A stretch of DNA of 64,000 nt from an uncultured Phycisphaerales bacterium (GTDB taxonomy: Bacteria; Planctomycetota; B15-G4; CAYZWU01), in assembly GCA_964620445.1 (NCBI GenBank), contig CAZUHB010000015.1, forward strand, positions 11,157-75,156. The letters run 5' to 3'. Each line of letters starts with the position of its first letter. Position 1 is the first letter of the stretch. Below are positions 1 through 64,000 of the stretch, piece after piece. The translations under genes were made by a program, and so were the position numbers. The notes below the pieces were generated by a model. The model saw nothing but the letters and a program-made list of their open reading frames with translations, had not been told where the DNA came from and ran no database searches.

Positions 1-60
1 AACCCGCACGAAGTTGCGCGAAACCGCACGAAGTTGCGCGAACCCGCACGAAGTTCGATC
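1..60. repeat. Tandem direct repeat, 20-bp unit 'aacccgcacgaagttgcgcg' x ~3; the third copy is degenerate. The array may continue upstream of the window.
   Basis: Read directly: 1-20, 21-40 and 41-60 are near-identical units with no spacers. Confidence 0.8.
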
Positions 61-197
61 GCGCGAGGTCTGTCGCATCTGTCTATTTGGTTAACATAAA
101 ACGACTTTCGTATTTCACTCGCCCGGATCTGTTTTTGCTCGATCCCCTCGGGTCGAGCACACACCTTTATCGGCCGCACCGCGAAAGGAGAGTCGTT

Positions 198-1277
198 ATG
201 AAAGTCATCAGACAGCGAACCGGTTACCGGGGGTGGATCATCCTCCCCTTCTTGTTTTTCCTTCTGACCTGTCCGATCACGGCAAAGGACGCGGGGCCCC
301 CGATCGGATCGGCCGCGCCCGCGATCGGGCCGTGCAAGTGGTTCCAGAAAGACAACCCACAGCCCTGCGAGGTCGGGAAGCTGCGCGGCAGGGTCGTGTT
401 GATCCACACGTTCGCGGTCGGTTGCGCGCCCTGAGAGTCGAAAGGCGTTCCGCTGGTAGCGGACACGGTCAGGGCCAACAGAGACAGGGGGCTGGCGGCG
501 ATCTCTCTCACGGCCTACAATCCCGAACTCGGCCAGCTCCTCACCCGGAATCGGGTCACCCACCCGGTCGGCATGATGTCGGTGCTCACCAAATCGTGCC
601 CTTATGTCGACGTGGGAAGGAATGGATTCACCTACCTGTTCGTCGTGGGTCGCGACGGGACGATCGTCTGGCGGGGTAACCACACCGTCAAGGACAAGGA
701 GTTTCTCAAGGCGGTGGGCCGGGCGCTGGCCGTGAATGAAGCACCGCCGATCGGGAAGGTGCTTTCTCCCGCGCTCGATAGCGCAGTGGCCCGTTACGCG
801 GAGAGCCGGTTTTTCCAGAGCCGCACCGCGGCGCAGAAGGTGCTCGACAAGCACGCGTCGAAGTCGAGTGAGTCTTCGGCAAAGATCGCGCGGGATGCAG
901 CTTTTCTCATCGAACGGATCGACGCGTATTCTGCTGAGCTCCTCGAGGAGATGGCAGCGGCCCGCGAGAGCGGATCGGCCCTGGCGTTCGTCGAGGCGGC
1001 CCGGAGGCTGACGATCGGTTTTTCGAAATCGATCTCGGCCCGGAAGGTGCGGGAACTGGAGAAACAGGCTCTCGCCGACCGCCAGTTCGCGGCAAGGATC
1101 AAGGTCGCGCGCGAATGGCTCGAACTGGCCGAAAAACGGCCGGTCCTCTTTCCCGCCCGCGCGGACAGGGCGTCGAAGACATTCGCAAAAAAGCTGGGGA
1201 AGTTCGTGAAACAAAACAAGGGATCCGCGCCCGCGCAGGAAGCGCAGAAGCTGCTCGAGCGTTTCGCCAGCTCGTGA
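198..1277 (+). CDS. Thioredoxin-fold thiol:disulfide oxidoreductase (TlpA/ResA/redoxin-like) with an in-frame UGA at 432-434, a candidate CxxU selenoprotein. It carries an N-terminal signal/TM segment and a C-terminal alpha-helical extension.
   Basis: ORFs 87-434 and 573-1277 share one frame with no other stop between them. The motif reads ...GRVVLIHTFAVGCAP-TGA-ESKGVPLVA..., matching the TlpA 'vvLvnFWAsWCxPC' region with the second Cys position replaced by TGA. The downstream stretch (...HPVGMMSV..YVDVGRNGFTYLFVVGRDGTIVW) matches the TlpA C-terminal half, so the fold is intact across the UGA. The likely start is ATG 198, preceded by aaaggaga. Confidence 0.6.
435..470 (+). ncRNA. Candidate bacterial SECIS-like hairpin immediately 3' of the in-frame UGA. 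This is a cis-element within the mRNA, not a separate gene.
   Basis: Stem 449-453 (uccgc) pairs with 459-463 (gcgga), with apical loop UGGUA and extendable G447:C464. It begins about 13 nt after the UGA, similar to the spacing of E. coli fdhF-type SECIS elements. Confidence 0.35.
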
Positions 1278-1316
1278 TTTCCAACGGAACGGACCGTCCC
1301 GTCAGTTCTCGAGCCC

Positions 1317-1550
1317 TCAGCCCTCGCTGTCGGCCGGCCCCTCGGCGTCGGCCGGTTTTTCGGCGTCGGTCGGCTTTTGTGTGTCTGCCGGTCTCGAGGC
1401 CTTTTGAATCACCTTCAGGAGTTCGGCAAGCTCCTCGTCGGTCAAGGCCTGGCCGCACAGCTCTGCGATGACCGGAAAGATGTGCCGTATGAAGGCGCTC
1501 TTCTTGCTTTCCGTCAGTTTAGGAAGAACCTTCCTAAGCCCCCACTCCAT
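1317..1550 (-). CDS. Small hypothetical acidic protein, 77 aa.
   Basis: ORF only. It has a Pro/Ala/Asp/Glu-rich C-terminus and no recognisable motifs. Confidence 0.3.
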   Translation of the reverse strand: MEWGLRKVLPKLTESKKSAFIRHIFPVIAELCGQALTDEELAELLKVIQKASRPADTQKPTDAEKPADAEGPADSEG

Positions 1551-1574
1551 GATACGGGGCTCTTCGACTCAAGC

Positions 1575-2051
1575 TCATCCGCTGTCGTCGGCAGTGTTGT
1601 CGGTGGTGCTTTCAGGTTCGGTCTTGGCAGCGGACTGGCCCATCATCTGTTGCATCATCTTCATGGGATTGAAGTTCTTCTTTCCGCCCAAGCCGCCCAT
1701 TCCGCCCATGCCACCCATACCCATCATGGGGCCGCGGCCGGGCTGGCCGCCCTGCGGTGCCTCGTGCTTGTGCGCGCCGTGCATCATGTCTTTCATGAAC
1801 ATCATGCACATCATGTTCATCATCGACATGGTCATGCGGGGCAGCATGTCCCACTCGGCGGAATCTTTCGACCCGTCGGGGAACGATTTTGCGAAGGTCT
1901 TTTCGAAGAAGCCCTTCTTGTCGTCCTCCGATAGACCCTCGGAGCATTTGTCGAAGATCTTCTGCATCATGCTCATCCGGTCTTCGCTGCACATCTTGCC
2001 GATCATCTCGTCTATGAACTCGAACATCTTATCCATTGGTCCGTCCTCCAA
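1575..2051 (-). CDS. Methionine-rich cytoplasmic protein, about 19% Met, with MGG repeats and an M/H cluster.
   Basis: Translation contains MMGMGGMGGMGGLGG, MSMMNMMCMMFMKDMMHGAHKH and MKMMQQMMGQ. There is no signal peptide. Confidence 0.5.
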   Translation of the reverse strand: MEDGPMDKMFEFIDEMIGKMCSEDRMSMMQKIFDKCSEGLSEDDKKGFFEKTFAKSFPDGSKDSAEWDMLPRMTMSMMNMMCMMFMKDMMHGAHKHEAPQGGQPGRGPMMGMGGMGGMGGLGGKKNFNPMKMMQQMMGQSAAKTEPESTTDNTADDSG

Positions 2052-2145
2052 TCGGGTATGCGCACGGTTGGCGCGCAGACGGTTACCTTACCATACCTGA
2101 TTCATGTTTTCGTCCAAACCGAAAGATTCAATAAGCGCAAACCGG

Positions 2146-5100
2146 TCAGGGAGTCGCCTCGATGAACATCTGATCCACGTAGATCCAATCCTTGATCCTG
2201 TTGCCCTTTGTTCTGTCCAGATCGAAAACCTTGATGTAAACGGTCCCCGAGATCGACGCCGGCAGCGAGAAGGTCTGAGGCGTGTCGTCATCGGAGGTCT
2301 TGGTGACGGTCACGATGTTCATGTAGTTCACGTCATCGGTGGAGTAGGCGAAAACGAAATCATCTCCTTCGGTGTTGAAAGTATGATAGGCCTCCACCGA
2401 GAAGGTGTACGCGCTCGACCCGCCCACGACATCGATCGTCCATTTGTGCTCCAGCCTGGACCTGTTCGTCGATCGTTCCTTGATTCCCTCGTAGACATCG
2501 TCCGAGGCGAGAGTGTCGGCGTAGCTGCCGCTGATTCCGCCATTGCTCACAGGAATGTCCATGGCGGCGAAGAAGACGAGCGGCGCGCTTCCCGTGACGA
2601 AGGACCAGATGGGCCCCGCCGTCGATTTCCCCCGGTTGTCGTGAGCCACGACCTGCCAGTAGTACTGCGTGTTCTCACTCAGTATTCCTGGGTCGTAGGT
2701 GATCGACGTCTGCGTGGCAGGGTAGCTCGGCGTCGTGTCGAAATAGGCCGGTGGCGATGACTCGCCGAGATAGACCTCGTAGTACACCGTGTCGATGCTG
2801 TTCGGATCGCCGCCGTTCCAGCTCAGATCGGAATAGACATCGACGCCCGTGGCGCCGTCAGCCGGTACGGGATTCGATGCCGCGTAGGGCGGGTCGTTCT
2901 CGGGCGGCGATCCCGTACCCTGAATGTACATGTGATCGATGAAGATCGTGTCGCGGAACTTGTTCCGCTTGGTGCGGTCCGTATCGAGCGCCCTGATGTA
3001 GACCGTTCCCGAGAGCGAGGTGGGCAGCACGAAGGACTGATAGGAACCGTCGTCGGACGTTTTGGTCACCGTCACCATGTTGGTGTAGCCTACGTTGTCC
3101 GTGGAGTAGGCGAAGATAAAATCATCACCCTCGGAGTTGGCCGTGTGATGGGCTTCCAGATAGAAGACGTAAGAACTCAAACCGCCGGTGACGTTGACGG
3201 TCCACTTGTGCTCCAGGAAAGAGCGGTTGGAGACCTGTTCGGCGATCGCCTCGTAGCTGTCGTCCGACGCGAAGGTATAGGTGTAGTTGCCCGAAATGCC
3301 GCCATTGGCGCCGGCGATATCCTGACCGGCGTAGAAATCCTCGGGTTGCGCCTCTTGCGTGGTGAAGCTCCAGACCGGTCCTGTCGTGGATATGCCGTGG
3401 TTGTCCCAGGCCACGATCTGCCAGAAGTGCTGGGTGTTCGCGGCGAGTGTCCCGGGATCGTAGGTGATCCGCGTCGTGTTCGCGGGGTATGTCGCCGTGG
3501 TATCGAAGAGCGGCGGAGGGGATGACTCGCCGAGGTAGATCTCATAGTAGACCGTGTCGGCGCTGTTCGGATCGCCGCCGTCCCAGGCGAGATCGGCGTT
3601 GGTGTTCACATCGACGGCGCCGTCAGCCGGATCGGGATTGCCCGGCTGATCGGGCGGCAGGTTCGGCTCCAGGGTCGTGAAGGACCAGACCGGGCCTTCG
3701 GTGCTCTCCGCCGAATCGTCTTCGGCCACGATTCTCCAGTAGTACTGGGTATTGTAGGCGAGCGTCCCCGGGTCGTATGAGAGGCTCGTCTGCGTTGCCG
3801 GGTAGGGGCCGATCCGCTCCACGAAACCCGGTGCGGGATCCGTCCCGAAATAGACGTCGTAATAAACCAGGTCGGCCGCGTTCGGATCGCCGCCGTTCCA
3901 GCCCAGGTCCGCGTTGAGGTCCACGCCCACGGCTCCGTCGGACGGAGTCGGACTGGACGGCATGTTGGGGGCGAGGTTGCCGGCCGAGATCCCCGAGATC
4001 ACGAGGGCGAAATCCGCATCGAGATCGGGAGTTTCCACATGGCTGTCCTGGACGATTTCGTCCCCAAAGACCTGCACGGTCCACGTGCCGGCCTCGGGAT
4101 TCTGAATGAACACGTTCTCGACCGTATCGATCGTGTTCGAGTTTCCTCCCGAAGTCGAGGTGTTGTCGCTGCGCAACCCGTTGTTGCCCCAGTAGACCGT
4201 GCTCGACGGCGCGGTCACCTTGAGGGAGAGGTCGTTCACGCGATGATGGGCGGCACCGGGTGTGCCCATTGGATCGGTGTAGACCATTGTCACGTTGAAC
4301 TCCTCCTCTCCCGCGGCCACGTTGACATTGTAGGTTCTGGTTTCGAGAGGGGCGATCAGGTCGCTTTCGTTCACGATCATGGTGAAGGCCGCGCGGTCGT
4401 AGAGATTGCGCACATCGGCCGTACCCCAGCCCTGGATATCTCTGTCGATGTCGCTGTTCGGTCCGCCCTGGGTCCAGTCGTAACGGTAGGCATGGTTGAT
4501 GATCATGGCCTTGGCCGTGGCCATCTCGGGGCGGCTGTCGAAGACCGTGGCGTCGCCCCCGTGGCCGGTCCACACCTGCTCGTGCCACATCTGGAAGAGG
4601 AGGCCGAAATGGCCGGCCGTCTCAGGCGTGGCGGCCGACGTTCCGCCGAAATCCGTGTAGCTCGAATTGCCGGAGCCGTAGGCGGCGCGAATTCCATCGT
4701 AGAAGTAGGCCACATCGGGCTTGACGCGACCGTCCTCGGCCGGACCGATGCTGGCTCCATAGTTCCACCGGTCGTCGGACCGGTCCGCTGTGCCATAGTG
4801 ATAGATCCCGCCCACGGAGACGATGTTCTTCGCCCATGCCTGGGGGCGCGACATCTGATCGCCGGCGTTGCTCTGCGACTGCGTGCTCAGAACAGGGTAC
4901 TGAAAGAGGTAGTCGTCGGTCTCGGCCGAGATCGTGGTGTAGAGCGTGGTGCGCGACGAGCCGACACTCGACGTCTGAAACACGGCGCGGTAGGGTCCCG
5001 CGGGATCGATGAGTTCCTGGTTGGCGTCGTATCGCGATTTCGATCCGCCGAACTGTGACGATTCTGAGTAGAGGAAAAAGATCCCCTGGCCGCTGGGCAC

Positions 5101-6210
5101 GAGGCCGCGCGCGGACGAGTCGACGCCCTGGGCGAAGTTGATGCTGTAGCAACTCGTGCCGTGGTAGCTACCCGAGGTGCCGTTGCTGTGAATGATCGGC
5201 GCGTTGGGCCACTCCTGATGGGTGGTTCTCAGCTCGGTGTCGAAGATCTCGCCGCGAACCCCTTCGCCCGACCAGCCGGTCAGGCCCTCGAGGTAGTCGG
5301 CGCCACCCACGGAGCGCACGATGTTCATATCCATTTCACCTGGGCCGCCCCAGCGGTCGACGTACTGGACGTCGTTGGAGTGCACGACCTCGAGGAGCTG
5401 CTCGTGGGTCAGGGTGGCCTCCATGCGGTAGCCCCCCGGTGTGGTGAAGTGCACCAATCCACCCAGGTTCAGGATCAGGTTGGCCACGTCGACCTGGCGG
5501 TCGTGGTCGCGGCTGCAGACCATGATCGAGTAACGCTGTTCAAGGAGTCTTGGCGCCGCGCCCACAAGGGCTCTCCGCAAAAATTTCTCCACCCGATACT
5601 CGGGGTGGTAAGGGCCTGTCCAACGCACGTAGGGGAGGGCGTCGACCTGTTCCACTTCATTCCGGGATATCTCCACGAGAAAGGTGTGGTCCGTCAGGAA
5701 ACGGTGGATCTGTCCGCCAAGACTCTCGATGTCAAGGCGGTACTCGATCAATGGCGTGGAGATGAACTGTACGAGGTACAGGGAATTCGTCGATCTTGCA
5801 CTCAACGCGTGGGCCACGACCGGTGCCTGCTCGAGGGGATCGAAGGAGTGGTCGCTCATGCGGACGGTGTAGGTTGTCGCCCGCACCCGGCCGTTGATGT
5901 TTTCCCCGTCCCGGCTCACCGCATAAAATGCTTGCGATCTGCCGCTTGGCAGGTTTTCGTCCCAGAGATAGATCTGGATGTCGCTGGCGGGCACGAACTC
6001 GGTTCGAAGGTTTTCGACCTCGCGCGTTGTTCTGTGAAAGACGACTCCGCCGGCGGTGATCAGGCAATTGACACCCGACTGATTCTCCAGGCGGGCTCCG
6101 AGGGCCGCTTCCTGCCTGGAAAGGTTTTCACCCGCCCGGAGCGAGCCGGCAAAGCACAGCAGAGAAATCAAGACGAAAAACAGCAGGGGATTCTTGAATA
6201 GGGGGTTCAC
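2146..6210 (-). CDS. Secreted subtilisin-like serine peptidase (S8 family). It has three fibronectin-III-like repeats and two copies of a roughly 150-aa C-terminal beta-sandwich domain.
   Basis: Signal peptide MNPLFKNPLLFFVLISLLCFAGSLRA. S8 triad motifs appear in order: IFDTE (Asp), SYHGTSCYS (His) and FGGTSAATPE (Ser, GTSxAxP). The FN3-like units follow the pattern P.DGA.GV...L.W.GGDPN..VYY.VY.G...YDPG.L...T.YYW..VA.D..GPVWSF.T, three times. The 'GGISG.Y..T.ASDD.YE...E..NRS.LEHKWT..V.GG' domain occurs twice, which shows as nucleotide-level repeats at about 2146-2560 and 2930-3340. Confidence 0.85.
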   Translation of the reverse strand: MNPLFKNPLLFFVLISLLCFAGSLRAGENLSRQEAALGARLENQSGVNCLITAGGVVFHRTTREVENLRTEFVPASDIQIYLWDENLPSGRSQAFYAVSRDGENINGRVRATTYTVRMSDHSFDPLEQAPVVAHALSARSTNSLYLVQFISTPLIEYRLDIESLGGQIHRFLTDHTFLVEISRNEVEQVDALPYVRWTGPYHPEYRVEKFLRRALVGAAPRLLEQRYSIMVCSRDHDRQVDVANLILNLGGLVHFTTPGGYRMEATLTHEQLLEVVHSNDVQYVDRWGGPGEMDMNIVRSVGGADYLEGLTGWSGEGVRGEIFDTELRTTHQEWPNAPIIHSNGTSGSYHGTSCYSINFAQGVDSSARGLVPSGQGIFFLYSESSQFGGSKSRYDANQELIDPAGPYRAVFQTSSVGSSRTTLYTTISAETDDYLFQYPVLSTQSQSNAGDQMSRPQAWAKNIVSVGGIYHYGTADRSDDRWNYGASIGPAEDGRVKPDVAYFYDGIRAAYGSGNSSYTDFGGTSAATPETAGHFGLLFQMWHEQVWTGHGGDATVFDSRPEMATAKAMIINHAYRYDWTQGGPNSDIDRDIQGWGTADVRNLYDRAAFTMIVNESDLIAPLETRTYNVNVAAGEEEFNVTMVYTDPMGTPGAAHHRVNDLSLKVTAPSSTVYWGNNGLRSDNTSTSGGNSNTIDTVENVFIQNPEAGTWTVQVFGDEIVQDSHVETPDLDADFALVISGISAGNLAPNMPSSPTPSDGAVGVDLNADLGWNGGDPNAADLVYYDVYFGTDPAPGFVERIGPYPATQTSLSYDPGTLAYNTQYYWRIVAEDDSAESTEGPVWSFTTLEPNLPPDQPGNPDPADGAVDVNTNADLAWDGGDPNSADTVYYEIYLGESSPPPLFDTTATYPANTTRITYDPGTLAANTQHFWQIVAWDNHGISTTGPVWSFTTQEAQPEDFYAGQDIAGANGGISGNYTYTFASDDSYEAIAEQVSNRSFLEHKWTVNVTGGLSSYVFYLEAHHTANSEGDDFIFAYSTDNVGYTNMVTVTKTSDDGSYQSFVLPTSLSGTVYIRALDTDRTKRNKFRDTIFIDHMYIQGTGSPPENDPPYAASNPVPADGATGVDVYSDLSWNGGDPNSIDTVYYEVYLGESSPPAYFDTTPSYPATQTSITYDPGILSENTQYYWQVVAHDNRGKSTAGPIWSFVTGSAPLVFFAAMDIPVSNGGISGSYADTLASDDVYEGIKERSTNRSRLEHKWTIDVVGGSSAYTFSVEAYHTFNTEGDDFVFAYSTDDVNYMNIVTVTKTSDDDTPQTFSLPASISGTVYIKVFDLDRTKGNRIKDWIYVDQMFIEATP

Positions 6211-6482
6211 GAGGGACTCTCCTTCCTTGAGCTGATTGAAAAGAGCGATTCGGTTGGTTCGCTTTCGCGTCTCGCGAGAGAGGATCTTCTTTTCCCGATT
6301 GAAATCAATACCAGCTGTCTGGTCTAAAGTTGCTGGTAAATAGGCTGCTTCTACTATTTATTTATACACATAAGACAGTGAAATGCCAAGCGTAAACCGC
6401 TGAAACGACTCTGTTGCCCGACCGTGCGGCGTGTACCGCAATCGAGACCGGTTTCCGCGAGCAACCCGGGAGAAATGGCGGC

Positions 6483-7364
6483 ATGAACAAGAAAACAGTC
6501 CGGAATCAGTTCGTCCGGTTCGCCGGTGCCGATGCGCTCGATCGTTTCATGGACGCCCTTCACAACAAACCCGCCTGCCGGACGCGCCTCCTCTACTGGC
6601 AGGAGAAACTCTGGGAGGATTTCCGTGCGCGCCAACGGATCGATGCGCTCGCCCACGATCGGATCCTCGATCTGTTCACCTACTGCCATCGGCACGATCG
6701 TGATCTGGAAGCCGGCATCCCGGAGGAGATCGGGGCCTATCACGCCGCGATGAGCGAGAAGGGCTCCTACTTCCTGCGCGAGGCGTTCCGCCGGGTGGAG
6801 GCGCGCTCCTTCCCGTTCGCCGTCCATCGCGAAACCGGGTCGGATCGATCCCGCCCGGACCGGTCCTCGCACTGCGCGGCCTGCTGCGACGCGCTGCTCC
6901 GTTTCATGAACAAGGCGCACCAGGCGCGCATGACACTTGCCGACTATGACAAGTACGTGTGCGACCTGGAGGAAGAGATCCTCGAGATCTACGATCGGCT
7001 GGGCGACGAATCGGAGGTGGGGCGGCTCGAGGGATTGGGCCTCTACTTCCTCGAACGGCGCGTCACGGCGGCGGCATCGGACCCTGTCCTCGCCGGCCTG
7101 GCGTCGAACCTCGACGAGACGGGCAGGCGGCTCCTGAGCGCCGCCGACCTCCTTCTGGACGAAGCGCCTCTTCGGAGTCTGCGCGCCTTCGTCGAAGGGG
7201 AGCGCGCCCGATCGGAGGGGGCTCCGATCGACGCCGCCCGGAACCTGGAAGAGCTCGCCGCGCTCTTCGATCTGGAGGCCGGCGCCGAGGCGGACCGCCC
7301 GATCCTGAAAAACTGCCAGTGGTTGTACATCGTCCTCTGTGAATTCCACAAAGAGACGGGCTGA
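6483..7364 (+). CDS. Hypothetical protein, probably cytoplasmic.
   Basis: Long ORF with start MNKKTV preceded by gggagaa. No recognisable domain. Confidence 0.45.
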   Translation: MNKKTVRNQFVRFAGADALDRFMDALHNKPACRTRLLYWQEKLWEDFRARQRIDALAHDRILDLFTYCHRHDRDLEAGIPEEIGAYHAAMSEKGSYFLREAFRRVEARSFPFAVHRETGSDRSRPDRSSHCAACCDALLRFMNKAHQARMTLADYDKYVCDLEEEILEIYDRLGDESEVGRLEGLGLYFLERRVTAAASDPVLAGLASNLDETGRRLLSAADLLLDEAPLRSLRAFVEGERARSEGAPIDAARNLEELAALFDLEAGAEADRPILKNCQWLYIVLCEFHKETG

Positions 7365-7388
7365 TCGAACGATGGCGCGCGCCGGTTT

Positions 7389-8906
7389 CTATAGCAGCTC
7401 GAGCTTCAACCGCTCGAGCACCTTGCCCAGGTCGATCGCATAGGTCCAGTTCTCCTGCTCCTGACCCTCGCGGAGACGTTCCTGCCAGCCTCCCCAGAGA
7501 AGCGCCACCGGGCGGCGCTCGCCGTCGTCGGTCACCAGCACCTTGCCGCTGTCGCCCTTCCACGAGAAGGCCTTGCCATCCTCGCCGATCACCAGAAGGT
7601 CGGTGTAGCGGCTGTAGTCGGCGTCGTGGTACTCGTAGGCGTATCCCACGATCGTGCCGCGCTGCACGCCGCGTGTCCGGCCTACACTGACCACCTTCTG
7701 GTTAATGATGTCCATCGTGTTCGCATCGATTTTGAGCAGGGGGCCGACGTCGCCGAGCGCGTGCAGGCCGCCCTGAAGATAGGATTCGAGATCATCGTTC
7801 AGCTCCACGTAGCCGCAATCGCATCGAACCGTCGAGAGTTCCTCATCGATCACGTTGTCGTACCAGCTCTTGTCGTCGGAGTACTCCAGAGTGCTGTACG
7901 TCCTGCCGATGGCGTATTGAAAGTGCCAGGGGTGGTAGATTCTCCGGCCGGGAGCGTCGGCCACATGCTGGTTGGTCAGAAAGCCCTTGGTATTCCGATC
8001 GTTGTGGCGCACCGCGATGCCGGCTGTGCCCACGTAGGCGAACTGGTTCATCTCGATGCCGTTCTGGAACGCCGCGATCTGGATTCCGCCGATGAGACCG
8101 ATGCGGCCCGATTTCAGCTCTTCCACGACGATCTCGTTCTCCTCGCTCAGCGGCGGCAACGGATCCATCTCCTCGAGCGACTGTGCTTTGCCACCGGTCA
8201 CCACATCGGTCAGGCACCAGAGCCCGTCCGGTCCATCCAGCAATTCGGGCGCCTTCTGCTCCTCGGGAACGAGCCAGGTCGCCAGTTTTTGCGGCACGAA
8301 AATGATCACGCAGGGATGGTCGGTCTGCTGGTTGTTGGTCCATTTGAAACCGAGCGCCGTGCCCAGGTTGCCGTTGATCGCCTCGATCTTCTGGCGATTG
8401 GCCTCGCGGATGCGGAGCAGGTCGTTGAGGGTTTTGGCCTCCTTGTCCGTGTCCCTGTCGACCGTGGTTCCCGGCACCTCGACGATCCGCGCCTGGTAGA
8501 GCGTGTCGCCCTCGAGAAAGCCCTCCACCCCGACGGTCTGATTCATGTACTCGGCGAGGTTGAGCCTGACGTAGCGCTTTTCGTTCCTCCCGTGGACGAA
8601 ACACTCGATCGTTCTGCTCGAAACGCTCGGTTCGCTCTGCCACTGGATGAGGTTGAACCCGACCACGCGGCCTTTGATCGTTTGAATCCCCTCCTCGGGA
8701 AGGAGTTTCACTTTTCCCGCGTTCCACAGATCGCCGTGGAGCATCCCCGATACCTCGATCATTTTGCCCTCATACTGTGTGAGCACGAGGGGCTCCGGTT
8801 TCTGGGCCGCCTGCATCGACGTCTTCCAGCAGGAGACGGTCTTTCCCTGATAGAGAATCGAGTTGTAGCCGACCGCTCGTCCCTGAATCTTTACCATTCC
8901 GTTCAT
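7389..8906 (-). CDS. Cytoplasmic protein with a C-terminal trypsin-like (S1/PA-clan) serine-peptidase domain and two N-terminal repeated beta-rich modules.
   Basis: C-terminal motifs TNQHV (His), GDSGKVLV...ALLWGG (GDSG serine motif). There is no signal peptide. The start is MNGMVKIQ at 8906 with a GGAGG RBS. Two similar N-terminal modules read (V/T)IKGR.VG(Y/F)N.I.(Y/W)Q. GC is somewhat lower than in neighbouring genes. Confidence 0.55.
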   Translation of the reverse strand: MNGMVKIQGRAVGYNSILYQGKTVSCWKTSMQAAQKPEPLVLTQYEGKMIEVSGMLHGDLWNAGKVKLLPEEGIQTIKGRVVGFNLIQWQSEPSVSSRTIECFVHGRNEKRYVRLNLAEYMNQTVGVEGFLEGDTLYQARIVEVPGTTVDRDTDKEAKTLNDLLRIREANRQKIEAINGNLGTALGFKWTNNQQTDHPCVIIFVPQKLATWLVPEEQKAPELLDGPDGLWCLTDVVTGGKAQSLEEMDPLPPLSEENEIVVEELKSGRIGLIGGIQIAAFQNGIEMNQFAYVGTAGIAVRHNDRNTKGFLTNQHVADAPGRRIYHPWHFQYAIGRTYSTLEYSDDKSWYDNVIDEELSTVRCDCGYVELNDDLESYLQGGLHALGDVGPLLKIDANTMDIINQKVVSVGRTRGVQRGTIVGYAYEYHDADYSRYTDLLVIGEDGKAFSWKGDSGKVLVTDDGERRPVALLWGGWQERLREGQEQENWTYAIDLGKVLERLKLELL

Positions 8907-9297
8907 CGCAAAACCTCCAATGAAATCACGAATAAACTCGGATCTATGACGTTTGAGTACTGGATCCCGTAAGGCGAAGCCATTCCCTGCGCGCCGTCGC
9001 GCGCCGGCAGGTCCCGGCGGGGTACACCCTGTACGGACCAATGCCGGGGACTTCCTCAGTAGGAAACCGATCCCTGCTCACCCTGTGCCCGGATTTTCCC
9101 ATTTTGCCGGAGGCGACGCAATCCAAAAAGGGACGGCCGCAGCCGAACCGGCTTTGTCAACGCCCTTCGGGCCTTTCGAGGGAGGAAAAAACCGATCACA
9201 CGCTGCGGGTGTTGTGATATTGTGCTTCTAATCCGTCGGGCTGACGGGCGAACAGACACACCGCCCGTCGCCCGGCCACTTTGTTCACACCGTACCG

Positions 9298-10050
9298 GTG
9301 CCTGGAGGGATGCCCTTGATCGTCAACGCGCTCATCGCCGGAACGCAAAAGGGCGGCACCACGGCGCTGGCCGAATTTCTCTCCGAACATCCCCAGATCG
9401 GGATGCCCGACATCAAGGAGCTCCACTTCTTCAGAAAGGACGAATACTTCCGCCGCAGACCGGTGGACTACGGCGCCTACCACGAGCACTTCTTCCATGC
9501 CGACGAATTCAGGATCCTCTGCGACGCCACCCCGATCTACATGTACTGGAAGAGCGCGGCCGGACGGATCCGCGAATACAATCCCCGCATGAAACTGGTC
9601 TTCCTGCTGCGCCATCCGGTGGAGCGGGCCTATTCGCACTGGCAGATGATCGTCAAGTGGGGCATGGAGCCCTGGTCGTTCTCGAAAGCGATCCGATGGG
9701 AGGCGGTCCGCCGCGTCAGGGCGTTTCCGAAACAGAGCGTCTATTTCTCCTACGTGGACAGGGGATTCTACCACAGGCAGATCGTACGGATGTTGCGCTA
9801 CTTCCCCATGGAGCAGATGCTCTTTCTGAAGAACGAGGAACTGCGCGACAGCCACCCGGAAACGATCGGCCGCATCTGCGATTTCCTCGGCGTGGACAGG
9901 ATGAAGGAGACGGAGGCGCGGACCGTGTTCTCCAACGAGTACGCGCCCATGACCGGATCGGATCGGACCTACCTCCTGCGGAAATACGCGAAGGACACGG
10001 CCGCGCTGGAGAAACTGCTCGGCTGGGATTGCGCGGCGTGGAAAGAGTAG
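9298..10050 (+). CDS. Sulfotransferase-family protein (PAPS-dependent).
   Basis: 5'-PSB-like motif GTQKGGTTAL and 3'-PB-like motif LLRHPVERAYS. Size is about 250 aa. Confidence 0.7.
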   Translation: MPGGMPLIVNALIAGTQKGGTTALAEFLSEHPQIGMPDIKELHFFRKDEYFRRRPVDYGAYHEHFFHADEFRILCDATPIYMYWKSAAGRIREYNPRMKLVFLLRHPVERAYSHWQMIVKWGMEPWSFSKAIRWEAVRRVRAFPKQSVYFSYVDRGFYHRQIVRMLRYFPMEQMLFLKNEELRDSHPETIGRICDFLGVDRMKETEARTVFSNEYAPMTGSDRTYLLRKYAKDTAALEKLLGWDCAAWKE

Positions 10051-10057
10051 GGGAGCT

Positions 10058-11842
10058 CTATTCCTCCACGACGAGGGTCACCGCGGCCGAGGCCGCCTCG
10101 GGCAGATACCACTTGGTCGTGAATGTGAGATAGGCCATGTAGAAGGTCATCCCCACCAGCCCCGGATTGGCCGGAATCGCCAGAGCCGCATCGGCGTGGC
10201 CCGAGCCGTCGAGCTGGCCCGACCAGCCGGGAAAGTGGCCGGCCGTGTTCCGGAGCGTGTCATCCAGGCCGATGGGGAAGAAAAGGCCGTTCCCGAAGGT
10301 GAATCCCGTGTCGATGAGCGAGAGGCCGTTGACGTAGTACTGGTTCGCCCCCGCCGGATAGTCGAAGGAGAGGGCGAGGGTTTCGCCGGGCGACACGTGG
10401 CCGGTGACGGTGAGCGCCGGGCCCGAACCGAGCTGGGTCTCGAGCACCAACGATCTGTCGGCAGCGACATCGACGTTCACCGTGCGCGCCGAGTATCCCG
10501 TTGCCGAGAAGGTCACGTCATAGTTCCCGGGGGGCAGGAAGTAGTGGAAGCGCCCCTCGGGTCCGCCGCTCCGCCGCTTGTCGCCCGCCGTGTAGTTGAT
10601 CCCGGAGATCTCGATGTCGGCCACGAGCGGGTCGCCCGACGTCGTTTCGGTGACATGACCCTTGATCGGAATCTCGTGTTCGAGGAACCACTTGACCCCG
10701 GGCCAGACGAGCTGCGCCTCGTAGAGCGCGTCGTTGTAGGGCGGCTGGAAATCGAGGGCTGTCTCCGCGAGGAAGGCGAAGGTGCCGAACTCGTTCAACT
10801 GCCACTGGTAGTGCTCTCCCTCGGCCGACGCCTTGCGGATGTAACCGTAGTAGTTCATCTCCGAGGAGAGCTCGGTCGCCTCGGCCACGTAGTAGTTCTC
10901 GATCTCCGTGGGCAAGGCCGAGCTGAGATAGTAGGTGTACAGAACCTCGCGGCCGTAGTTGTGAAAGTCGAGCACCTTGGCGAAACGCCTGTTCTGGGAG
11001 AGGACGATCATGTTCCGCGTCTCCTGTTCCGATCCGGCCATCGGCCCCTTGTAGGTGTCGGAGCTCGGACTCGTGCTGCCGCCGTAGGGGCCGTTCCACC
11101 CGTAGGGGTAGTTGCGATTCAGGTCGACGCCGAAGTAGCCTCCCGGAAAGGGGGTGCGGTTCTTGCGCCAGTAATCGTAGACGTCGAAACAGTAGACATA
11201 GCCGTCGGGGTTCCAGACCGGCGAGATCCAGATCTCGTTGTTGTCCACGAGCGCGGTGATCTCCGGATCGGTGCCGTAGTTGTCGAGGAGCTGCTCGATG
11301 GCGTGGATGGCGAGCTCGGGAGTGGCGATCTCGCGGGCGTGGTGGCACGACACGATCATGATCGCCGGTTCGTCCTCGTCCTGGTCCACGTTGTCCGAGA
11401 TCTTGAGCGCGTAGATCGGCCGGTTTTCGTAGGTGTTTCCCACTCCGGTGAAGGCGCCCACATCGATGTTCCTCGCGATGGCGGGGTGGTTCGTTTCGAA
11501 ATCGGCCATGAGCTGCACGATGGCGGCATAGTCGCGGTAGCCGGGCGGAATGCTTCGCCCGGAGGAGGACCCGATGATCTTGGGATCGAGGCCCATCGCA
11601 TCGAGCTGCCGCAGCGCGGAGGGGGACACGACCAGTTCCACTGTACCGCTCCCGGCATCGTGTCCGGCAACGTCGAAGCCGAGACTCTCGAGGGAACGCA
11701 CCACTCCGGCGCTGTCCGGCGCCGTGATCTCGACGCGATGATGCAGGTCGTTCCTGGCGAAACCGTCCGGACCGGCGAAGGAGAGCAAAAGCAGCACGAG
11801 GATCGATGGAACGAGTCTTTCTGACATGATTCGGTTCCTCAC
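10058..11842 (-). CDS. Secreted zinc carboxypeptidase (peptidase M14) with a carboxypeptidase-regulatory-like beta-sandwich and the shared C-terminal domain.
   Basis: Signal peptide. M14 motifs HAREIATPE (HxxE zinc ligands) and NPDGY. A transthyretin-like segment reads KGHVTETTSGDPLVADIEISG. The C-terminal 100 aa are homologous to the C-termini of the C25 peptidase and the 48627-49859 protein. Confidence 0.85.
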   Translation of the reverse strand: MRNRIMSERLVPSILVLLLLSFAGPDGFARNDLHHRVEITAPDSAGVVRSLESLGFDVAGHDAGSGTVELVVSPSALRQLDAMGLDPKIIGSSSGRSIPPGYRDYAAIVQLMADFETNHPAIARNIDVGAFTGVGNTYENRPIYALKISDNVDQDEDEPAIMIVSCHHAREIATPELAIHAIEQLLDNYGTDPEITALVDNNEIWISPVWNPDGYVYCFDVYDYWRKNRTPFPGGYFGVDLNRNYPYGWNGPYGGSTSPSSDTYKGPMAGSEQETRNMIVLSQNRRFAKVLDFHNYGREVLYTYYLSSALPTEIENYYVAEATELSSEMNYYGYIRKASAEGEHYQWQLNEFGTFAFLAETALDFQPPYNDALYEAQLVWPGVKWFLEHEIPIKGHVTETTSGDPLVADIEISGINYTAGDKRRSGGPEGRFHYFLPPGNYDVTFSATGYSARTVNVDVAADRSLVLETQLGSGPALTVTGHVSPGETLALSFDYPAGANQYYVNGLSLIDTGFTFGNGLFFPIGLDDTLRNTAGHFPGWSGQLDGSGHADAALAIPANPGLVGMTFYMAYLTFTTKWYLPEAASAAVTLVVEE

Positions 11843-12089
11843 AGCGGATCGAGGTTTTCCTGTTCGGATGAAGGTGGCTGCAGGAGGGGGCGACGGCGCG
11901 CCGTTCGTCCTGTTAAACTATTAAGATAACCTAATTTGACGAGACCGCAATATCCGATATTTCCGCCCCGCCCCGGTTGCACACCGGGCGAAATGGATCT
12001 ATCCATCCTTCAAAAAGAAGTTTTCATTGATTAGAATTGCTCACTCGAAAAACGCAGTGCACCACGCAATCGAACCTCCTGGAGCGACG

Positions 12090-13328
12090 ATGATGCTCAA
12101 CTCATTATTTCGAACGGCGTTAGCAGGTCTTCTCTTCCTGTCTCCCTGCGGCCCGCCCCTTGCCGCCGAGGAGGAGATCCTCGAAAAGAAGGCATCCAGA
12201 ATCCACGACGCCGTACTCACGATCGACACCCACGTGGACACACCGATGCGGTTGACGGGGTCCGATTTCGACATCTCCCGCCGGCACGATCCGCGCAAGG
12301 GAGGCGGCAAAGTCGATCTTCCGCGGATGAAGGACGGGGGGCTCGACGCGGTCTTCTTCGCCGTGTTCATCGGCCAGGGGCCGCGCACCGCCGAGGGTAA
12401 CGAGAGGGCGAAGAAGGAGGCGCTCGAGACGCTCGAGGCCATTCACGAGGCCGTCAAGGCGAATCCGGCCCAGGCCGAGACCGCCCTGACCCCCGACGAC
12501 GCCTACAGGATCGAAAAGAAGCGCAAGCGCGCCATCTTCATCGGCATGGAAAACGGTTACCCCGTCGGCCGGGACCTGACGCTGATCCAGCGCTACTACC
12601 GCCTCGGCGTTCGCTACATCACCCTCTGTCACACGCGCAACAACGATATCTGCGATTCGTCGACCGACGAGGCCGAGCACCATGGTGTGAGCCTCTTCGG
12701 AAAAAAGGTGATCGAGGAGATGAACCGCCTCGGGATGCTGATCGACGTGTCGCACATCTCGGACGAGGCCTTCTACGATGTCCTGAAATATTCCAGGGCT
12801 CCCGTGTTCGCGTCCCACTCGTGCGCGCGGGCGATCTGCGACAACCCGAGAAACCTCGACGACGACATGCTCCGGAAGCTGGCCGAGAAGGGCGGCGTGG
12901 TCCAGATGTGCATCCTGAGCGCCTACGTCAAGACGCCGGCGCCCAATCCGGAGCGGGATGCGGCCTTGAAGGCGTTGAGGGCGAAGTACAGGAATTTCAG
13001 CGACCTCTCGGAGAAGGAAAAGAAAGCGGCACGCCAGGAGTGGGTCGCGCTGCAGGACAAGTACCCGCGCGACCTGGCCAACGTGTCCGACGTGGTCGAC
13101 CACATCGATCACATCGTCAAGGTCGTGGGGATCGACCACGTGGGCATCGGAACCGACTTCGACGGCGGGGGCGGCGTGGCCGACTGCTTCGACGTGAGCC
13201 AGCTCGGCAACATCACCCTCGAACTGGTGCGGCGCGGTTACACCGAGGATCAGATCCGCAAGATCTGGGGCGGGAATATCATGCGCGTTTTTCGCGCCGT
13301 CGAGAAGATCGCCGAGGAGATGGTCTAG
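12090..13328 (+). CDS. Membrane dipeptidase (peptidase M19, renal-dipeptidase family), secreted or lipoprotein.
   Basis: VLTIDTHVDTP matches the DxHxD metal motif. GIGTDFDGGGG matches the M19 signature GiGsDfDG. Signal peptide MMLNSLFRTALAGLLFLSPCG. Start 12090 with a ggag RBS. Confidence 0.8.
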   Translation: MMLNSLFRTALAGLLFLSPCGPPLAAEEEILEKKASRIHDAVLTIDTHVDTPMRLTGSDFDISRRHDPRKGGGKVDLPRMKDGGLDAVFFAVFIGQGPRTAEGNERAKKEALETLEAIHEAVKANPAQAETALTPDDAYRIEKKRKRAIFIGMENGYPVGRDLTLIQRYYRLGVRYITLCHTRNNDICDSSTDEAEHHGVSLFGKKVIEEMNRLGMLIDVSHISDEAFYDVLKYSRAPVFASHSCARAICDNPRNLDDDMLRKLAEKGGVVQMCILSAYVKTPAPNPERDAALKALRAKYRNFSDLSEKEKKAARQEWVALQDKYPRDLANVSDVVDHIDHIVKVVGIDHVGIGTDFDGGGGVADCFDVSQLGNITLELVRRGYTEDQIRKIWGGNIMRVFRAVEKIAEEMV

Positions 13329-13337
13329 CCGCGGCGC

Positions 13338-16055
13338 TCACAGTTCGTATTGCGCCTGGACCTCTTCCTGGGTCAGGACCTTGTTGTAGATCTTGACCTC
13401 GTCCAGAATCCCGTCGAAGTAGTCCGCCTTGCCCGTGCGCGTGCCGATCGACAGGACATCGGTGCCGGGATCGTTGTGCGGCCGGCTGTCGGAGGTGTCC
13501 AGTTCCCCGTTGATGTAGATCGCCTTCGTGCCGCCCGCGGCGTAGGTGCAGGCCACGTGGTACCACTCGTTGAAATCGAGCACCGTCGTGCCCGTCAACG
13601 TCTGCGTGCCTTTCACCCAGAGGTGATTCACCACGATATAGCCGTTGCCCGAGGTATTGGTCGACACCTCGTAGGCGTCGTCGCTTCCCAGGACCCTGTT
13701 CCTCACCCCGGTCACGGCGTTGGTCTTCATCCAGAACATGACCGTCCCCTGGGCCGGGGGATCGAAGGCGCCGCACTTGATGTAGTCGTTGAGACCGTCG
13801 AAACCGAGCGCCCACTTGAACTTGCCCGTCGTCCACGTGGGGGCGTTGAAGAGCGTTCCCTCGTGGTTCTTGCCCGACGAATCGCTCGTCTTGGTTCCCG
13901 TGCCCTCGTCGAACTTCCAGTAGCCGATCAGGTTGGCGTTGGCGAGCGCCTCGTCGTGGTAGTTGTAGATGTTGGCTTCCGTCCGATAGCCCGAATAGGC
14001 GGCATACCAGCTCTTGTAGCTCTTTCCCGAGCTCTCGGCCCACTCGGCGAAGTGATTGTAGGCGTCGAGGATTTCCTTGGTTTCGATGGGATACTCGAAG
14101 CTGACCGGCGTGGTCAGCGCCCAGGGCAGGTTCTTGGCGGTCTTGTAGTATCGCCCCTTCGACGGATCGCTGTCGTCGTTCCCGGTTCCGAACAGACCGG
14201 TATCGGCGAGATCGGTGGGCGCCTTGTCGGGCAGGTGGATCTCGTGGCCGCGCGTCTTGTTCACGATGAGAAAGCCGCCGTCGAGCGGACTGATCGTCGC
14301 GGCCTCCTCCGCGGTGAGGGGGCTGGTGAATTCGATGACGATGGTCAGGCTCTTCGGCTGCACGTAGCCGGCGCCGATCTCGGTGTTGACATAGTTTCCC
14401 TCGGAGCGGGGCATGAGGCTGCTCACATTGTCGCAGCCGATGACGACCGCCTTGGTCTGCCCCGCCTCGCACTTGTTCGAGGCGAGGGTGATGTAGTCGT
14501 AGGGCGGGGCGGACAGGCTCATGCCCGACACGTTCAACACCCTCGAGGGAGGGATGTCGAAGACCCATCCGAAACCGTTCTCGTAGAGCGCACCCACCCC
14601 CTGGATGATGAATGTTCCGATCAGCGAGACGATCCGGCCGTCGGCGTTCTTGATCTGCCTCAGCTGGTAGTCGAGCACGAGGTCGTTGAAGTCGTAGTCG
14701 CCCTTCTCCGGCCACTTGTCCTCGAAGGCGAGGGTGGCGAAGTTGCTGTCCGACGGGTAGTACTCGGCAAAGGCTCTGTCCGCGTCGTTGGGGAAGTCGT
14801 CGGAGCTGTCCGGAATGCCGTCGCTGTCCGTGTCGGTGCTTCCCTTGAAGACAAGGACGTCGTCGACGTACCACCCGGGATACCCTTGCGAGGCGGCATC
14901 CACCGTATCGAAGCGGAACCGGATGTTCACGGTCTGGCCGCTGTAGTCGCTCAGGCCGCAGTTGCTCGTGATCCACCCGCCGCTGCTGCCCGAGAGGGCG
15001 GTCTCCTCCGCCTCGAAGCTGGTCGTCCCCCGAAGTTCCGTCCACGACTGTCCGCCGTTGGTGCTGATCGCGACGAGGCAGAAGTCCCACCCGACCTCGG
15101 TATAGAAGTTCTCCTTGAAGGAGAGCGTGATCGGCGTCTCGGCGGGCAGCACGATCGACGGGCTGATGAGGGAGTTGTTGATCCTGTTCTGCGTGTTGTA
15201 GTTGGATGTGTCGTCGTCGCCGCACCACCAGGCCGTGGTGATCTGGCCGTCCCTGTCCTTCTCGGCCTGGTGCCAGAGGTCGTCGGTCTCGGACGTCGCC
15301 GTCGTCCACCCGTTGGTGCCGCTCTCCATGTCATCGAAGAAGATTGTCGTCTCCGACGAGCTCGCGTGGGCTTCCACGTTGTCCACCAGAAAGGCGACCT
15401 CGGTGGCGCTGTTGATCATCAGCTGGTCGAAGACGAGCCACAGCGAGAGCGGAGCGTTCGTGGGATCCCATCCCGGGTAGGAGATGTCGTCGGTGTAGAT
15501 CGAGAAGGAAACCCAGTCGGTCATGTACGAAAATCCGGTGTCGGCACCGTCGAGCACGGAGAGCTCCCATTCCTGCTGGGCGGAGATGAAGTTGATCGTG
15601 GAATAGGATCCGTCTCCCATGCCGTCCACGCTGATCGCCGCCAGAATCGGCTGCCCCGCCGAGGGAGCCTTGGCCACCGCCTCGAAGGGATTGGCGCAGG
15701 AAAAGAAAGGCAGGTTGTCGAAGAGGATCCTCACGTCGAAGGTGATCTCGTGGTAGCCGGACCAGTCGAAGGGCTCGGTCCAGAGGGTGTTGAAATCGGT
15801 GAAGTGGCTGGGCGGATAGTTCTCCCCCTGAATGAAGGCCATGTAGCTGCCCTCGGTGGGGGTGACGGAACCGAGGTTCCCGATCACCGAGTAATTCGCC
15901 AGATGGCCGGTGTTGTTGGCCGCCTGGTTCCATCCGGTGAAATCACCCGATTCGAATCCGCCATTGGTGATCTGCCCGAGGGCTCCCGGCGAGATGAACG
16001 CGGCCGCGAGAAGGGCGGCGGAGATCACGGTGATCGTCTTCTTGTCCCAATGCAT
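13338..16055 (-). CDS. Large secreted protein with an LruC-like domain (DUF4842) and a C-terminal LamG/concanavalin-like jellyroll.
   Basis: Signal peptide. The KGDYDFNDLVLDY motif is typical of LruC-domain proteins. The LamG-like C-terminus reads LIGYWKFDEGTG..FDGLNDYIKCGAF..VMFWMKTNA..YHVACTY. Confidence 0.65.
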   Translation of the reverse strand: MHWDKKTITVISAALLAAAFISPGALGQITNGGFESGDFTGWNQAANNTGHLANYSVIGNLGSVTPTEGSYMAFIQGENYPPSHFTDFNTLWTEPFDWSGYHEITFDVRILFDNLPFFSCANPFEAVAKAPSAGQPILAAISVDGMGDGSYSTINFISAQQEWELSVLDGADTGFSYMTDWVSFSIYTDDISYPGWDPTNAPLSLWLVFDQLMINSATEVAFLVDNVEAHASSSETTIFFDDMESGTNGWTTATSETDDLWHQAEKDRDGQITTAWWCGDDDTSNYNTQNRINNSLISPSIVLPAETPITLSFKENFYTEVGWDFCLVAISTNGGQSWTELRGTTSFEAEETALSGSSGGWITSNCGLSDYSGQTVNIRFRFDTVDAASQGYPGWYVDDVLVFKGSTDTDSDGIPDSSDDFPNDADRAFAEYYPSDSNFATLAFEDKWPEKGDYDFNDLVLDYQLRQIKNADGRIVSLIGTFIIQGVGALYENGFGWVFDIPPSRVLNVSGMSLSAPPYDYITLASNKCEAGQTKAVVIGCDNVSSLMPRSEGNYVNTEIGAGYVQPKSLTIVIEFTSPLTAEEAATISPLDGGFLIVNKTRGHEIHLPDKAPTDLADTGLFGTGNDDSDPSKGRYYKTAKNLPWALTTPVSFEYPIETKEILDAYNHFAEWAESSGKSYKSWYAAYSGYRTEANIYNYHDEALANANLIGYWKFDEGTGTKTSDSSGKNHEGTLFNAPTWTTGKFKWALGFDGLNDYIKCGAFDPPAQGTVMFWMKTNAVTGVRNRVLGSDDAYEVSTNTSGNGYIVVNHLWVKGTQTLTGTTVLDFNEWYHVACTYAAGGTKAIYINGELDTSDSRPHNDPGTDVLSIGTRTGKADYFDGILDEVKIYNKVLTQEEVQAQYEL

Positions 16056-16116
16056 CGTTATCTTTCCTCTCGGCTAGAACCATGTTCCGGTGCAACAGCC
16101 GCGCGGGGGACGGCCT

Positions 16117-16572
16117 TCAACTGTGCGCGGGCTGCGAGCCGGGTGTCGAGTAGGTGTACTCCGCCGCTCCCCCGACGATCCGGACGGAGACCACCTTGTA
16201 GTAGAGATCGGGGTGATTCGTCTTGACGTAGATCCTGGTCACGCGCGCGGCGACGGTGATCTCCTTCTCGTAGACACCCTGGGCGTCGGAGATCCCGGTG
16301 CAGACGAGGTTGCCGCCGTTGGTGGGATCGCCGTCGTAGATGTCGAACCGTGCGCCCTCGACGGGGCTCTCGGCCGAATCCAGGGCGGTGATCGTGACCG
16401 CCACGGCCTGTGTCATTCCGAAGTCGAAGTTGTCGCTGATGTCGAGTTCATCCATGTCCTGGGGGACGCTCGATCCGCTGTTGCCGCCCGAACCACCTCC
16501 TCCGCCGCAACCGGCAAGGAAGGTGAGCAACAAAGAGACGGCGAAGACCGTGCTGAAAGGATGGCGTTTCAT
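16117..16572 (-). CDS. Small lipoprotein.
   Basis: MKRHPFSTVFAVSLLLTFLAGCGGGGGSGG gives a lipobox LAGC followed by a Gly/Ser linker. It is transcribed with the upstream LruC/LamG gene. Confidence 0.5.
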   Translation of the reverse strand: MKRHPFSTVFAVSLLLTFLAGCGGGGGSGGNSGSSVPQDMDELDISDNFDFGMTQAVAVTITALDSAESPVEGARFDIYDGDPTNGGNLVCTGISDAQGVYEKEITVAARVTRIYVKTNHPDLYYKVVSVRIVGGAAEYTYSTPGSQPAHS

Positions 16573-16990
16573 TTCAATTCCCCGATAGGGTGTCGTCCAA
16601 GATCGGATCGGCCCGGGTGCACACAGACCTTTCATCGTGAAAATATCCCCGAATCCTTACGGTTTTGTAGGGCACCGCCCCTTTTTTCTTCTGGGGATCA
16701 GATCGCCTAACCGGTTTTTTGAAGAGCGCTAAGGCTCTTGCCTGCTCGGGACGGCGGCAGGTTCTCTTCAAAAAAAACGGCAATTCCCCAGGAGGGTGAT
16801 ACGGAAGAGGGGCGCGCGGCGCTCACAGTTCGGGAGAGCGATTTTTGAAGCCCGAATCGACGAGCCAGGTGTTATGATGGGGCCGTCACCCCCGCCAGGA
16901 ATATCCATGGGCACACCTTCCAACGAAAAAACGTTTCAGCTCCTGTCGCGCTTCGCGTGACGATGGGCCGAACGTGAACCAGCGGAGAGC

Positions 16991-19900
16991 TTGAAAATGA
17001 GCAAGGAAAGAATCCTTTTGGCCACGATCCTCCTCTGTGTGGCCGGCCTCGTTCTCGTCTTCTGCCTCTTTCTTGACGACGATCCGGACAAGGGCGCCGC
17101 ACCTGTCGATGGGCAGGAACGATCTGCGACCGACAGGGGTGCCGCGCCATCGGGGCCCGGTACCGATGGCGACCCAGCAGCCCCGGACGCCGCCGCCAGG
17201 GACCTGGAGAAGCTCGAGTCGACAGGCGCGCCCGGCCGCTCCAGCGAGGGTGTCATCACGGGCAGGGTGCTCAGCGAATTCGGCGCGCTCCTCGAGGGCG
17301 CGGTGATCGAACTCGGAAGCGGCTCGGGGGAAGTCATCGTCGGCGTGCGACCGAGCGGTGAGGAAGGATCGAAAGTACCAACCGTGGGAAAGCTCTCCTG
17401 CGCGAGCGATGCCGAGGGCCGGTTCCGCCTCGAGGGGGTTGGCGCCGCCGAGACCGTGAAGCTTCACCTGTCCCACTCCGATTATGTTCCCCGCTTCGTC
17501 AAGGTAAACGCCTTCGACGGGACGAGCCGCGACGTGGGGGACCTCGTTCTCGATCTGGGCGGCTCGATCTCCGGATTCATCTTGAACGAAGCGGGCGAGC
17601 GCCTGGAGGGCGCCGAGGTCCACGCACAGCCGACGAACATGGTGGGCGGGTCTTTTTTCTTCGACTTTTCGTCCATCAACCTCACGGGCAGAGACTGGAA
17701 AGCCACGACCGGCGCGGACGGGATCTACACGATCCGCGGGCTCCCGCCGGGGAATGCCAATCTGGCCGCTTCCCACGCCGATCATGCAAGGGCGAGGAAG
17801 ATGGGCGTCCCCGTGGAAAAGGGGGAAGAGACGGGCGGCATCGACATCGTCCTGCCCTGGGGACGGACCATCACCGGGATGGTGATGAACGCCGCCGGCG
17901 AGCCCGTTCCCGATGCGAAGGTCGCGGTGGTCAGGGATATCAAGATCAATCTCCAAAATCTGGGCGACCTGGAAAACCTCCCTTTCGAGGCCATGACGAG
18001 CCTCTCGCCCGCAAAGACCGACGCGGAGGGCCGGTTCCGGCTGGAAAACATTTCCGATGGGCTCTATGCGGTGACCGTGTCGGCCGAGACGTACATCGAG
18101 GCGGAGCAGAAAAAGGTGGAGGCCGGGACGGACGACCTGGTTTTCGTTCTGCGAAAGGGCGGCTGGGTCCTCGGCCGGGTGCTCGATGCGCGGACCGGCG
18201 AGGGGGTCCAGTATTATTCCATCACCGTGGACCAGGACGGAGCCGGCAAGGACTCCCACAAGATCCTGAGGGACAGGGCGATCGTTGCCGCGAAGGGCGA
18301 CATCATCGATCCGCTCGGCGCCTTCTGCGTGACAGGGCTCGGCAAGGAGGAATTCAGCATCAACATCGAATCGCACGGTTTCGCCGACGAGACGGTCTCC
18401 GGTCTCCGGGTCATTCCGGGCGAGGGGATGACGTGCGACATCGAGATCTGGAAGGAGTCGATCATTTCGGGACGCCTCCTCTCGGCCGGCGGTGAACCTG
18501 TTGCCAGCGGCAGGCTCCTGCTCGAGTCCCCCCCGGATACGACCGGCGAGATGCCCGATCCCGCCGATATCCAGGAAGCGTCCAACCTTCTACCCGGTAT
18601 CGAGGGTCTGGTGGACGCACTGAGCGACGACTGGGATACGGTGAAGATCTCGAGGAGCGCCGACGACGGCACCTTCGTTTTTCGCGGGGTCCGCGAGGGG
18701 GCCTACCGCGTCGTGGGGACCCACAGGTCGCACACCGATTCGGAGCCCCGGGAACTGACCCTGGCCAGGGGCGAGGTGCTCGACGATGTGGAGATTCGCC
18801 TCGGTCTGGCCGGCGCCATCGTGGGGACCGTCTATGCCGTGGACGGAACACCCCTGCCCGGGGCGCGGGTGCAGGCGAGCAGGGGGGGCGGACTTCTGGG
18901 CGCCATGTTGTCGGGAGGCACCGACCAACACAGCCCCTTCGGATCGACCACCGGGCGATCGGACAGCGAGGGCCGGTTCCGGATCAAGGGTCTGGCGCCG
19001 GGCTCCTACCAGGTGTGGATGGTCGGCCCGCAGGAGAGCGAGAGCCTGGGCGGCCTGGTCAATTCGAGCCTTTCCGGACTGATGGGCCAGGGAATGCCCG
19101 GCTCGGAGAGGGTGTACGTGAGGGCGGGCGAGGAGGTCGAGGTCGATCTGCAAGAAACAGTGAAGTGCCGGATCACCGGAACGGTGCGCGAGGCGGGCCG
19201 GCCCATTCCCGGTATGAAGGTCGATCTCTTCCAGGGCAACCTCGGATTCCTGGCGATCGTTCCCTTGAAGACGACGAAGACCGACAGGAAGGGCGTCTAT
19301 CTCTTCGACATGCTGGAGGAGGGGAACTACGATGTGCGTCTCCCCGTCAGCGGTCAGACCGAACCGATGAAGGAATCGGTCTCCGTCGGTCCGGGCCAGA
19401 CAGGGGCGGCGGACTTCGCCCTTCCCTCGGGCCGCGTCACCGGCCGGGTCACCGATATCGATGCGGGACGCCCCCTGGCCGGGATGAAGGTGTCCTTGAG
19501 GAGGATCGACGGAAAAGGCGGAGGGGGAGGGCTCTTCGGCGCGCTCGGCCTGGATTCGTCGAACATCAATGTGTCCGTGAACGACACCGAGGTGGACGGC
19601 GGCGATGAGCTTCTCGGGTTGCTGGGCCCCGCGCCGGTCCAGACCGGGAGCGACGGCCGCTTCGAGGTCCGCTTCGTGGACGAGGGCGAGTATGAGCTCA
19701 TCGTCAGGGGCAAGGGGTATATCGAGCAGAAGCGGAGCCCCGTCAAGGTCCTGGCCGACCGAGAGACAGGGGACCAGGATTTCCAGGTTGCGCGGGGCTG
19801 GTCGATCGCCGGCCGGGTGATCGGCGGCGAATCAGGGCAGGGGATCGAGTACTGCACCCTCACGATCGCGCGGATCGTCAAGGGAGAATCGGAGCCCGAA

Positions 19901-20062
19901 AGGGTGAAGGGCCTGACCAGCGACAAGGAGGGGCGGTTCTCCTTCTCCGGCCTGGGGCCGGGTGTCTACCGCATCAAGGCCAGGGACGACGGCATGGAGG
20001 GCGAAGAGATTTTCACCATCGAAGGGTCGGACGTGACCGAGCTGGAACTGAGCATCTGGTAA
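16991..20062 (+). CDS. Membrane-anchored 1023-aa protein built from about 8-10 carboxypeptidase-regulatory-like (transthyretin/Ig-like) beta-sandwich repeats.
   Basis: N-terminal TM helix ILLATILLCVAGLVLVFCLFL. Reiterated units of the form G.V.D..G.P..GA.V......GRFR..GL.PG.Y. Confidence 0.6.
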   Translation: MKMSKERILLATILLCVAGLVLVFCLFLDDDPDKGAAPVDGQERSATDRGAAPSGPGTDGDPAAPDAAARDLEKLESTGAPGRSSEGVITGRVLSEFGALLEGAVIELGSGSGEVIVGVRPSGEEGSKVPTVGKLSCASDAEGRFRLEGVGAAETVKLHLSHSDYVPRFVKVNAFDGTSRDVGDLVLDLGGSISGFILNEAGERLEGAEVHAQPTNMVGGSFFFDFSSINLTGRDWKATTGADGIYTIRGLPPGNANLAASHADHARARKMGVPVEKGEETGGIDIVLPWGRTITGMVMNAAGEPVPDAKVAVVRDIKINLQNLGDLENLPFEAMTSLSPAKTDAEGRFRLENISDGLYAVTVSAETYIEAEQKKVEAGTDDLVFVLRKGGWVLGRVLDARTGEGVQYYSITVDQDGAGKDSHKILRDRAIVAAKGDIIDPLGAFCVTGLGKEEFSINIESHGFADETVSGLRVIPGEGMTCDIEIWKESIISGRLLSAGGEPVASGRLLLESPPDTTGEMPDPADIQEASNLLPGIEGLVDALSDDWDTVKISRSADDGTFVFRGVREGAYRVVGTHRSHTDSEPRELTLARGEVLDDVEIRLGLAGAIVGTVYAVDGTPLPGARVQASRGGGLLGAMLSGGTDQHSPFGSTTGRSDSEGRFRIKGLAPGSYQVWMVGPQESESLGGLVNSSLSGLMGQGMPGSERVYVRAGEEVEVDLQETVKCRITGTVREAGRPIPGMKVDLFQGNLGFLAIVPLKTTKTDRKGVYLFDMLEEGNYDVRLPVSGQTEPMKESVSVGPGQTGAADFALPSGRVTGRVTDIDAGRPLAGMKVSLRRIDGKGGGGGLFGALGLDSSNINVSVNDTEVDGGDELLGLLGPAPVQTGSDGRFEVRFVDEGEYELIVRGKGYIEQKRSPVKVLADRETGDQDFQVARGWSIAGRVIGGESGQGIEYCTLTIARIVKGESEPERVKGLTSDKEGRFSFSGLGPGVYRIKARDDGMEGEEIFTIEGSDVTELELSIW

Positions 20063-20207
20063 TAAATGCGGGCGTCTCGCCACAATTGATTCTCGGCTGC
20101 GAGTCTTTGTTTTCTTCTGAAAAACAAGGGGTTACAGCCGATTATCTTTTTTGGTGGCCCGCAAAATCGGAAAATTTCCTCAAAAAAAGCTTGTAAGATT
20201 TCCGAAA

Positions 20208-20246
20208 TTGTACTAATGACTTAATACAATATTGTATTAGTACAAT
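20208..20246. promoter_or_regulatory. Palindromic operator candidate upstream of the GntR gene: TTGTACTAAT...ATTAGTACAA flanking a perfect 12-bp palindrome TACAATATTGTA.
   Basis: Read directly. The 10-bp inverted repeat sits at 20208-20217 and 20236-20245. The inner palindrome is at 20225-20236, 33 bp upstream of the ATG at 20269. Confidence 0.5.
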
Positions 20247-20268
20247 ACAATTTTTTGACGAGGAAGCG

Positions 20269-20643
20269 ATGATTCACATCCAGATCGACTTGAAGAGCGG
20301 CGTTCCCTTCTACCGGCAGATCATCGACCAGGTGAAGAGCGCCATGTCGGCTGGCATGCTGGAACCGGGAGATCGCCTCCCCACGGTGCGGCAGCTCGCC
20401 GTCGACCTCTCGATCAATCCGAACACGGTGAGCCGCGCCTACACCGAGCTGGAACTGACCGGACTCGTGGAGACCCAGCTCGGATCGGGAACATTCGTGA
20501 GCCACAAGGAAGTCTCCCATGACGATGTGGAACGGCAGCGCATGATCGATCAGCTCTGCCAGGAGTTCCTGTCCAAGGCATCGTCCTACGGGATTACCCT
20601 CGAAGATATCTTGAAGAACCTCGAGCATCGAAAGAGTACTTGA
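20269..20643 (+). CDS. GntR-family transcriptional regulator, short YtrA-like subfamily.
   Basis: N-terminal winged HTH (RLPTVRQLAVDLSINPNTVSRAYTELE). At 124 aa it has the short C-terminal domain typical of YtrA-type regulators. Confidence 0.8.
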   Translation: MIHIQIDLKSGVPFYRQIIDQVKSAMSAGMLEPGDRLPTVRQLAVDLSINPNTVSRAYTELELTGLVETQLGSGTFVSHKEVSHDDVERQRMIDQLCQEFLSKASSYGITLEDILKNLEHRKST

Positions 20644-20719
20644 TCGATCGTCTTTCGCTGCGCGGCAGCGAGCGGCTTCCGTCGCGATGCGGCAGAAGGT
20701 GGTGAAAGGAGAGAATAAA

Positions 20720-21841
20720 ATGACAAAGTTCTCGGACGTCCTAAGGAACAAGGCCCTCAGTGCCCTGGAACGTTTTGCCGTCAGCTTTCTGGCCGATTTC
20801 CGGTTCGGGCCGTTGAACGTGGCCCTTCTCGTTGCCCTCTGTCTGGCCGGGCTCAGCGCGCATATCGCCGTCTTCACCTTCCACCTGGATGTGGTGATCA
20901 CCGCCGTCGGCGCCGCCCTGGGCATGGCGCTCCTCATCCGTATTTCCCAGCGATGGGAGGGCGTTCTGATCCTGACCACTCTCGCCGCGCTCGGCGCCTA
21001 CCTGCGCCACCGGCCGGAGAGCACGATCCTCGTCACGGCGATCGTCGCCGCCGGCCTCATCTCCCCCTGCATGCAGATCGCCTACCAGTGGGAGAAGGCC
21101 GTGCTCCTGCGCTTCGGAAAGTTCAAGGGTCTGCGCGGCTCGGGTGTCTTCTTCATCCTGCCCGTGGCCGACAAGGTGGCCAACTACGTGGACCAGCGGA
21201 TCCGCGTCACCGATTTCCGGGCGGAGACGACGCTCACCCGCGATACCGTTCCGGTGAACGTGGACGCCATCGCCTTCTGGATGGTGTGGGATCCGGAGAA
21301 GAGCGTGCTCGAGGTGGAAGACTACGCCGACGCCGTGAGCTTCTCGGCCCAGACCGCGCTTCGCGACGCCATCGGAAAGAGCGAGCTCGCCGAACTGCTC
21401 TCCGAAAGGGACCGGCTCGGAAGGGAGATCCAGCAGGTCCTCGATTCCAAGACGAGCGGCTGGGGCATCACGGTCCAGTCGGTCGAGATCAAGGACATCA
21501 TCATTCCCAAGGCGCTCGAGGACGCCATGAGCCGCAAGGCCCAGGCCGAGCGGGAACGCCAGTCGCGCATCATCCTGAGCAACGCCGAAACGGAGATCGC
21601 CGAAAAGTTCGCCGACGCCTCCAATCACTACAAGGACAATCCCGCCGCGCTCCACCTCCGCGCGATGAACATGATCTTCGAGGGGCTCAAGCAGAAGGGT
21701 TCGATGATCATCGTGCCGAGCACGGCGGTGGAAACGATGGGACTCGGCGCCATGGGCGGTCTCACCGCCTTCGACAGGATCATGGAGAAGAAAAAAGAAG
21801 CGGACAAGGACGAAAAGGCACCCGACCCGAAGGCGGAGTGA
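20720..21841 (+). CDS. SPFH/band-7 (stomatin/prohibitin-like) membrane protein with an extended multi-TM N-terminus.
   Basis: SPFH core AVLLRFGKF...ILPVADKV...TRDTVPVNVDAIAFW...LRDAIGKSELAELLSERDRLGREIQ. About four hydrophobic helices precede it. Start 20720 with an aaaggagag RBS. Confidence 0.75.
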   Translation: MTKFSDVLRNKALSALERFAVSFLADFRFGPLNVALLVALCLAGLSAHIAVFTFHLDVVITAVGAALGMALLIRISQRWEGVLILTTLAALGAYLRHRPESTILVTAIVAAGLISPCMQIAYQWEKAVLLRFGKFKGLRGSGVFFILPVADKVANYVDQRIRVTDFRAETTLTRDTVPVNVDAIAFWMVWDPEKSVLEVEDYADAVSFSAQTALRDAIGKSELAELLSERDRLGREIQQVLDSKTSGWGITVQSVEIKDIIIPKALEDAMSRKAQAERERQSRIILSNAETEIAEKFADASNHYKDNPAALHLRAMNMIFEGLKQKGSMIIVPSTAVETMGLGAMGGLTAFDRIMEKKKEADKDEKAPDPKAE

Positions 21842-21865
21842 TCCGCCTCGATCAGGAGAAGACCG

Positions 21866-23701
21866 ATGAGAAACAGTACAGGAAAACTCGCCACGCAAAG
21901 CCTCCCCCTGGGAAGCCTCGTGATTTCCACCCTTCTATTCCTCGCCTCGGGCGCGGCCGCGTCGGCGGATGAGCAGAACCGGGGCGGTGCCGTTCTGGCG
22001 GACGCCTTTCGTGCCGACACCATCTTCTATGCGGAGCTGCGAGAGCCGGTCGCGATCGTGGACAGGTTCAGCCGGATGAGCTTCTGGCCCCACGTCGTGT
22101 CCCTCATGACCGAGGCGGCCGGCCTTGTCGGGAGTTCGGAGCGCTGCGCCCGAAACCTCTCGTTCGCCCTCGGCGCATGGGGAGAGGAGTCGGAATTCAG
22201 GCGGCACGTCGCGCGTCTCGCCGGTGCGCGCTGCGCGATCGGTCTGGTTCCGATCGAGGGCTCGAAAAAGGTGGTCCCTCTGTTCGTGTTCGAACGGACC
22301 GCGACGGAGGGCAGCCTGTTGCCGCTCACCGCTCTCGCCCGCGCCCTCGACGAGGGCTCGAAGCTCCGGATCGACGGCGATCCGCGAGGCGGTGCGCCGG
22401 GAGAACGGTTCTCGATCGTGGGAGCCGCGGGCCGGCCGCTTCTCGTGGGAGACGCCCGCGGCCGGTGGCTCGTGCTCAGCGCACCTGCCGGCTCCGGCCC
22501 TGTCAGCGACGCGATCAACGCCCTCGGTCCTGGCGGCGGGTCGATCGATCAGCCCCTCTCGGCCGTGGAGGGCTTTCGGATGGTCATGTCTGAACTCCCC
22601 GAATCGGCCGACGGGCGCGTCTACGTGAGCAGCGCCGGAATCATCGAGATGATCGATCGATGCGGCGCGCTCTCCCCACTCGGGAAGCGCCTGGCCAAAG
22701 CCTGCTTCTGCTGGACGGGATCGATCGGCATCGCCCGCGAAATCGGGACGGACAGCATCCGCACCTGGGTCACCGGGGAGATCGAGGCCGATGAAATGGA
22801 CGCGGCCGTCCCCGGCCTGCTCGACACGCTCGGCCCGATCGGCGAGCCCCTTTGCCGGTGGTTCCCCCGGGATGCGCTCGCCGCCTACGAGGTGGGTGTG
22901 CCGCCCGAGGCGCTGCTCGACACGATCGGCTTCTTCGTGAAATCGGTTTCGCCCCGGCTCCACAGGGAGATCGACATGCTCCGCGCCGATTTCGTTGAGG
23001 CGACCGGTCTCGATCCGGCTGTCGATCTCTTTCCCTATCTCGGCGGGTCGGTGGCTGTCGCGGCACTTCCTTCCGAGGGGCCCTTCGCCGACTGGCCATT
23101 CGCGCGATCGGTGATGCTCGTGCGCGTCACGGACGAGCAGAAGGCGAGGGCCTTTGTCTCCTCCTTCCTTCGATGGGATGCGTCGATGTGGGCGCCTTTC
23201 ACGGGCGGGCTGATCGGCGGCCGGGAGGTCACGAGCAGCCACAACGGCGTGGAGCTCATGGGTATCGAATTCGACAGCCTGATCGGCCTGCCCCTGCCGT
23301 CACCCACGGTTGCGCTCTCCGGCGGCTTCCTGATCGCATCCTCCTTTCGGTCCGGCGTGGTCGAGACGCTCGACGTTCTTCGCGGGGCGCGCCCCGCCCT
23401 TTGCCTGGAGACGATCTCCGGCGCCGGACCGATTCGGGACGATGCCGTCGAGCTCGTTCACCTGAACTGCCCGTCGTGGACAGAGGAGTGGGCCCGGTGC
23501 TGGAAAGCTGCCGCGGGTCCCTGCTGCCATCTTTTTCTCGACCGCGATTTCGTCGCCAGCCGGCGTCTGAGCGGGGAGAAGCTCGATCGCCTCGGCCGGG
23601 CGCTCTTCGGGGTTCTGACGAGGCTCGATCGCGCGTCGGGCACGACCACGATCGACAGCGATGGCCGGTTCGAGTTTTTCATCGAAGCGCGCGTGCGTTG
23701 A
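21866..23701 (+). CDS. Hypothetical secreted protein, 611 aa.
   Basis: Signal peptide. No recognisable motif. A 24-bp gap from the SPFH gene suggests the same operon. Confidence 0.45.
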   Translation: MRNSTGKLATQSLPLGSLVISTLLFLASGAAASADEQNRGGAVLADAFRADTIFYAELREPVAIVDRFSRMSFWPHVVSLMTEAAGLVGSSERCARNLSFALGAWGEESEFRRHVARLAGARCAIGLVPIEGSKKVVPLFVFERTATEGSLLPLTALARALDEGSKLRIDGDPRGGAPGERFSIVGAAGRPLLVGDARGRWLVLSAPAGSGPVSDAINALGPGGGSIDQPLSAVEGFRMVMSELPESADGRVYVSSAGIIEMIDRCGALSPLGKRLAKACFCWTGSIGIAREIGTDSIRTWVTGEIEADEMDAAVPGLLDTLGPIGEPLCRWFPRDALAAYEVGVPPEALLDTIGFFVKSVSPRLHREIDMLRADFVEATGLDPAVDLFPYLGGSVAVAALPSEGPFADWPFARSVMLVRVTDEQKARAFVSSFLRWDASMWAPFTGGLIGGREVTSSHNGVELMGIEFDSLIGLPLPSPTVALSGGFLIASSFRSGVVETLDVLRGARPALCLETISGAGPIRDDAVELVHLNCPSWTEEWARCWKAAAGPCCHLFLDRDFVASRRLSGEKLDRLGRALFGVLTRLDRASGTTTIDSDGRFEFFIEARVR

Positions 23702-23726
23702 ACGGAGAAGATCGGGAGGCTGACTC

Positions 23727-25538
23727 GTGAATACACGGCCCACACCATCGAACCCCGCGCGCAAGCAACACTGGCTGCTTCTTCTGGTCCTCGTGGGGGC
23801 GGCGCTTCTCTTCAACTGGTACTACCTGACAGGAGGGTTCCAGGGGGACGACATCATCTTTCTCAACATGTTCCGCGAGGATCCCCTGCCTTTCGATCGC
23901 TGGCGCGGCCCGTGGTCTGTCGACGAACATCCCTGCTTCGAGCGGCTCTGGTGGGTAACGGAATCGTCCTTCAGCGGCGCGTTCTGGCGGCCGGTGCCCG
24001 GTCTCGTGCTGGAGGGATCGATCCGCCTCTTCGGAGAACGGGCCTTTCCGCTGCATCTGCTGTCGCTTCTGCTTCACGCGGGCGTTGGTGCCGCGCTCTA
24101 CTGGCTGGTTTTCCGTCTCCTCCACAACCGCGCGCTGGCGTTCCTCGCGGCACTGTTCTTTGTCGCCTGCGAGGACCATAGCATGAGCGTGGGATGGATC
24201 TCCACCATGACCGACCTCATCTGTGTTCTGGCGGTACTTCTGTCGCTGCTCGCCTGGCTCCGGTGGCTGCGGGAGAGGAGACTCCTTTTTCTGGTGCTGT
24301 CCCTCGCCGCCCTTGCCGTTGCCATGGGGAGCAAGGAGTCGGCCGCCGCCGCGCCACTCGGCCTGGCCATCCTGGGCATCCTCATGCCCGATGGGAGAGC
24401 GGGCCCTGTCCGCGATGGCGAACTCGGCGCGCGGTTGCGGGGCATGTGGAGGAGCACGGCTTGCTGGCTGCCGCCGCTGCTTTTGCTCGGCGTCTATCTG
24501 GTCCTCTACCGTGCCATGGGACTGGGCGGTATGAACAGCCTCTTCTACGTCGATCCCTTTTCCGATCCGGGGCGGTTCGTCAGCCATATGGCGGCCCACA
24601 TGCCGATCATGTGGCTCGCGGCGCTCTCGCCCGTGCCGCCCAGCGTCGTTCTCTTTCAGCCCGACCTCTTCGTTCCGCTCGCCGCTTGCGGCGTGCTTGT
24701 TGCGGTCGCCTTTCTGATCGCTCTTCTTCCTCTGCGGCGGAACAAGCTCGTCGTCTGGGCGTTTCTCATGTTCCTTGGCGCCCTCGTCCCCCAGATGGGA
24801 ACCGATGCGGGCGAAAGGCTTCTCTATTTTCCCATGGTCTTCGGCAGCATCCTGCTCGCGCACGTGGCGGCGCGCATCGCACCTCTGGCCCTGCGTCTGT
24901 ACGTCTCTTCCCCGGCGCCGCCGCTCTTCACGCGCACCATGGGGTGGTGGGCGATGGCCGCCGTGCTGCTGCCGGGCGTGGTTCTTTCCGCCGTGATGCC
25001 CTTCGTCTACCTGCCGAGCCTGGAACAGCCCTCGAACGATGTGGCGACCGTGGCCGATCATCTCGACGGCCGCGACCAGGCCGTGATTCTGGTGAACGGA
25101 CCCAATCCGTTCATCACCCTCTACGTGAACGATGTCCTGACCTGGCGGCGCGGGATCCCGACCGAGGTCTGGCTCCTCGCCGCGCCGAACGCGAAGATGT
25201 CGCTCGAGCGCGTGGGAGATGCGTCCTTCGAGCTTCGCGCCGACAGGTCCGGCTGGCTCACCAATATCTTCGCGCGCATCGTGCGCACCGAGAGCGTCCT
25301 GAAACGGGGCGCGGTCTATGACCGGAAGTTTTTCTCCGCCACCCTTCTCGAACTGACGGGCAGTAAAAAAGACGTGCTCGCCGTCCGGTTCGACATGAAG
25401 CAGCCCCTCGACGATCCTGGAGTGGTCTTTTTTCAGTGGGGGCGCAACGCTTACGAGCCGCTCGATCTCTCCTCGCTCGAGAAGGGGAAGGTTTTGAACC
25501 TGGCCGACACGAGCGATCTTTGGGCGGATATGATGTGA
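23727..25538 (+). CDS. Polytopic integral membrane protein with a C-terminal soluble domain, possibly a GT-C-like transferase. Function unknown.
   Basis: About 10 or more hydrophobic helices followed by a roughly 150-aa hydrophilic C-terminus. It is the last gene of the GntR-SPFH operon. Confidence 0.45.
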   Translation: MNTRPTPSNPARKQHWLLLLVLVGAALLFNWYYLTGGFQGDDIIFLNMFREDPLPFDRWRGPWSVDEHPCFERLWWVTESSFSGAFWRPVPGLVLEGSIRLFGERAFPLHLLSLLLHAGVGAALYWLVFRLLHNRALAFLAALFFVACEDHSMSVGWISTMTDLICVLAVLLSLLAWLRWLRERRLLFLVLSLAALAVAMGSKESAAAAPLGLAILGILMPDGRAGPVRDGELGARLRGMWRSTACWLPPLLLLGVYLVLYRAMGLGGMNSLFYVDPFSDPGRFVSHMAAHMPIMWLAALSPVPPSVVLFQPDLFVPLAACGVLVAVAFLIALLPLRRNKLVVWAFLMFLGALVPQMGTDAGERLLYFPMVFGSILLAHVAARIAPLALRLYVSSPAPPLFTRTMGWWAMAAVLLPGVVLSAVMPFVYLPSLEQPSNDVATVADHLDGRDQAVILVNGPNPFITLYVNDVLTWRRGIPTEVWLLAAPNAKMSLERVGDASFELRADRSGWLTNIFARIVRTESVLKRGAVYDRKFFSATLLELTGSKKDVLAVRFDMKQPLDDPGVVFFQWGRNAYEPLDLSSLEKGKVLNLADTSDLWADMM

Positions 25539-25688
25539 GCCGTCGATCACATCTCGCGATCAACGGCTGACGAATGTGATCGTTTCGTCCGGTGTTTCCG
25601 ACTCGAAGGGTCCGAGCTCGAACGCGCACCGAGTCTTGTAAGTGCCTCTCTTCTTGGGGCCGCTCCACGCGGCGCGGCACGTGAAACC

Positions 25689-27356
25689 TCAGCCATACTT
25701 GAGCGTACCCTTGGAGAGCAGTTTCCCGCCCCGGCTCAGAATCCTGTATTCGGGAGGCTTGATCATGGCAGACTTGGCCCTGGCCACGGAAAGGAGCTGA
25801 CCCTTGTCGTCGATGCAGCCGAGATCCTTGACCTCGGCATTCGACCGTCCTTTTATCTCGAGCCTGAGGCTGGCTTTTTCGGGATTCCGCGAGAGCGAGT
25901 ACTCGGGCACGACCGCCGTGATCCGAAAGGGTTCGCCAAAGGCCAGAACCGATCCGCCCGGTCGAGCGAGGGTTACCGGTTTCGTGTAGCCGGAAGTGGA
26001 GGCGTTCAGGTACCAGCGTTCCTTTTTCCAGTCCTTCCGCGTGACATAATAGTTCATCACCTGGCATTGCGTCGCCGGAATCGGCAGAGAATTCTTGCAG
26101 TCGTAGGCGATCAGGATTTCCTTCTTTTCCGGAAGAAACAGGGTCAGCCTGTCGGCGGCCATCGACAGTTCGGTCCTTTCCGATTGCGTCGATATCGGGA
26201 GAAACGAGATGGCGTTGCCCACCGCGTCCACGGAGACCTTGAACAATCGGTCTTCGAGAAAAACGAAATCGCAGAGCGGCTGCGGATCGTGCCGCTCGAC
26301 CCTTCCGTTTTTCGTGAGAAAGAAGAAATCGGATCGCGAATAGTAGGTGAGTTTGTAGGCGCCTCGCGATTCCTGAACGATGGGGCGGTCCCCGAATTTT
26401 CCGTTGGCGTTTCCGTCGATCACACCGATGCCGTACTTCCGGCCGGCCACCGTGATTTCGCCCGCCTTGTGTCCCGCCGAACGCAGATCGAAAGTACAGA
26501 GCCTGCAGATCTTCTCCGCATCGCGTTCCTTCTTGTCGTACCGTCCCCGTACGTAGAGGCTGAAAGGGAACGGCACCGTCTCCGATCCCACCTGCACCGT
26601 GGTCTCGATCACGGGAAAACTCGTGTAGAAATAATCGTCTTCCCTCCTGAGGCACGAACCCTCGATCGGCTTCTCGTCGGCGAGGTTCCGGTTGTTGTTC
26701 ATGTCGATGTAGACGCGGTCGTAGATGTGATCGTTCTTCTTCAAGCAGTCGACCATGACCAGTTTTCTCGCGTCGCCGAGCGAAAGGAAACCGTAGAGCG
26801 GACAACGGCTCCTGGCGCGGGGGATCTTCCAGTCCCCGTCGGGCAGACCGGTTTGCAGCGACACCCTCTGATACCCGCGCAGGATGAGATCTTTTTCGAC
26901 GTGAGCGAGAGCGACGCTCAGAGCCGGCCCGTCAGCGGAGGGTCCGGGCTCCTTTTTTTCGGTCCGGGCTTCGTCATCGTCGGAAACACCGTTTTTGTAC
27001 AGACCGGCGCAGCAGACCTTGCAGGGCAGAACGCCTTTCTTTCTCGCCTCCTTGATCGTCATGATCTTGCGATGAATACTTTTTCTGTTCAGGTGGGGGC
27101 AGCGCGGCTTGTGCTTCGAGTCGTGAAAGAACCTGGGCGATTCCTCCTCGGCGTTGACGAAGAAAACCTTGCTCTTCGCGGGCCACTCGATGTTTCCGTC
27201 GTCCTTTTTCTTTTTGTTCCCGTAAAAATCGGCGCAGCAGTCGATCCCGCTCGCGGCCGCTCCGGCGAACTCTCCGTCATCGAAGGTAACGCTCCCGGCG
27301 CACAAGAACGAGGGGGGGACGATGAAGATCGCAGCGAGAATGACGAATCGTTTCAT
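25689..27356 (-). CDS. Hypothetical secreted protein, Lys-rich, with an N-terminal Cys/His cluster. GC is lower than in neighbouring genes.
   Basis: Signal peptide MKRFVILAAIFIVPPSFLCAG. Cluster CCADF...HDSKHKPRCPHLNRKSIHRK...PCKVCCAG. K-rich. By eye GC is about 57% against about 65% for neighbours. Confidence 0.45.
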   Translation of the reverse strand: MKRFVILAAIFIVPPSFLCAGSVTFDDGEFAGAAASGIDCCADFYGNKKKKDDGNIEWPAKSKVFFVNAEEESPRFFHDSKHKPRCPHLNRKSIHRKIMTIKEARKKGVLPCKVCCAGLYKNGVSDDDEARTEKKEPGPSADGPALSVALAHVEKDLILRGYQRVSLQTGLPDGDWKIPRARSRCPLYGFLSLGDARKLVMVDCLKKNDHIYDRVYIDMNNNRNLADEKPIEGSCLRREDDYFYTSFPVIETTVQVGSETVPFPFSLYVRGRYDKKERDAEKICRLCTFDLRSAGHKAGEITVAGRKYGIGVIDGNANGKFGDRPIVQESRGAYKLTYYSRSDFFFLTKNGRVERHDPQPLCDFVFLEDRLFKVSVDAVGNAISFLPISTQSERTELSMAADRLTLFLPEKKEILIAYDCKNSLPIPATQCQVMNYYVTRKDWKKERWYLNASTSGYTKPVTLARPGGSVLAFGEPFRITAVVPEYSLSRNPEKASLRLEIKGRSNAEVKDLGCIDDKGQLLSVARAKSAMIKPPEYRILSRGGKLLSKGTLKYG

Positions 27357-27680
27357 GACAGCTCCTTTCCCGAATAAAGGATCTGTTTGCTGAATGATGA
27401 GTGGATGTCTCGTCCTGGAACCTTGCCAACAGTTCCCTCGTTGATTCCTAGCCAGAGCACTATACTCGAATCGTCGACGCCGTGACAGGATTTTTCTCCC
27501 GGTGAAAGGCGTCCCGTTCCGGATGTCCCTTTGGACGATGCACCGGAACGCTACTCCACGAAAAGGACCAGGTTGGTCAACACCGAGTTTCCACCTCCGA
27601 TCGGTCCGGCCAAGGTCTGACAGGGGTGAACCTCGAGTGAATACAAATAAGTGGGAAACCTGTTGAAGAAAACGGCATTT

Positions 27681-29192
27681 TTACTTTTTCGGCAGCGGCA
27701 CCTCGGTGGGCTGTGCGGGACGCGTAAGGATCGCGTTTCGCATCTTCTTGAAAAAGGGCCAGGCGTGAAGACCGCAGTTCGTTGAAACCACTATGGCCAG
27801 ATCGTTCTCCGGGCAGATAGACATCATCGTGAAGAAAGTACCTCCCGATCCGAAAAAGTTGAACAGTGAATTACCGTTTTCGATTTCGCCGCACCCCCAG
27901 AACCGACGGACCGTGCCGGCCTCGAGATCACTCTGTTCACCCCTGAGAACCTGCAGCAGGAAGGAAGCGAAACGCGCCAGATCCCCGATGGAACAGTTCG
28001 CATTGCCTGCGGGGCCGATGTAGTCCATGTCGCCGAGGGTGTACGCTCCGATCTCCTGCACCTCCAGGTCGGGCGGCGCGCCGAGATGCCCCATCGGCTG
28101 ATCGCGGCGGTCTGACGTCGCGGGCCATCCGAATCCGGCTGAGTGCATCTCGAGCGGTTCGAAGACCAAGCAGGAGACCAACTCTTCCCAGGTTTTGTTC
28201 ACTGCGCGTTCGACCATGAGTCCGGCAACCACGTAACCGGCGTTGGAGTAGACGTATTCGTTCATTTTGACGGGATCCTGCAAGAGAACATGGCGCACGA
28301 GCGCAGCCCGTGCTTCGGCGGGCGACCTTCCCGCAACAGGGGGGAAGCCATCGGCGAACTCGCCCGTGGTGGGCAGATTCGGGACACCCCCGCGATGCTG
28401 CAGCAGTTGTTCGAGTGTGACCGATCGGTAGGCTTTCTTTACAGGAAGGCTGTCCAGGATCTCGCCTATCGTGCTATCCCAGCGCAGGGCGCCGCTCTCG
28501 ACGAGTTTGCCGATCATGGTTGCCGTGATCAGTTTGGTCACCGAACCGAGGTGGAATCGATCATCGATCCGAATCGGATCAGACCGGTCCGAGCGGCGAA
28601 CCCCGATCGCGATTTTTTTCACGATCTTGCCCTTTCGGACAACGGCGACAGCCAGACCGGGAAGCTGTGCGTCGTGGAGGACCTTTTCCGCCAGGTCGCG
28701 GAGATCTTTCCAATCGACATAATCCTTTGCGCCCTCCCTGGCGGGCGGCGTGGCTGTTGCGAAAGGCCCTAGCTCGGCCAGATCGTGGGGTGCATCGACC
28801 GCGAGCCGGATCCGGAATTTCACCCACCCTATATTTTTTGTATTGGCGGTCGCAACTATGGAATATTCGCAGTCGGCATCGACCGAGTGAACGGTGAGCG
28901 GGCCGGTCACCGTGCGCACCAGAAGGTGATTGCCCAGTTCATCGTCGATCGGAGTTTTCCGCAGGTATGCCTCGGAGTAGTGATCTTCGATGAATCGACG
29001 CAGAGCGTCCTTCCCATCGTGGTTGTAGGCCGCAAAATAGTCTTTTGCCCATCGCCCTGCGAGCGTATCGGGCCATTCCGCTTGCCGAAAACCCGGCCGC
29101 GGCGCAACCCGCGCTCCCGCGTTTTGTGATCCTGTGAATATCGCGAGGGCTGTCAAAACCAGGAAGATCAGAGATCGTAACTTCATCACCAT
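27681..29192 (-). CDS. Secreted serine hydrolase of the beta-lactamase / penicillin-binding-protein fold (class C-like).
   Basis: SxxK motif LGSVTK, YxN motif YSNAGY, and a signal peptide. Start MVMKLRSL with an aaggagaa RBS. Confidence 0.75.
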   Translation of the reverse strand: MVMKLRSLIFLVLTALAIFTGSQNAGARVAPRPGFRQAEWPDTLAGRWAKDYFAAYNHDGKDALRRFIEDHYSEAYLRKTPIDDELGNHLLVRTVTGPLTVHSVDADCEYSIVATANTKNIGWVKFRIRLAVDAPHDLAELGPFATATPPAREGAKDYVDWKDLRDLAEKVLHDAQLPGLAVAVVRKGKIVKKIAIGVRRSDRSDPIRIDDRFHLGSVTKLITATMIGKLVESGALRWDSTIGEILDSLPVKKAYRSVTLEQLLQHRGGVPNLPTTGEFADGFPPVAGRSPAEARAALVRHVLLQDPVKMNEYVYSNAGYVVAGLMVERAVNKTWEELVSCLVFEPLEMHSAGFGWPATSDRRDQPMGHLGAPPDLEVQEIGAYTLGDMDYIGPAGNANCSIGDLARFASFLLQVLRGEQSDLEAGTVRRFWGCGEIENGNSLFNFFGSGGTFFTMMSICPENDLAIVVSTNCGLHAWPFFKKMRNAILTRPAQPTEVPLPKK

Positions 29193-29348
29193 TTCTCCTT
29201 CACTCTCCGTGAAACGGGACACCCCGCTCGAGCATGGCCGCAGAGGGACCCAAATGAGCACATTGGGAACATCCGTCACCGCACGGGCGCAGGCGGCGGC
29301 TGGACTGGTGCTGAAAGGGTGAAAAGGCTCGCTGTGCGTGATCGGCGA

Positions 29349-29846
29349 TCAGCCCTCTGTTTCTCGGTCATCGGGCGGTCCAGGGGGGAGACCGCTGGTC
29401 GGGGCCGTGAACCTCGGGTAGAGCACGAATGTGTAGAGGAGCATGACGGCCCCTATGCCGAAAGGAATCCAGCCGATCATGCTCACGGCAAGCTCGTCCG
29501 TGTCCACGAAGCGGAGACCCACGACCAGGCCGATGCCTAGAGCGGCCGTTAAGAGGCCGCCCAGTCTCAGACCCTCGCGACGCCGCATCCATCGGTTGCG
29601 TTCCTCCTCGACGCGGAACAAAAAAATCTGCTCCGTTGTGGCCTGACCGTTCTCGACGAGCTTTGCCTCGGTTTCGTGGCGGTAGTAGGCTTCGCGCTCC
29701 AGGCGTCTTTGCTTTGCCCAGCCGACCACGGCGAGCCAGGAAAAGAGCGCGATGTAGACCGCGCCGCTCACGAGCATCGCCGTCATGGCTTCGCCAATAC
29801 CTGCTGTGACGATTTCGGTTTCCGGTCCGATCATGTTCAACTCCAT
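29349..29846 (-). CDS. Hypothetical membrane protein with about 4 TM segments.
   Basis: Hydrophobic segments only. No motif. Confidence 0.4.
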   Translation of the reverse strand: MELNMIGPETEIVTAGIGEAMTAMLVSGAVYIALFSWLAVVGWAKQRRLEREAYYRHETEAKLVENGQATTEQIFLFRVEEERNRWMRRREGLRLGGLLTAALGIGLVVGLRFVDTDELAVSMIGWIPFGIGAVMLLYTFVLYPRFTAPTSGLPPGPPDDRETEG

Positions 29847-29934
29847 CGTTTCTGCTCTGCCTTCAATAGGACAGACTGGACGCGCGTCAGGTCGGTTGCG
29901 TTTTTTTGATATATTTGGCAGGGTACTGATTTAT

Positions 29935-29960
29935 GCAACCGTTGGCTCCATCGCGGCGTC
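29935..29960 (+). promoter_or_regulatory. Possible ECF-type autoregulated promoter: GCAACC, a 16-nt spacer, then CGTC.
   Basis: 'AAC' -35 core and 'CGTC' -10 core separated by 16 nt, located 21 nt upstream of the sigma-factor ATG. The -35 is non-canonical. Confidence 0.25.
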
Positions 29961-29981
29961 CTTCCTGTCAGGACAGGCCCT

Positions 29982-30527
29982 ATGAGCGACGAACAAGATG
30001 CGGCGGACGTTGGACGCGTGCTCGTCGGAGACGTGGAGGCCTTCGAAGGAATCGTACTCCGCTGGCAAGAGGCCCTCGTGACGCTTGCCTTCCGCTATTG
30101 TCGTGATCGACACAGGTCCGAGGAGATGGCTCAATCTGCGTTCGTGAAAGCCTATCTGGCCTTGCGTCAGTGGCGGGGCGAGGGACCATTCAGGCGGTGG
30201 CTCTTTGTGATCGCTGCCAACGTGTACCGTTCCGAGATGCGGCGGAATCGCCTGTTCATGCTTCCCCTCGATGCGGCGCGGGACGCGTGCCAGAAAACAT
30301 CCGACATCGAGCGCGGCGAGGTTGAGGAGCGGAAGGAAATCGTTCGCCGTGCGGTAACGAGACTACCCGAGAAGTACCGCGACGTGCTTGTGCTCTTCTA
30401 TTTTCACGAGAAGGACGTACTCGAGACGGCGCAGAGTCTGGGTGTTGCCGAGGGGACGATCAAGGCCCGCTTGCACCGCGGCCGGGCGCTGCTAGAGAGA
30501 GCGCTCCACCGCATCAAGGACGAATGA
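29982..30527 (+). CDS. ECF (sigma-70 family, group IV) RNA polymerase sigma factor.
   Basis: Region-2-like FVKAYLAL..W.....F..WLFVIAANV and region-4 HTH DVLETAQSLGVAEGTIKARLHRGRALL. Size 181 aa. Confidence 0.85.
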   Translation: MSDEQDAADVGRVLVGDVEAFEGIVLRWQEALVTLAFRYCRDRHRSEEMAQSAFVKAYLALRQWRGEGPFRRWLFVIAANVYRSEMRRNRLFMLPLDAARDACQKTSDIERGEVEERKEIVRRAVTRLPEKYRDVLVLFYFHEKDVLETAQSLGVAEGTIKARLHRGRALLERALHRIKDE

Positions 30528-30542
30528 AAGCAGGATTGTGAA

Positions 30543-30890
30543 ATGACCGACGAACTCGACGTAATCCTTTTGTCCGACGAGACACTCACGCCCACACCGG
30601 GCTTCGCTGCCTCGGTCATGCGCGCTGTCCGCAAGAGCCGCAGCGCGACCGCCGCGATCCGGTTTCCGTGGTTCTGTTTCGCGGCCAGCCTCGCGGCCGG
30701 ACTGCTCTGCGTGCTTTTGCCGGCCGCCTTGATGGTGGGCGAAAAAGACAATGTCCTCGGTCCAGCCGGGTTGGTGGAGCGGATTACAGGGGTGCTGCTG
30801 GAGAACGCGGACATCTCTCTCTGGGCGGTTCCGGCCGCGTTCGGTAGCATGATCCTGGTTCGTCTCTCCGTGGCTTTCATGTCGGAATAG
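30543..30890 (+). CDS. Putative anti-sigma factor: small single-pass membrane protein co-transcribed with the ECF sigma.
   Basis: A 15-bp gap after the sigma gene, a short cytoplasmic N-terminus and one TM helix (FPWFCFAASLAAGLLCVLLPAALMV). Confidence 0.5.
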   Translation: MTDELDVILLSDETLTPTPGFAASVMRAVRKSRSATAAIRFPWFCFAASLAAGLLCVLLPAALMVGEKDNVLGPAGLVERITGVLLENADISLWAVPAAFGSMILVRLSVAFMSE

Positions 30891-30985
30891 AAAAGAAGCT
30901 GTCTCGCCATTCCCATCCGCGCCATTGCGCGGCGCGGGGAACAAGCGAAACAGCTTCTTCAATTATCCTCGAACCTTCCGGGACT

Positions 30986-31966
30986 CTATCCCCCGTTGTT
31001 GAAGTCGTCGAGAACCTTTGCGAGGTTGATGAACTCCTTGCGCAGTGGATCGTTGCCCTTGAGGGCGCCGATGTCGGACGGAGTCCAGAGTTCGAACAGT
31101 ATCTTCGCGTCATCGAAGGCGTCTTGCACATCGGACGGAATGGCCGTACCCGCGAAATCGTTCAGTTCGGTCGCGATGTAGGCGCGGCTCAGAATGAAAT
31201 AGGCATTGCCTGCGGGCGCACACCAGATCACGTTGTAGTAGCTGTCGGCGCTCAGGAAGAAGATCGTGTCCTCGCCGATGTTGGCCCAGGTGTCGTCGTA
31301 GGGGGCCGGACCGTACTTCGAGTGATTCTTCCAGTATCCCGGGGTGCGAGGCCCGGGTCCGCCCGACTGATCGATCTCGAACCTGATGAGCGATTCCTTC
31401 TTGTTTCCCGCCTGCCCGCCGATGAAGAGTTCATCGACCGCGCCGTAGTTGTCGTCCGGATCGCTCTCGCGGATGTAGGAATCGGCCAGCGGCGCGATCT
31501 CCTCGATCGTTCCGTCGCTGTAGATGAGTTCGAGATATGGATGCAAGGTCGCGTCCGCCCACTCCTTGCTGGCGAAGGTGGTGCGCGGCATCTGGTAGTC
31601 GGGACGCTTGAGCAGCATGCCGAAGTTGTCGACGCCATTCATCCAGTCCTGAACGAGGGCGGTCACGTCCACGGCGTACCAGCCGATGTAGTCCTCCACG
31701 AAGGTCGCATCCACGTTGGGATCGAAGCTCCCCGCAAAGCTGTTCCAGGTGACGCCCATCTCGGTCCAGTCGGCGGTGATCCTGTGGATGTTCACTGTCT
31801 GGTCGTCGCCCGACAGCTGGAAGACATGGACATGCAGAAATGCGGAGTCAAGGGTTGCCGCCTGCGGAAGTTTCACTTTTCCAGGCTTCAGGAGGGGATG
31901 GTTCATCCCCAGAAAGCCGAGAGCGCAGACGATCACCAGCATCAGTAATAGATTTCGTTTGAGCAT
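30986..31966 (-). CDS. Secreted DNRLRE-domain-like protein.
   Basis: Signal peptide. VHVFQLSGDDQTVNIHRITADWTEMGVTWN resembles the DNRLRE-domain core. Confidence 0.45.
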   Translation of the reverse strand: MLKRNLLLMLVIVCALGFLGMNHPLLKPGKVKLPQAATLDSAFLHVHVFQLSGDDQTVNIHRITADWTEMGVTWNSFAGSFDPNVDATFVEDYIGWYAVDVTALVQDWMNGVDNFGMLLKRPDYQMPRTTFASKEWADATLHPYLELIYSDGTIEEIAPLADSYIRESDPDDNYGAVDELFIGGQAGNKKESLIRFEIDQSGGPGPRTPGYWKNHSKYGPAPYDDTWANIGEDTIFFLSADSYYNVIWCAPAGNAYFILSRAYIATELNDFAGTAIPSDVQDAFDDAKILFELWTPSDIGALKGNDPLRKEFINLAKVLDDFNNGG

Positions 31967-32267
31967 GGTTTTCTCCTCCTCGATTCATACAAAGAGCCCC
32001 GATTTCGGAACGAAGGAAATTCTCAGCCGCTCTATCGGATCAAATATCAGTGATAGCCGATTCTTTTTTCTGATCCACCGATTGCTGGAGAATCAGACAA
32101 ATAAGCCCTTCCCTCTTGTTGGCTATTTTAGAGATCCGATACACATTGTCAATTCTTTATGTGTATCTTGCAGATCGGAACGCACCCTCTGGCAAAAAAA
32201 GAAGCGGGCTCCCCGAGGCGCCCGCTTTTTGAAGATTCGTTGATTTGATCGCTCCCCGCGGCCTTTC

Positions 32268-33260
<993 letters not shown>

Positions 33261-33390
33261 CGTGCGTCCTCCCTATGTGTAATCGATGATCGGATATCAG
33301 CGTATTTTGACACCCATCATAGTAAAGAGGAGCGGACTTCGAAAACTTTAATCGAAGGACCGTCTCGCACGATCGAAAGGCAAGGCGTTC

Positions 33391-35094
33391 CTATTGCACG
33401 ACAAAATCCACGACATCCTGATTCCAGAGGTAGGGCGGATTGAAGGAGCCGTCAGGCAACAGGTCGATCGCCAGGAACGCTTCGTAATTTCCCGCCGCGA
33501 GCGGCCGGTCGAGCACGGTGGCCACATGATCGAAGAGAGGCCCCGAGTAATAGACATTGTGCTTCCCGTAGATCCAGATCGGGTTGTCCTGAGGGCCGCA
33601 AGTGAAAATGTTCCCTGTCTGGTTGTTGCGGAGGAGGATCCACGCATCGCCCCTGGTCCAGGCCTCGTAACCGGCGTGGGCGTCGATCGTGAGCGTGACG
33701 TTCTCTCCGCTGTTCACAACGACGCCCGAGTCCTCGCCGTTGCACTTGATGTCGACGTAGGGCGGATTGAATTGCGAATCCTCGTAGATCGGCGTGTCGA
33801 TACAACCGGTCCTGCGGAAGTCGTGCATGAAGGTGGCCCACTGGATGTTCGCCTCGTCGAAGGTCCCCTCGATGTCCCAGACAAAGGCCCCGTCGGTGAG
33901 CCCCTTGCCGATCTCGGTCTTTCCATCCTTGTCGATGTCGCCGATCGACACGGTTTCGTAGAGGACGTGATCCAGATCGATCGGCCAGCCCGGCACGACC
34001 GATCCGTCGGGATGGAGGGCGCAGATATTGCCCGACGTGGGCGTGTAACAGTACCCGTAGCAGGTCAGGATCTCGACCACCCCGTCTCCGTCCAGGTCGC
34101 CGATCGACGGGGAGCAGATGAGCTGGTACGAATCGAGGTAGACGGGCCATCCTGCCACCTCGCTGCCGTCATGGTGCCAGGCGTACATGAGCTTGTCGGC
34201 TCTCGCGGACTGGAAGATCTCGAGGTCGCCGTCGCCGTCGATATCGCCGATGCTGGGGCAGGTTTGAAAGTAATCGTCCAGAGAGATCGGCCACCCCGCA
34301 ACCACGGTTCCGTCGTGATGCCAGGCGTAGACGAGGCTTGGTTTCGAGCCATAGGTGGCGGCGACGATCTCGTAATCACCATCGTTGTCGATGTCGCCCA
34401 CGGCAAGGCCGTCTTCGGGCGATGAGTCGATCGGAACGGGCCATCCTGCCACGGCGGATCCGTCGTGATGCCAGGCGTAGACTTCCCACCATCCCGCCTG
34501 AAAGACCTCGAGGTCGCCGTCGCCATCGATGTCGGCCAGCGCCGCGGTGCAGTCGTTCTCGATAGGGCTGCCCGTTGCCGGGGGCCACCCGTCGACCATG
34601 GTCCCGTCGTGGTGAAAGGCATATCGCACGCTCACGATCTCGAGATCGCCGTCATTGTCGATGTCGCCCAGGCTGGGGGGCGCATTGACATTGGCCGGAA
34701 TCTGGACCGGCCATCCCTCCTTCACGGTGCCGTCGTAGTTCAGAACGTAGATGTCCTGGTACTCCGTCCCGGCGGCGATCTCGAGCATTCCGTCGGCGTC
34801 GACGTCGCCCACGGAGAAGTGCATGACGCGGTTCGAAAATGGCAGATCTCGAGGCCACCCCGCCTGCGGGGTGCCGTCCTCGTTATACACCCAGAGGCCG
34901 GTGTGAGAGAGCGAGACGTAGTCGCGCGATCCGTCACCGTTGATGTCGGCGATGACGGGCGCGGCCAGATAGGTGCCCGACTCCAAAACGGGCCAGCCCG
35001 GATGGATCGTGGGAGGTCCCCTGCGGTCGCCCGTTGCGGGCAGAACAAAAACAAGCGCGAGCGCGACGATCAGTGACAAGGAAAACTTCTTCAT
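33391..35094 (-). CDS. Secreted FG-GAP/VCBS-repeat beta-propeller protein with a C-terminal beta-sandwich domain.
   Basis: About 7 repeats of GDIDxDGDxEI interleaved with WHHDG...GWP. Signal peptide MKKFSLSLIVALALVFVLPATG, AGGAGG RBS, start 35094. Confidence 0.75.
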   Translation of the reverse strand: MKKFSLSLIVALALVFVLPATGDRRGPPTIHPGWPVLESGTYLAAPVIADINGDGSRDYVSLSHTGLWVYNEDGTPQAGWPRDLPFSNRVMHFSVGDVDADGMLEIAAGTEYQDIYVLNYDGTVKEGWPVQIPANVNAPPSLGDIDNDGDLEIVSVRYAFHHDGTMVDGWPPATGSPIENDCTAALADIDGDGDLEVFQAGWWEVYAWHHDGSAVAGWPVPIDSSPEDGLAVGDIDNDGDYEIVAATYGSKPSLVYAWHHDGTVVAGWPISLDDYFQTCPSIGDIDGDGDLEIFQSARADKLMYAWHHDGSEVAGWPVYLDSYQLICSPSIGDLDGDGVVEILTCYGYCYTPTSGNICALHPDGSVVPGWPIDLDHVLYETVSIGDIDKDGKTEIGKGLTDGAFVWDIEGTFDEANIQWATFMHDFRRTGCIDTPIYEDSQFNPPYVDIKCNGEDSGVVVNSGENVTLTIDAHAGYEAWTRGDAWILLRNNQTGNIFTCGPQDNPIWIYGKHNVYYSGPLFDHVATVLDRPLAAGNYEAFLAIDLLPDGSFNPPYLWNQDVVDFVVQ

Positions 35095-35122
35095 CCTCTC
35101 CCTCCTTCGATTGCGGCAGATG

Positions 35123-35134
35123 ATCAATATTGAT
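35123..35134. promoter_or_regulatory. Perfect 12-bp palindrome ATCAATATTGAT in the divergent promoter region between the FG-GAP and C25 genes.
   Basis: Read directly. It shares the CAATATTG core with the GntR operator palindrome TACAATATTGTA. Confidence 0.35.
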
Positions 35135-35396
35135 TGGTGGACTTTCATTTCCCTGAATACAGTGTCGATCGGACGGATGGCTAATTCTCAAACCTGTGAT
35201 ACTTATTTTAATAAATATTTGACCGAACATCAAGAGCGCGCACCCAAAAGCCCTGTCCCCGCCGAAATTGTGTTTCTCAAAAATCGACTTTACTGTATAT
35301 TATTGAGTCCAGCCCATTTCGATAACGTGCGATACGCCCAAGGTATCGATATCTGGCACCCGCAAGCCGATTTCACATGAACAGGAGGGTCTCGCC

Positions 35397-38300
35397 GTGA
35401 AATTTCAACCGACAACCGTTGGGCTCTTGTCCTTATTTTGTCTTGCCGCCCTGGGCGTCTTGTCCCTTTCGGCGCAAGGGGCGGAACAGAATCACGGCAC
35501 CGAATCGGTGAGCGTGACCATTCCGGCGGGCGCCTTCGAATTCGTGGACACCCCGAATGGACGGAAGGTCAAGATGGACGGATTCGGCCGCCTGCCCACG
35601 CCGGGCGTGCCCATGCTGCCGGCCAAGATCTTTTCCGTTGCCGTTCCGCCCGGCGCGCGCGTGACGGGCGTCACCTGCGAGGCTTCCGAGGAGATCCTTC
35701 TTTCCGGCAAACACAGCATCAAGCCGGTGCCGCTGCCGCGCGTGCCGACCGGCGAGTCGCCCGCGGCTTTCCAGAGGGACAAGTCCGCCTTCGACGCGAC
35801 CTTCAAGAGCGTCTACAAGACGGACGCCTTCTACCCCGGGGGGGCGGGGCATTTCGTGCGCAACGCCAAGTACAGGAAGTACGACCTCGTCGACGTGCGC
35901 GTCACCCCCTTCTCGTGGAATCCCGATTCGGGCGAGCTCCTCTACAGGCCGGCGGTCACGATCAAGGTGGACTACACCTTGCCGCCCAGCCCGCCCGCGG
36001 CCATGGTCGACAACATGACGCGCACCGAGTCCGTGGCGCGCGATATCGTGGCCAACTATGACCAGGCGCAAGCCTGGTACGGCAACGGCCGTGCGGGCCG
36101 CGGCCTTTACGACCTGGTGATCATCACCCTCGATTCGCTCACCGCCGCGGTCCAGCCCCTCGTCGACTGGGAGACCCAGAAAGGCCGCAACGTGAACGTG
36201 GTCACCACCACGTGGATCTACTCCAACTACACCGGCTATGACGATGCCGAAAAGATCAGGAACTTCCTCCGCGACAAGTACCCCATGCTCCACTGGGGGA
36301 TCGAGGACGTTCTCATCGTGGGTCACTACGACGACGTGCCCATGCGCCGCTGCTCCCAGAACGTGGGGTACGGCGAGCCCGAAACCGACTACTACTACGC
36401 CGAGCTCTCCTACGCCGACGGTCAGTCGTGGGATGCGGACGGCGACCACAGATGGGGCGAGAACACCGATCCGATCGACTTTTACAACGAGGTCAACGTG
36501 GGCCGCATTCCGTGGAGCGACACTTTCACGGTGCAGCACATCGCCAACAAATCGGTGGTCTACGAGAACAACGTCGATCCCGCCTTCAAGAAGAACATCC
36601 TTCTCCTGGGCGCCTACTTCTGGCCGGACACGGACAATGCCGTGCTCATGGAGTACAAGACCAATCCGACGATCCACCCATGGATGACCGACTGGACGTC
36701 GACCAAGCTCTACGAGGTGGGGCACACCACCTATTCGTGCGACTACGACCTGAGCAACAACAATGTGCGCGACGTCTGGTCGAACGGAAAGTACGCTTTC
36801 GTGAACTGGGCCGGGCACGGCTCGCCCGACGCCTGCTGGATCTACTACACGAGCGGCTATTTCATCTCCAACGCGGACTGCGCCATTCTGAACGACGCAT
36901 ACCCGTCCATCATTTTCGCCGATGCTTGCAGCAACTCGGACACGGACTACCTCAACATCGGCCAGGCCATGCTCGAGCAGGGCGGGGTCGGCTTTCTCGG
37001 GTCGACCAAGGTGGCCTACGGCATGCCGGGTTGGAATGATCCGACCGACGGTTCGAGCCAGTCGCTCGACTACTACTTCACGACCCATTGCACCTCGGGC
37101 GACTACACCCAGGGCCAGGCCCAACAGGCCGGCCTGCGTACCATGTACACCGACGGGCTCTGGTACTACGAGTACTACGAGATGTTCGAGTGGGGCGCCC
37201 TGTGGGGCAATCCCAATCTCTCCATGGGGACCGCGCCGCCGATCATCTTCGACTTCCCCGCGGGGATTCCCCAGGGGATGGAGCCGCCCGGAGTGGAGAT
37301 CTCCCTCTCCGTGGAGATCAGGAACGGGCTCGAGAACTACGTGCCGGGCACCGGCTTTTTCTACTACCGCCTCGATCCGGACGACACCTTCACCCAGGTG
37401 GCGCTCACCGATCTCGGAAACGATCTCTTCGAGGCGACCCTGCCCGCGCCCGCGCCCGGTGACGAGCCCGAGTACTACTTCTCGGCCGACTCGGACGGTG
37501 GCCAGACCGTGACGTCGCCCTTTGGGGCGCCCGATTCGTGCTACTCGTTCGACGTCTGTATCGTGAGGAAGCTCTTTGCCGACGATTTCGAGGACGACCT
37601 CGGATGGAGGGTGGTGAACGTGGCGGTTCAGGACGGCGGCTGGGAGCGGGGCGACCCGGCAGGCAACGGCGCCTGGGGCGATCCGACGGAGGACGCCGAC
37701 GGTTCGGGACAATGCTATGTCACGGGCAATGCGCCGAGCGGCGTCAATGATCTCGACGGCGGTCCTTCCTATCTCTATTCGCCCACGGTAGACCTCACCC
37801 TGGGCGATGCCGAGGTCCGCTTCGACATGTGGTTCTACAACCTCGATGAAACCGATCCGTTCAAGATCGCCGTCTCCAACGATGACGGCGCCTCTTACAC
37901 CCTGGTCGAGGAGTTCGTCGGCGGCAGCGGCGGGTGGAGCGAGTACTCCTTCATGGTGGGCGACCACGTGACGCCCACCGATGCGGTCAAGGTCCGCATC
38001 GCCGTCAAGGACATGCCCAACAACTCGACCACCGAGGCGGGTGTCGACGGGTTCGAGGTGAAGATCGTCGATCTCTTCCCCAGCCTCTATGCCGACGCCT
38101 ACTCCTTTTCGGCCGCGGCCGGACAGGACATCGACTTCTTCCTCGACGCGGGAGTTGCCAACGCGGGCCGGTCCTATCTCATGCTCGCCTCCTTGAGCGG
38201 CATCTCCCCCGGCATGGAAGTGAACGGCATTCACGTGCCGCTGACGTGGGACTGGGTTTCGGCCTTCATCAACAACAACCTGCACCTTCCCATATTCCAG

Positions 38301-38465
38301 GATTTCCAGGGGACTCTCGACGGTCAGGGCAAAACCCTGGCCGAGCTTCCCCTCTACGCGCCGGGACTCGTGCCCCACGTGGGTCAATCGCTGACCTTCG
38401 TTTATGCCCTGACCAATCCGATCGATTTCGCCTCGACGCCGATCGATGTGGAAATTTTGCCCTGA
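35397..38465 (+). CDS. Secreted gingipain-like cysteine peptidase (peptidase C25, clan CD) with a propeptide-like N-terminus and the shared C-terminal domain.
   Basis: GTG start with a caggaggg RBS and a signal peptide. Clan-CD dyad: NWAGHGSPD (His-Gly), then about 45 aa later IIFADACSNSD (Ala-Cys). An alpha/beta N-terminal segment YDLVIITLDSLTAAVQPLVDWETQKG resembles the C25 N-terminal region. Confidence 0.7.
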   Translation: MKFQPTTVGLLSLFCLAALGVLSLSAQGAEQNHGTESVSVTIPAGAFEFVDTPNGRKVKMDGFGRLPTPGVPMLPAKIFSVAVPPGARVTGVTCEASEEILLSGKHSIKPVPLPRVPTGESPAAFQRDKSAFDATFKSVYKTDAFYPGGAGHFVRNAKYRKYDLVDVRVTPFSWNPDSGELLYRPAVTIKVDYTLPPSPPAAMVDNMTRTESVARDIVANYDQAQAWYGNGRAGRGLYDLVIITLDSLTAAVQPLVDWETQKGRNVNVVTTTWIYSNYTGYDDAEKIRNFLRDKYPMLHWGIEDVLIVGHYDDVPMRRCSQNVGYGEPETDYYYAELSYADGQSWDADGDHRWGENTDPIDFYNEVNVGRIPWSDTFTVQHIANKSVVYENNVDPAFKKNILLLGAYFWPDTDNAVLMEYKTNPTIHPWMTDWTSTKLYEVGHTTYSCDYDLSNNNVRDVWSNGKYAFVNWAGHGSPDACWIYYTSGYFISNADCAILNDAYPSIIFADACSNSDTDYLNIGQAMLEQGGVGFLGSTKVAYGMPGWNDPTDGSSQSLDYYFTTHCTSGDYTQGQAQQAGLRTMYTDGLWYYEYYEMFEWGALWGNPNLSMGTAPPIIFDFPAGIPQGMEPPGVEISLSVEIRNGLENYVPGTGFFYYRLDPDDTFTQVALTDLGNDLFEATLPAPAPGDEPEYYFSADSDGGQTVTSPFGAPDSCYSFDVCIVRKLFADDFEDDLGWRVVNVAVQDGGWERGDPAGNGAWGDPTEDADGSGQCYVTGNAPSGVNDLDGGPSYLYSPTVDLTLGDAEVRFDMWFYNLDETDPFKIAVSNDDGASYTLVEEFVGGSGGWSEYSFMVGDHVTPTDAVKVRIAVKDMPNNSTTEAGVDGFEVKIVDLFPSLYADAYSFSAAAGQDIDFFLDAGVANAGRSYLMLASLSGISPGMEVNGIHVPLTWDWVSAFINNNLHLPIFQDFQGTLDGQGKTLAELPLYAPGLVPHVGQSLTFVYALTNPIDFASTPIDVEILP

Positions 38466-38487
38466 TAGAGACCGCCCAAAAAGTGCA

Positions 38488-38522
38488 GCGCCCCCCCGGA
38501 TCTTTTTGATCCGGGGGGGCGC
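38488..38522. terminator. Bidirectional rho-independent terminator hairpin.
   Basis: gcgcccccccggatc-ttttt-gatccgggggggcgc, a perfect 15-bp stem, between convergent genes ending at 38465 (+) and 38560 (-). Confidence 0.8.
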
Positions 38523-38559
38523 TATCTATCATGAACCCCGCTTTGTCATGAAGAAATTG

Positions 38560-38826
38560 TCATGAAGAAAGTACTGTCTGGTATTCGGAGCGAAAGAAGT
38601 CGGCTTTTTCCGGTTTGTCCCAAGCTTCGTAAAGTCTGACCAGAAAGAGACGCGCCCTCTGTGTCCGCTTGTGTGCTTCGCCCAGCGCGGTTTTCCATTC
38701 CGCGTAGCGCGCCAACAACAGTGACTCTGCCAGGTGGAATCTGTTGAGACTCATCGTTTCTCCTCCGACTCGCTGCGACTTTTTGCGTCTGTATTCGAGA
38801 ACGCTTTCGGCAGCAGGGCTTTTCAC
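38560..38826 (-). CDS. Small hypothetical helical protein.
   Basis: ORF only. Possible internal start MSLNRF. Confidence 0.3.
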   Translation of the reverse strand: MKSPAAESVLEYRRKKSQRVGGETMSLNRFHLAESLLLARYAEWKTALGEAHKRTQRARLFLVRLYEAWDKPEKADFFRSEYQTVLSS

Positions 38827-39032
38827 GATTTTTCAATTTCTCTGATACCTTCAGCGTCTGTCGCCCGTATTCCCAATTTTTTCTAGTACAGCAGTTCTAT
38901 GAGGTTACGGAAATTCTTCCGGGAACGGGCCACCGTGTGAAAGACCGGATGAAAAAGTTTAGGTGACGCCCTCCGTCGAGGGATATGACAGGGTTGTGGT
39001 GCGGGCCGGAGGTGAATCCGACCACCCCAGGA

Positions 39033-40565
39033 TCATCGCGTGTAGAACCGTGCGCCCGTGGTAAAGCAGGGTGTGGCTCCGCCGAAAGTCCGGTCCATAT
39101 CGTCGGCCGAAAAGGTCTGCACCTTGATCATGTTCCCGCCGAGCGCAACGAGCATGATCCCCGAGCGGCACCCGGGGAAAGGGACCGCTTCGCCGTCTTC
39201 GTTGTAAACGAATTCGCAGATAAAAAAAACGATCGGCTGTTCGAGGGGCACAAAGGTGATCGCGTCGAAGGCGGGCGGCTCGCCGATGAATGGCGACACG
39301 CCGGTGATCGCGAAGAGACCGCCATGACAGGTCGAATCGACGATCCCCTTGCCGTCGTCGCACGCGCAGAGCCACTGGTCGTGCGCGCCCATGCTGATCC
39401 TGATCTCCTCCGGTTCGAAGGGATCGCGCACGAAGGCGAGCATGTTCTCGGGGCGCCCGAGCGCGCCGCCCGTGATCCCCTCGACGAACCAGTTTCCGGC
39501 GAGGGTGCCGTACCGGTCGTGGCACACTTCACCCCACGCGGGCTCCTCGTCCCTGTCGATCAGATCGACCAGATCGCCGCGCAGGCCGCTTTCGAAGAAG
39601 GCGATCGGCGAGGATCCGAAATGCCGCCTTTCGTCGGAGTGCCTGTAGAGAAGGGGATTGGCGTGCGGCAGAGGCGCGTCCAGATCGACGCCGCCGAAGA
39701 GAATAGCCGGCTGTGCGTCCTTCAGACCCGCCGCGAATCCGATCGGTTCGCCGCTTTTGAGAACGACCTCCACGTCGTCGGGATGCTGCTCCATCGCGGC
39801 GAGCAATTTGTCGGAGAGCGCGCCCAGCTGCTCGAAAAACACCTTGTACGACTCGGTGACAACGAATTCGACGCTGTAGTCGCTGTAGGGCCCCACGTCG
39901 CTGTGGAATCGTTCCCGCCGGACGATGCGCGTCACCGCACCGTCGGCAGGCGCAAACACCCCGACGCGGGGACCGTCCTGATTCAGCATCTCCTCGGCTT
40001 TGAACCGGATGAGATGGTGTGTCGACGGAAGCACCCGCCCCTCGCGAGGAGCCAGCATGCCGAGCGGAGTCACACCCCCGTCCGCGACCTTGTCGAGTTC
40101 GGTCGGTTCGTGGACAAAAAGCGGCGCGCCCGTGGCCGGCGGAATCCATCCTGACAGGAGACCCTTGACGTGAAAGGTGCGGTCCTCCCTGAAGGTGAGC
40201 TGATAGGACGCCCGAGGCCGGTTGAACGTCCATGTACCCACGATCGACCCGGGCATCTCCTCGCCGCTCACCCGCTCGAGTTCGATGGCGTTGTCCCAGC
40301 ACATGATCTTCTGGCTCACGACCACATCGTCCACGACGAGCTCCTCGGGAAAATGGTATCGATCGGGAAGCCTGGGAAAATTTGTCGACCGCGTGAAGAG
40401 GGCGAGATATTTGTCCCCCATGTCGAGATAGTATCGGCCCGACGCGGAAAACTCCCTGGTCATACCTTCCGGGGCTGTGCAGAGGCCTGTGGGCGGAGCG
40501 GCGCACGCACAGAGGGTTGCGAGAAGAATGGCTGTAACTAGTTGATATGGCGTAAGATATTTCAT
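39033..40565 (-). CDS. Hypothetical lipoprotein, 510 aa.
   Basis: Signal with lipobox LATLCAC. No recognisable domain. It lies downstream of bshA on the same strand. Confidence 0.45.
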   Translation of the reverse strand: MKYLTPYQLVTAILLATLCACAAPPTGLCTAPEGMTREFSASGRYYLDMGDKYLALFTRSTNFPRLPDRYHFPEELVVDDVVVSQKIMCWDNAIELERVSGEEMPGSIVGTWTFNRPRASYQLTFREDRTFHVKGLLSGWIPPATGAPLFVHEPTELDKVADGGVTPLGMLAPREGRVLPSTHHLIRFKAEEMLNQDGPRVGVFAPADGAVTRIVRRERFHSDVGPYSDYSVEFVVTESYKVFFEQLGALSDKLLAAMEQHPDDVEVVLKSGEPIGFAAGLKDAQPAILFGGVDLDAPLPHANPLLYRHSDERRHFGSSPIAFFESGLRGDLVDLIDRDEEPAWGEVCHDRYGTLAGNWFVEGITGGALGRPENMLAFVRDPFEPEEIRISMGAHDQWLCACDDGKGIVDSTCHGGLFAITGVSPFIGEPPAFDAITFVPLEQPIVFFICEFVYNEDGEAVPFPGCRSGIMLVALGGNMIKVQTFSADDMDRTFGGATPCFTTGARFYTR

Positions 40566-40636
40566 TTTTTCCCCCGAGGCGGATCGGAACGGTTTTTCTC
40601 TTTCTCTCTACTTATCGGAATCGAGGGGGGGAGAAT

Positions 40637-41731
40637 TCAAAGAGAGCTGTAGAAATCCTCGTATTGGCCCACAACCTTTTCGAGGCCGAAAACCTCTTGC
40701 GCGCGCAAGGTGGCCGCGACGCTCATGCGTTCCCAGGCGTCCCTGTCCTCGAGGAGCTGCACCGCATACCGGGCCGCGCTCTCGATATCGCCCACGGTGC
40801 AGAGGTAGCCGGTCCTGGCATGATCGACCACCTCCTTGAGCCCGCCCGCGCTGGAGGCGAGGATCGGCACGCCGCACGCCATCGCCTCGAGTGCGCTCAG
40901 GCCGAAGGACTCGTATTCGGAAAGGAGCATGAAGAGGTGGCCGCAGCGCAGCACATCGGCCATGTGGGCCGTGGGACCGTTGAAGATCACGATATCCTTG
41001 ATGCCCAGCTCGGCCGTGAGAAGCCGCGCTTCGGCAAGCTCCGGGCCCTCGCCCAGAAAGAGGAGGCGCGCGGCCACTCTCTTTCTGAGCTTGTCGAAGA
41101 CACGCACCATGTCGAGGACCCGTTTCACGGGGCGGAAGTTCGACGCATGGATCACCTCGAGCGCGCCTGCGGCCGCAAAGGGATTGCGCCCCTTCGCGTG
41201 AAAACGGGTATGGTCCACGAAATTGGGAATGACGCGCGGCTCCACCTCGGGATCGAAGATCTCGATCGTCTTTTTCTTGAGCCAATCGGAAACGGTCGTG
41301 ATGCCGTCGCACACGTTCATCGTGTGGCGCACGAGGTCGAAGAACTCTTCCTGGCTGCCCACGAGGGTGATGTCCGTACCGTGGAGCGTGGCCGCCACCT
41401 TGACCGGCCGGCAGGAGATATCGCGCGCCATGATCGCCGAGATCGCATGGGGGACCGCATAGTGGGCGTGGATCACGTCGATGGCATGTTCCTTGACCAC
41501 CTCGGCAAGTTTGTTGGCGAGGCAGAGGTCGTGGGGCGGGTACTTGAAGAGCGGATAGTCGACCACGTTCACTTGGTGAAAGGTCACTCCCGATCCATTT
41601 GTGAGACGCAGGGGGCGCGCATAGCTCACCATGTGGATGTCGTGGCCGCGCCGCGCGAGAGCCATGGCCAGCTCGGTGGCCACGATGCCCGATCCTCCGG
41701 TGGTGGGGTGGCACGAGATCGCGATGCGCAT
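40637..41731 (-). CDS. bshA: N-acetyl-alpha-D-glucosaminyl L-malate synthase (GT4 glycosyltransferase), first step of bacillithiol synthesis.
   Basis: N-terminus MRIAISCHPTTGGSGIVATELAMALARRGHDIHMVSY closely resembles BshA (MKIGITCYPTYGGSGVVATELG...). GT4 C-terminal E-x7-E region FGLSALEAMACGVPILAS. It sits in an operon with bshB and bshC. Confidence 0.8.
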   Translation of the reverse strand: MRIAISCHPTTGGSGIVATELAMALARRGHDIHMVSYARPLRLTNGSGVTFHQVNVVDYPLFKYPPHDLCLANKLAEVVKEHAIDVIHAHYAVPHAISAIMARDISCRPVKVAATLHGTDITLVGSQEEFFDLVRHTMNVCDGITTVSDWLKKKTIEIFDPEVEPRVIPNFVDHTRFHAKGRNPFAAAGALEVIHASNFRPVKRVLDMVRVFDKLRKRVAARLLFLGEGPELAEARLLTAELGIKDIVIFNGPTAHMADVLRCGHLFMLLSEYESFGLSALEAMACGVPILASSAGGLKEVVDHARTGYLCTVGDIESAARYAVQLLEDRDAWERMSVAATLRAQEVFGLEKVVGQYEDFYSSL

Positions 41732-41745
41732 ACGGCTCTCCTTGA

Positions 41746-42468
41746 TCAGACCCTGGTGAAGGGCGCGAAATGGGCGACCGGATCATCCATGGGCACGGCA
41801 CGCTTCATGAAAAAAGGCTCGCCATGGGTTCTCTCGATCAAGCCGCCGAAGTACCGATCGCGCGCCTCGATGCGCAAGAGGAAATCGGGTTTGGAAATCC
41901 CGGTGAGACGTTCCGTGCTCTCCGGGTTGTGAAGCTGGGAGCGGTAGACCTCGATGGCGGCCTTCTTCTTTTCGAAATAGCCCGAGATGTCGACGATGAA
42001 ACTGGGCACGAAGGGGATGTGTCCCTTGTAGAAGAGGAACGCCCGCGGCCGGTAGGGGGTGCCGCCCGCCGTGTGCTTCTCGAATCCCACGGGGTACATG
42101 ATGTTCTGCACCATCTGCGCGGCGGCGCAGTGGTCGGGGTGCAGGTCGTCCCAGTGATGGCAGAGCACGATTCCAGGCCGGAAGTGGCGGATGATCTCGA
42201 CGATCTTGGCGCGGTTCTCGAAAGTGTCGTCGAGAACGCCGTCTCCCATGTCGAGGTTGATCCGCTCTGTGACACCCATGATCCGCGCAGCGTCGGCCGC
42301 TTCCCGGGCGCGGACCTCGGGCGTCCCGCGCGTGCCCATCTCGCCGCGCGTCAGGTCCGCCACCACGACGCTCTTGCCCATATCGATCATCTTGGCCACG
42401 GTGCCGCCCACGATCATCTCCACATCATCCGGGTGGGCGCCGATGGCGAGTATGTCCACCGAAGTCAT
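41746..42468 (-). CDS. bshB: N-acetyl-alpha-D-glucosaminyl L-malate deacetylase (PIG-L/LmbE family).
   Basis: LmbE motif ILAIGAHPDDVEM, HPDH. About 240 aa. AGGAGA RBS. Its start overlaps the bshC stop (ATGA). Confidence 0.75.
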   Translation of the reverse strand: MTSVDILAIGAHPDDVEMIVGGTVAKMIDMGKSVVVADLTRGEMGTRGTPEVRAREAADAARIMGVTERINLDMGDGVLDDTFENRAKIVEIIRHFRPGIVLCHHWDDLHPDHCAAAQMVQNIMYPVGFEKHTAGGTPYRPRAFLFYKGHIPFVPSFIVDISGYFEKKKAAIEVYRSQLHNPESTERLTGISKPDFLLRIEARDRYFGGLIERTHGEPFFMKRAVPMDDPVAHFAPFTRV

Positions 42469-44054
42469 GCCTCGTCTCCTTGAATTTCTCCTTGGATGCT
42501 GTCCCGATCTCCGGGCGGTGCACCGGGCCGGATTTTCACCAGATGGTGGGCGAACGCCCAGGGATCGAGCGTGTCGCGGGCGCGCGCCACGAACTCCCGT
42601 CCATACCGGCCCACGAAATCGAGAGGGCTCGTCACCCGCTCCTGGAGCTTTCCTTCCGGCCGGAGGGCCCCGTCGATCGTTTCGAAGAGGGCGCGGCCGC
42701 GGCCCGCCTCGTCGGCCACGACCTGGCGCATGCGGGCTTCCGCCTTGTCGATCAGCCCCGCAAGCGTGTTCCGTCCGCGGCGGATCTTCTTGTCCTCCCT
42801 CTTTTCGAGAAAGCGATCGACCCGGTCGAGCAGGGTCTTGCCCGCGTCGCGCAGGGCGGCCGCGTCCGAGTCGTCGGAAGGGGCGGGACGTCTCGCGGCG
42901 AGGAGCTCCTTTCCTTCGACACCCGCCTTGCGCGCGGCGCGCGCGATGCGCGGTTCGACAAAGGTGGCCGAGATGCGCGGCCTGAGGAGCGCGCGCCTGA
43001 CCCCGGCCACGACGTAGACCGCGTCGATCTGCCAGAGGTAGAGGAGTTCCGACGGCCCGCCCACCATGGCGCTCACGGGCAGCACCGCGTCTTGCAGAAC
43101 GGGCCGGAGCGCCGCGTTCGGACTGAATGCGGCCGGATTGGCGCGGATCCGGCCGGCTGCCTCGGCGAGGGAGCACTTTCCCGAGGAGAGGGTCGCGCCG
43201 TCGGCCGAGATCTCCACCTTGACCCGCATGCCGTCCCGGATCTCGAACAAGCCCGGTTCCCTGAGCGGAGGGGTGAATCCCCGCGCGGAAAGAACGGTCG
43301 ATCCCGCCTCGAAAGCCGACAGGACCTGGGGCCACTCCTCCACGAGCCGCGCGAGCACGGGCGCGGTGAGCGGCCGGAGCGCGATCGGTTCGACGAGGAG
43401 GAGGCTCTCGCCGAAGAGCGATTCCATGAGGCTCCTGAAGAGAGCGGGGTAGGATTCGAAAGAGGCCTTTTCGATCATGGCGTGCAGGTCGGCGTGGCGC
43501 TCGAGCTCCGCCGGAAACGTCTCGCCCACGAAGGCAATCAGCCGGTCCCTCTCTTCCGCGAGGGAAAGATCCGCCACCTGCGGCCGCCGCGACGGGATCG
43601 CGCCCCCGGCGGGGCCGGCCACGAATCGCCGGTTGTCGAGCGTACAGCGATTCACCTCGAGATGGTCATGATCCTCCGACGCCATCCAGAAGAGCGGGAC
43701 GTGGCGAACGCCGGTGGCGTCCTCGAGGTCGGCCGCGAGGCGGATGATGGTGATCGCCTTCAGAAAGGTATAGAGCGGTCCGGTGAGAAGACCCACCTGC
43801 TGTCCGGCCACCACGAAGCGCGCGTCGTCCGCTCCGGCCGGCAGGCCGCTCGAAGCGCTCAAGATCCGCGTCAGCCTCTCCCGGTCGATGAAGGGAGACG
43901 TGCTCGCCTCCGGCACGGTTCCCCGTTCGAGCAGGGGGAATCCTCCGAGCAGGCCAGGGTCTCCCGCCTGCAAGCGGGCGAGGAGGTGATCGGCCCCGAA
44001 CGGTTCGAGATCGGCGTAGCCGAGCAGGGTACTTTCGAGATCGAGCCCGCTCAT
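42465..44054 (-). CDS. bshC: Bacillithiol biosynthesis cysteine-adding enzyme.
   Basis: Signature FVVAGQQVGLLTGPLYTFLKAITIIRLA matches the BshC consensus (tGQQ.glf.GPlY...K). Its start overlaps the methyltransferase stop (ATGA at 44051-44054). Confidence 0.75.
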   Translation of the reverse strand: MSGLDLESTLLGYADLEPFGADHLLARLQAGDPGLLGGFPLLERGTVPEASTSPFIDRERLTRILSASSGLPAGADDARFVVAGQQVGLLTGPLYTFLKAITIIRLAADLEDATGVRHVPLFWMASEDHDHLEVNRCTLDNRRFVAGPAGGAIPSRRPQVADLSLAEERDRLIAFVGETFPAELERHADLHAMIEKASFESYPALFRSLMESLFGESLLLVEPIALRPLTAPVLARLVEEWPQVLSAFEAGSTVLSARGFTPPLREPGLFEIRDGMRVKVEISADGATLSSGKCSLAEAAGRIRANPAAFSPNAALRPVLQDAVLPVSAMVGGPSELLYLWQIDAVYVVAGVRRALLRPRISATFVEPRIARAARKAGVEGKELLAARRPAPSDDSDAAALRDAGKTLLDRVDRFLEKREDKKIRRGRNTLAGLIDKAEARMRQVVADEAGRGRALFETIDGALRPEGKLQERVTSPLDFVGRYGREFVARARDTLDPWAFAHHLVKIRPGAPPGDRDSIQGEIQGDEA

Positions 44055-44818
44055 GGCGTCGCCTCCGCTCGCTTGCGCGCCAGCAGGATCATGCGCGGCG
44101 AACCGGAACCGAATGCCTCGCCTTCGAAGGATCCGACGATCCGGTCGCAATCGAGGCCGTGGCGCGCGCAAAGGCCGATGAGATCGCCGGGCCGGAAAAG
44201 GCGTACGCTTTCGCGAAATCGTGACACCTTGCCTTCCGCGTCGGTCACCTCGGTTTCCTTGACAGCGCGGTCCTTTTCGATCCGCCTCTTCTGCCGGATG
44301 AACAGGCCGTCCCGTTCCTCGCTGCTCTCGGGAACGAGGCTCCGCTCGAGCGCCCCGCGGTTGATGTGGTCGACCACGAGCCACCCTTCCGGGGTGACGA
44401 GCCGCGCCATTTCACCGAAGGCGCATTCGTTCTGCCCGTCCTCCTCGAAGTAGCCGAAGCTGGTGAAGATGTTGAGCACCACGCCGAACGCCCCGCCTGC
44501 GAAAGGCGTGCGCCGCATATCGGCTCTCACCAGGCGGCCGGCCAGACCAGGCCATTTTTTTTGCGCCAGGGAGAGAAGCTCCACTGACAGATCGGCGCCC
44601 ACCACATCGAAGCCGAGGTTTTTCACGGCGGCCATGTGCCGTCCGGCACCGCAGCAGAGGTCGAGGATCCGTTCGTCCCCGGAGAGACCGAGCACCTTAA
44701 AGAGGGAATTCACTTCCGCGCGGGCCGAGGCTTCATCCCGGTGCTCGTAGAGCAGAGGATAGAGCTCTCCAAAGGAGCGCACATACCAGGGAACGGCCTC
44801 ATCAGTTCGATCGGGCAT
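44051..44818 (-). CDS. Class I SAM-dependent methyltransferase, translationally coupled to bshC. Candidate bacillithiol N-methyltransferase (NmbA-like).
   Basis: Motif I ILDLCCGAGRH and post-I DVVGADLS; 255 aa. First gene of the MTase-bshC-bshB-bshA operon. Assigning it as NmbA-like is inference from context. Confidence 0.65.
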   Translation of the reverse strand: MPDRTDEAVPWYVRSFGELYPLLYEHRDEASARAEVNSLFKVLGLSGDERILDLCCGAGRHMAAVKNLGFDVVGADLSVELLSLAQKKWPGLAGRLVRADMRRTPFAGGAFGVVLNIFTSFGYFEEDGQNECAFGEMARLVTPEGWLVVDHINRGALERSLVPESSEERDGLFIRQKRRIEKDRAVKETEVTDAEGKVSRFRESVRLFRPGDLIGLCARHGLDCDRIVGSFEGEAFGSGSPRMILLARKRAEATP

Positions 44819-44912
44819 ACCTTACGATTATATATTGCGGCCGCGGTTCGTTCCATCCTCGACACACGGCCGGTTGACATTGCCCGAAACCTGCCTTAAT
44901 GTCCATTTTCAG

Positions 44913-46334
44913 ATGGTGCCCAACAACACGACTCCTGCCGCGGCCCGTCCGCGGAACGCGGTCCGTCCGCAGGACGCGGTTCGTCCGCGGAACGCAAGGC
45001 GCAAAGAGCTCGCCGTGCTCGGTGCGCTCTTCCTGGTCGCCCTGCTCCTCAATCTCTCTCTGCTCTGGTTGCACCACAATCCGTCGGAGAAGGAGCTTCT
45101 CGGCGACGAAAACTACAACTTTGCCGTTGCGCGGGCACTCGCCGCTGGAGAGCCACTCTGTCCCGATCCGGCCTGGCCGCCGCTCTACGTCGAATCCCTG
45201 GCTGGAATATTCTCCCTCTTCGGACCGGGGCGGGGCCTGATTCAGGCGGTGCAGATCGCGATGTGGTTTCTGGCCGCCTTTTTTTTCCACAGGATCTGTG
45301 TGCGCCTCTTGCCCTGGCGGGGTGCCGCGCTGGCCGGTCTCGGCCTCTTTCTCTTCACGCCCGAGCTGATCGCCTTCAGTCACTATCTGTGGCCCGAGAT
45401 CGCCCACCTCTTCTTTTTTATGACCCTTCTCTGGCTTCTCGTCTGCCACGGTCGCAGGGTCGGCGCCGTCGTCGCGGCCGGGGTGGCTCTCGGGCTGGCC
45501 CTGCTGACCAAGCTGCTCCTGTTGCCTTTTGCGCCGCTGCTCATTTTGTTCGTCGTTTTCAAGTCCGGGGGAGGGTGGGCGAACCGGATCTTGAGAGGAT
45601 CTGTTTTCGGGCTTGCGGCCTTTGTCGTCGTCCTGCCCACGATGCTGAGCAATCTCGACCGGCACGAACGGTTCATGATCGCCGACAGTTCGGTGATCAA
45701 TCTCTGGGTGGGACTCAACGACGTCTCACCGGTCGATTACGAGGGCGACATCACCGAAAGGGAGTACTGGCGGTTCCGGCGCTCGGCCAAGACGATCACG
45801 GGGCAGAACGAACTCTATCTGGAGAAGATCACCCGGCTCGTGGCGGACCGCGGCCTTGCGGCCACCGTTGGCGGCCAGATCGCGAAGCAGTACTTCCGTC
45901 TCTTCGATTGCCGCACCTTCTTCACCACCCAGCTTCCTGGCGGGCCGCGGCAGGCCTACGGTTTCGAGAGCCTTCCGCTCGCTTCTGCTCTGCGCATCTG
46001 GTCGTTCGCGATGCACGGTCTCCTCGTGGCCGCTTTCGGGCTGGGCGCCTGTTTCATCGGACGGCGATCGGAGGGCTGGGTCCACTGCATCCTGCTTTTC
46101 GTGGTCTACAACGTGGCGCTCTTTCTATTTCTCCACACCAAGACCCGCTACCTCGTTCAGATCGTGCCCATGATGGCGCTCATCGCGGGGGTGTCGATCG
46201 AGTGGGCGCGCTGCCGCGTTGTGGGAGCCCCTTTTTCAGGGCGCTCCGGGTTTGCCTTCAGTGCGGCGCGTCTCGTTTGCGGTGTGGTCCTGGCTCTTGT
46301 TCTCCTGTTCCTCTCCTTTCGAAGCCTCATCTGA
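44913..46334 (+). CDS. Polytopic membrane protein, GT-C-fold glycosyltransferase-like (ArnT/PMT family 39-like).
   Basis: About 11 TM helices. The cytoplasmic-loop and TM pattern resembles ArnT-type transferases. A TTGACA-N16-TTAATG promoter-like element lies at 44868-44896. Confidence 0.5.
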   Translation: MVPNNTTPAAARPRNAVRPQDAVRPRNARRKELAVLGALFLVALLLNLSLLWLHHNPSEKELLGDENYNFAVARALAAGEPLCPDPAWPPLYVESLAGIFSLFGPGRGLIQAVQIAMWFLAAFFFHRICVRLLPWRGAALAGLGLFLFTPELIAFSHYLWPEIAHLFFFMTLLWLLVCHGRRVGAVVAAGVALGLALLTKLLLLPFAPLLILFVVFKSGGGWANRILRGSVFGLAAFVVVLPTMLSNLDRHERFMIADSSVINLWVGLNDVSPVDYEGDITEREYWRFRRSAKTITGQNELYLEKITRLVADRGLAATVGGQIAKQYFRLFDCRTFFTTQLPGGPRQAYGFESLPLASALRIWSFAMHGLLVAAFGLGACFIGRRSEGWVHCILLFVVYNVALFLFLHTKTRYLVQIVPMMALIAGVSIEWARCRVVGAPFSGRSGFAFSAARLVCGVVLALVLLFLSFRSLI

Positions 46335-46488
46335 TCCATTTTGGCCTCGGGCGGATCGGGCCGGCCCGCGGCGTCATTTCGACGAGGCAATAAAAAGCCC
46401 CCTCCTCGGCCGGAGCCTTGGAGGGGGTTCTGTGTTCAGGTTGTCGTGACAGCTCCGCCTTGCGGCAGGGCTGCCCTTTCAGCCGTGA

Positions 46489-48195
46489 TTAGTACTCGGC
46501 ACGCACGGTCCAGAAGCCGTAGGGCGACTCTGCCGGCGGATACATGTTGCCGTACAGGTTCGCGGGATCGAAGCCGTACATGGTGGTGGTACCGGTGTAG
46601 AACGCGGCGCCATACACGTACGGGTTGGTGCTGTCGATCGCCAGGCAGTACTGGTAAGCAGCGTGGTGCAGGTTGTAGGCCACGTAGAAGTTCGGCGTGG
46701 TGATGGTGCAGGGGCACGCATCCCAGTAGTGGATGTCGGTGTCGACATTGCCCACGACGCCGACGCCCTGAGTAAGCAGGGTAGCCTTGGTGGGATCACC
46801 AAAGTTGGTGGCTTCCCAGACGTAGAAGTCGGTGGCGGTACCGTTACCCGGAGCATAGCCCGAATACATGACCGAACCGAAGATCGTTCCCACGTTGACG
46901 AGAGCCTCGCCGCCAGGAATGGTGTCGAAGCAGTGCATACCGACCATGTCGCCACCGCTCACCCAGCAGAGGAGGTTGTCGGTCGAGCCACTGTCCCACT
47001 TGTACTCCGTGGGAGGCACGATGACGTCGATCGCAACCATGTCGTAGTCCCAGATGAAGGGCAGGTTGAGCTGGCCGTTGGGATACATGTCGAGAGCCAG
47101 GAAGACCTCGTAGCTGCCCACGGGCAGAGGCTGATCAAGGGCAGTTTCGGCGAAGTCCATGAGGCCGCCCATGTAGAAGTAGTTGCACACACCAGGCAGC
47201 CAGACGGCGGACGGATACTCACCGTAGGTGAAGAGGCCGCCCGAGGTCAGGTTCAGGCCCATGACCCAGATTTCAGACGGGAAGCCGGCGAAGTCGCGGG
47301 CTTCGACATCGATGGTGATCGTGCAGTTGGCGCCGTCGAAAACTTCAACAGGACCGTCGTCGCCGTTGCAGTCCACGTCGAGCCTCGGATAGGGATTGCC
47401 CTGTCCGCTGGCGCACCACTTGATGGCGTTCTCCCAGAGGAGATAGAAGTCGCCCGTGTGGGAGCCCCACAGCTCGTTCGCCGGGAAGACACAGATCGCG
47501 CACTGGCGGCCGCCGCTCGTGTCGTCGATGGCGATGGCGGCGGTGCCGTCCTCAGTCCAGGTACCGAGCAAGGTACCAGCCGAGGACACAGTCGTTCCAC
47601 CACAGTATCCGGAGCCCATGTAAAGGCTGGTGACCCCGTCGGTCACCGGGTGCGACACCATGGAGCCGATGTCGAGAGTACGAGAGTTATAGAGGCATCC
47701 ACCGGTTTCGTACATGGGGCAGATGGTCTCCATCTGGTTCCAGCCGTAGCCGTAGCCGCCGGACCATGTCGACCAGTCCTGCCAGATGAACGTACCATAG
47801 AGCATGTTGCCCATGGAGTTCATCACGTAGTCGTAGACCACGTCACCCACGGTAGGCGCGTTCGGGAAGATGCCGTTCTCCATGAGAAGCACGGCGTCGA
47901 ATCCCTCGAGGAAGCCGACCGACGGAGTGGACGAGGCGCACTCGAAGGTGTCAAAGCTGATGTCGGTCATGTTCGCCTCGAAGAGCGCTTTCGTGCCGTC
48001 GAGGTCGGACTGGTAGTTCCCCATCAAGAGGCACGTGAACGAACGGGCCGGACCGTTTTCGACGATCGGGGCCTGCGGATTCGCCGGCAGGTCGAGCGGT
48101 TCGGCGTCGCGTGTACCTGTGTTCTTGTCGGCACCCACGGCCACACCAGCCAGAAGGACCAAGAACATGAGGACATAAAAACTGTTCTTCTTCAT
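46489..48195 (-). CDS. Hypothetical secreted protein, 568 aa, Gly/Tyr/Trp-rich. It shares a beta-sandwich domain with the C-terminus of the FG-GAP protein.
   Basis: Signal peptide MKKNSFYVLMFLVLLAGVAVGA. Segment CNGDDGPVEVFDGANCTITIDVEA...VGSYEVFLALDMYPNGQLNLPFIWDYDMVAIDVIV is homologous to the FG-GAP C-terminus CNGEDSGVVVNSGENVTLTIDAHA...AGNYEAFLAIDLLPDGSFNPPYLWNQDVVDFVV. Confidence 0.5.
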   Translation of the reverse strand: MKKNSFYVLMFLVLLAGVAVGADKNTGTRDAEPLDLPANPQAPIVENGPARSFTCLLMGNYQSDLDGTKALFEANMTDISFDTFECASSTPSVGFLEGFDAVLLMENGIFPNAPTVGDVVYDYVMNSMGNMLYGTFIWQDWSTWSGGYGYGWNQMETICPMYETGGCLYNSRTLDIGSMVSHPVTDGVTSLYMGSGYCGGTTVSSAGTLLGTWTEDGTAAIAIDDTSGGRQCAICVFPANELWGSHTGDFYLLWENAIKWCASGQGNPYPRLDVDCNGDDGPVEVFDGANCTITIDVEARDFAGFPSEIWVMGLNLTSGGLFTYGEYPSAVWLPGVCNYFYMGGLMDFAETALDQPLPVGSYEVFLALDMYPNGQLNLPFIWDYDMVAIDVIVPPTEYKWDSGSTDNLLCWVSGGDMVGMHCFDTIPGGEALVNVGTIFGSVMYSGYAPGNGTATDFYVWEATNFGDPTKATLLTQGVGVVGNVDTDIHYWDACPCTITTPNFYVAYNLHHAAYQYCLAIDSTNPYVYGAAFYTGTTTMYGFDPANLYGNMYPPAESPYGFWTVRAEY

Positions 48196-48626
48196 TTCGT
48201 TCTCCTTTCCACTTGTCCCAAAAAACGACTAGGCAAATTTATTTTGCCAGAACTAACGATGAGTTTGATACCGGGGGGTCTGCTCTTCCACCTCCCATCC
48301 TGTTGTTGTCCCCCCAAAATACGACGACGAAACAAAACCCTTTCGGCCCCGGTCTGGGCCGGAATTCCATATCAGAACGCTATTGATCTCCATCCATGTT
48401 TGAGCGGAAGCAAGGCTTTCTGATCGAAACGTAAAAGTTATGATTCGAGACAGCTCCGACACATCGGTCGTTCGAGCTGTTATTAGAGCCAACACTAGAT
48501 CCCTATGAATATAATAGTATTCTAAATGTTTCGCGCGCGGATTGCAAGGCGGCAACCGGCGCTTGGAGCAAAAGTTTGTTTTTTCGAAACGTTCAGTTTT
48601 TTGAACAAAGATCAAAGAGATTTCGA

Positions 48627-49859
48627 TCACGGTTCGACAGCGATGTCGACCGCGGTGGATGCGAAATCCCAGGGATTGTTCACACCGAAAGCGAAGGACA
48701 TCGTGGAGCCGACCAGATTCGTCAGCGCACCCGCGGGCGCACTCGTCTGGGCGATCGCACAACCTCCGGAATTTAGCGTGCCATAAAAGCCCTGGTAGCT
48801 CGGCCAGCTGAGGCGCGCAATCAGTAAATCGGTGAACCAGTCCCTGTTGAGCGGGATCGTGAACTGCCCGCCCGGCAGGAGCGTTCCCGGATCGGTGCCG
48901 CTCAGGGTTCCAAAGAGAACGTAGCTCCTGCCCGCGTAGCCGTCGCCCCCATCGAGGTCGAACTGGAACGCGCCCCCGGCAGCGGCCGAGATCGTTTCCC
49001 TGTTGGCCTCGAGCGAGATCCCCGGCCACCCGGCGAGCCGTGCCCAGAGCCACCACGCGGCGTAGGCCTTCTGGTTGCCGTTGAGCGGCCGGCTGTGGGC
49101 GCAAGAGCAGTTGTACCAGTCCACACCTTCGACGTGGGTGCTTTGCCAGTTCTCGGCCCAGTTGCCCTGATAGTTTCCGTACTCGTCCCAGTAGCCGCAG
49201 TCGTCGTTGGCATAGGGATAGTATGTGCCATCGGGATCGTAGCTCTCGATGTGGGCGAAGTCGTAGAGGATCTTGTTGTTGGCGATGCAGTAGTCGCGGA
49301 TCTGCTGGTTGCGGGCGTTCGTGTTCGCCATCGACCAGTAGTTCAGGTGCCCGGTCATGTAGACGAACATCACGTTCGGGTAGTCGAGTTCGAGCTGTGT
49401 CATCGGCGCGAGGTAACGATCGATCATGTCCTGCTGCGAGTAGCCCGAGTGCTGGCCGCACCACGACCAGATGATCACGTTCACGTCAGCGTGGGACGGG
49501 TCGTCGAGATAGGCGCGCGTTTCGTTCACCCACTGCGGGTAGTAGCCGCAGTCGCCCGCCATTGCATAGTCATGCAGATCGAGCGCGCCGCCCGAGCCAC
49601 CGTTGTTCCACTCGAACTGGGGTCCGCCGCACCCGCCCGTGAAGGTCACCAGCCCGTTCATGCCTTCAGTGACCTGGCTTCCGTGGGAGGTATGGCCATA
49701 GGCGATGTGCAGGGTGTCTTTCGCAATGTCGACCCAGTCATCGGGAACGGTGGGGAGGTGGGTGCAGGTGTGGTCCACGATGATCGGTTCCTGGGCGCGC
49801 GAGGCCGCGAAAGGCACGAACAACAGGGCGAAAAGCATCAGAGCGACGGAGTTTCTCAT
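48627..49859 (-). CDS. Hypothetical secreted protein carrying the shared C-terminal domain.
   Basis: Signal peptide MRNSVALMLFALLFVPFAASRAQ. C-terminus ...AGRSYVLFGTLSGTDPG...GTLNSGGCAIAQTSAPAGALTNLVG..FAFGVNNPWDFASTAVDIAVEP is homologous to the C25 and M14 C-termini. Confidence 0.5.
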   Translation of the reverse strand: MRNSVALMLFALLFVPFAASRAQEPIIVDHTCTHLPTVPDDWVDIAKDTLHIAYGHTSHGSQVTEGMNGLVTFTGGCGGPQFEWNNGGSGGALDLHDYAMAGDCGYYPQWVNETRAYLDDPSHADVNVIIWSWCGQHSGYSQQDMIDRYLAPMTQLELDYPNVMFVYMTGHLNYWSMANTNARNQQIRDYCIANNKILYDFAHIESYDPDGTYYPYANDDCGYWDEYGNYQGNWAENWQSTHVEGVDWYNCSCAHSRPLNGNQKAYAAWWLWARLAGWPGISLEANRETISAAAGGAFQFDLDGGDGYAGRSYVLFGTLSGTDPGTLLPGGQFTIPLNRDWFTDLLIARLSWPSYQGFYGTLNSGGCAIAQTSAPAGALTNLVGSTMSFAFGVNNPWDFASTAVDIAVEP

Positions 49860-50016
49860 TTTGTACCTCAATAGATGCGAATAATTTGATAAAGTTAGGC
49901 AAAGAGAAATAGGTATTTTTCCTGAAATGAGTATACATCAATCTTGGGGAATTAAAAGACCGCAGGGTCGAGATTCCGAATCCCGGCCCCGGTCCCGGGA
50001 AAGGACAACGGACAAG

Positions 50017-51105
50017 ATGCCACGAAGAACGAGCGACCGGCGGCGCCTCGCAAGCAGAATGGTCTCCGGTCTGGTGATCGCCTTCTGTCTGTCAGCAGGA
50101 CCGGCCCGCGCCGAGGAACGTCCCTGGCCGGGGGGTGGCGAGTCGGAGAGGGTCGACATCACACAGTCCGACATGGGCAACAACATGAGCGGCGCCGTGT
50201 GGAATCCGGAGCGGCACAAGCTCTGGCTCGCATCGAACTCGGGAATCGTGTGGCGCATGAGCTGCGGCTCAGGTCTCGACCCGCTCGATCCGGCCTCGTG
50301 GTCGGTCGACACCTCGGGAGGCGACAGGGCCAAGTGGTCGATCGGCGGGGATACGGAAGCGATTACCCTGGCCGACTGGGACGAGGACGTGATTTTCGTC
50401 GGAGTGGAACGGTCGAACGGAAACCACCGCCTCATCCGAGAGTACGACGTGTCGGGAACCCTGGGCACGGCGACCCTGACGAACGCGTGGGACCTTCTCG
50501 AGATGCAGATCGGCGCGGACAACTACGGGCTCGAGGCGTTGAGCTTCGTGACCGACGCGTGGCTCGCGTACTGCCTTTTCGTGGATCAGAACGGCAATCC
50601 CTATCCGCAGAGCGCCTACGGCACGGGCGGCCTCTTTTTCGCCGGGCTCCAGGACAACGCCCATATCTATGTGTTCGACCTCGACCGGCGGCCCGGATCG
50701 CCTCAGGGCGCGTACACATTCGTGGGGGAGTACGACACCGGGCAGACCGAGATCGCGGGGCTCGAATTCGATCGCTCCACCGGCGTGCTCTACGCCTGGC
50801 ACAACTACGACTGGAGAACGTCCGATCCCGACGACCGGCTCCAGGCGCTCAGTCTCGATCCCGAGGGCACCGGTCCGGTCAAGACTCTGCAACCGATCCG
50901 CACATGGCTCGGCCCGCGCGTGGCCAACAACGAGGGGATCGCGCTCGTATCGATCCGCGAGGGCAACGCATTCAACGAGAGGATTTTCTTCCTCGCCACC
51001 GACGGGGCGGGGATCTCGAACTCGGTCGGCATCTATCCCCGATTTCCTTTCTGGCACACCCAGCTCTGGACCGCGGTCGGTGGATTCACGGTGAATCGCT
51101 ACTGA
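50017..51105 (+). CDS. Hypothetical secreted protein with a twin-arginine-like signal, possibly a beta-propeller.
   Basis: N-terminus MPRRTSDRRRLASRMVSGLVIAFCLSAGPARA has an RRRLA Tat-like motif followed by a hydrophobic core and AxA cleavage site. Confidence 0.45.
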   Translation: MPRRTSDRRRLASRMVSGLVIAFCLSAGPARAEERPWPGGGESERVDITQSDMGNNMSGAVWNPERHKLWLASNSGIVWRMSCGSGLDPLDPASWSVDTSGGDRAKWSIGGDTEAITLADWDEDVIFVGVERSNGNHRLIREYDVSGTLGTATLTNAWDLLEMQIGADNYGLEALSFVTDAWLAYCLFVDQNGNPYPQSAYGTGGLFFAGLQDNAHIYVFDLDRRPGSPQGAYTFVGEYDTGQTEIAGLEFDRSTGVLYAWHNYDWRTSDPDDRLQALSLDPEGTGPVKTLQPIRTWLGPRVANNEGIALVSIREGNAFNERIFFLATDGAGISNSVGIYPRFPFWHTQLWTAVGGFTVNRY

Positions 51106-51242
51106 AAAATCGCGGGGCGGGGGATTCTTCAATAGGGGCGAAAACCCTATTTTGGCCGCGGAATGCTCTATATTTTTGAAAAAAAGAGATCGATTGCTAT
51201 AATACAAAGATTGTCGATGAATGGTATTCGTGGAGTACTCGA

Positions 51243-51665
51243 TTGATACGGATCCGGAACATCATGCTGATCACGCTCGTCGTGGCCTTCCTCGCGGGGA
51301 ATGGCGGCATCTGTTCCGCCTGTTTTCTCTCCTCCCTTTACCACCACCTCGTCGAGGGGCACCACTCCCACGAAGGCGGCCGGGCGGACCCGTGCTGCTG
51401 CCACGATCACGAAGACTCCCCCTGCGAACACTACGAGTGCACTCATGCCGATGCAGCCGATCTCGACGTGGCTCTCCCCGAGTCCGCCGGAAGAACGGTG
51501 CGCGAATCTATTTCATGGCTGCACGGTCCCGCGTCGGTCCTGGCCGACAGCGGGATCGGACCGTGCCCGCCGGTCGGGAGACGGATTCTTCTATTGCCAC
51601 TGACCGAACGCGGCCGTCCCCCCGCGGCGCCGCTCTTCATCCTCAACGAGCAGCTGCTGATTTGA
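51243..51665 (+). CDS. Small Cys/His-rich protein with an N-terminal TM/signal segment, immediately upstream of the heavy-metal RND operon. Putative metal-binding protein.
   Basis: MIRIRNIMLITLVVAFLAGNGGICSACF, then HHLVEGHHSHEGGRADPCCCHDHEDSPCEHYECTHAD. Confidence 0.4.
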   Translation: MIRIRNIMLITLVVAFLAGNGGICSACFLSSLYHHLVEGHHSHEGGRADPCCCHDHEDSPCEHYECTHADAADLDVALPESAGRTVRESISWLHGPASVLADSGIGPCPPVGRRILLLPLTERGRPPAAPLFILNEQLLI

Positions 51666-51723
51666 TCTGCTCCTGACTTCCGAGAGTCTGGACCAGACGA
51701 GATCCGTACCAGGGATCCAGAAA

Positions 51724-53151
51724 ATGAGGCAGCCCATGTTCCGCATGCGAATGATGTTTTTGATTTGCACCGCCCTCGCCGGGGCCGGGTGTCAGAGTTA
51801 CCAGCCGAAACCGCTCGTCCCGCTCGAGATCCTCGAGGAGGTGGAGAAGGCGCGCAATCTGATCGAGGTGGATCCGCCGTGCGGCGCGCGCGCCGTTGAC
51901 GGTTCGGCCGGGGCGTTCGGCTTCGTGCGCGCGGCGCGGTGGATGGCCGCGTTCAGCCCCGCCCTCGAGAAGGCGCGCGCAGCCTTCGAGAAGGCCCACG
52001 CGATCGCCGGCATCGAATCGCCCTGGCCCAATCCGACGCTCAGCGCCGGACCCGCCGTGGGTTCACGCCTCGATCCGGGGGAAAGCTCCAGACGCGTTCA
52101 GCCGCTCGTCGAATTCGGTTTCACCATTCCGCTGAGCGGTCGTCTCGGTGACGCCGACGCCCTGAACGATGTCGTTGCCCGGGGCGCGCGCGTGAAACTC
52201 GTCGCACAGCATCGCCGCGGCTATCTCGAACTGAGGGCGCTCTACGCCGGCTGGGTTCTGGCGCGGAAGAGCGTGACCATTCAAGGAGAGATCCTCGAAT
52301 CGGCCCGCCGGTCGCTCGAGCTGACGAAGCGACTGATCGAAGCGGGCGGGGCGACCGCCCTCGATCTGGGGCTCATGGAGCTCGAGGTGGCCCGGCGCGA
52401 GATGATGCTCCTCGACACGCGCGCCGCGGAGGTGGAGATCGAGGAGCGGCTTTCCAGCCTGATCGGCGTCAGCTTCGAGCAGCTCCGAAAACTTTTCGAC
52501 GAGGCGCTCCCGGCCCTCGATACCCGGTTGCCCGACCGCGCCGAGGCCCGGAAGATCCTCGTGGCCAACCATCCGGATCTCGCCGAGCTCCGCGCCGCCC
52601 ACGAGGTCGCCGAAAAAGAACTGCGCCTCGAGATAACAGAGCAGTATCCCGACCTCGAACTGGGACCCTTCTTCGAGGGCGATCCGGGCGAGAGGAAGAA
52701 GTCGTGGGGCCTGACCATCGGGATCACCCTCCCCCTGTTCGACAGGAACGAGCAGGCGATCGCCGCCGCCGAGAAGGAGAGGGAATCGATCCGTGTCGCC
52801 TACGAGGCAGCCATGAACCGGCAGCTCGCCGCCCTGGAGAGCTCCTTCGGCCGCTACGATCTGGCCAGACAGAAGAGCACGCTCCTCGAGGAGGTGATCG
52901 TGCCCCGGGCGAAAACCAATCTCGACGTCGCCCTCCGGTCGATCAAGGCGGCCGCAATCGATTCGCTCAAGTATCTCGACGTGGAGCGCACCTTGCGATC
53001 GGCGATCGCCGACGCGCTCGAGGCCGAGAAAAAAGTCCGCCGCGCCCTGAACGACATCGAGCGGGCGATCGGCATTCCGCTTGGATATTTTCCCGGAGAA
53101 GAGGCTGTCGACTTTCCGCTTCTTCCGGAACCGTTGACTGAGACGGAGTAA
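51724..53151 (+). CDS. czcC: Outer-membrane efflux protein (TolC/CzcC-like outer membrane factor).
   Basis: Lipoprotein-type signal LAGAGCQ. Two OEP repeat halves with typical coiled-coil segments (LELTKRLIEAGGATALDLGLMELEVARRE...). It is the first gene of the OMF-MFP-RND operon. Confidence 0.8.
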   Translation: MRQPMFRMRMMFLICTALAGAGCQSYQPKPLVPLEILEEVEKARNLIEVDPPCGARAVDGSAGAFGFVRAARWMAAFSPALEKARAAFEKAHAIAGIESPWPNPTLSAGPAVGSRLDPGESSRRVQPLVEFGFTIPLSGRLGDADALNDVVARGARVKLVAQHRRGYLELRALYAGWVLARKSVTIQGEILESARRSLELTKRLIEAGGATALDLGLMELEVARREMMLLDTRAAEVEIEERLSSLIGVSFEQLRKLFDEALPALDTRLPDRAEARKILVANHPDLAELRAAHEVAEKELRLEITEQYPDLELGPFFEGDPGERKKSWGLTIGITLPLFDRNEQAIAAAEKERESIRVAYEAAMNRQLAALESSFGRYDLARQKSTLLEEVIVPRAKTNLDVALRSIKAAAIDSLKYLDVERTLRSAIADALEAEKKVRRALNDIERAIGIPLGYFPGEEAVDFPLLPEPLTETE

Positions 53152-53158
53152 AAACAAG

Positions 53159-54859
53159 ATGAACACGAAGGTGTTACCCCTACTGATCATGAGCGTGCTC
53201 TTCACCGTGATCGGCCTGGTTTGCGGCTGGTATGGCGCCCAGCGCACGTATGGCGCCCAGCGCACGTATGGCGCGCAGCGCACGTATGGCGGTTCGGCCG
53301 GCCACGGCGATCACGCCGCGGAGGATGATCACGCTCACGGCGCAACGCCAACCTTGTCGGCTCCGACCCTGTCGGCACCGACCTTGTCGGCAGAGAGCCT
53401 GGCCAACATGGGAGTGCGCGTGGCCGAGGCCGCGCTCGTCGACTTCAGCCGGTACCAGCCGATCACTGCCGTGGCAGCGTCCACGCCGCGTGTGACACAG
53501 GGCGTGTACGCGCCCGTGGCGGGCCGCGTGCAGAAGGTCGAAACCGAATTCGGCGCTGTCGTGGCCGGCGGGGAGGTGGTCGTGACCCTCGTGCGCACCT
53601 CGCTCGCCCGGGCGGCGCTCGTTCTGACCGAGGAGGTCCTCAAGCCGGTGAGCGAGAATCTCCACGAGTCGGTCAACAGCTATCAGCGCGCGTCGATTGC
53701 CGTTGACGTGCTCGAGACGGAGACGACCAGGCTCGAGCAGTTCGCCGACAGCGAGGACGGGATCCCTCTCCTTCCGCGGAGCGAGATCCTCAAGGTCCGC
53801 TACGACTTTATGCAGGCGGAGAGGGAGCTGGCCATCGCGCGGCACGAGCTCGCTCGGCACGGTCTGAACGAGGGCCAGCTCAAGCAGGTCGAGGACGGCG
53901 ACATCCCCGTGGTCAACGCCAATATCTGGCGGGGCGCGCTGGAACACAACGGTTTCTGGACCCCGCTGGCACAGGACATCTACTCGGCTCTTCCGGGGAG
54001 GCTGCAGGATCTGTCATGGACCGTGGCCACCGTGGGAGAGCTCATCGCGGGCGACCTCGTGGATCGGTCCTTCGTGGAGTGGCTGTCCGGCGATTCACGT
54101 GCGGCCGGCTTCTTCCTCGAGATCGGCGGGATGCTGCAGCGCGGCCACAACCTCGCCGATATCCGGGAGCTCTACTCCCTCGGTGCGTTCGAGCCGGTGG
54201 TGCAGATCAAGGCGCCGGCCACGGCGCCCGACTGGGACGTACGCGATCTGATCGTCAAGCCGGGACAGCAGGTCGCGGCGGGCGAACAGCTCCTTCTCCT
54301 CGAGAACCCCCGCGAGCTGATCCTGCGCGCCGAGCCGACGAGCGGCGAGATCGAGACACTTCTCGAGGCGATGACCTCGGGTGCGGTCATGACGGCCACG
54401 CCCCTCACTCCCGGCGCCGGTCCCGAACTCGAGGGGCTCACGATCCGCCGGATCTACGCCGTGGACAGCGGGGTGCGCACCGTGGCCGACGTTCCCGTGA
54501 TCAACCGTCCCCTGGCCGCCCGGAACGGCGGTGGCGCGGACACCTTCAGGACCTGGGCGCTGCGCCAGGGGCAGCGGTACTCCCTCCGAGTGCCCGTCGA
54601 TGTCTTCGAGAAGGTCTATGTTTTTCCCACCGGCGCCGTGATCGACGACGGACCGGACAAGGTCGTCTTCTTGAAGAGCGGAAACAGCTTCACCAAGATC
54701 AAGGTGGAGATTCTCTACCAGGATCACGAGGTGGTGGTCATCCCGGGATCGGCGGATTTCTTTCCCGGGAATCCGATCGTGACGAGCGGCACGCTCGCAC
54801 TGGGGCTGGCTCTCCAGACAGGGCCCGCGGCTGACCAGGGTCATGGCCACGCCCACTGA
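53159..54859 (+). CDS. czcB: Efflux RND periplasmic adaptor (membrane-fusion protein, CzcB/CusB-like) with an N-terminal tandem-repeat, His-rich region and a His-rich C-terminal tail.
   Basis: N-terminal TM anchor. (GAQRTY)x3 and (PTLSA)x3, plus HGDHAAEDDHAHG. Lipoyl and beta-barrel domains (IKAPATAPDWDVRDLIVKPGQQVAAGEQLL). C-terminal QGHGHAH. Confidence 0.8.
   Translation: MNTKVLPLLIMSVLFTVIGLVCGWYGAQRTYGAQRTYGAQRTYGGSAGHGDHAAEDDHAHGATPTLSAPTLSAPTLSAESLANMGVRVAEAALVDFSRYQPITAVAASTPRVTQGVYAPVAGRVQKVETEFGAVVAGGEVVVTLVRTSLARAALVLTEEVLKPVSENLHESVNSYQRASIAVDVLETETTRLEQFADSEDGIPLLPRSEILKVRYDFMQAERELAIARHELARHGLNEGQLKQVEDGDIPVVNANIWRGALEHNGFWTPLAQDIYSALPGRLQDLSWTVATVGELIAGDLVDRSFVEWLSGDSRAAGFFLEIGGMLQRGHNLADIRELYSLGAFEPVVQIKAPATAPDWDVRDLIVKPGQQVAAGEQLLLLENPRELILRAEPTSGEIETLLEAMTSGAVMTATPLTPGAGPELEGLTIRRIYAVDSGVRTVADVPVINRPLAARNGGGADTFRTWALRQGQRYSLRVPVDVFEKVYVFPTGAVIDDGPDKVVFLKSGNSFTKIKVEILYQDHEVVVIPGSADFFPGNPIVTSGTLALGLALQTGPAADQGHGHAH
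53231..53392 (+). repeat. Two in-frame tandem triplications inside czcB: an 18-bp unit x3 (53231-53284) and a 15-bp unit x3 (53348-53392).
   Basis: Read directly: tatggcgcccagcgcacg x3 with one mismatch, and cc(a/g)acc(t/c)tgtcggc(t/a) x3. Confidence 0.8.
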
Positions 54860-54871
54860 AGGACAGGATAG

Positions 54872-57800
54872 ATGCTGAATCGAATCATTGCCTTCTCGCT
54901 CAGGAACCGGCTTCTCGTCATCGTGGCGGCGCTCGTCGTTGCCGGCTACGGGGCCTGGGTCACGACCGACATGCCGATCGACGTGCTGCCCGACCTCAAC
55001 CGGCCCACGGTGGTGGTCATGGCCGAGGCTCACGCGATGGTGCCCGAGGATATCGAACGGCTCGTCACCTTTCCGCTCGAGCAGACGCTCAATGGCGCCA
55101 CCGACGTGATGCGCGTCCGGTCCGGTTCGGGGATGGGGCTCTCCATGATCTTCGTGGAGTTCGACTGGGGAACGGATATCTACCGCAACAGGCAGATCGT
55201 TCAGGAGAAGCTCCAGCTCGCGAGCGCGAAGCTCCCCCTCGGCGTGGAGCCCCACATGGCGCCGGTCACGAGCATCATGGGCCAGGTGCAGCTCATCGGC
55301 GTGCAGTCGCGCAGCGGGCAGACCGTTGCCGACGAGATCAGAACCCTCGCCGACTACCACATCAAGTACCGCCTCATGTCGATCCCCGGCGTGGCCAAGG
55401 TGGTGGCCGCCGGCGGGGCGCCGCGCCAGCTCCAGGCGATCGTCGATGCCGACAAGCTGAGCGCGTTCGGTGTGACCCTCGACGAGGTGGCCGACGCCGT
55501 GCGCGGCGCGAACCTGAACGTGTCGGGCGGTTTTCTCGACCTCGGGCACAAGGCGCCCCTGATCACGGTGAAGGGGCTTCTTGCCGATCAGGACGAGCTG
55601 GGCGAGGCGGTGGTCAAGCCCGATCCGGTCCGGCCCGTCCGCATCAAGGACGTGGCCCGCGTCGAGTTCGGCCCGGCGGCGATCCGGACGGGCGAGGCGA
55701 GCATCAACGGCGAGCCCGGAATCGTCCTCGCCGTGTTCAAGCAGCCCGACACGGACACGGTGGCGCTCACCGACGCGATCATCGCCGAGCTCGCTCTCAT
55801 CGAGGAGGGCCTGCCCGACGATCTGGTCATCATCGAGGACCTCTTTCAGCAGGCCGATTTCATCCACCGTGCCATCGACAACGTGTCCGAGGCTGTCTGG
55901 ATCGGCTGCGTGCTCGTGCTCGTCATCCTCTTTCTCTTCATGATGAACATCCGCACCACGCTGATCACGATCACGGCGATCCCCCTTTCGGTCGCGATCA
56001 CCGCCATCGTCTTCGCCGCCTTCGGCCAGTCGATCAACACGATGACGCTGGGCGGGCTGGCAGTGGCGATCGGCGCACTCGTGGACGACGCCATCGTGGA
56101 CGTGGAGAACGTGTACCGCCGGCTCCGGCAGAACGCCGTCCGCCCGAAACCGTTGCACGGGCTGCTTGTCGTGTTCCGGGCGTCGAGCGAGGTGCGCCGG
56201 CCGATCCTCATCGGAACGTTGCTCGTGATCGTCGTCTACCTGCCCCTCTTCTACCTGACCGGAATGGAAGGGCGGCTCTTCACGCCGATCGGGATCGCCT
56301 ATCTGACCAGCGTGGGCGCGTCGCTCCTCGTCTCGCTCACGGCCACGGCGGTCCTCTGCTACTACCTGCTCTCGAAAAATCCGAACCTGAAGGAGAGGTC
56401 GGACACGCGGCTCGTCCAGATTCTCAAGGCTCGCGTGGGGCGCCTGATCCGATTCAGCATCGAATCTCCCGCGATCATTCTCAGCCTTCTGGTCGCGCTG
56501 GTCACCGGGGCGATCTTCGTGCTCTTCAACCAGGGATCGCAGTTCCTGCCCGAGTTCAACGAGGGGGTGGCGCAGATCAATCTCTTCCTGCCGCCCGAGA
56601 CCGGGCTCGACACGTCGAGCGAGTTCGGCCAGCGGCTCGGCCGCCACCTCGCGCGGATCGACGGCGTGAAGCACGTGGGTCGCCGCACGGGGCGCGCCGA
56701 GGGGGACGAGCACGTTCACGGCGTGAACTTCTCCCACACGGTGGTCAACTTCGATCCGGAAGCGGGCCGATCGCGCGAGGAGGTCATCGCCGAGATCCGC
56801 GAAATGCTCGCCCGGGAGTTTCCCGGCGTGATCACCGAGGTGGGCCAGCCGTTGGCGCACCTCCTGAGCCACATGCTCTCCGGCGTGAAGGCCCAGGTGG
56901 CGATCAAGATCTTCGGTCCCGACCTGACCGTGCTCCGCCGTCTGGCCGCCGAGGTGGAGGACGCGGTGCGCGCCATTCCGGGTGTGGCCGACCTGTACAC
57001 CGAGCCGCAGGTCCTCGTCGACCATGTCGTGGTCGAACCGCGGCGCGAGCTGCTCGCCCGGTTCGGGCTGAGCGTGGAGGATGTGGCCGAGACGGTGGAG
57101 CTCGCCCTCGAGGGTGAAAAACTCTCGCTCATGCAGGTCGGGCAGTTCACCTTCCCGGTGGTGATCCGTCTCGAGAAGGAGGACCGCCTGAACCTGGACA
57201 GCATCCGCAACCTCTACCTGCAGGTCGCGGACGGGGGGCGTCACAGACTGTCCGAGGTGGCCGACGTGCGGCTCGGCAAGACGCCGAACAACATCAACCG
57301 CGAAAACGTCTCCCGCCGGATCGCGGTGCAGCACAACGTGGAGGGTCGGTCGCTGGGCGAGGTGGTGGCCGATGTGCAAAAAGCTCTGAAGCCGATCCAG
57401 GGGAGCCTGTCCGAGCTTCCCGGCTACTCGATCCGGATCGGCGGGCAGTACGAGGCGCAGCAGAAAGCGAGCCGGATGATCGTGCTCTTCAGCATCGCGT
57501 CGGTGCTGATCATGTTCGTCGTGCTCTACGCGCACTTCAAGTCGATCAACCTGAGCCTGCAGGTCCTGGCGAGCATACCGATGGCGTTCATCGGCGCCGT
57601 GGCCTACATCGCGCTCAGCGGCCAGTCGGTGTCGATCGCCACCCTGGTGGGATTGATCTCGCTCGCCGGGATTGCGTCGCGCAACGCGATCCTGCTCATC
57701 GACCACTACCTGCACCTCATGCGCGAGGAGGGGGAGGCCTTCGGACCGGCCATGATCATCCGCGCCGGCCAGGAGCGGATGGTGCCCGTCTTGATGACGG

Positions 57801-58072
57801 CCCTCACCAGCGGGATCGCGCTGATACCGCTCGCCCTGGCGCCTGACGAGCCGGGCCGCGAGATCCTCTATCCCGTGGCCACGGTGATCATCGGCGGACT
57901 GATCTCGAGCACGATCCTCGATTTCCTGGTCCGGCCCGCGCTCTTCTGGACCTTCGGGGCGAAAGTGGCCGATCGCCTCGCGAGTGCGCCGCGCCGCCTC
58001 GACCGCGCCGCCGAGGAGATGGAGAAGGAGTTCAATCCTTCCGGGAGACCTGACGAACTTTCAACGACATAG
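54872..58072 (+). CDS. czcA: Heavy-metal efflux RND transporter, CzcA/CusA (HME) family.
   Basis: 1066 aa with 12 TM and two large periplasmic loops. N-terminus MLNRIIAFSLRNRLLVIVAALVVAGYG is typical of CzcA/CusA. TM4 reads ALVDDAIVDVENV. Confidence 0.85.
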   Translation: MLNRIIAFSLRNRLLVIVAALVVAGYGAWVTTDMPIDVLPDLNRPTVVVMAEAHAMVPEDIERLVTFPLEQTLNGATDVMRVRSGSGMGLSMIFVEFDWGTDIYRNRQIVQEKLQLASAKLPLGVEPHMAPVTSIMGQVQLIGVQSRSGQTVADEIRTLADYHIKYRLMSIPGVAKVVAAGGAPRQLQAIVDADKLSAFGVTLDEVADAVRGANLNVSGGFLDLGHKAPLITVKGLLADQDELGEAVVKPDPVRPVRIKDVARVEFGPAAIRTGEASINGEPGIVLAVFKQPDTDTVALTDAIIAELALIEEGLPDDLVIIEDLFQQADFIHRAIDNVSEAVWIGCVLVLVILFLFMMNIRTTLITITAIPLSVAITAIVFAAFGQSINTMTLGGLAVAIGALVDDAIVDVENVYRRLRQNAVRPKPLHGLLVVFRASSEVRRPILIGTLLVIVVYLPLFYLTGMEGRLFTPIGIAYLTSVGASLLVSLTATAVLCYYLLSKNPNLKERSDTRLVQILKARVGRLIRFSIESPAIILSLLVALVTGAIFVLFNQGSQFLPEFNEGVAQINLFLPPETGLDTSSEFGQRLGRHLARIDGVKHVGRRTGRAEGDEHVHGVNFSHTVVNFDPEAGRSREEVIAEIREMLAREFPGVITEVGQPLAHLLSHMLSGVKAQVAIKIFGPDLTVLRRLAAEVEDAVRAIPGVADLYTEPQVLVDHVVVEPRRELLARFGLSVEDVAETVELALEGEKLSLMQVGQFTFPVVIRLEKEDRLNLDSIRNLYLQVADGGRHRLSEVADVRLGKTPNNINRENVSRRIAVQHNVEGRSLGEVVADVQKALKPIQGSLSELPGYSIRIGGQYEAQQKASRMIVLFSIASVLIMFVVLYAHFKSINLSLQVLASIPMAFIGAVAYIALSGQSVSIATLVGLISLAGIASRNAILLIDHYLHLMREEGEAFGPAMIIRAGQERMVPVLMTALTSGIALIPLALAPDEPGREILYPVATVIIGGLISSTILDFLVRPALFWTFGAKVADRLASAPRRLDRAAEEMEKEFNPSGRPDELSTT

Positions 58073-58108
58073 ACCGACACCTGTCGAGAAAAACAGAAAG
58101 GAAAGGTA

Positions 58109-59305
58109 ATGAAATCGCCAAGAAGAGGTAGAGAGAAACTGGTTCGGGCGCTCGCCGCGATCTGTTTGTTCGCCGCACTCGGATGGGCTGTCACGGGATG
58201 CGGTTCGGAAGTGACCGAAGAGGACGCGTCCCACGCTGCCCACGATCACGTTGAAGGGCCCCACGGCGGAGCGATCGCTGACGTGACCGAAGGTGTGCAC
58301 ATGGAGGCGATCCACGATCCGGCAAAGGGCACGATCACCATTTACCTTCTGGGCGGGGACGCGCAGACACCGGTGGAACCGACCGAATCCCCTCTGCTCA
58401 ACCTGAAGACCGACGACGGCCCGGTCCAGATCGCCGCCCAGCCCGCCGAGGATTCGGCGTCCGAAGAATTCGGGTTTCTCTTTGCCGACGAAGGATTGAA
58501 GAACGACCACATCCACGGTCAGGTGGCGGTCTCGGTCGAGGGCCGGAAGTACTTCGTGGCGATCCCCCATCATCATGATCATGGAGAGAGCGGCGACGAC
58601 TGCGACGGCGACGACGATCACGAGGGTCACGACCACGACCACGCACACGATCACGGCGCCAACACGATCAGCCGCACCGTCTGGACAGACAAGTGCGAGT
58701 GGTTCGTGGAACTGGAAACACCCGAGAAGGGCCAACCCGCGGCCTTCGCCGCCCATGTGACCTTGCTCGATGGTTTTGCGCCGGCAGAGTCGGGCTCCTT
58801 CACGGTGGCGGCCCGTTCGGGTTCGCATGGTGCGACCGCCAAGGCCGGGTCCGTGGCGCGGCCCGGGATCTTCACGCCCGAGATCACCTTTCCCGAGACG
58901 GGGGAGTGGGTGCTGACGCTGACCTTCGACTCGAAGGGGATCACCGACTCGATCGATTGGACCGTGGCCGTCCACGATCCCGGCGAGGCGCCCGAGCCGG
59001 AAGAAGACGGGGAGGGTCTCATCTCTTTTCTGAAGGAAGCGCAGTGGAAGATCGCCTTTGCCACCGCCTGGTCCGAGACCGAATCGGCCGCGGGGAGCGG
59101 GGGGGCGGTCTTCGTGCACCGGAATGCGGTTCTTTCCGACGGGGACGATCGCGTCGTGCTGGTCCAGATCGATGGTGAGAGTTTCGAGGCGCGCAAGGTG
59201 GAGACAGGTCTGAGCAGCGGCTCCATGATCGAGATCGGGTCCGGCCTCGAGGCGGGCGAGCGCGTGGTGGTCGAAGGCGGCCGCGCCGTACTGGATGCGC
59301 GCTGA
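58109..59305 (+). CDS. His/Asp-rich lipoprotein with an RND-adaptor-like C-terminal beta-domain. Putative periplasmic metal-binding accessory protein of the efflux system.
   Basis: Lipobox VTGCGS. HAAHDHVEGPHGG and HHHDHGESGDDCDGDDDHEGHDHDHAHDHG. The C-terminus VLVQIDGESFEARKVETGLSSGSMIEIGSGLEAGERVVVEGG resembles the MFP C-terminal domain. Confidence 0.5.
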   Translation: MKSPRRGREKLVRALAAICLFAALGWAVTGCGSEVTEEDASHAAHDHVEGPHGGAIADVTEGVHMEAIHDPAKGTITIYLLGGDAQTPVEPTESPLLNLKTDDGPVQIAAQPAEDSASEEFGFLFADEGLKNDHIHGQVAVSVEGRKYFVAIPHHHDHGESGDDCDGDDDHEGHDHDHAHDHGANTISRTVWTDKCEWFVELETPEKGQPAAFAAHVTLLDGFAPAESGSFTVAARSGSHGATAKAGSVARPGIFTPEITFPETGEWVLTLTFDSKGITDSIDWTVAVHDPGEAPEPEEDGEGLISFLKEAQWKIAFATAWSETESAAGSGGAVFVHRNAVLSDGDDRVVLVQIDGESFEARKVETGLSSGSMIEIGSGLEAGERVVVEGGRAVLDAR

Positions 59306-59430
59306 TCGCGCTTTTTCCGATCGCCCGGCGCCCAATTTTTTTGTTTCGTTGTATTCGGATCGAAGAGATCTCAGAATTGGCCCGGGCACACCTCTCCTCA
59401 TCGGTCGTCAAGCGATCAAAGGAAATCCGC

Positions 59431-60006
59431 ATGAAACCACGGACTTTTGCATTCCGCGGCCGGGCCGCGATCTTCTGCCTGCTGTTGCCATCTCTTCTGG
59501 CCGGGTCGGTCTTCCTGGCGCAAGCGGTTCAATCGGCCCCCGGACCGGAGGATCGGGCAAGTTCGGACGAGGTGAGCCCCGCGGCCGCCCGCGCCGCGAT
59601 CGACGCCCGGTACGACGAATGGGCGCGCGCGCGTGTCGAACTCGACAGGGAGACGCTCGACTCGATCATGACTCCCGATTTCTACGTGCTCCTCTACGAG
59701 AAGAAGATTTCGCGGGAGAAGTTTCTGAGCGACATCACCCGGGAGACGGAGGGTGTGAGCCTCACCCGGTTCGATCCCGAAATCCTGACCGTGAGGAAGT
59801 CCGGCGACGGCTGGACCGCGGTGATCACCGAGAAGCTCGAGTTCTCGATTCCCGCCCCGGAGGGCGGATCGCAGAAGGTGTGCAGCTTCTGGGTGACGCG
59901 CGACGGCTGGCGCAAGGATGGGGACCGGTGGGCGGTCGCCTTCAGCGAGGCGATCGGCCACGAGACGTGGGGCCCGGGGATTGCGCCTCCCATCGCGGGG
60001 TGGTAG
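59431..60006 (+). CDS. Secreted NTF2-like/SnoaL-like (DUF4440-type) small protein.
   Basis: Signal peptide. The pattern AIDARYDEWARA...W....DGW resembles NTF2-fold proteins. Low specificity. Confidence 0.4.
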   Translation: MKPRTFAFRGRAAIFCLLLPSLLAGSVFLAQAVQSAPGPEDRASSDEVSPAAARAAIDARYDEWARARVELDRETLDSIMTPDFYVLLYEKKISREKFLSDITRETEGVSLTRFDPEILTVRKSGDGWTAVITEKLEFSIPAPEGGSQKVCSFWVTRDGWRKDGDRWAVAFSEAIGHETWGPGIAPPIAGW

Positions 60007-60177
60007 CGGGAGAGATCCCGGCCGGCCTGTTCGCTGTCGCGCCTTCCGGTGGATCGTGGTTTTGGCGGTTACTCTTCCACACATCGCCAATAGTATAATT
60101 CGATCAGGCCAGGACCGATCGATCGGATCGGGTGGTTCAGACTTCTTCGGGATTGACATTCCATACCGGCAGCGAAG

Positions 60178-61668
60178 GTGGTTCCAATGAGAACGCTCCT
60201 ACTCACCTTTTGTCTCGCGGCCGCGGCGGCCGCCGCATCCACCGACTACGTCGTTCTCTCGGGCGTTGGCGAGGATGATCCCTTTTACGAGGCCGCGACG
60301 CGGATCGCGAGGTTTCACAAGACGAAAGAGATTTTCCTTTTCGATCCGATGGCGCCGGTGGGCGTGCTGGAGGCGCTCAGGAACGCCGATCCCACCCATG
60401 TGGCCGTCGTGGTGAGGCCGGAGCAGATCCACGTCAACTCGGTCCGCCGCATTCTCAAGATGGCCACCATGCTCGACAACGATCCCTTCGTGGATTTCGA
60501 GTTCGGCTACATCACGGGAAGCACGGCCGAGGACGCGGTGCGCTTCGTGAAGAACATCGTGCGCGCCCGCAAGGGGGAGCACCCGCTACATCTGGGCGAG
60601 GTGGGTGTTTTCGGCGACGAAGGTGGGTGCGAGATCAAGGACATTCCGACCATCGTGGGTGAACTGAACTTCCCCACGAAATGTCTGCACTTCCGGCCGC
60701 CCGGCGGGAAGGGCGACCGCGACATGGAGTTCATCGAGAAGAACCTCGGTCTCCTTTCGGGCCGCGGCGCCATCCTCCTCGGAGGCCACGGGGATCCCTG
60801 TGAAATCGCCCACGGGCCCCGGGCGGAGGACATGGCGCGGGTCGACCTCTTTCCGGCCGTGGCCTTCAACTACGCGTGCTGCACAGGGGTGACCGGAAAG
60901 TTCACGAATGATTTCCCCGAGAACGAATCCGCCGACAGCCTCGTTGTCCAGCGCATGGCCGATGTGGGCACGAGGCAGAGCTTCGCCCTCGCGATGATCC
61001 GCGCCGGCGCGGTCGGGTATGTGGCGTACGTCAACAATCGGCCCGGTGGACCGGAGCTCGTGATCGACTACCACCGGGTCCTCGCCGGGAGCACCCTCGG
61101 CGCGTCGCGACGGAACGACTACAACAAGATCACCCTGGGATATCTCGGTATCGGCGAGCCGGGGATCGTGGCCGGCGACGTTTTCGAGGGGAGAAAGATC
61201 CGCCAGGACGGACCGGAGGCCCGCATCCGTTCGGCGCTGGCCGACATGACGGGCGGGATCCTCTTCGGCGATCCTTCTTTCCGGCCCTTTCCGAGGAACG
61301 AAAAGCAGCTTCCCCTCGAGACGAAGGTGAAGCGGAGCGGCAACGAGCTCCGCATCACCTCGCGCATGCTGCCTTTCTACGTGGGCATGTGGTGCATGGA
61401 CCACTTCCGGAAGACCCCTTCGGGGGAGTTCGTGAACAAGCTCGCCAGCCGCGTGGCGTTCCCCTCCAAGATGGGCGCTGTCCGGTCGGTGGAGATCCTT
61501 TCGGCCAAGCGGGGCGAGGCCGATCTGACCACCCTGCCCGTGGTCTGGGCCGAGGAGATCGACCGCGGCCAGCGCTATCTGCACGTGAAGGCCAACTTTG
61601 CAGATGGCGGGAACGGGCTGGTGGAGATCGTTTTTCTGGCTCACTTCACCAAACCCTCCCGCCGCTGA
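60178..61668 (+). CDS. Hypothetical secreted protein with a clan-CD-like His-Gly / Ala-Cys dyad. Possible caspase- or gingipain-fold peptidase.
   Basis: Signal peptide. AILLGGHGDPCEI, then about 35 aa later VAFNYACCTG. The spacing and beta-strand context are like clan CD, and the alpha/beta N-terminus is reminiscent of the C25 gene above. Confidence 0.4.
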   Translation: MVPMRTLLLTFCLAAAAAAASTDYVVLSGVGEDDPFYEAATRIARFHKTKEIFLFDPMAPVGVLEALRNADPTHVAVVVRPEQIHVNSVRRILKMATMLDNDPFVDFEFGYITGSTAEDAVRFVKNIVRARKGEHPLHLGEVGVFGDEGGCEIKDIPTIVGELNFPTKCLHFRPPGGKGDRDMEFIEKNLGLLSGRGAILLGGHGDPCEIAHGPRAEDMARVDLFPAVAFNYACCTGVTGKFTNDFPENESADSLVVQRMADVGTRQSFALAMIRAGAVGYVAYVNNRPGGPELVIDYHRVLAGSTLGASRRNDYNKITLGYLGIGEPGIVAGDVFEGRKIRQDGPEARIRSALADMTGGILFGDPSFRPFPRNEKQLPLETKVKRSGNELRITSRMLPFYVGMWCMDHFRKTPSGEFVNKLASRVAFPSKMGAVRSVEILSAKRGEADLTTLPVVWAEEIDRGQRYLHVKANFADGGNGLVEIVFLAHFTKPSRR

Positions 61669-61731
61669 CAGGGGGCTCCTACGAACCGATTCGCTGATCG
61701 GATCCTGGCGTGATTGCTCTCTGTTTCGGGA

Positions 61732-62685
61732 TCAGTTCCGGCTCACGATGTACCACGTTCCGACACCGTCGCTCACGACGACCATGTATTCGAATTGGTA
61801 ATTGAGCGCATGGGTCGAGGCGCCTTCGATCATGTCGTATCCCGATCGCTGGACCGAAACGGCGCCATTACCGCTGGCGCTGATCTTCTTGATCGTGTAC
61901 TTGCGCCCTTTGCAGTCGGCCGCCGGCGGCAGAGTCACGTCGATGGAGCCCGTGGCGTAACTGTTGTTTCCCAGGATCACACTGTCCCACGAATCCGCCG
62001 TGTAATCGTCTGTCACCGTGGTGACGGCAGTGGCTGTCGATCCGTCGACGTGCATTTTGCTGCTCGGTTCGTCCGTCCCGACACCCACGAATCCGGTGAG
62101 GCCCCGGACGATCATGTTCGTGACCTCCGTGGTGGTTCCGCCATCGGTGGTCGCGTGATTGAACCTGATATTGCCGACGAGTCCGTAGGGTGTGTTATCA
62201 ACGTCGACGCCCGATTTCACCTCGACCGTTCCAGGCTGCCATCCACTCGAGTTGGGTAAAAACCGGATCCAGCCGCCCCCTTCGGCAGCGTTGCTGTCGG
62301 CGATGATGTCGAGTGCGCTGTAACCCGTTCCCGTGATCGTGTTGTACTGGGAATTCGTCAGGAGCAGGTCGGTGCCGGGCCGGCCGCCCGCCCGACCACC
62401 CGCGATCCGTACCTCACCCTCGAACAGGGACGGCCCCTGGCACAAGAGGGCTTCTCCCTGTCCGGAAAGGTTCACGGCGACGACACCCGCACCCTGGCCG
62501 TTGGCTTTTCCGCCCAGTGCGTGGCCGGTGCCCGTGTTCTCGACGCCAACGACGAAATCCGGATAGGGATAGTTTCCAGACAGATAATAAAGCCACCGGT
62601 CCCCGTTCGTGAAACCGAGGGTGAGCAGAATCGCCGACAAACCCACGACCACGCCCAGAATCAACTTCCATTTTCCAATGTTCAT
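61732..62685 (-). CDS. Hypothetical membrane-anchored, Gly/Thr-rich surface protein.
   Basis: Start MNIGKWKLILGVVVGLSAILLTL with an AGGAGG RBS. The body is beta-rich and G/T/S-rich. Confidence 0.45.
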   Translation of the reverse strand: MNIGKWKLILGVVVGLSAILLTLGFTNGDRWLYYLSGNYPYPDFVVGVENTGTGHALGGKANGQGAGVVAVNLSGQGEALLCQGPSLFEGEVRIAGGRAGGRPGTDLLLTNSQYNTITGTGYSALDIIADSNAAEGGGWIRFLPNSSGWQPGTVEVKSGVDVDNTPYGLVGNIRFNHATTDGGTTTEVTNMIVRGLTGFVGVGTDEPSSKMHVDGSTATAVTTVTDDYTADSWDSVILGNNSYATGSIDVTLPPAADCKGRKYTIKKISASGNGAVSVQRSGYDMIEGASTHALNYQFEYMVVVSDGVGTWYIVSRN

Positions 62686-63061
62686 TTCTTTCCTCCTTTG
62701 GATAGGGAAACAGGGTTGAGCCCTTCTTGGGCTCGATTCGTCGAGTAGAAATTCGCCTGATAGACGCGTCACTGCGGACCTAAGCGCAAAATCGTGGAGC
62801 GAGTGCCAAAGATTTCTGAATTTTGGAGGATCGATTTCGGATCCGCTCAGCGGTGGGCGGAGGCGGTCGCCGCCTCTGGAAGCGGGCAATCGACACCGAG
62901 CCCAAAAAAAGTACAAATTCGCTCCATGCTCTCGGCAAAGGGGCCGTATATGCCCTATAATCGTTCCTTTCCGGACCATCCCTCATGGAAGGTCCGGCTT
63001 TCACAGATACCTCAGACCAGAGCACCCGATTTCTTTTCAATTCCACCCAGGAGAATGAGCG

Positions 63062-64000
63062 ATGAAGCTTTTCTGTTCCGTTCTGTTTCTTGTCTTCTTA
63101 CTCAGCGTGCCCTCGTTCGCGGCCCCGGCCGGCAACGACCAGCTCCGCGACGACATGAACTTCGCCAAGTCGAAGGTCTATCCCGCCCTCGTGAACATTT
63201 CGGTCGTGGTCCAGGATTTCGGCGGGGGGCGTGCGCGCAAGTTCCCGGCCGCGGGCAGCGGCGTGATCGTGAGCCCCGCGGGCCACGTGCTCACCAACTT
63301 TCACGTGGCCGGCGACACGACACGCATCGTGTGCACCCTGCCGAACCGCGAGATGATCGAGGCGGACGTGATCGCTCACGACCCGCTCACCGACCTCTCC
63401 GTTCTCAAGCTGAAGCTCGAGCTGCGCAAGGATTCCACGGAGGGCCTTCCCTTTGCGACGCTCGGCGACTCGGACGCCCTTTCCGTGGGCGACTACGTGC
63501 TCGCCATGGGCAATCCGCTCACCCTGTCGAGCTCGATGACGCTCGGCATCGTGTCGAACACGAAGCGCGTCTTCACCAGCTTCACCGGTTCGGAGATGGA
63601 CGAGATGGATCTCGGCGAAGGCCAGACCACGGGGCTCTTCACCCGGTGGATCCAGCACGACGCCCTCATCCTGCCCGGCAACAGCGGCGGGCCGCTCGTG
63701 AACCTGCGCGGCGAGGTGGTGGGCATCAACGAGCTGGGCGGAAGCGGCGTGGGTTTCGCCATCCCCTCCAACCTGGCCGCCCACGTGCTCAACCAGGCGC
63801 TCACCTACGGCGAGGTGCGGCGCGGCTGGTTCGGCCTCACCTGCCTGCCCGTTCAGAGGCTCGGCCTCGACGAGGGCGCGCTCGTGTCGTGGGTGATCGA
63901 GAACGGTCCGGCTCACAAGGCCGGCCTCCGCGCGGGCGACATTCTGCTCGCCCTCGGCAGGGAGCCGGTCCAGGTTTCGATCTTCGAAGAGGTGCCGCTC
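63062..64000 (+). CDS. HtrA/DegP-family periplasmic serine protease (trypsin-like domain plus the start of a PDZ domain). 3'-partial at the window end.
   Basis: Signal peptide MKLFCSVLFLVFLLSVPSFA. His motif TNFHVA, Asp HDPLTDLSVLKL, Ser GNSGGPL. The start of a PDZ domain reads GWFGLTCLPV. It runs off the window end. Confidence 0.8.
   Translation, partial: MKLFCSVLFLVFLLSVPSFAAPAGNDQLRDDMNFAKSKVYPALVNISVVVQDFGGGRARKFPAAGSGVIVSPAGHVLTNFHVAGDTTRIVCTLPNREMIEADVIAHDPLTDLSVLKLKLELRKDSTEGLPFATLGDSDALSVGDYVLAMGNPLTLSSSMTLGIVSNTKRVFTSFTGSEMDEMDLGEGQTTGLFTRWIQHDALILPGNSGGPLVNLRGEVVGINELGGSGVGFAIPSNLAAHVLNQALTYGEVRRGWFGLTCLPVQRLGLDEGALVSWVIENGPAHKAGLRAGDILLALGREPVQVSIFEEVPL

Follow-up and report, generated by a model that had tools for sequence, protein, structure and literature searches.

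An nmbA-led bacillithiol operon predicted to direct N-methyl-bacillithiol synthesis in an uncultured Phycisphaerales bacterium

Deletion of CT1040, the Chlorobaculum tepidum gene coding for the methyltransferase NmbA (CtNmbA), causes the in vivo loss of N-methyl-bacillithiol (N-Me-BSH) with accumulation of bacillithiol (BSH), and the presence of nmbA predicted the thiol content of two test organisms (PMC6282198). In vitro, CtNmbA and its Paenibacillus polymyxa homologue (PpNmbA) both methylate BSH but not BSSB, glycine or GSH, and NmbA has a four-stranded beta cap domain that forms a narrow basket above the active site (PMC12719100). Whether this methylation is a constitutive final step or a conditional modification was left open by Hammerstad et al., 2025 (PMC12719100). 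The four genes of the pathway are scattered in the C. tepidum genome (CT0548, CT1419, CT1558 and CT1040). In Bacillus subtilis, bshB1 and bshA share one operon and bshC belongs to a separate operon that also contains panE (ylbQ), with no nmbA (PMC5790435). The enzyme family and the pathway are already known and we describe no new enzyme, pathway or mechanism; the conserved operon reported here is a modest addition to this known pathway.

The arrangement in the window, which is the whole 64,000-nucleotide stretch of DNA that was analyzed, differs from both of these systems. In contrast to the scattered genes of C. tepidum, the window has a single overlapping operon led by nmbA (Table 1), and whereas the B. 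subtilis units are shared with unrelated genes, all steps plus the methylase are found here in one dedicated four-gene unit with the bsh genes in the order C-B-A. The similarities are that the window contains the same three enzyme families as B. subtilis (BshA, BshB1 and BshC, the latter with a GQQxGLLTGPLY motif) and that, as for CT1040, nmbA co-occurs with bshA, bshB and bshC, in this case in one operon.

Table 1. Features of the nmbA-bshCBA locus and its flanks, in window coordinates.
Feature	Coordinates	Strand	Remarks
nmbA (class I SAM-dependent methyltransferase)	44051..44818	minus	255 aa; leading gene of the operon
bshC (putative cysteine-adding enzyme, bacillithiol synthesis)	42465..44054	minus	529 aa
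bshB (GlcNAc-malate deacetylase, BshB1 type)	41746..42468	minus	240 aa
bshA (GT4 glycosyltransferase, N-acetylglucosaminyl-L-malate synthase)	40637..41731	minus	364 aa
Divergent intergenic region, probable operon promoter region	44819..44912		94 bp; sequence read
Predicted lipoprotein of no assigned family	39033..40565	minus	510 aa; 71 bp downstream of bshA
Nearest strong terminator-like hairpin 3' of the operon	38486..38524	minus	17-pair stem, then a run of T

The open reading frame list and a direct reading of the sequence agree with the first-pass annotation on the four minus-strand genes and on how they are joined. Specifically, the nmbA stop and bshC start codons share an ATGA (44054-44051), the bshC stop and bshB start codons share a second ATGA (42468-42465), and a 14-bp gap (41745-41732) lies between bshB and bshA. 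The same annotation spoke of a methyltransferase fused into the bsh operon; the methyltransferase gene is indeed co-operonic and overlaps bshC but it is not fused. Each of the three downstream genes has a well-spaced Shine-Dalgarno sequence, with GGAGG located 7 nt 5' of the bshC ATG (44066-44062), AAGGAG 7 nt 5' of the bshB ATG (42481-42476) and AAGGAG 6 nt 5' of the bshA ATG (41743-41738).

All four open reading frames span the full length of their profiles, and the identities of BshA and BshB are clear from curated models. BshA scores 451.9 bits against TIGR03999 of NCBIfam (equivalog cut-off 273.7) over residues 1-363, which is its full length, and its Pfam domains, Glyco_transf_4 and Glycos_transf_1, give the two-domain GT4 architecture. 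BshB scores 251.6 bits against the NCBIfam BshB1 model TIGR04001 (equivalog cut-off 182.5) and 95.2 bits against Pfam PIG-L, indicating a LmbE/PIG-L fold. For BshC the NCBIfam score is 248.6 bits against TIGR03998, which is ~17 bits below the curated cut-off of 265.8, with this being the sole family matched. The Pfam domains Rossmann-like_BshC (PF10079, 169.5 bits) and CC_BshC (PF24850, 38.9 bits) are both above their cut-offs, and the protein matches the B. subtilis BshC structure PDB 4WBD with an E-value of 4.4e-26. BshC from the Planctomycetota locus L008 and from the close relatives L087 and L089 score 252-256 bits against TIGR03998, and genes in the same slot in six other loci, from four named phyla and a Bacillota-labelled MAG, score 272-395 bits. 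The motifs on which the bsh genes were originally called are all present in the translations. These are MRIAISCHPTTGGSGIVATELA near the BshA N-terminus; the HPDD of BshB, which is found as AHPDD together with a later HPDH, motifs that we take to be metal ligands; and the BshC signature GQQVGLLTGPLY, whose counterpart in the alignment with B. subtilis BshC (PDB 4WBD) is GQQAGLLTGPLY.

Public sources give the leading gene no more specific label than "class I SAM-dependent methyltransferase". Comparison of its product with solved structures, where C. tepidum NmbA had been put forward as the counterpart, gave the CtNmbA (CT1040) crystal structure PDB 9RI2 as the top match (phmmer E-value 4.3e-37, 131 bits, residues 7-249 of 255), with the second-ranked PDB entry scoring only 41.6 bits. 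By BLASTP the two proteins, which are 255 and 266 aa long, are 34% identical over 246 residues (E-value 2e-44), which is a full-length alignment, and both belong to one family of class I SAM methyltransferases (Hiras et al., 2018; Hammerstad et al., 2025). Proteins are taken as NmbA orthologues by Hammerstad et al., 2025 (PMC12719100) when they have a BLAST E-value ≤1e-20, coverage >80%, identity >25% and a similar length, and the window methyltransferase falls inside each of these limits. A closer relationship to UbiE or to rRNA methylases, which the first-pass annotation had considered as grounds for abandoning this identification, was not found. Pfam recognizes Methyltransf_25 (55.9 bits) and Methyltransf_11, and NCBIfam, which lacks an NmbA model, returns only generic or unrelated models that are all below their cut-offs, with the UbiE/MenG-type models reaching at most 37 bits relative to cut-offs of at least 158.

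Conservation of individual residues also supports the leading methyltransferase as an NmbA homologue. Motif I, for which the class I consensus is (V/I/L)(L/V)(D/E)(V/I)xxGxG, reads ILDLCCGAGRH relative to VLDIACGAGRH in CtNmbA, motifs II and III have D76 and D100 as their acidic residues, and motif IV is followed by FTSFGYF, which is the FxSFGYF motif of CtNmbA with Y123/F124 equivalent to Y134/F135. All of these features are invariant in an alignment of 24 homologues plus CtNmbA, as are the equivalents of CtNmbA W16, R70 and K198, which are W11, R60 and K187 in the window protein. There are two differences in that CtNmbA W20 and H31, residues that were adjusted in the published docking, correspond to S15 and E25. 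Since both columns vary among the Paenibacillus-type homologues, these two positions appear not to be family-defining.

These two substitutions, together with an identity to the characterized CtNmbA of just 34%, would fit an NmbA-family paralogue that acts on a different acceptor, such as an amine-bearing metabolite or a BSH conjugate, in an organism that makes plain BSH. Hammerstad et al., 2025 (PMC12719100) noted that homologues outside of the main similarity clusters might have other acceptors, and the fold by itself does not discriminate. Specifically, the AF2 model of the window protein (pLDDT 93.4, with four strands at residues 164-206) retrieves 9ri2 as the top Foldseek match (E-value 3e-20), but its TM-scores of 0.68/0.76 are no better than those of CcbJ, 1Y8C and CypM. 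We therefore rejected the fold search as decisive evidence, as 9RI2 ranks first by E-value and not by TM-score with other cap-domain methyltransferases scoring equal or higher. Note that the CtNmbA structure paper reports that AlphaFold mispredicts the NmbA cap topology (PMC12719100). However, the family-invariant pocket residues are kept, and the two enzymes with demonstrated activity differ from each other's lineage roughly as much as they do from the window protein, with a mean identity of 34.9% between CtNmbA and Paenibacillus-type proteins versus 34.3% between CtNmbA and the window protein in a tree built without an outgroup or support values. We consider a paralogue with a different acceptor to be quite unlikely, and gene order provides a further argument against it.

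Gene order was compared among 80 species-representative genomes having the homologues most similar to the window among the matches listed, a sample in which Bacteroidota are under-represented. The closest homologue in this collection, again among the matches listed, is 49% identical. The window has no marker genes, and its placement goes no further than a lineage with Planctomycetota MAGs as its nearest relatives. In 46 of the 80 genomes nmbA is located directly upstream of bshC, with 26 of these 46 exhibiting a 4-bp NTGA overlap between the two genes, and the stop/start coupling is kept in at least five phyla. This conserved coupling ties the enzyme to BSH synthesis, and backs assignment of the methyltransferase as NmbA independently of sequence similarity. 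The full nmbA-bshC-bshB-bshA order is present in 22 of the 46 genomes, with these 22 distributed among Acidobacteriota, Chloroflexota, Planctomycetota and Hydrogenedentota. The MAG clusters with this order (loci L008, L014, L017, L025, L037, L044, L047, L049, L052-L054, L059, L060, L064-L066, L068, L070, L075, L078 and L086) belong to Thermoanaerobaculia and other Acidobacteriota, Anaerolineae/Chloroflexota, Hydrogenedentota and Planctomycetota. Their gene order and strand match those of the window, and the 4-bp overlap is often shared, but they differ from it in intergenic spacing and flanking genes, and their proteins are only 25-57% identical to those of the window. Closer to the window, the identical four-gene block is found on independent metagenome contigs, with identical protein sequences on contigs from several samples, and the block is also present in relatives with a methyltransferase that is 76% (L087) or 57% identical, the latter retaining the block with changed flanks. 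This recurrence on independent contigs, in relatives and in 22 genomes indicates that the four-gene arrangement is more than chance. We found no description of these MAG clusters, and no mention of a conserved nmbA-bsh operon, in the NmbA and bacillithiol papers that our search found.

All-against-all open reading frame clustering of the 80 loci plus the window revealed that cross-phylum sharing is confined to nmbA, bshC, bshB and bshA and to shadow reading frames antisense to them, with no fifth gene (bacilliredoxin, BSSB reductase or BshC helper) common across phyla. An apparent cluster spanning 39 loci was a single-linkage artefact, with its FGE-sulfatase-like member present in only three Thermoanaerobaculia loci.

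Within the cluster, conservation is highest for the nmbA-bshC pair, and 16 of 17 Gemmatimonadota genomes retain this pair alone. Together with the co-production implied by the 4-bp overlap, this could mean that the methyltransferase acts before or with BshC, by making N-methyl-cysteine, by using an activated cysteine intermediate or by entering a complex with BshC, and not as a free-standing last step on BSH. No in vitro reconstitution of the BshC reaction has ever been achieved, and an additional protein or substrate may be required (PMC5790435). However, nmbA and bshC are not linked in Chlorobi, Bacteroidota or Paenibacillus. Many BSH producers also have BshC and lack NmbA. Furthermore, CtNmbA and PpNmbA alone efficiently methylate free BSH (PMC12719100), and N-methyl-cysteine has never been seen in C. 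tepidum, where loss of nmbA leads to the accumulation of BSH (PMC6282198). Action before or with BshC is thus a very unlikely reading. We also regard as improbable the related idea that the pairing makes the methylase and the cysteine-adding enzyme partners, physically or kinetically, beyond their co-regulation; if true, co-expression of BshC and its coupled NmbA from an operon of this kind could help reconstitute the BshC reaction.

The reading that we favor, and hold to be highly likely, is that nmbA-bshC-bshB-bshA encodes the complete known N-Me-BSH route, is transcribed as a unit, and makes N-Me-BSH the main thiol. In this route BshA would join UDP-GlcNAc with L-malate, BshB would take off the acetyl group and BshC would add cysteine to form BSH, after which the NmbA orthologue would transfer a methyl group from SAM to the amino group of the cysteine in reduced BSH. 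A single transcript of the four genes would arise from the 94-bp divergent intergenic region, with translation coupled by the stop/start overlaps, each having an internal Shine-Dalgarno sequence. As this coupling would link production of the methylase to that of the biosynthetic enzymes, the main low-molecular-weight thiol would be expected to be N-Me-BSH and not BSH. The gene identities, the junctions, the homology to CtNmbA and the conserved synteny are shown here, whereas we infer co-transcription, enzymatic activity and thiol content, and the organism very probably produces N-Me-BSH. The arrangement speaks for methylation as a constitutive last step of biosynthesis as opposed to a conditional modification. 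It also replaces a generic methyltransferase label with the specific prediction of NmbA, and predicts N-Me-BSH as the redox buffer of an uncultured lineage. Among the genomes compared, one-operon pathways in which translation of the methylase is coupled to that of BshC are common in the poorly studied Acidobacteriota, Chloroflexota, Hydrogenedentota and Planctomycetota, with Gemmatimonadota having the nmbA-bshC pair as their form of this coupling. The four-gene operon may also serve as a compact cassette for heterologous N-Me-BSH production.

Finally, in regards to the operon boundaries, the promoter is probably located in the divergent intergenic region. A TATAAT is present on the nmbA strand 8 nt 5' of the ATG (44832-44827), and an intergenic block that includes TATATAAT is kept in the 76% identical relative L087. 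The consensus promoter scan called nothing upstream of nmbA, which would be compatible with adjacent genes that form no functional unit, either with independent internal promoters or as decayed, non-expressed genes in metagenome-assembled sequence. This we judge to be extremely improbable, as each of the four reading frames covers its profile in full, the overlaps are too tight to hold terminators, several samples have contigs with identical proteins and gene order is kept in distant relatives. Consensus scans detected no promoter or terminator that bounds just these four genes, and Rfam (gathering thresholds) and ARAGORN searches returned no regulatory RNAs or tRNAs in the window. Since no terminator-like site was found in the scan between bshA and the downstream lipoprotein gene, with the first strong hairpin being located beyond the latter gene, we infer the 3' end of the operon from comparative synteny. 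The lipoprotein, which has no Pfam match, may be co-transcribed with the operon. Its gene is nevertheless outside of the conserved unit, as it is present in the 76% identical relative while other genes occupy its place in the 57% identical relative.

The four minus-strand genes nmbA, bshC, bshB and bshA at 40637-44818 very probably constitute an operon dedicated to N-methyl-bacillithiol (N-Me-BSH) biosynthesis, in which BshA, BshB and BshC would build bacillithiol (BSH) and the co-translated NmbA would methylate the cysteine amine of BSH with SAM. Every coordinate that the first-pass annotation gave agrees with both the ORF list and the minus-strand sequence, and each of the three peptide motifs it quoted is there. 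The junctions that it described are also found. Specifically, the methyltransferase stop and the bshC start share an ATGA at 44054-44051, the bshC stop and the bshB start share a second ATGA at 42468-42465, and a 14-bp gap separates bshB from bshA. Shine-Dalgarno sequences for bshC (GGAGG, 44066-44062), bshB (AAGGAG, 42481-42476) and bshA (AAGGAG, 41743-41738) each sit within the preceding gene or gap. Together with the stop/start overlaps, these internal sites give the classic layout of predicted translational coupling.

Genes of the predicted operon and features downstream of it
Feature	Window coordinates	Strand	Product	Remarks
Methyltransferase (nmbA)	44818-44051	minus	255 aa	ORF list and sequence reading
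bshC	44054-42465	minus	529 aa	ORF list and sequence reading
bshB	42468-41746	minus	240 aa	ORF list and sequence reading
bshA	41731-40637	minus	364 aa	ORF list and sequence reading
Predicted lipoprotein gene	39033-40565	minus	510 aa	no Pfam match; next after bshA
Small ORF	~38560-38830	minus	64 aa in public gene calls	no Pfam match
First strong terminator-like hairpin past the operon	38524-38486	minus		terminator scan

In the divergent 94-bp intergenic region in front of nmbA (44819-44912), a TATATAAT block lies 8 nt upstream of the nmbA start codon. This block is conserved in a close relative (L087) whose methyltransferase is 76% identical to that of the window, where a 41-nt insertion lies between the box and the ATG. 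The TATAAT at 44832-44827 is merely 8 nt from the ATG and a properly spaced Shine-Dalgarno is absent from 44819-44912, which suggests that the nmbA mRNA is leaderless or has a very short leader. A TTGACA at 44874-44879 is on the opposite strand, facing a PMT_2-like gene. We infer that operon transcription probably starts within 44819-44912, where a consensus scan called no promoter. At the other end, the first strong hairpin is found only beyond the small ORF, so the lipoprotein gene and the small ORF may be co-transcribed with the operon. Both are kept in the 76% relative and absent from a second relative with a 57% identical methyltransferase; the lipoprotein gene is a lineage-specific neighbour.

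NCBIfam models support the earlier assignment of the bsh genes, with BshA scoring 451.9 bits on TIGR03999 (cut-off 273.7) and BshB 251.6 bits on TIGR04001 (BshB1; cut-off 182.5). BshC matches TIGR03998 as its sole family at 248.6 bits, 17 bits under the curated cut-off of 265.8. It passes both Pfam BshC domains (PF10079, 169.5 bits; PF24850, 38.9 bits) and aligns with the B. subtilis BshC structure 4WBD (E 4.4e-26), including the GQQxGLLTGPLY motif. When nine same-position genes from related loci were scanned with TIGR03998, six scored 272-395 bits, and those of a Planctomycetota locus (L008) and of the close relatives L087 and L089 scored 252-256 bits. These scores indicate that the shortfall reflects probable lineage divergence rather than a different family.

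The methyltransferase had been proposed to be a relative of NmbA, the BSH N-methyltransferase of Chlorobaculum tepidum (CtNmbA, CT1040), and this was borne out by direct comparison. Among all PDB sequences its top match is 9RI2, the crystal structure of CtNmbA (Hammerstad et al. 2025, PMC12719100), at E 4.3e-37 and 131 bits over residues 7-249 of 255, as against 41.6 bits for the runner-up. BLASTP against 9RI2 gives 34% identity over 246 residues (E 2e-44), and the protein falls within the published orthologue thresholds (E <= 1e-20, coverage > 80%, identity > 25%, similar length; PMC12719100). Pfam detects only generic class I SAM-methyltransferase domains. The NCBIfam matches are sub-threshold, namely daptide methyltransferase as the best (55 bits, cut-off 175) and UbiE/MenG (37 bits, cut-off 158); release 20 appears to have no NmbA model. 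Note that named homologues in the protein database are all labelled generic SAM-dependent methyltransferase or UbiE, and the NmbA family as a whole is under-annotated in public records.

When the window enzyme is aligned with CtNmbA and 23 database homologues, the equivalents of CtNmbA W16, R70, Y134, F135 and K198 are invariant, as are motif I and the FxSFGYF block. CtNmbA W20 and H31 are replaced by S15 and E25, in columns that also vary among Paenibacillus-type homologues. With a confident AlphaFold2 model (pLDDT 93.4), Foldseek ranked 9ri2 first in the PDB (E 3e-20) with TM-scores of 0.68/0.76 that are not better than those of CcbJ, 1Y8C and CypM, so the predicted fold confirms the methyltransferase class but does not discriminate the NmbA family. 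AlphaFold is reported to mispredict the NmbA cap topology (PMC12719100).

Experiments on other family members bear on the substrate. Deletion of CT1040 abolishes N-Me-BSH and causes BSH to accumulate (Hiras et al. 2018, PMC6282198), and whether nmbA was present or missing correctly foretold the thiol of Polaribacter and that of Thermus (PMC6282198). In vitro, CtNmbA and its Paenibacillus polymyxa homologue both accept reduced BSH as a methylation substrate; BSSB, glycine and GSH are methylated by neither (PMC12719100). Across an 82-member family alignment, CtNmbA shares 34.3% identity with the window enzyme and a mean of 34.9% with the Bacillota proteins (mostly Paenibacillus and relatives). 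Thus the window enzyme is no further from a validated enzyme than the two validated lineages are from each other. It groups with Planctomycetota MAGs in a neighbour-joining tree built without outgroup or support values. That it is instead a paralogue acting on another substrate is, we consider, improbable.

Contigs of several metagenomes carry the exact methyltransferase protein, and in every case the same three genes come next. The 76% relative has the same four genes, overlaps and flanks. The 57% relative keeps the four-gene block, with overlaps of 8 bp and 4 bp and a gap of 16 bp, amid entirely different flanking genes, which makes nmbA, bshC, bshB and bshA the conserved unit. We give almost no weight to the reading that the four genes are merely adjacent and form no functional unit.

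We surveyed the 80 loci from species-representative genomes most similar to the window methyltransferase, a sample that is not random among NmbA-bearing genomes, and located bsh genes with the window's BshA, BshB and BshC as tblastn queries. On the same strand, bshC directly follows nmbA in 46 of the 80 genomes, as nmbA-bshC-bshB-bshA in 22, nmbA-bshC-bshB in 3 and nmbA-bshC only in 21; contig ends account for some of the shorter forms. Among these loci the full order is found in Acidobacteriota (13/13), Chloroflexota (4/4), Planctomycetota (3/5) and Hydrogenedentota (1/4, with bshC behind nmbA in 4/4). Gemmatimonadota have the nmbA-bshC pair only (16/17), with bshB and bshA absent within 7 kb. 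Linkage occurs in one of 21 Bacillota, a MAG, and in no Bacteroidota or Ignavibacteria genome of this set. A 4-bp NTGA overlap joins the nmbA stop to an in-frame bshC start in 26 of the 46 adjacent pairs. The BshC reaction has never been reconstituted in vitro (PMC5790435), and there is an outside chance that behind this conserved coupling of nmbA and bshC stands a functional partnership that matters for that reaction. A methylase working together with or before BshC, rather than on finished BSH, is very unlikely, and all three alternatives to a dedicated N-Me-BSH operon have little support.

In the surveyed loci and the window, no further gene beside the four of nmbA-bsh is shared between phyla. 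A conserved gene of ~158 aa, resembling RlmH-type SPOUT methyltransferases by eye only, adjoins nmbA-bshC upstream on the same strand at all 17 Gemmatimonadota loci (e.g. L080:6519-6995), at L076 and at one unclassified locus (19 in total). Three Thermoanaerobaculia loci only (L064:5325-6098, L070:6253-7008, L078:6272-7741) carry a divergently oriented protein gene just upstream of nmbA, whose product resembles an FGE-sulfatase/EgtB-type domain, again by eye only. A Planctomycetota MAG (L007:7001-8817), the nearest species-representative relative among the matches listed (49% identity), has bshA (7720-8817) directly behind nmbA and neither bshC nor bshB within 7 kb, a different linkage of nmbA to bsh genes.

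The N-Me-BSH pathway and the NmbA family are already known, with NmbA orthologues co-occurring with bshABC in 1765 RefSeq species, two of them Planctomycetota (PMC12719100), and the operon brings no new enzyme or mechanism. Whereas the four genes form one predicted operon in the window, the model organisms have theirs dispersed, C. tepidum over four separate loci and B. subtilis in two mixed operons (PMC5790435). The works found to mention both nmbA and bshC do not use the words operon, adjacent, neighbour or synteny in this context, and therefore the conserved nmbA-bshCBA operon appears previously unremarked. It is visible in public data, for example in the consecutive accession numbers of Candidatus Palauibacter NmbA and BshC (PMC12719100 supplement). 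Chloroflexota are listed among phyla without a complete BSH or N-Me-BSH pathway (RefSeq survey, PMC12719100 supplement). Four Chloroflexota/Anaerolineae MAGs (L014, L037, L044, L066) all have the full cluster, and therefore the predicted range of N-Me-BSH is wider among uncultured lineages.

The whole window yielded no tRNA genes, Rfam matches or phylogenetic marker genes. Secreted and surface proteins are abundant; the window codes for a C25 gingipain-like peptidase (35397-38465), S8, M14 and M19 peptidases, FG-GAP and CBM96 proteins, two PMT_2-like membrane glycosyltransferases and an RND efflux system (51724-58072). Finally, a 550-aa protein at 7392-9041 (minus strand) matches Pfam NAL1_N (E 6e-26) and Nal1_C (E 3e-37), domains named for the plant NARROW LEAF 1 protein, so this bacterial homologue is of some interest.
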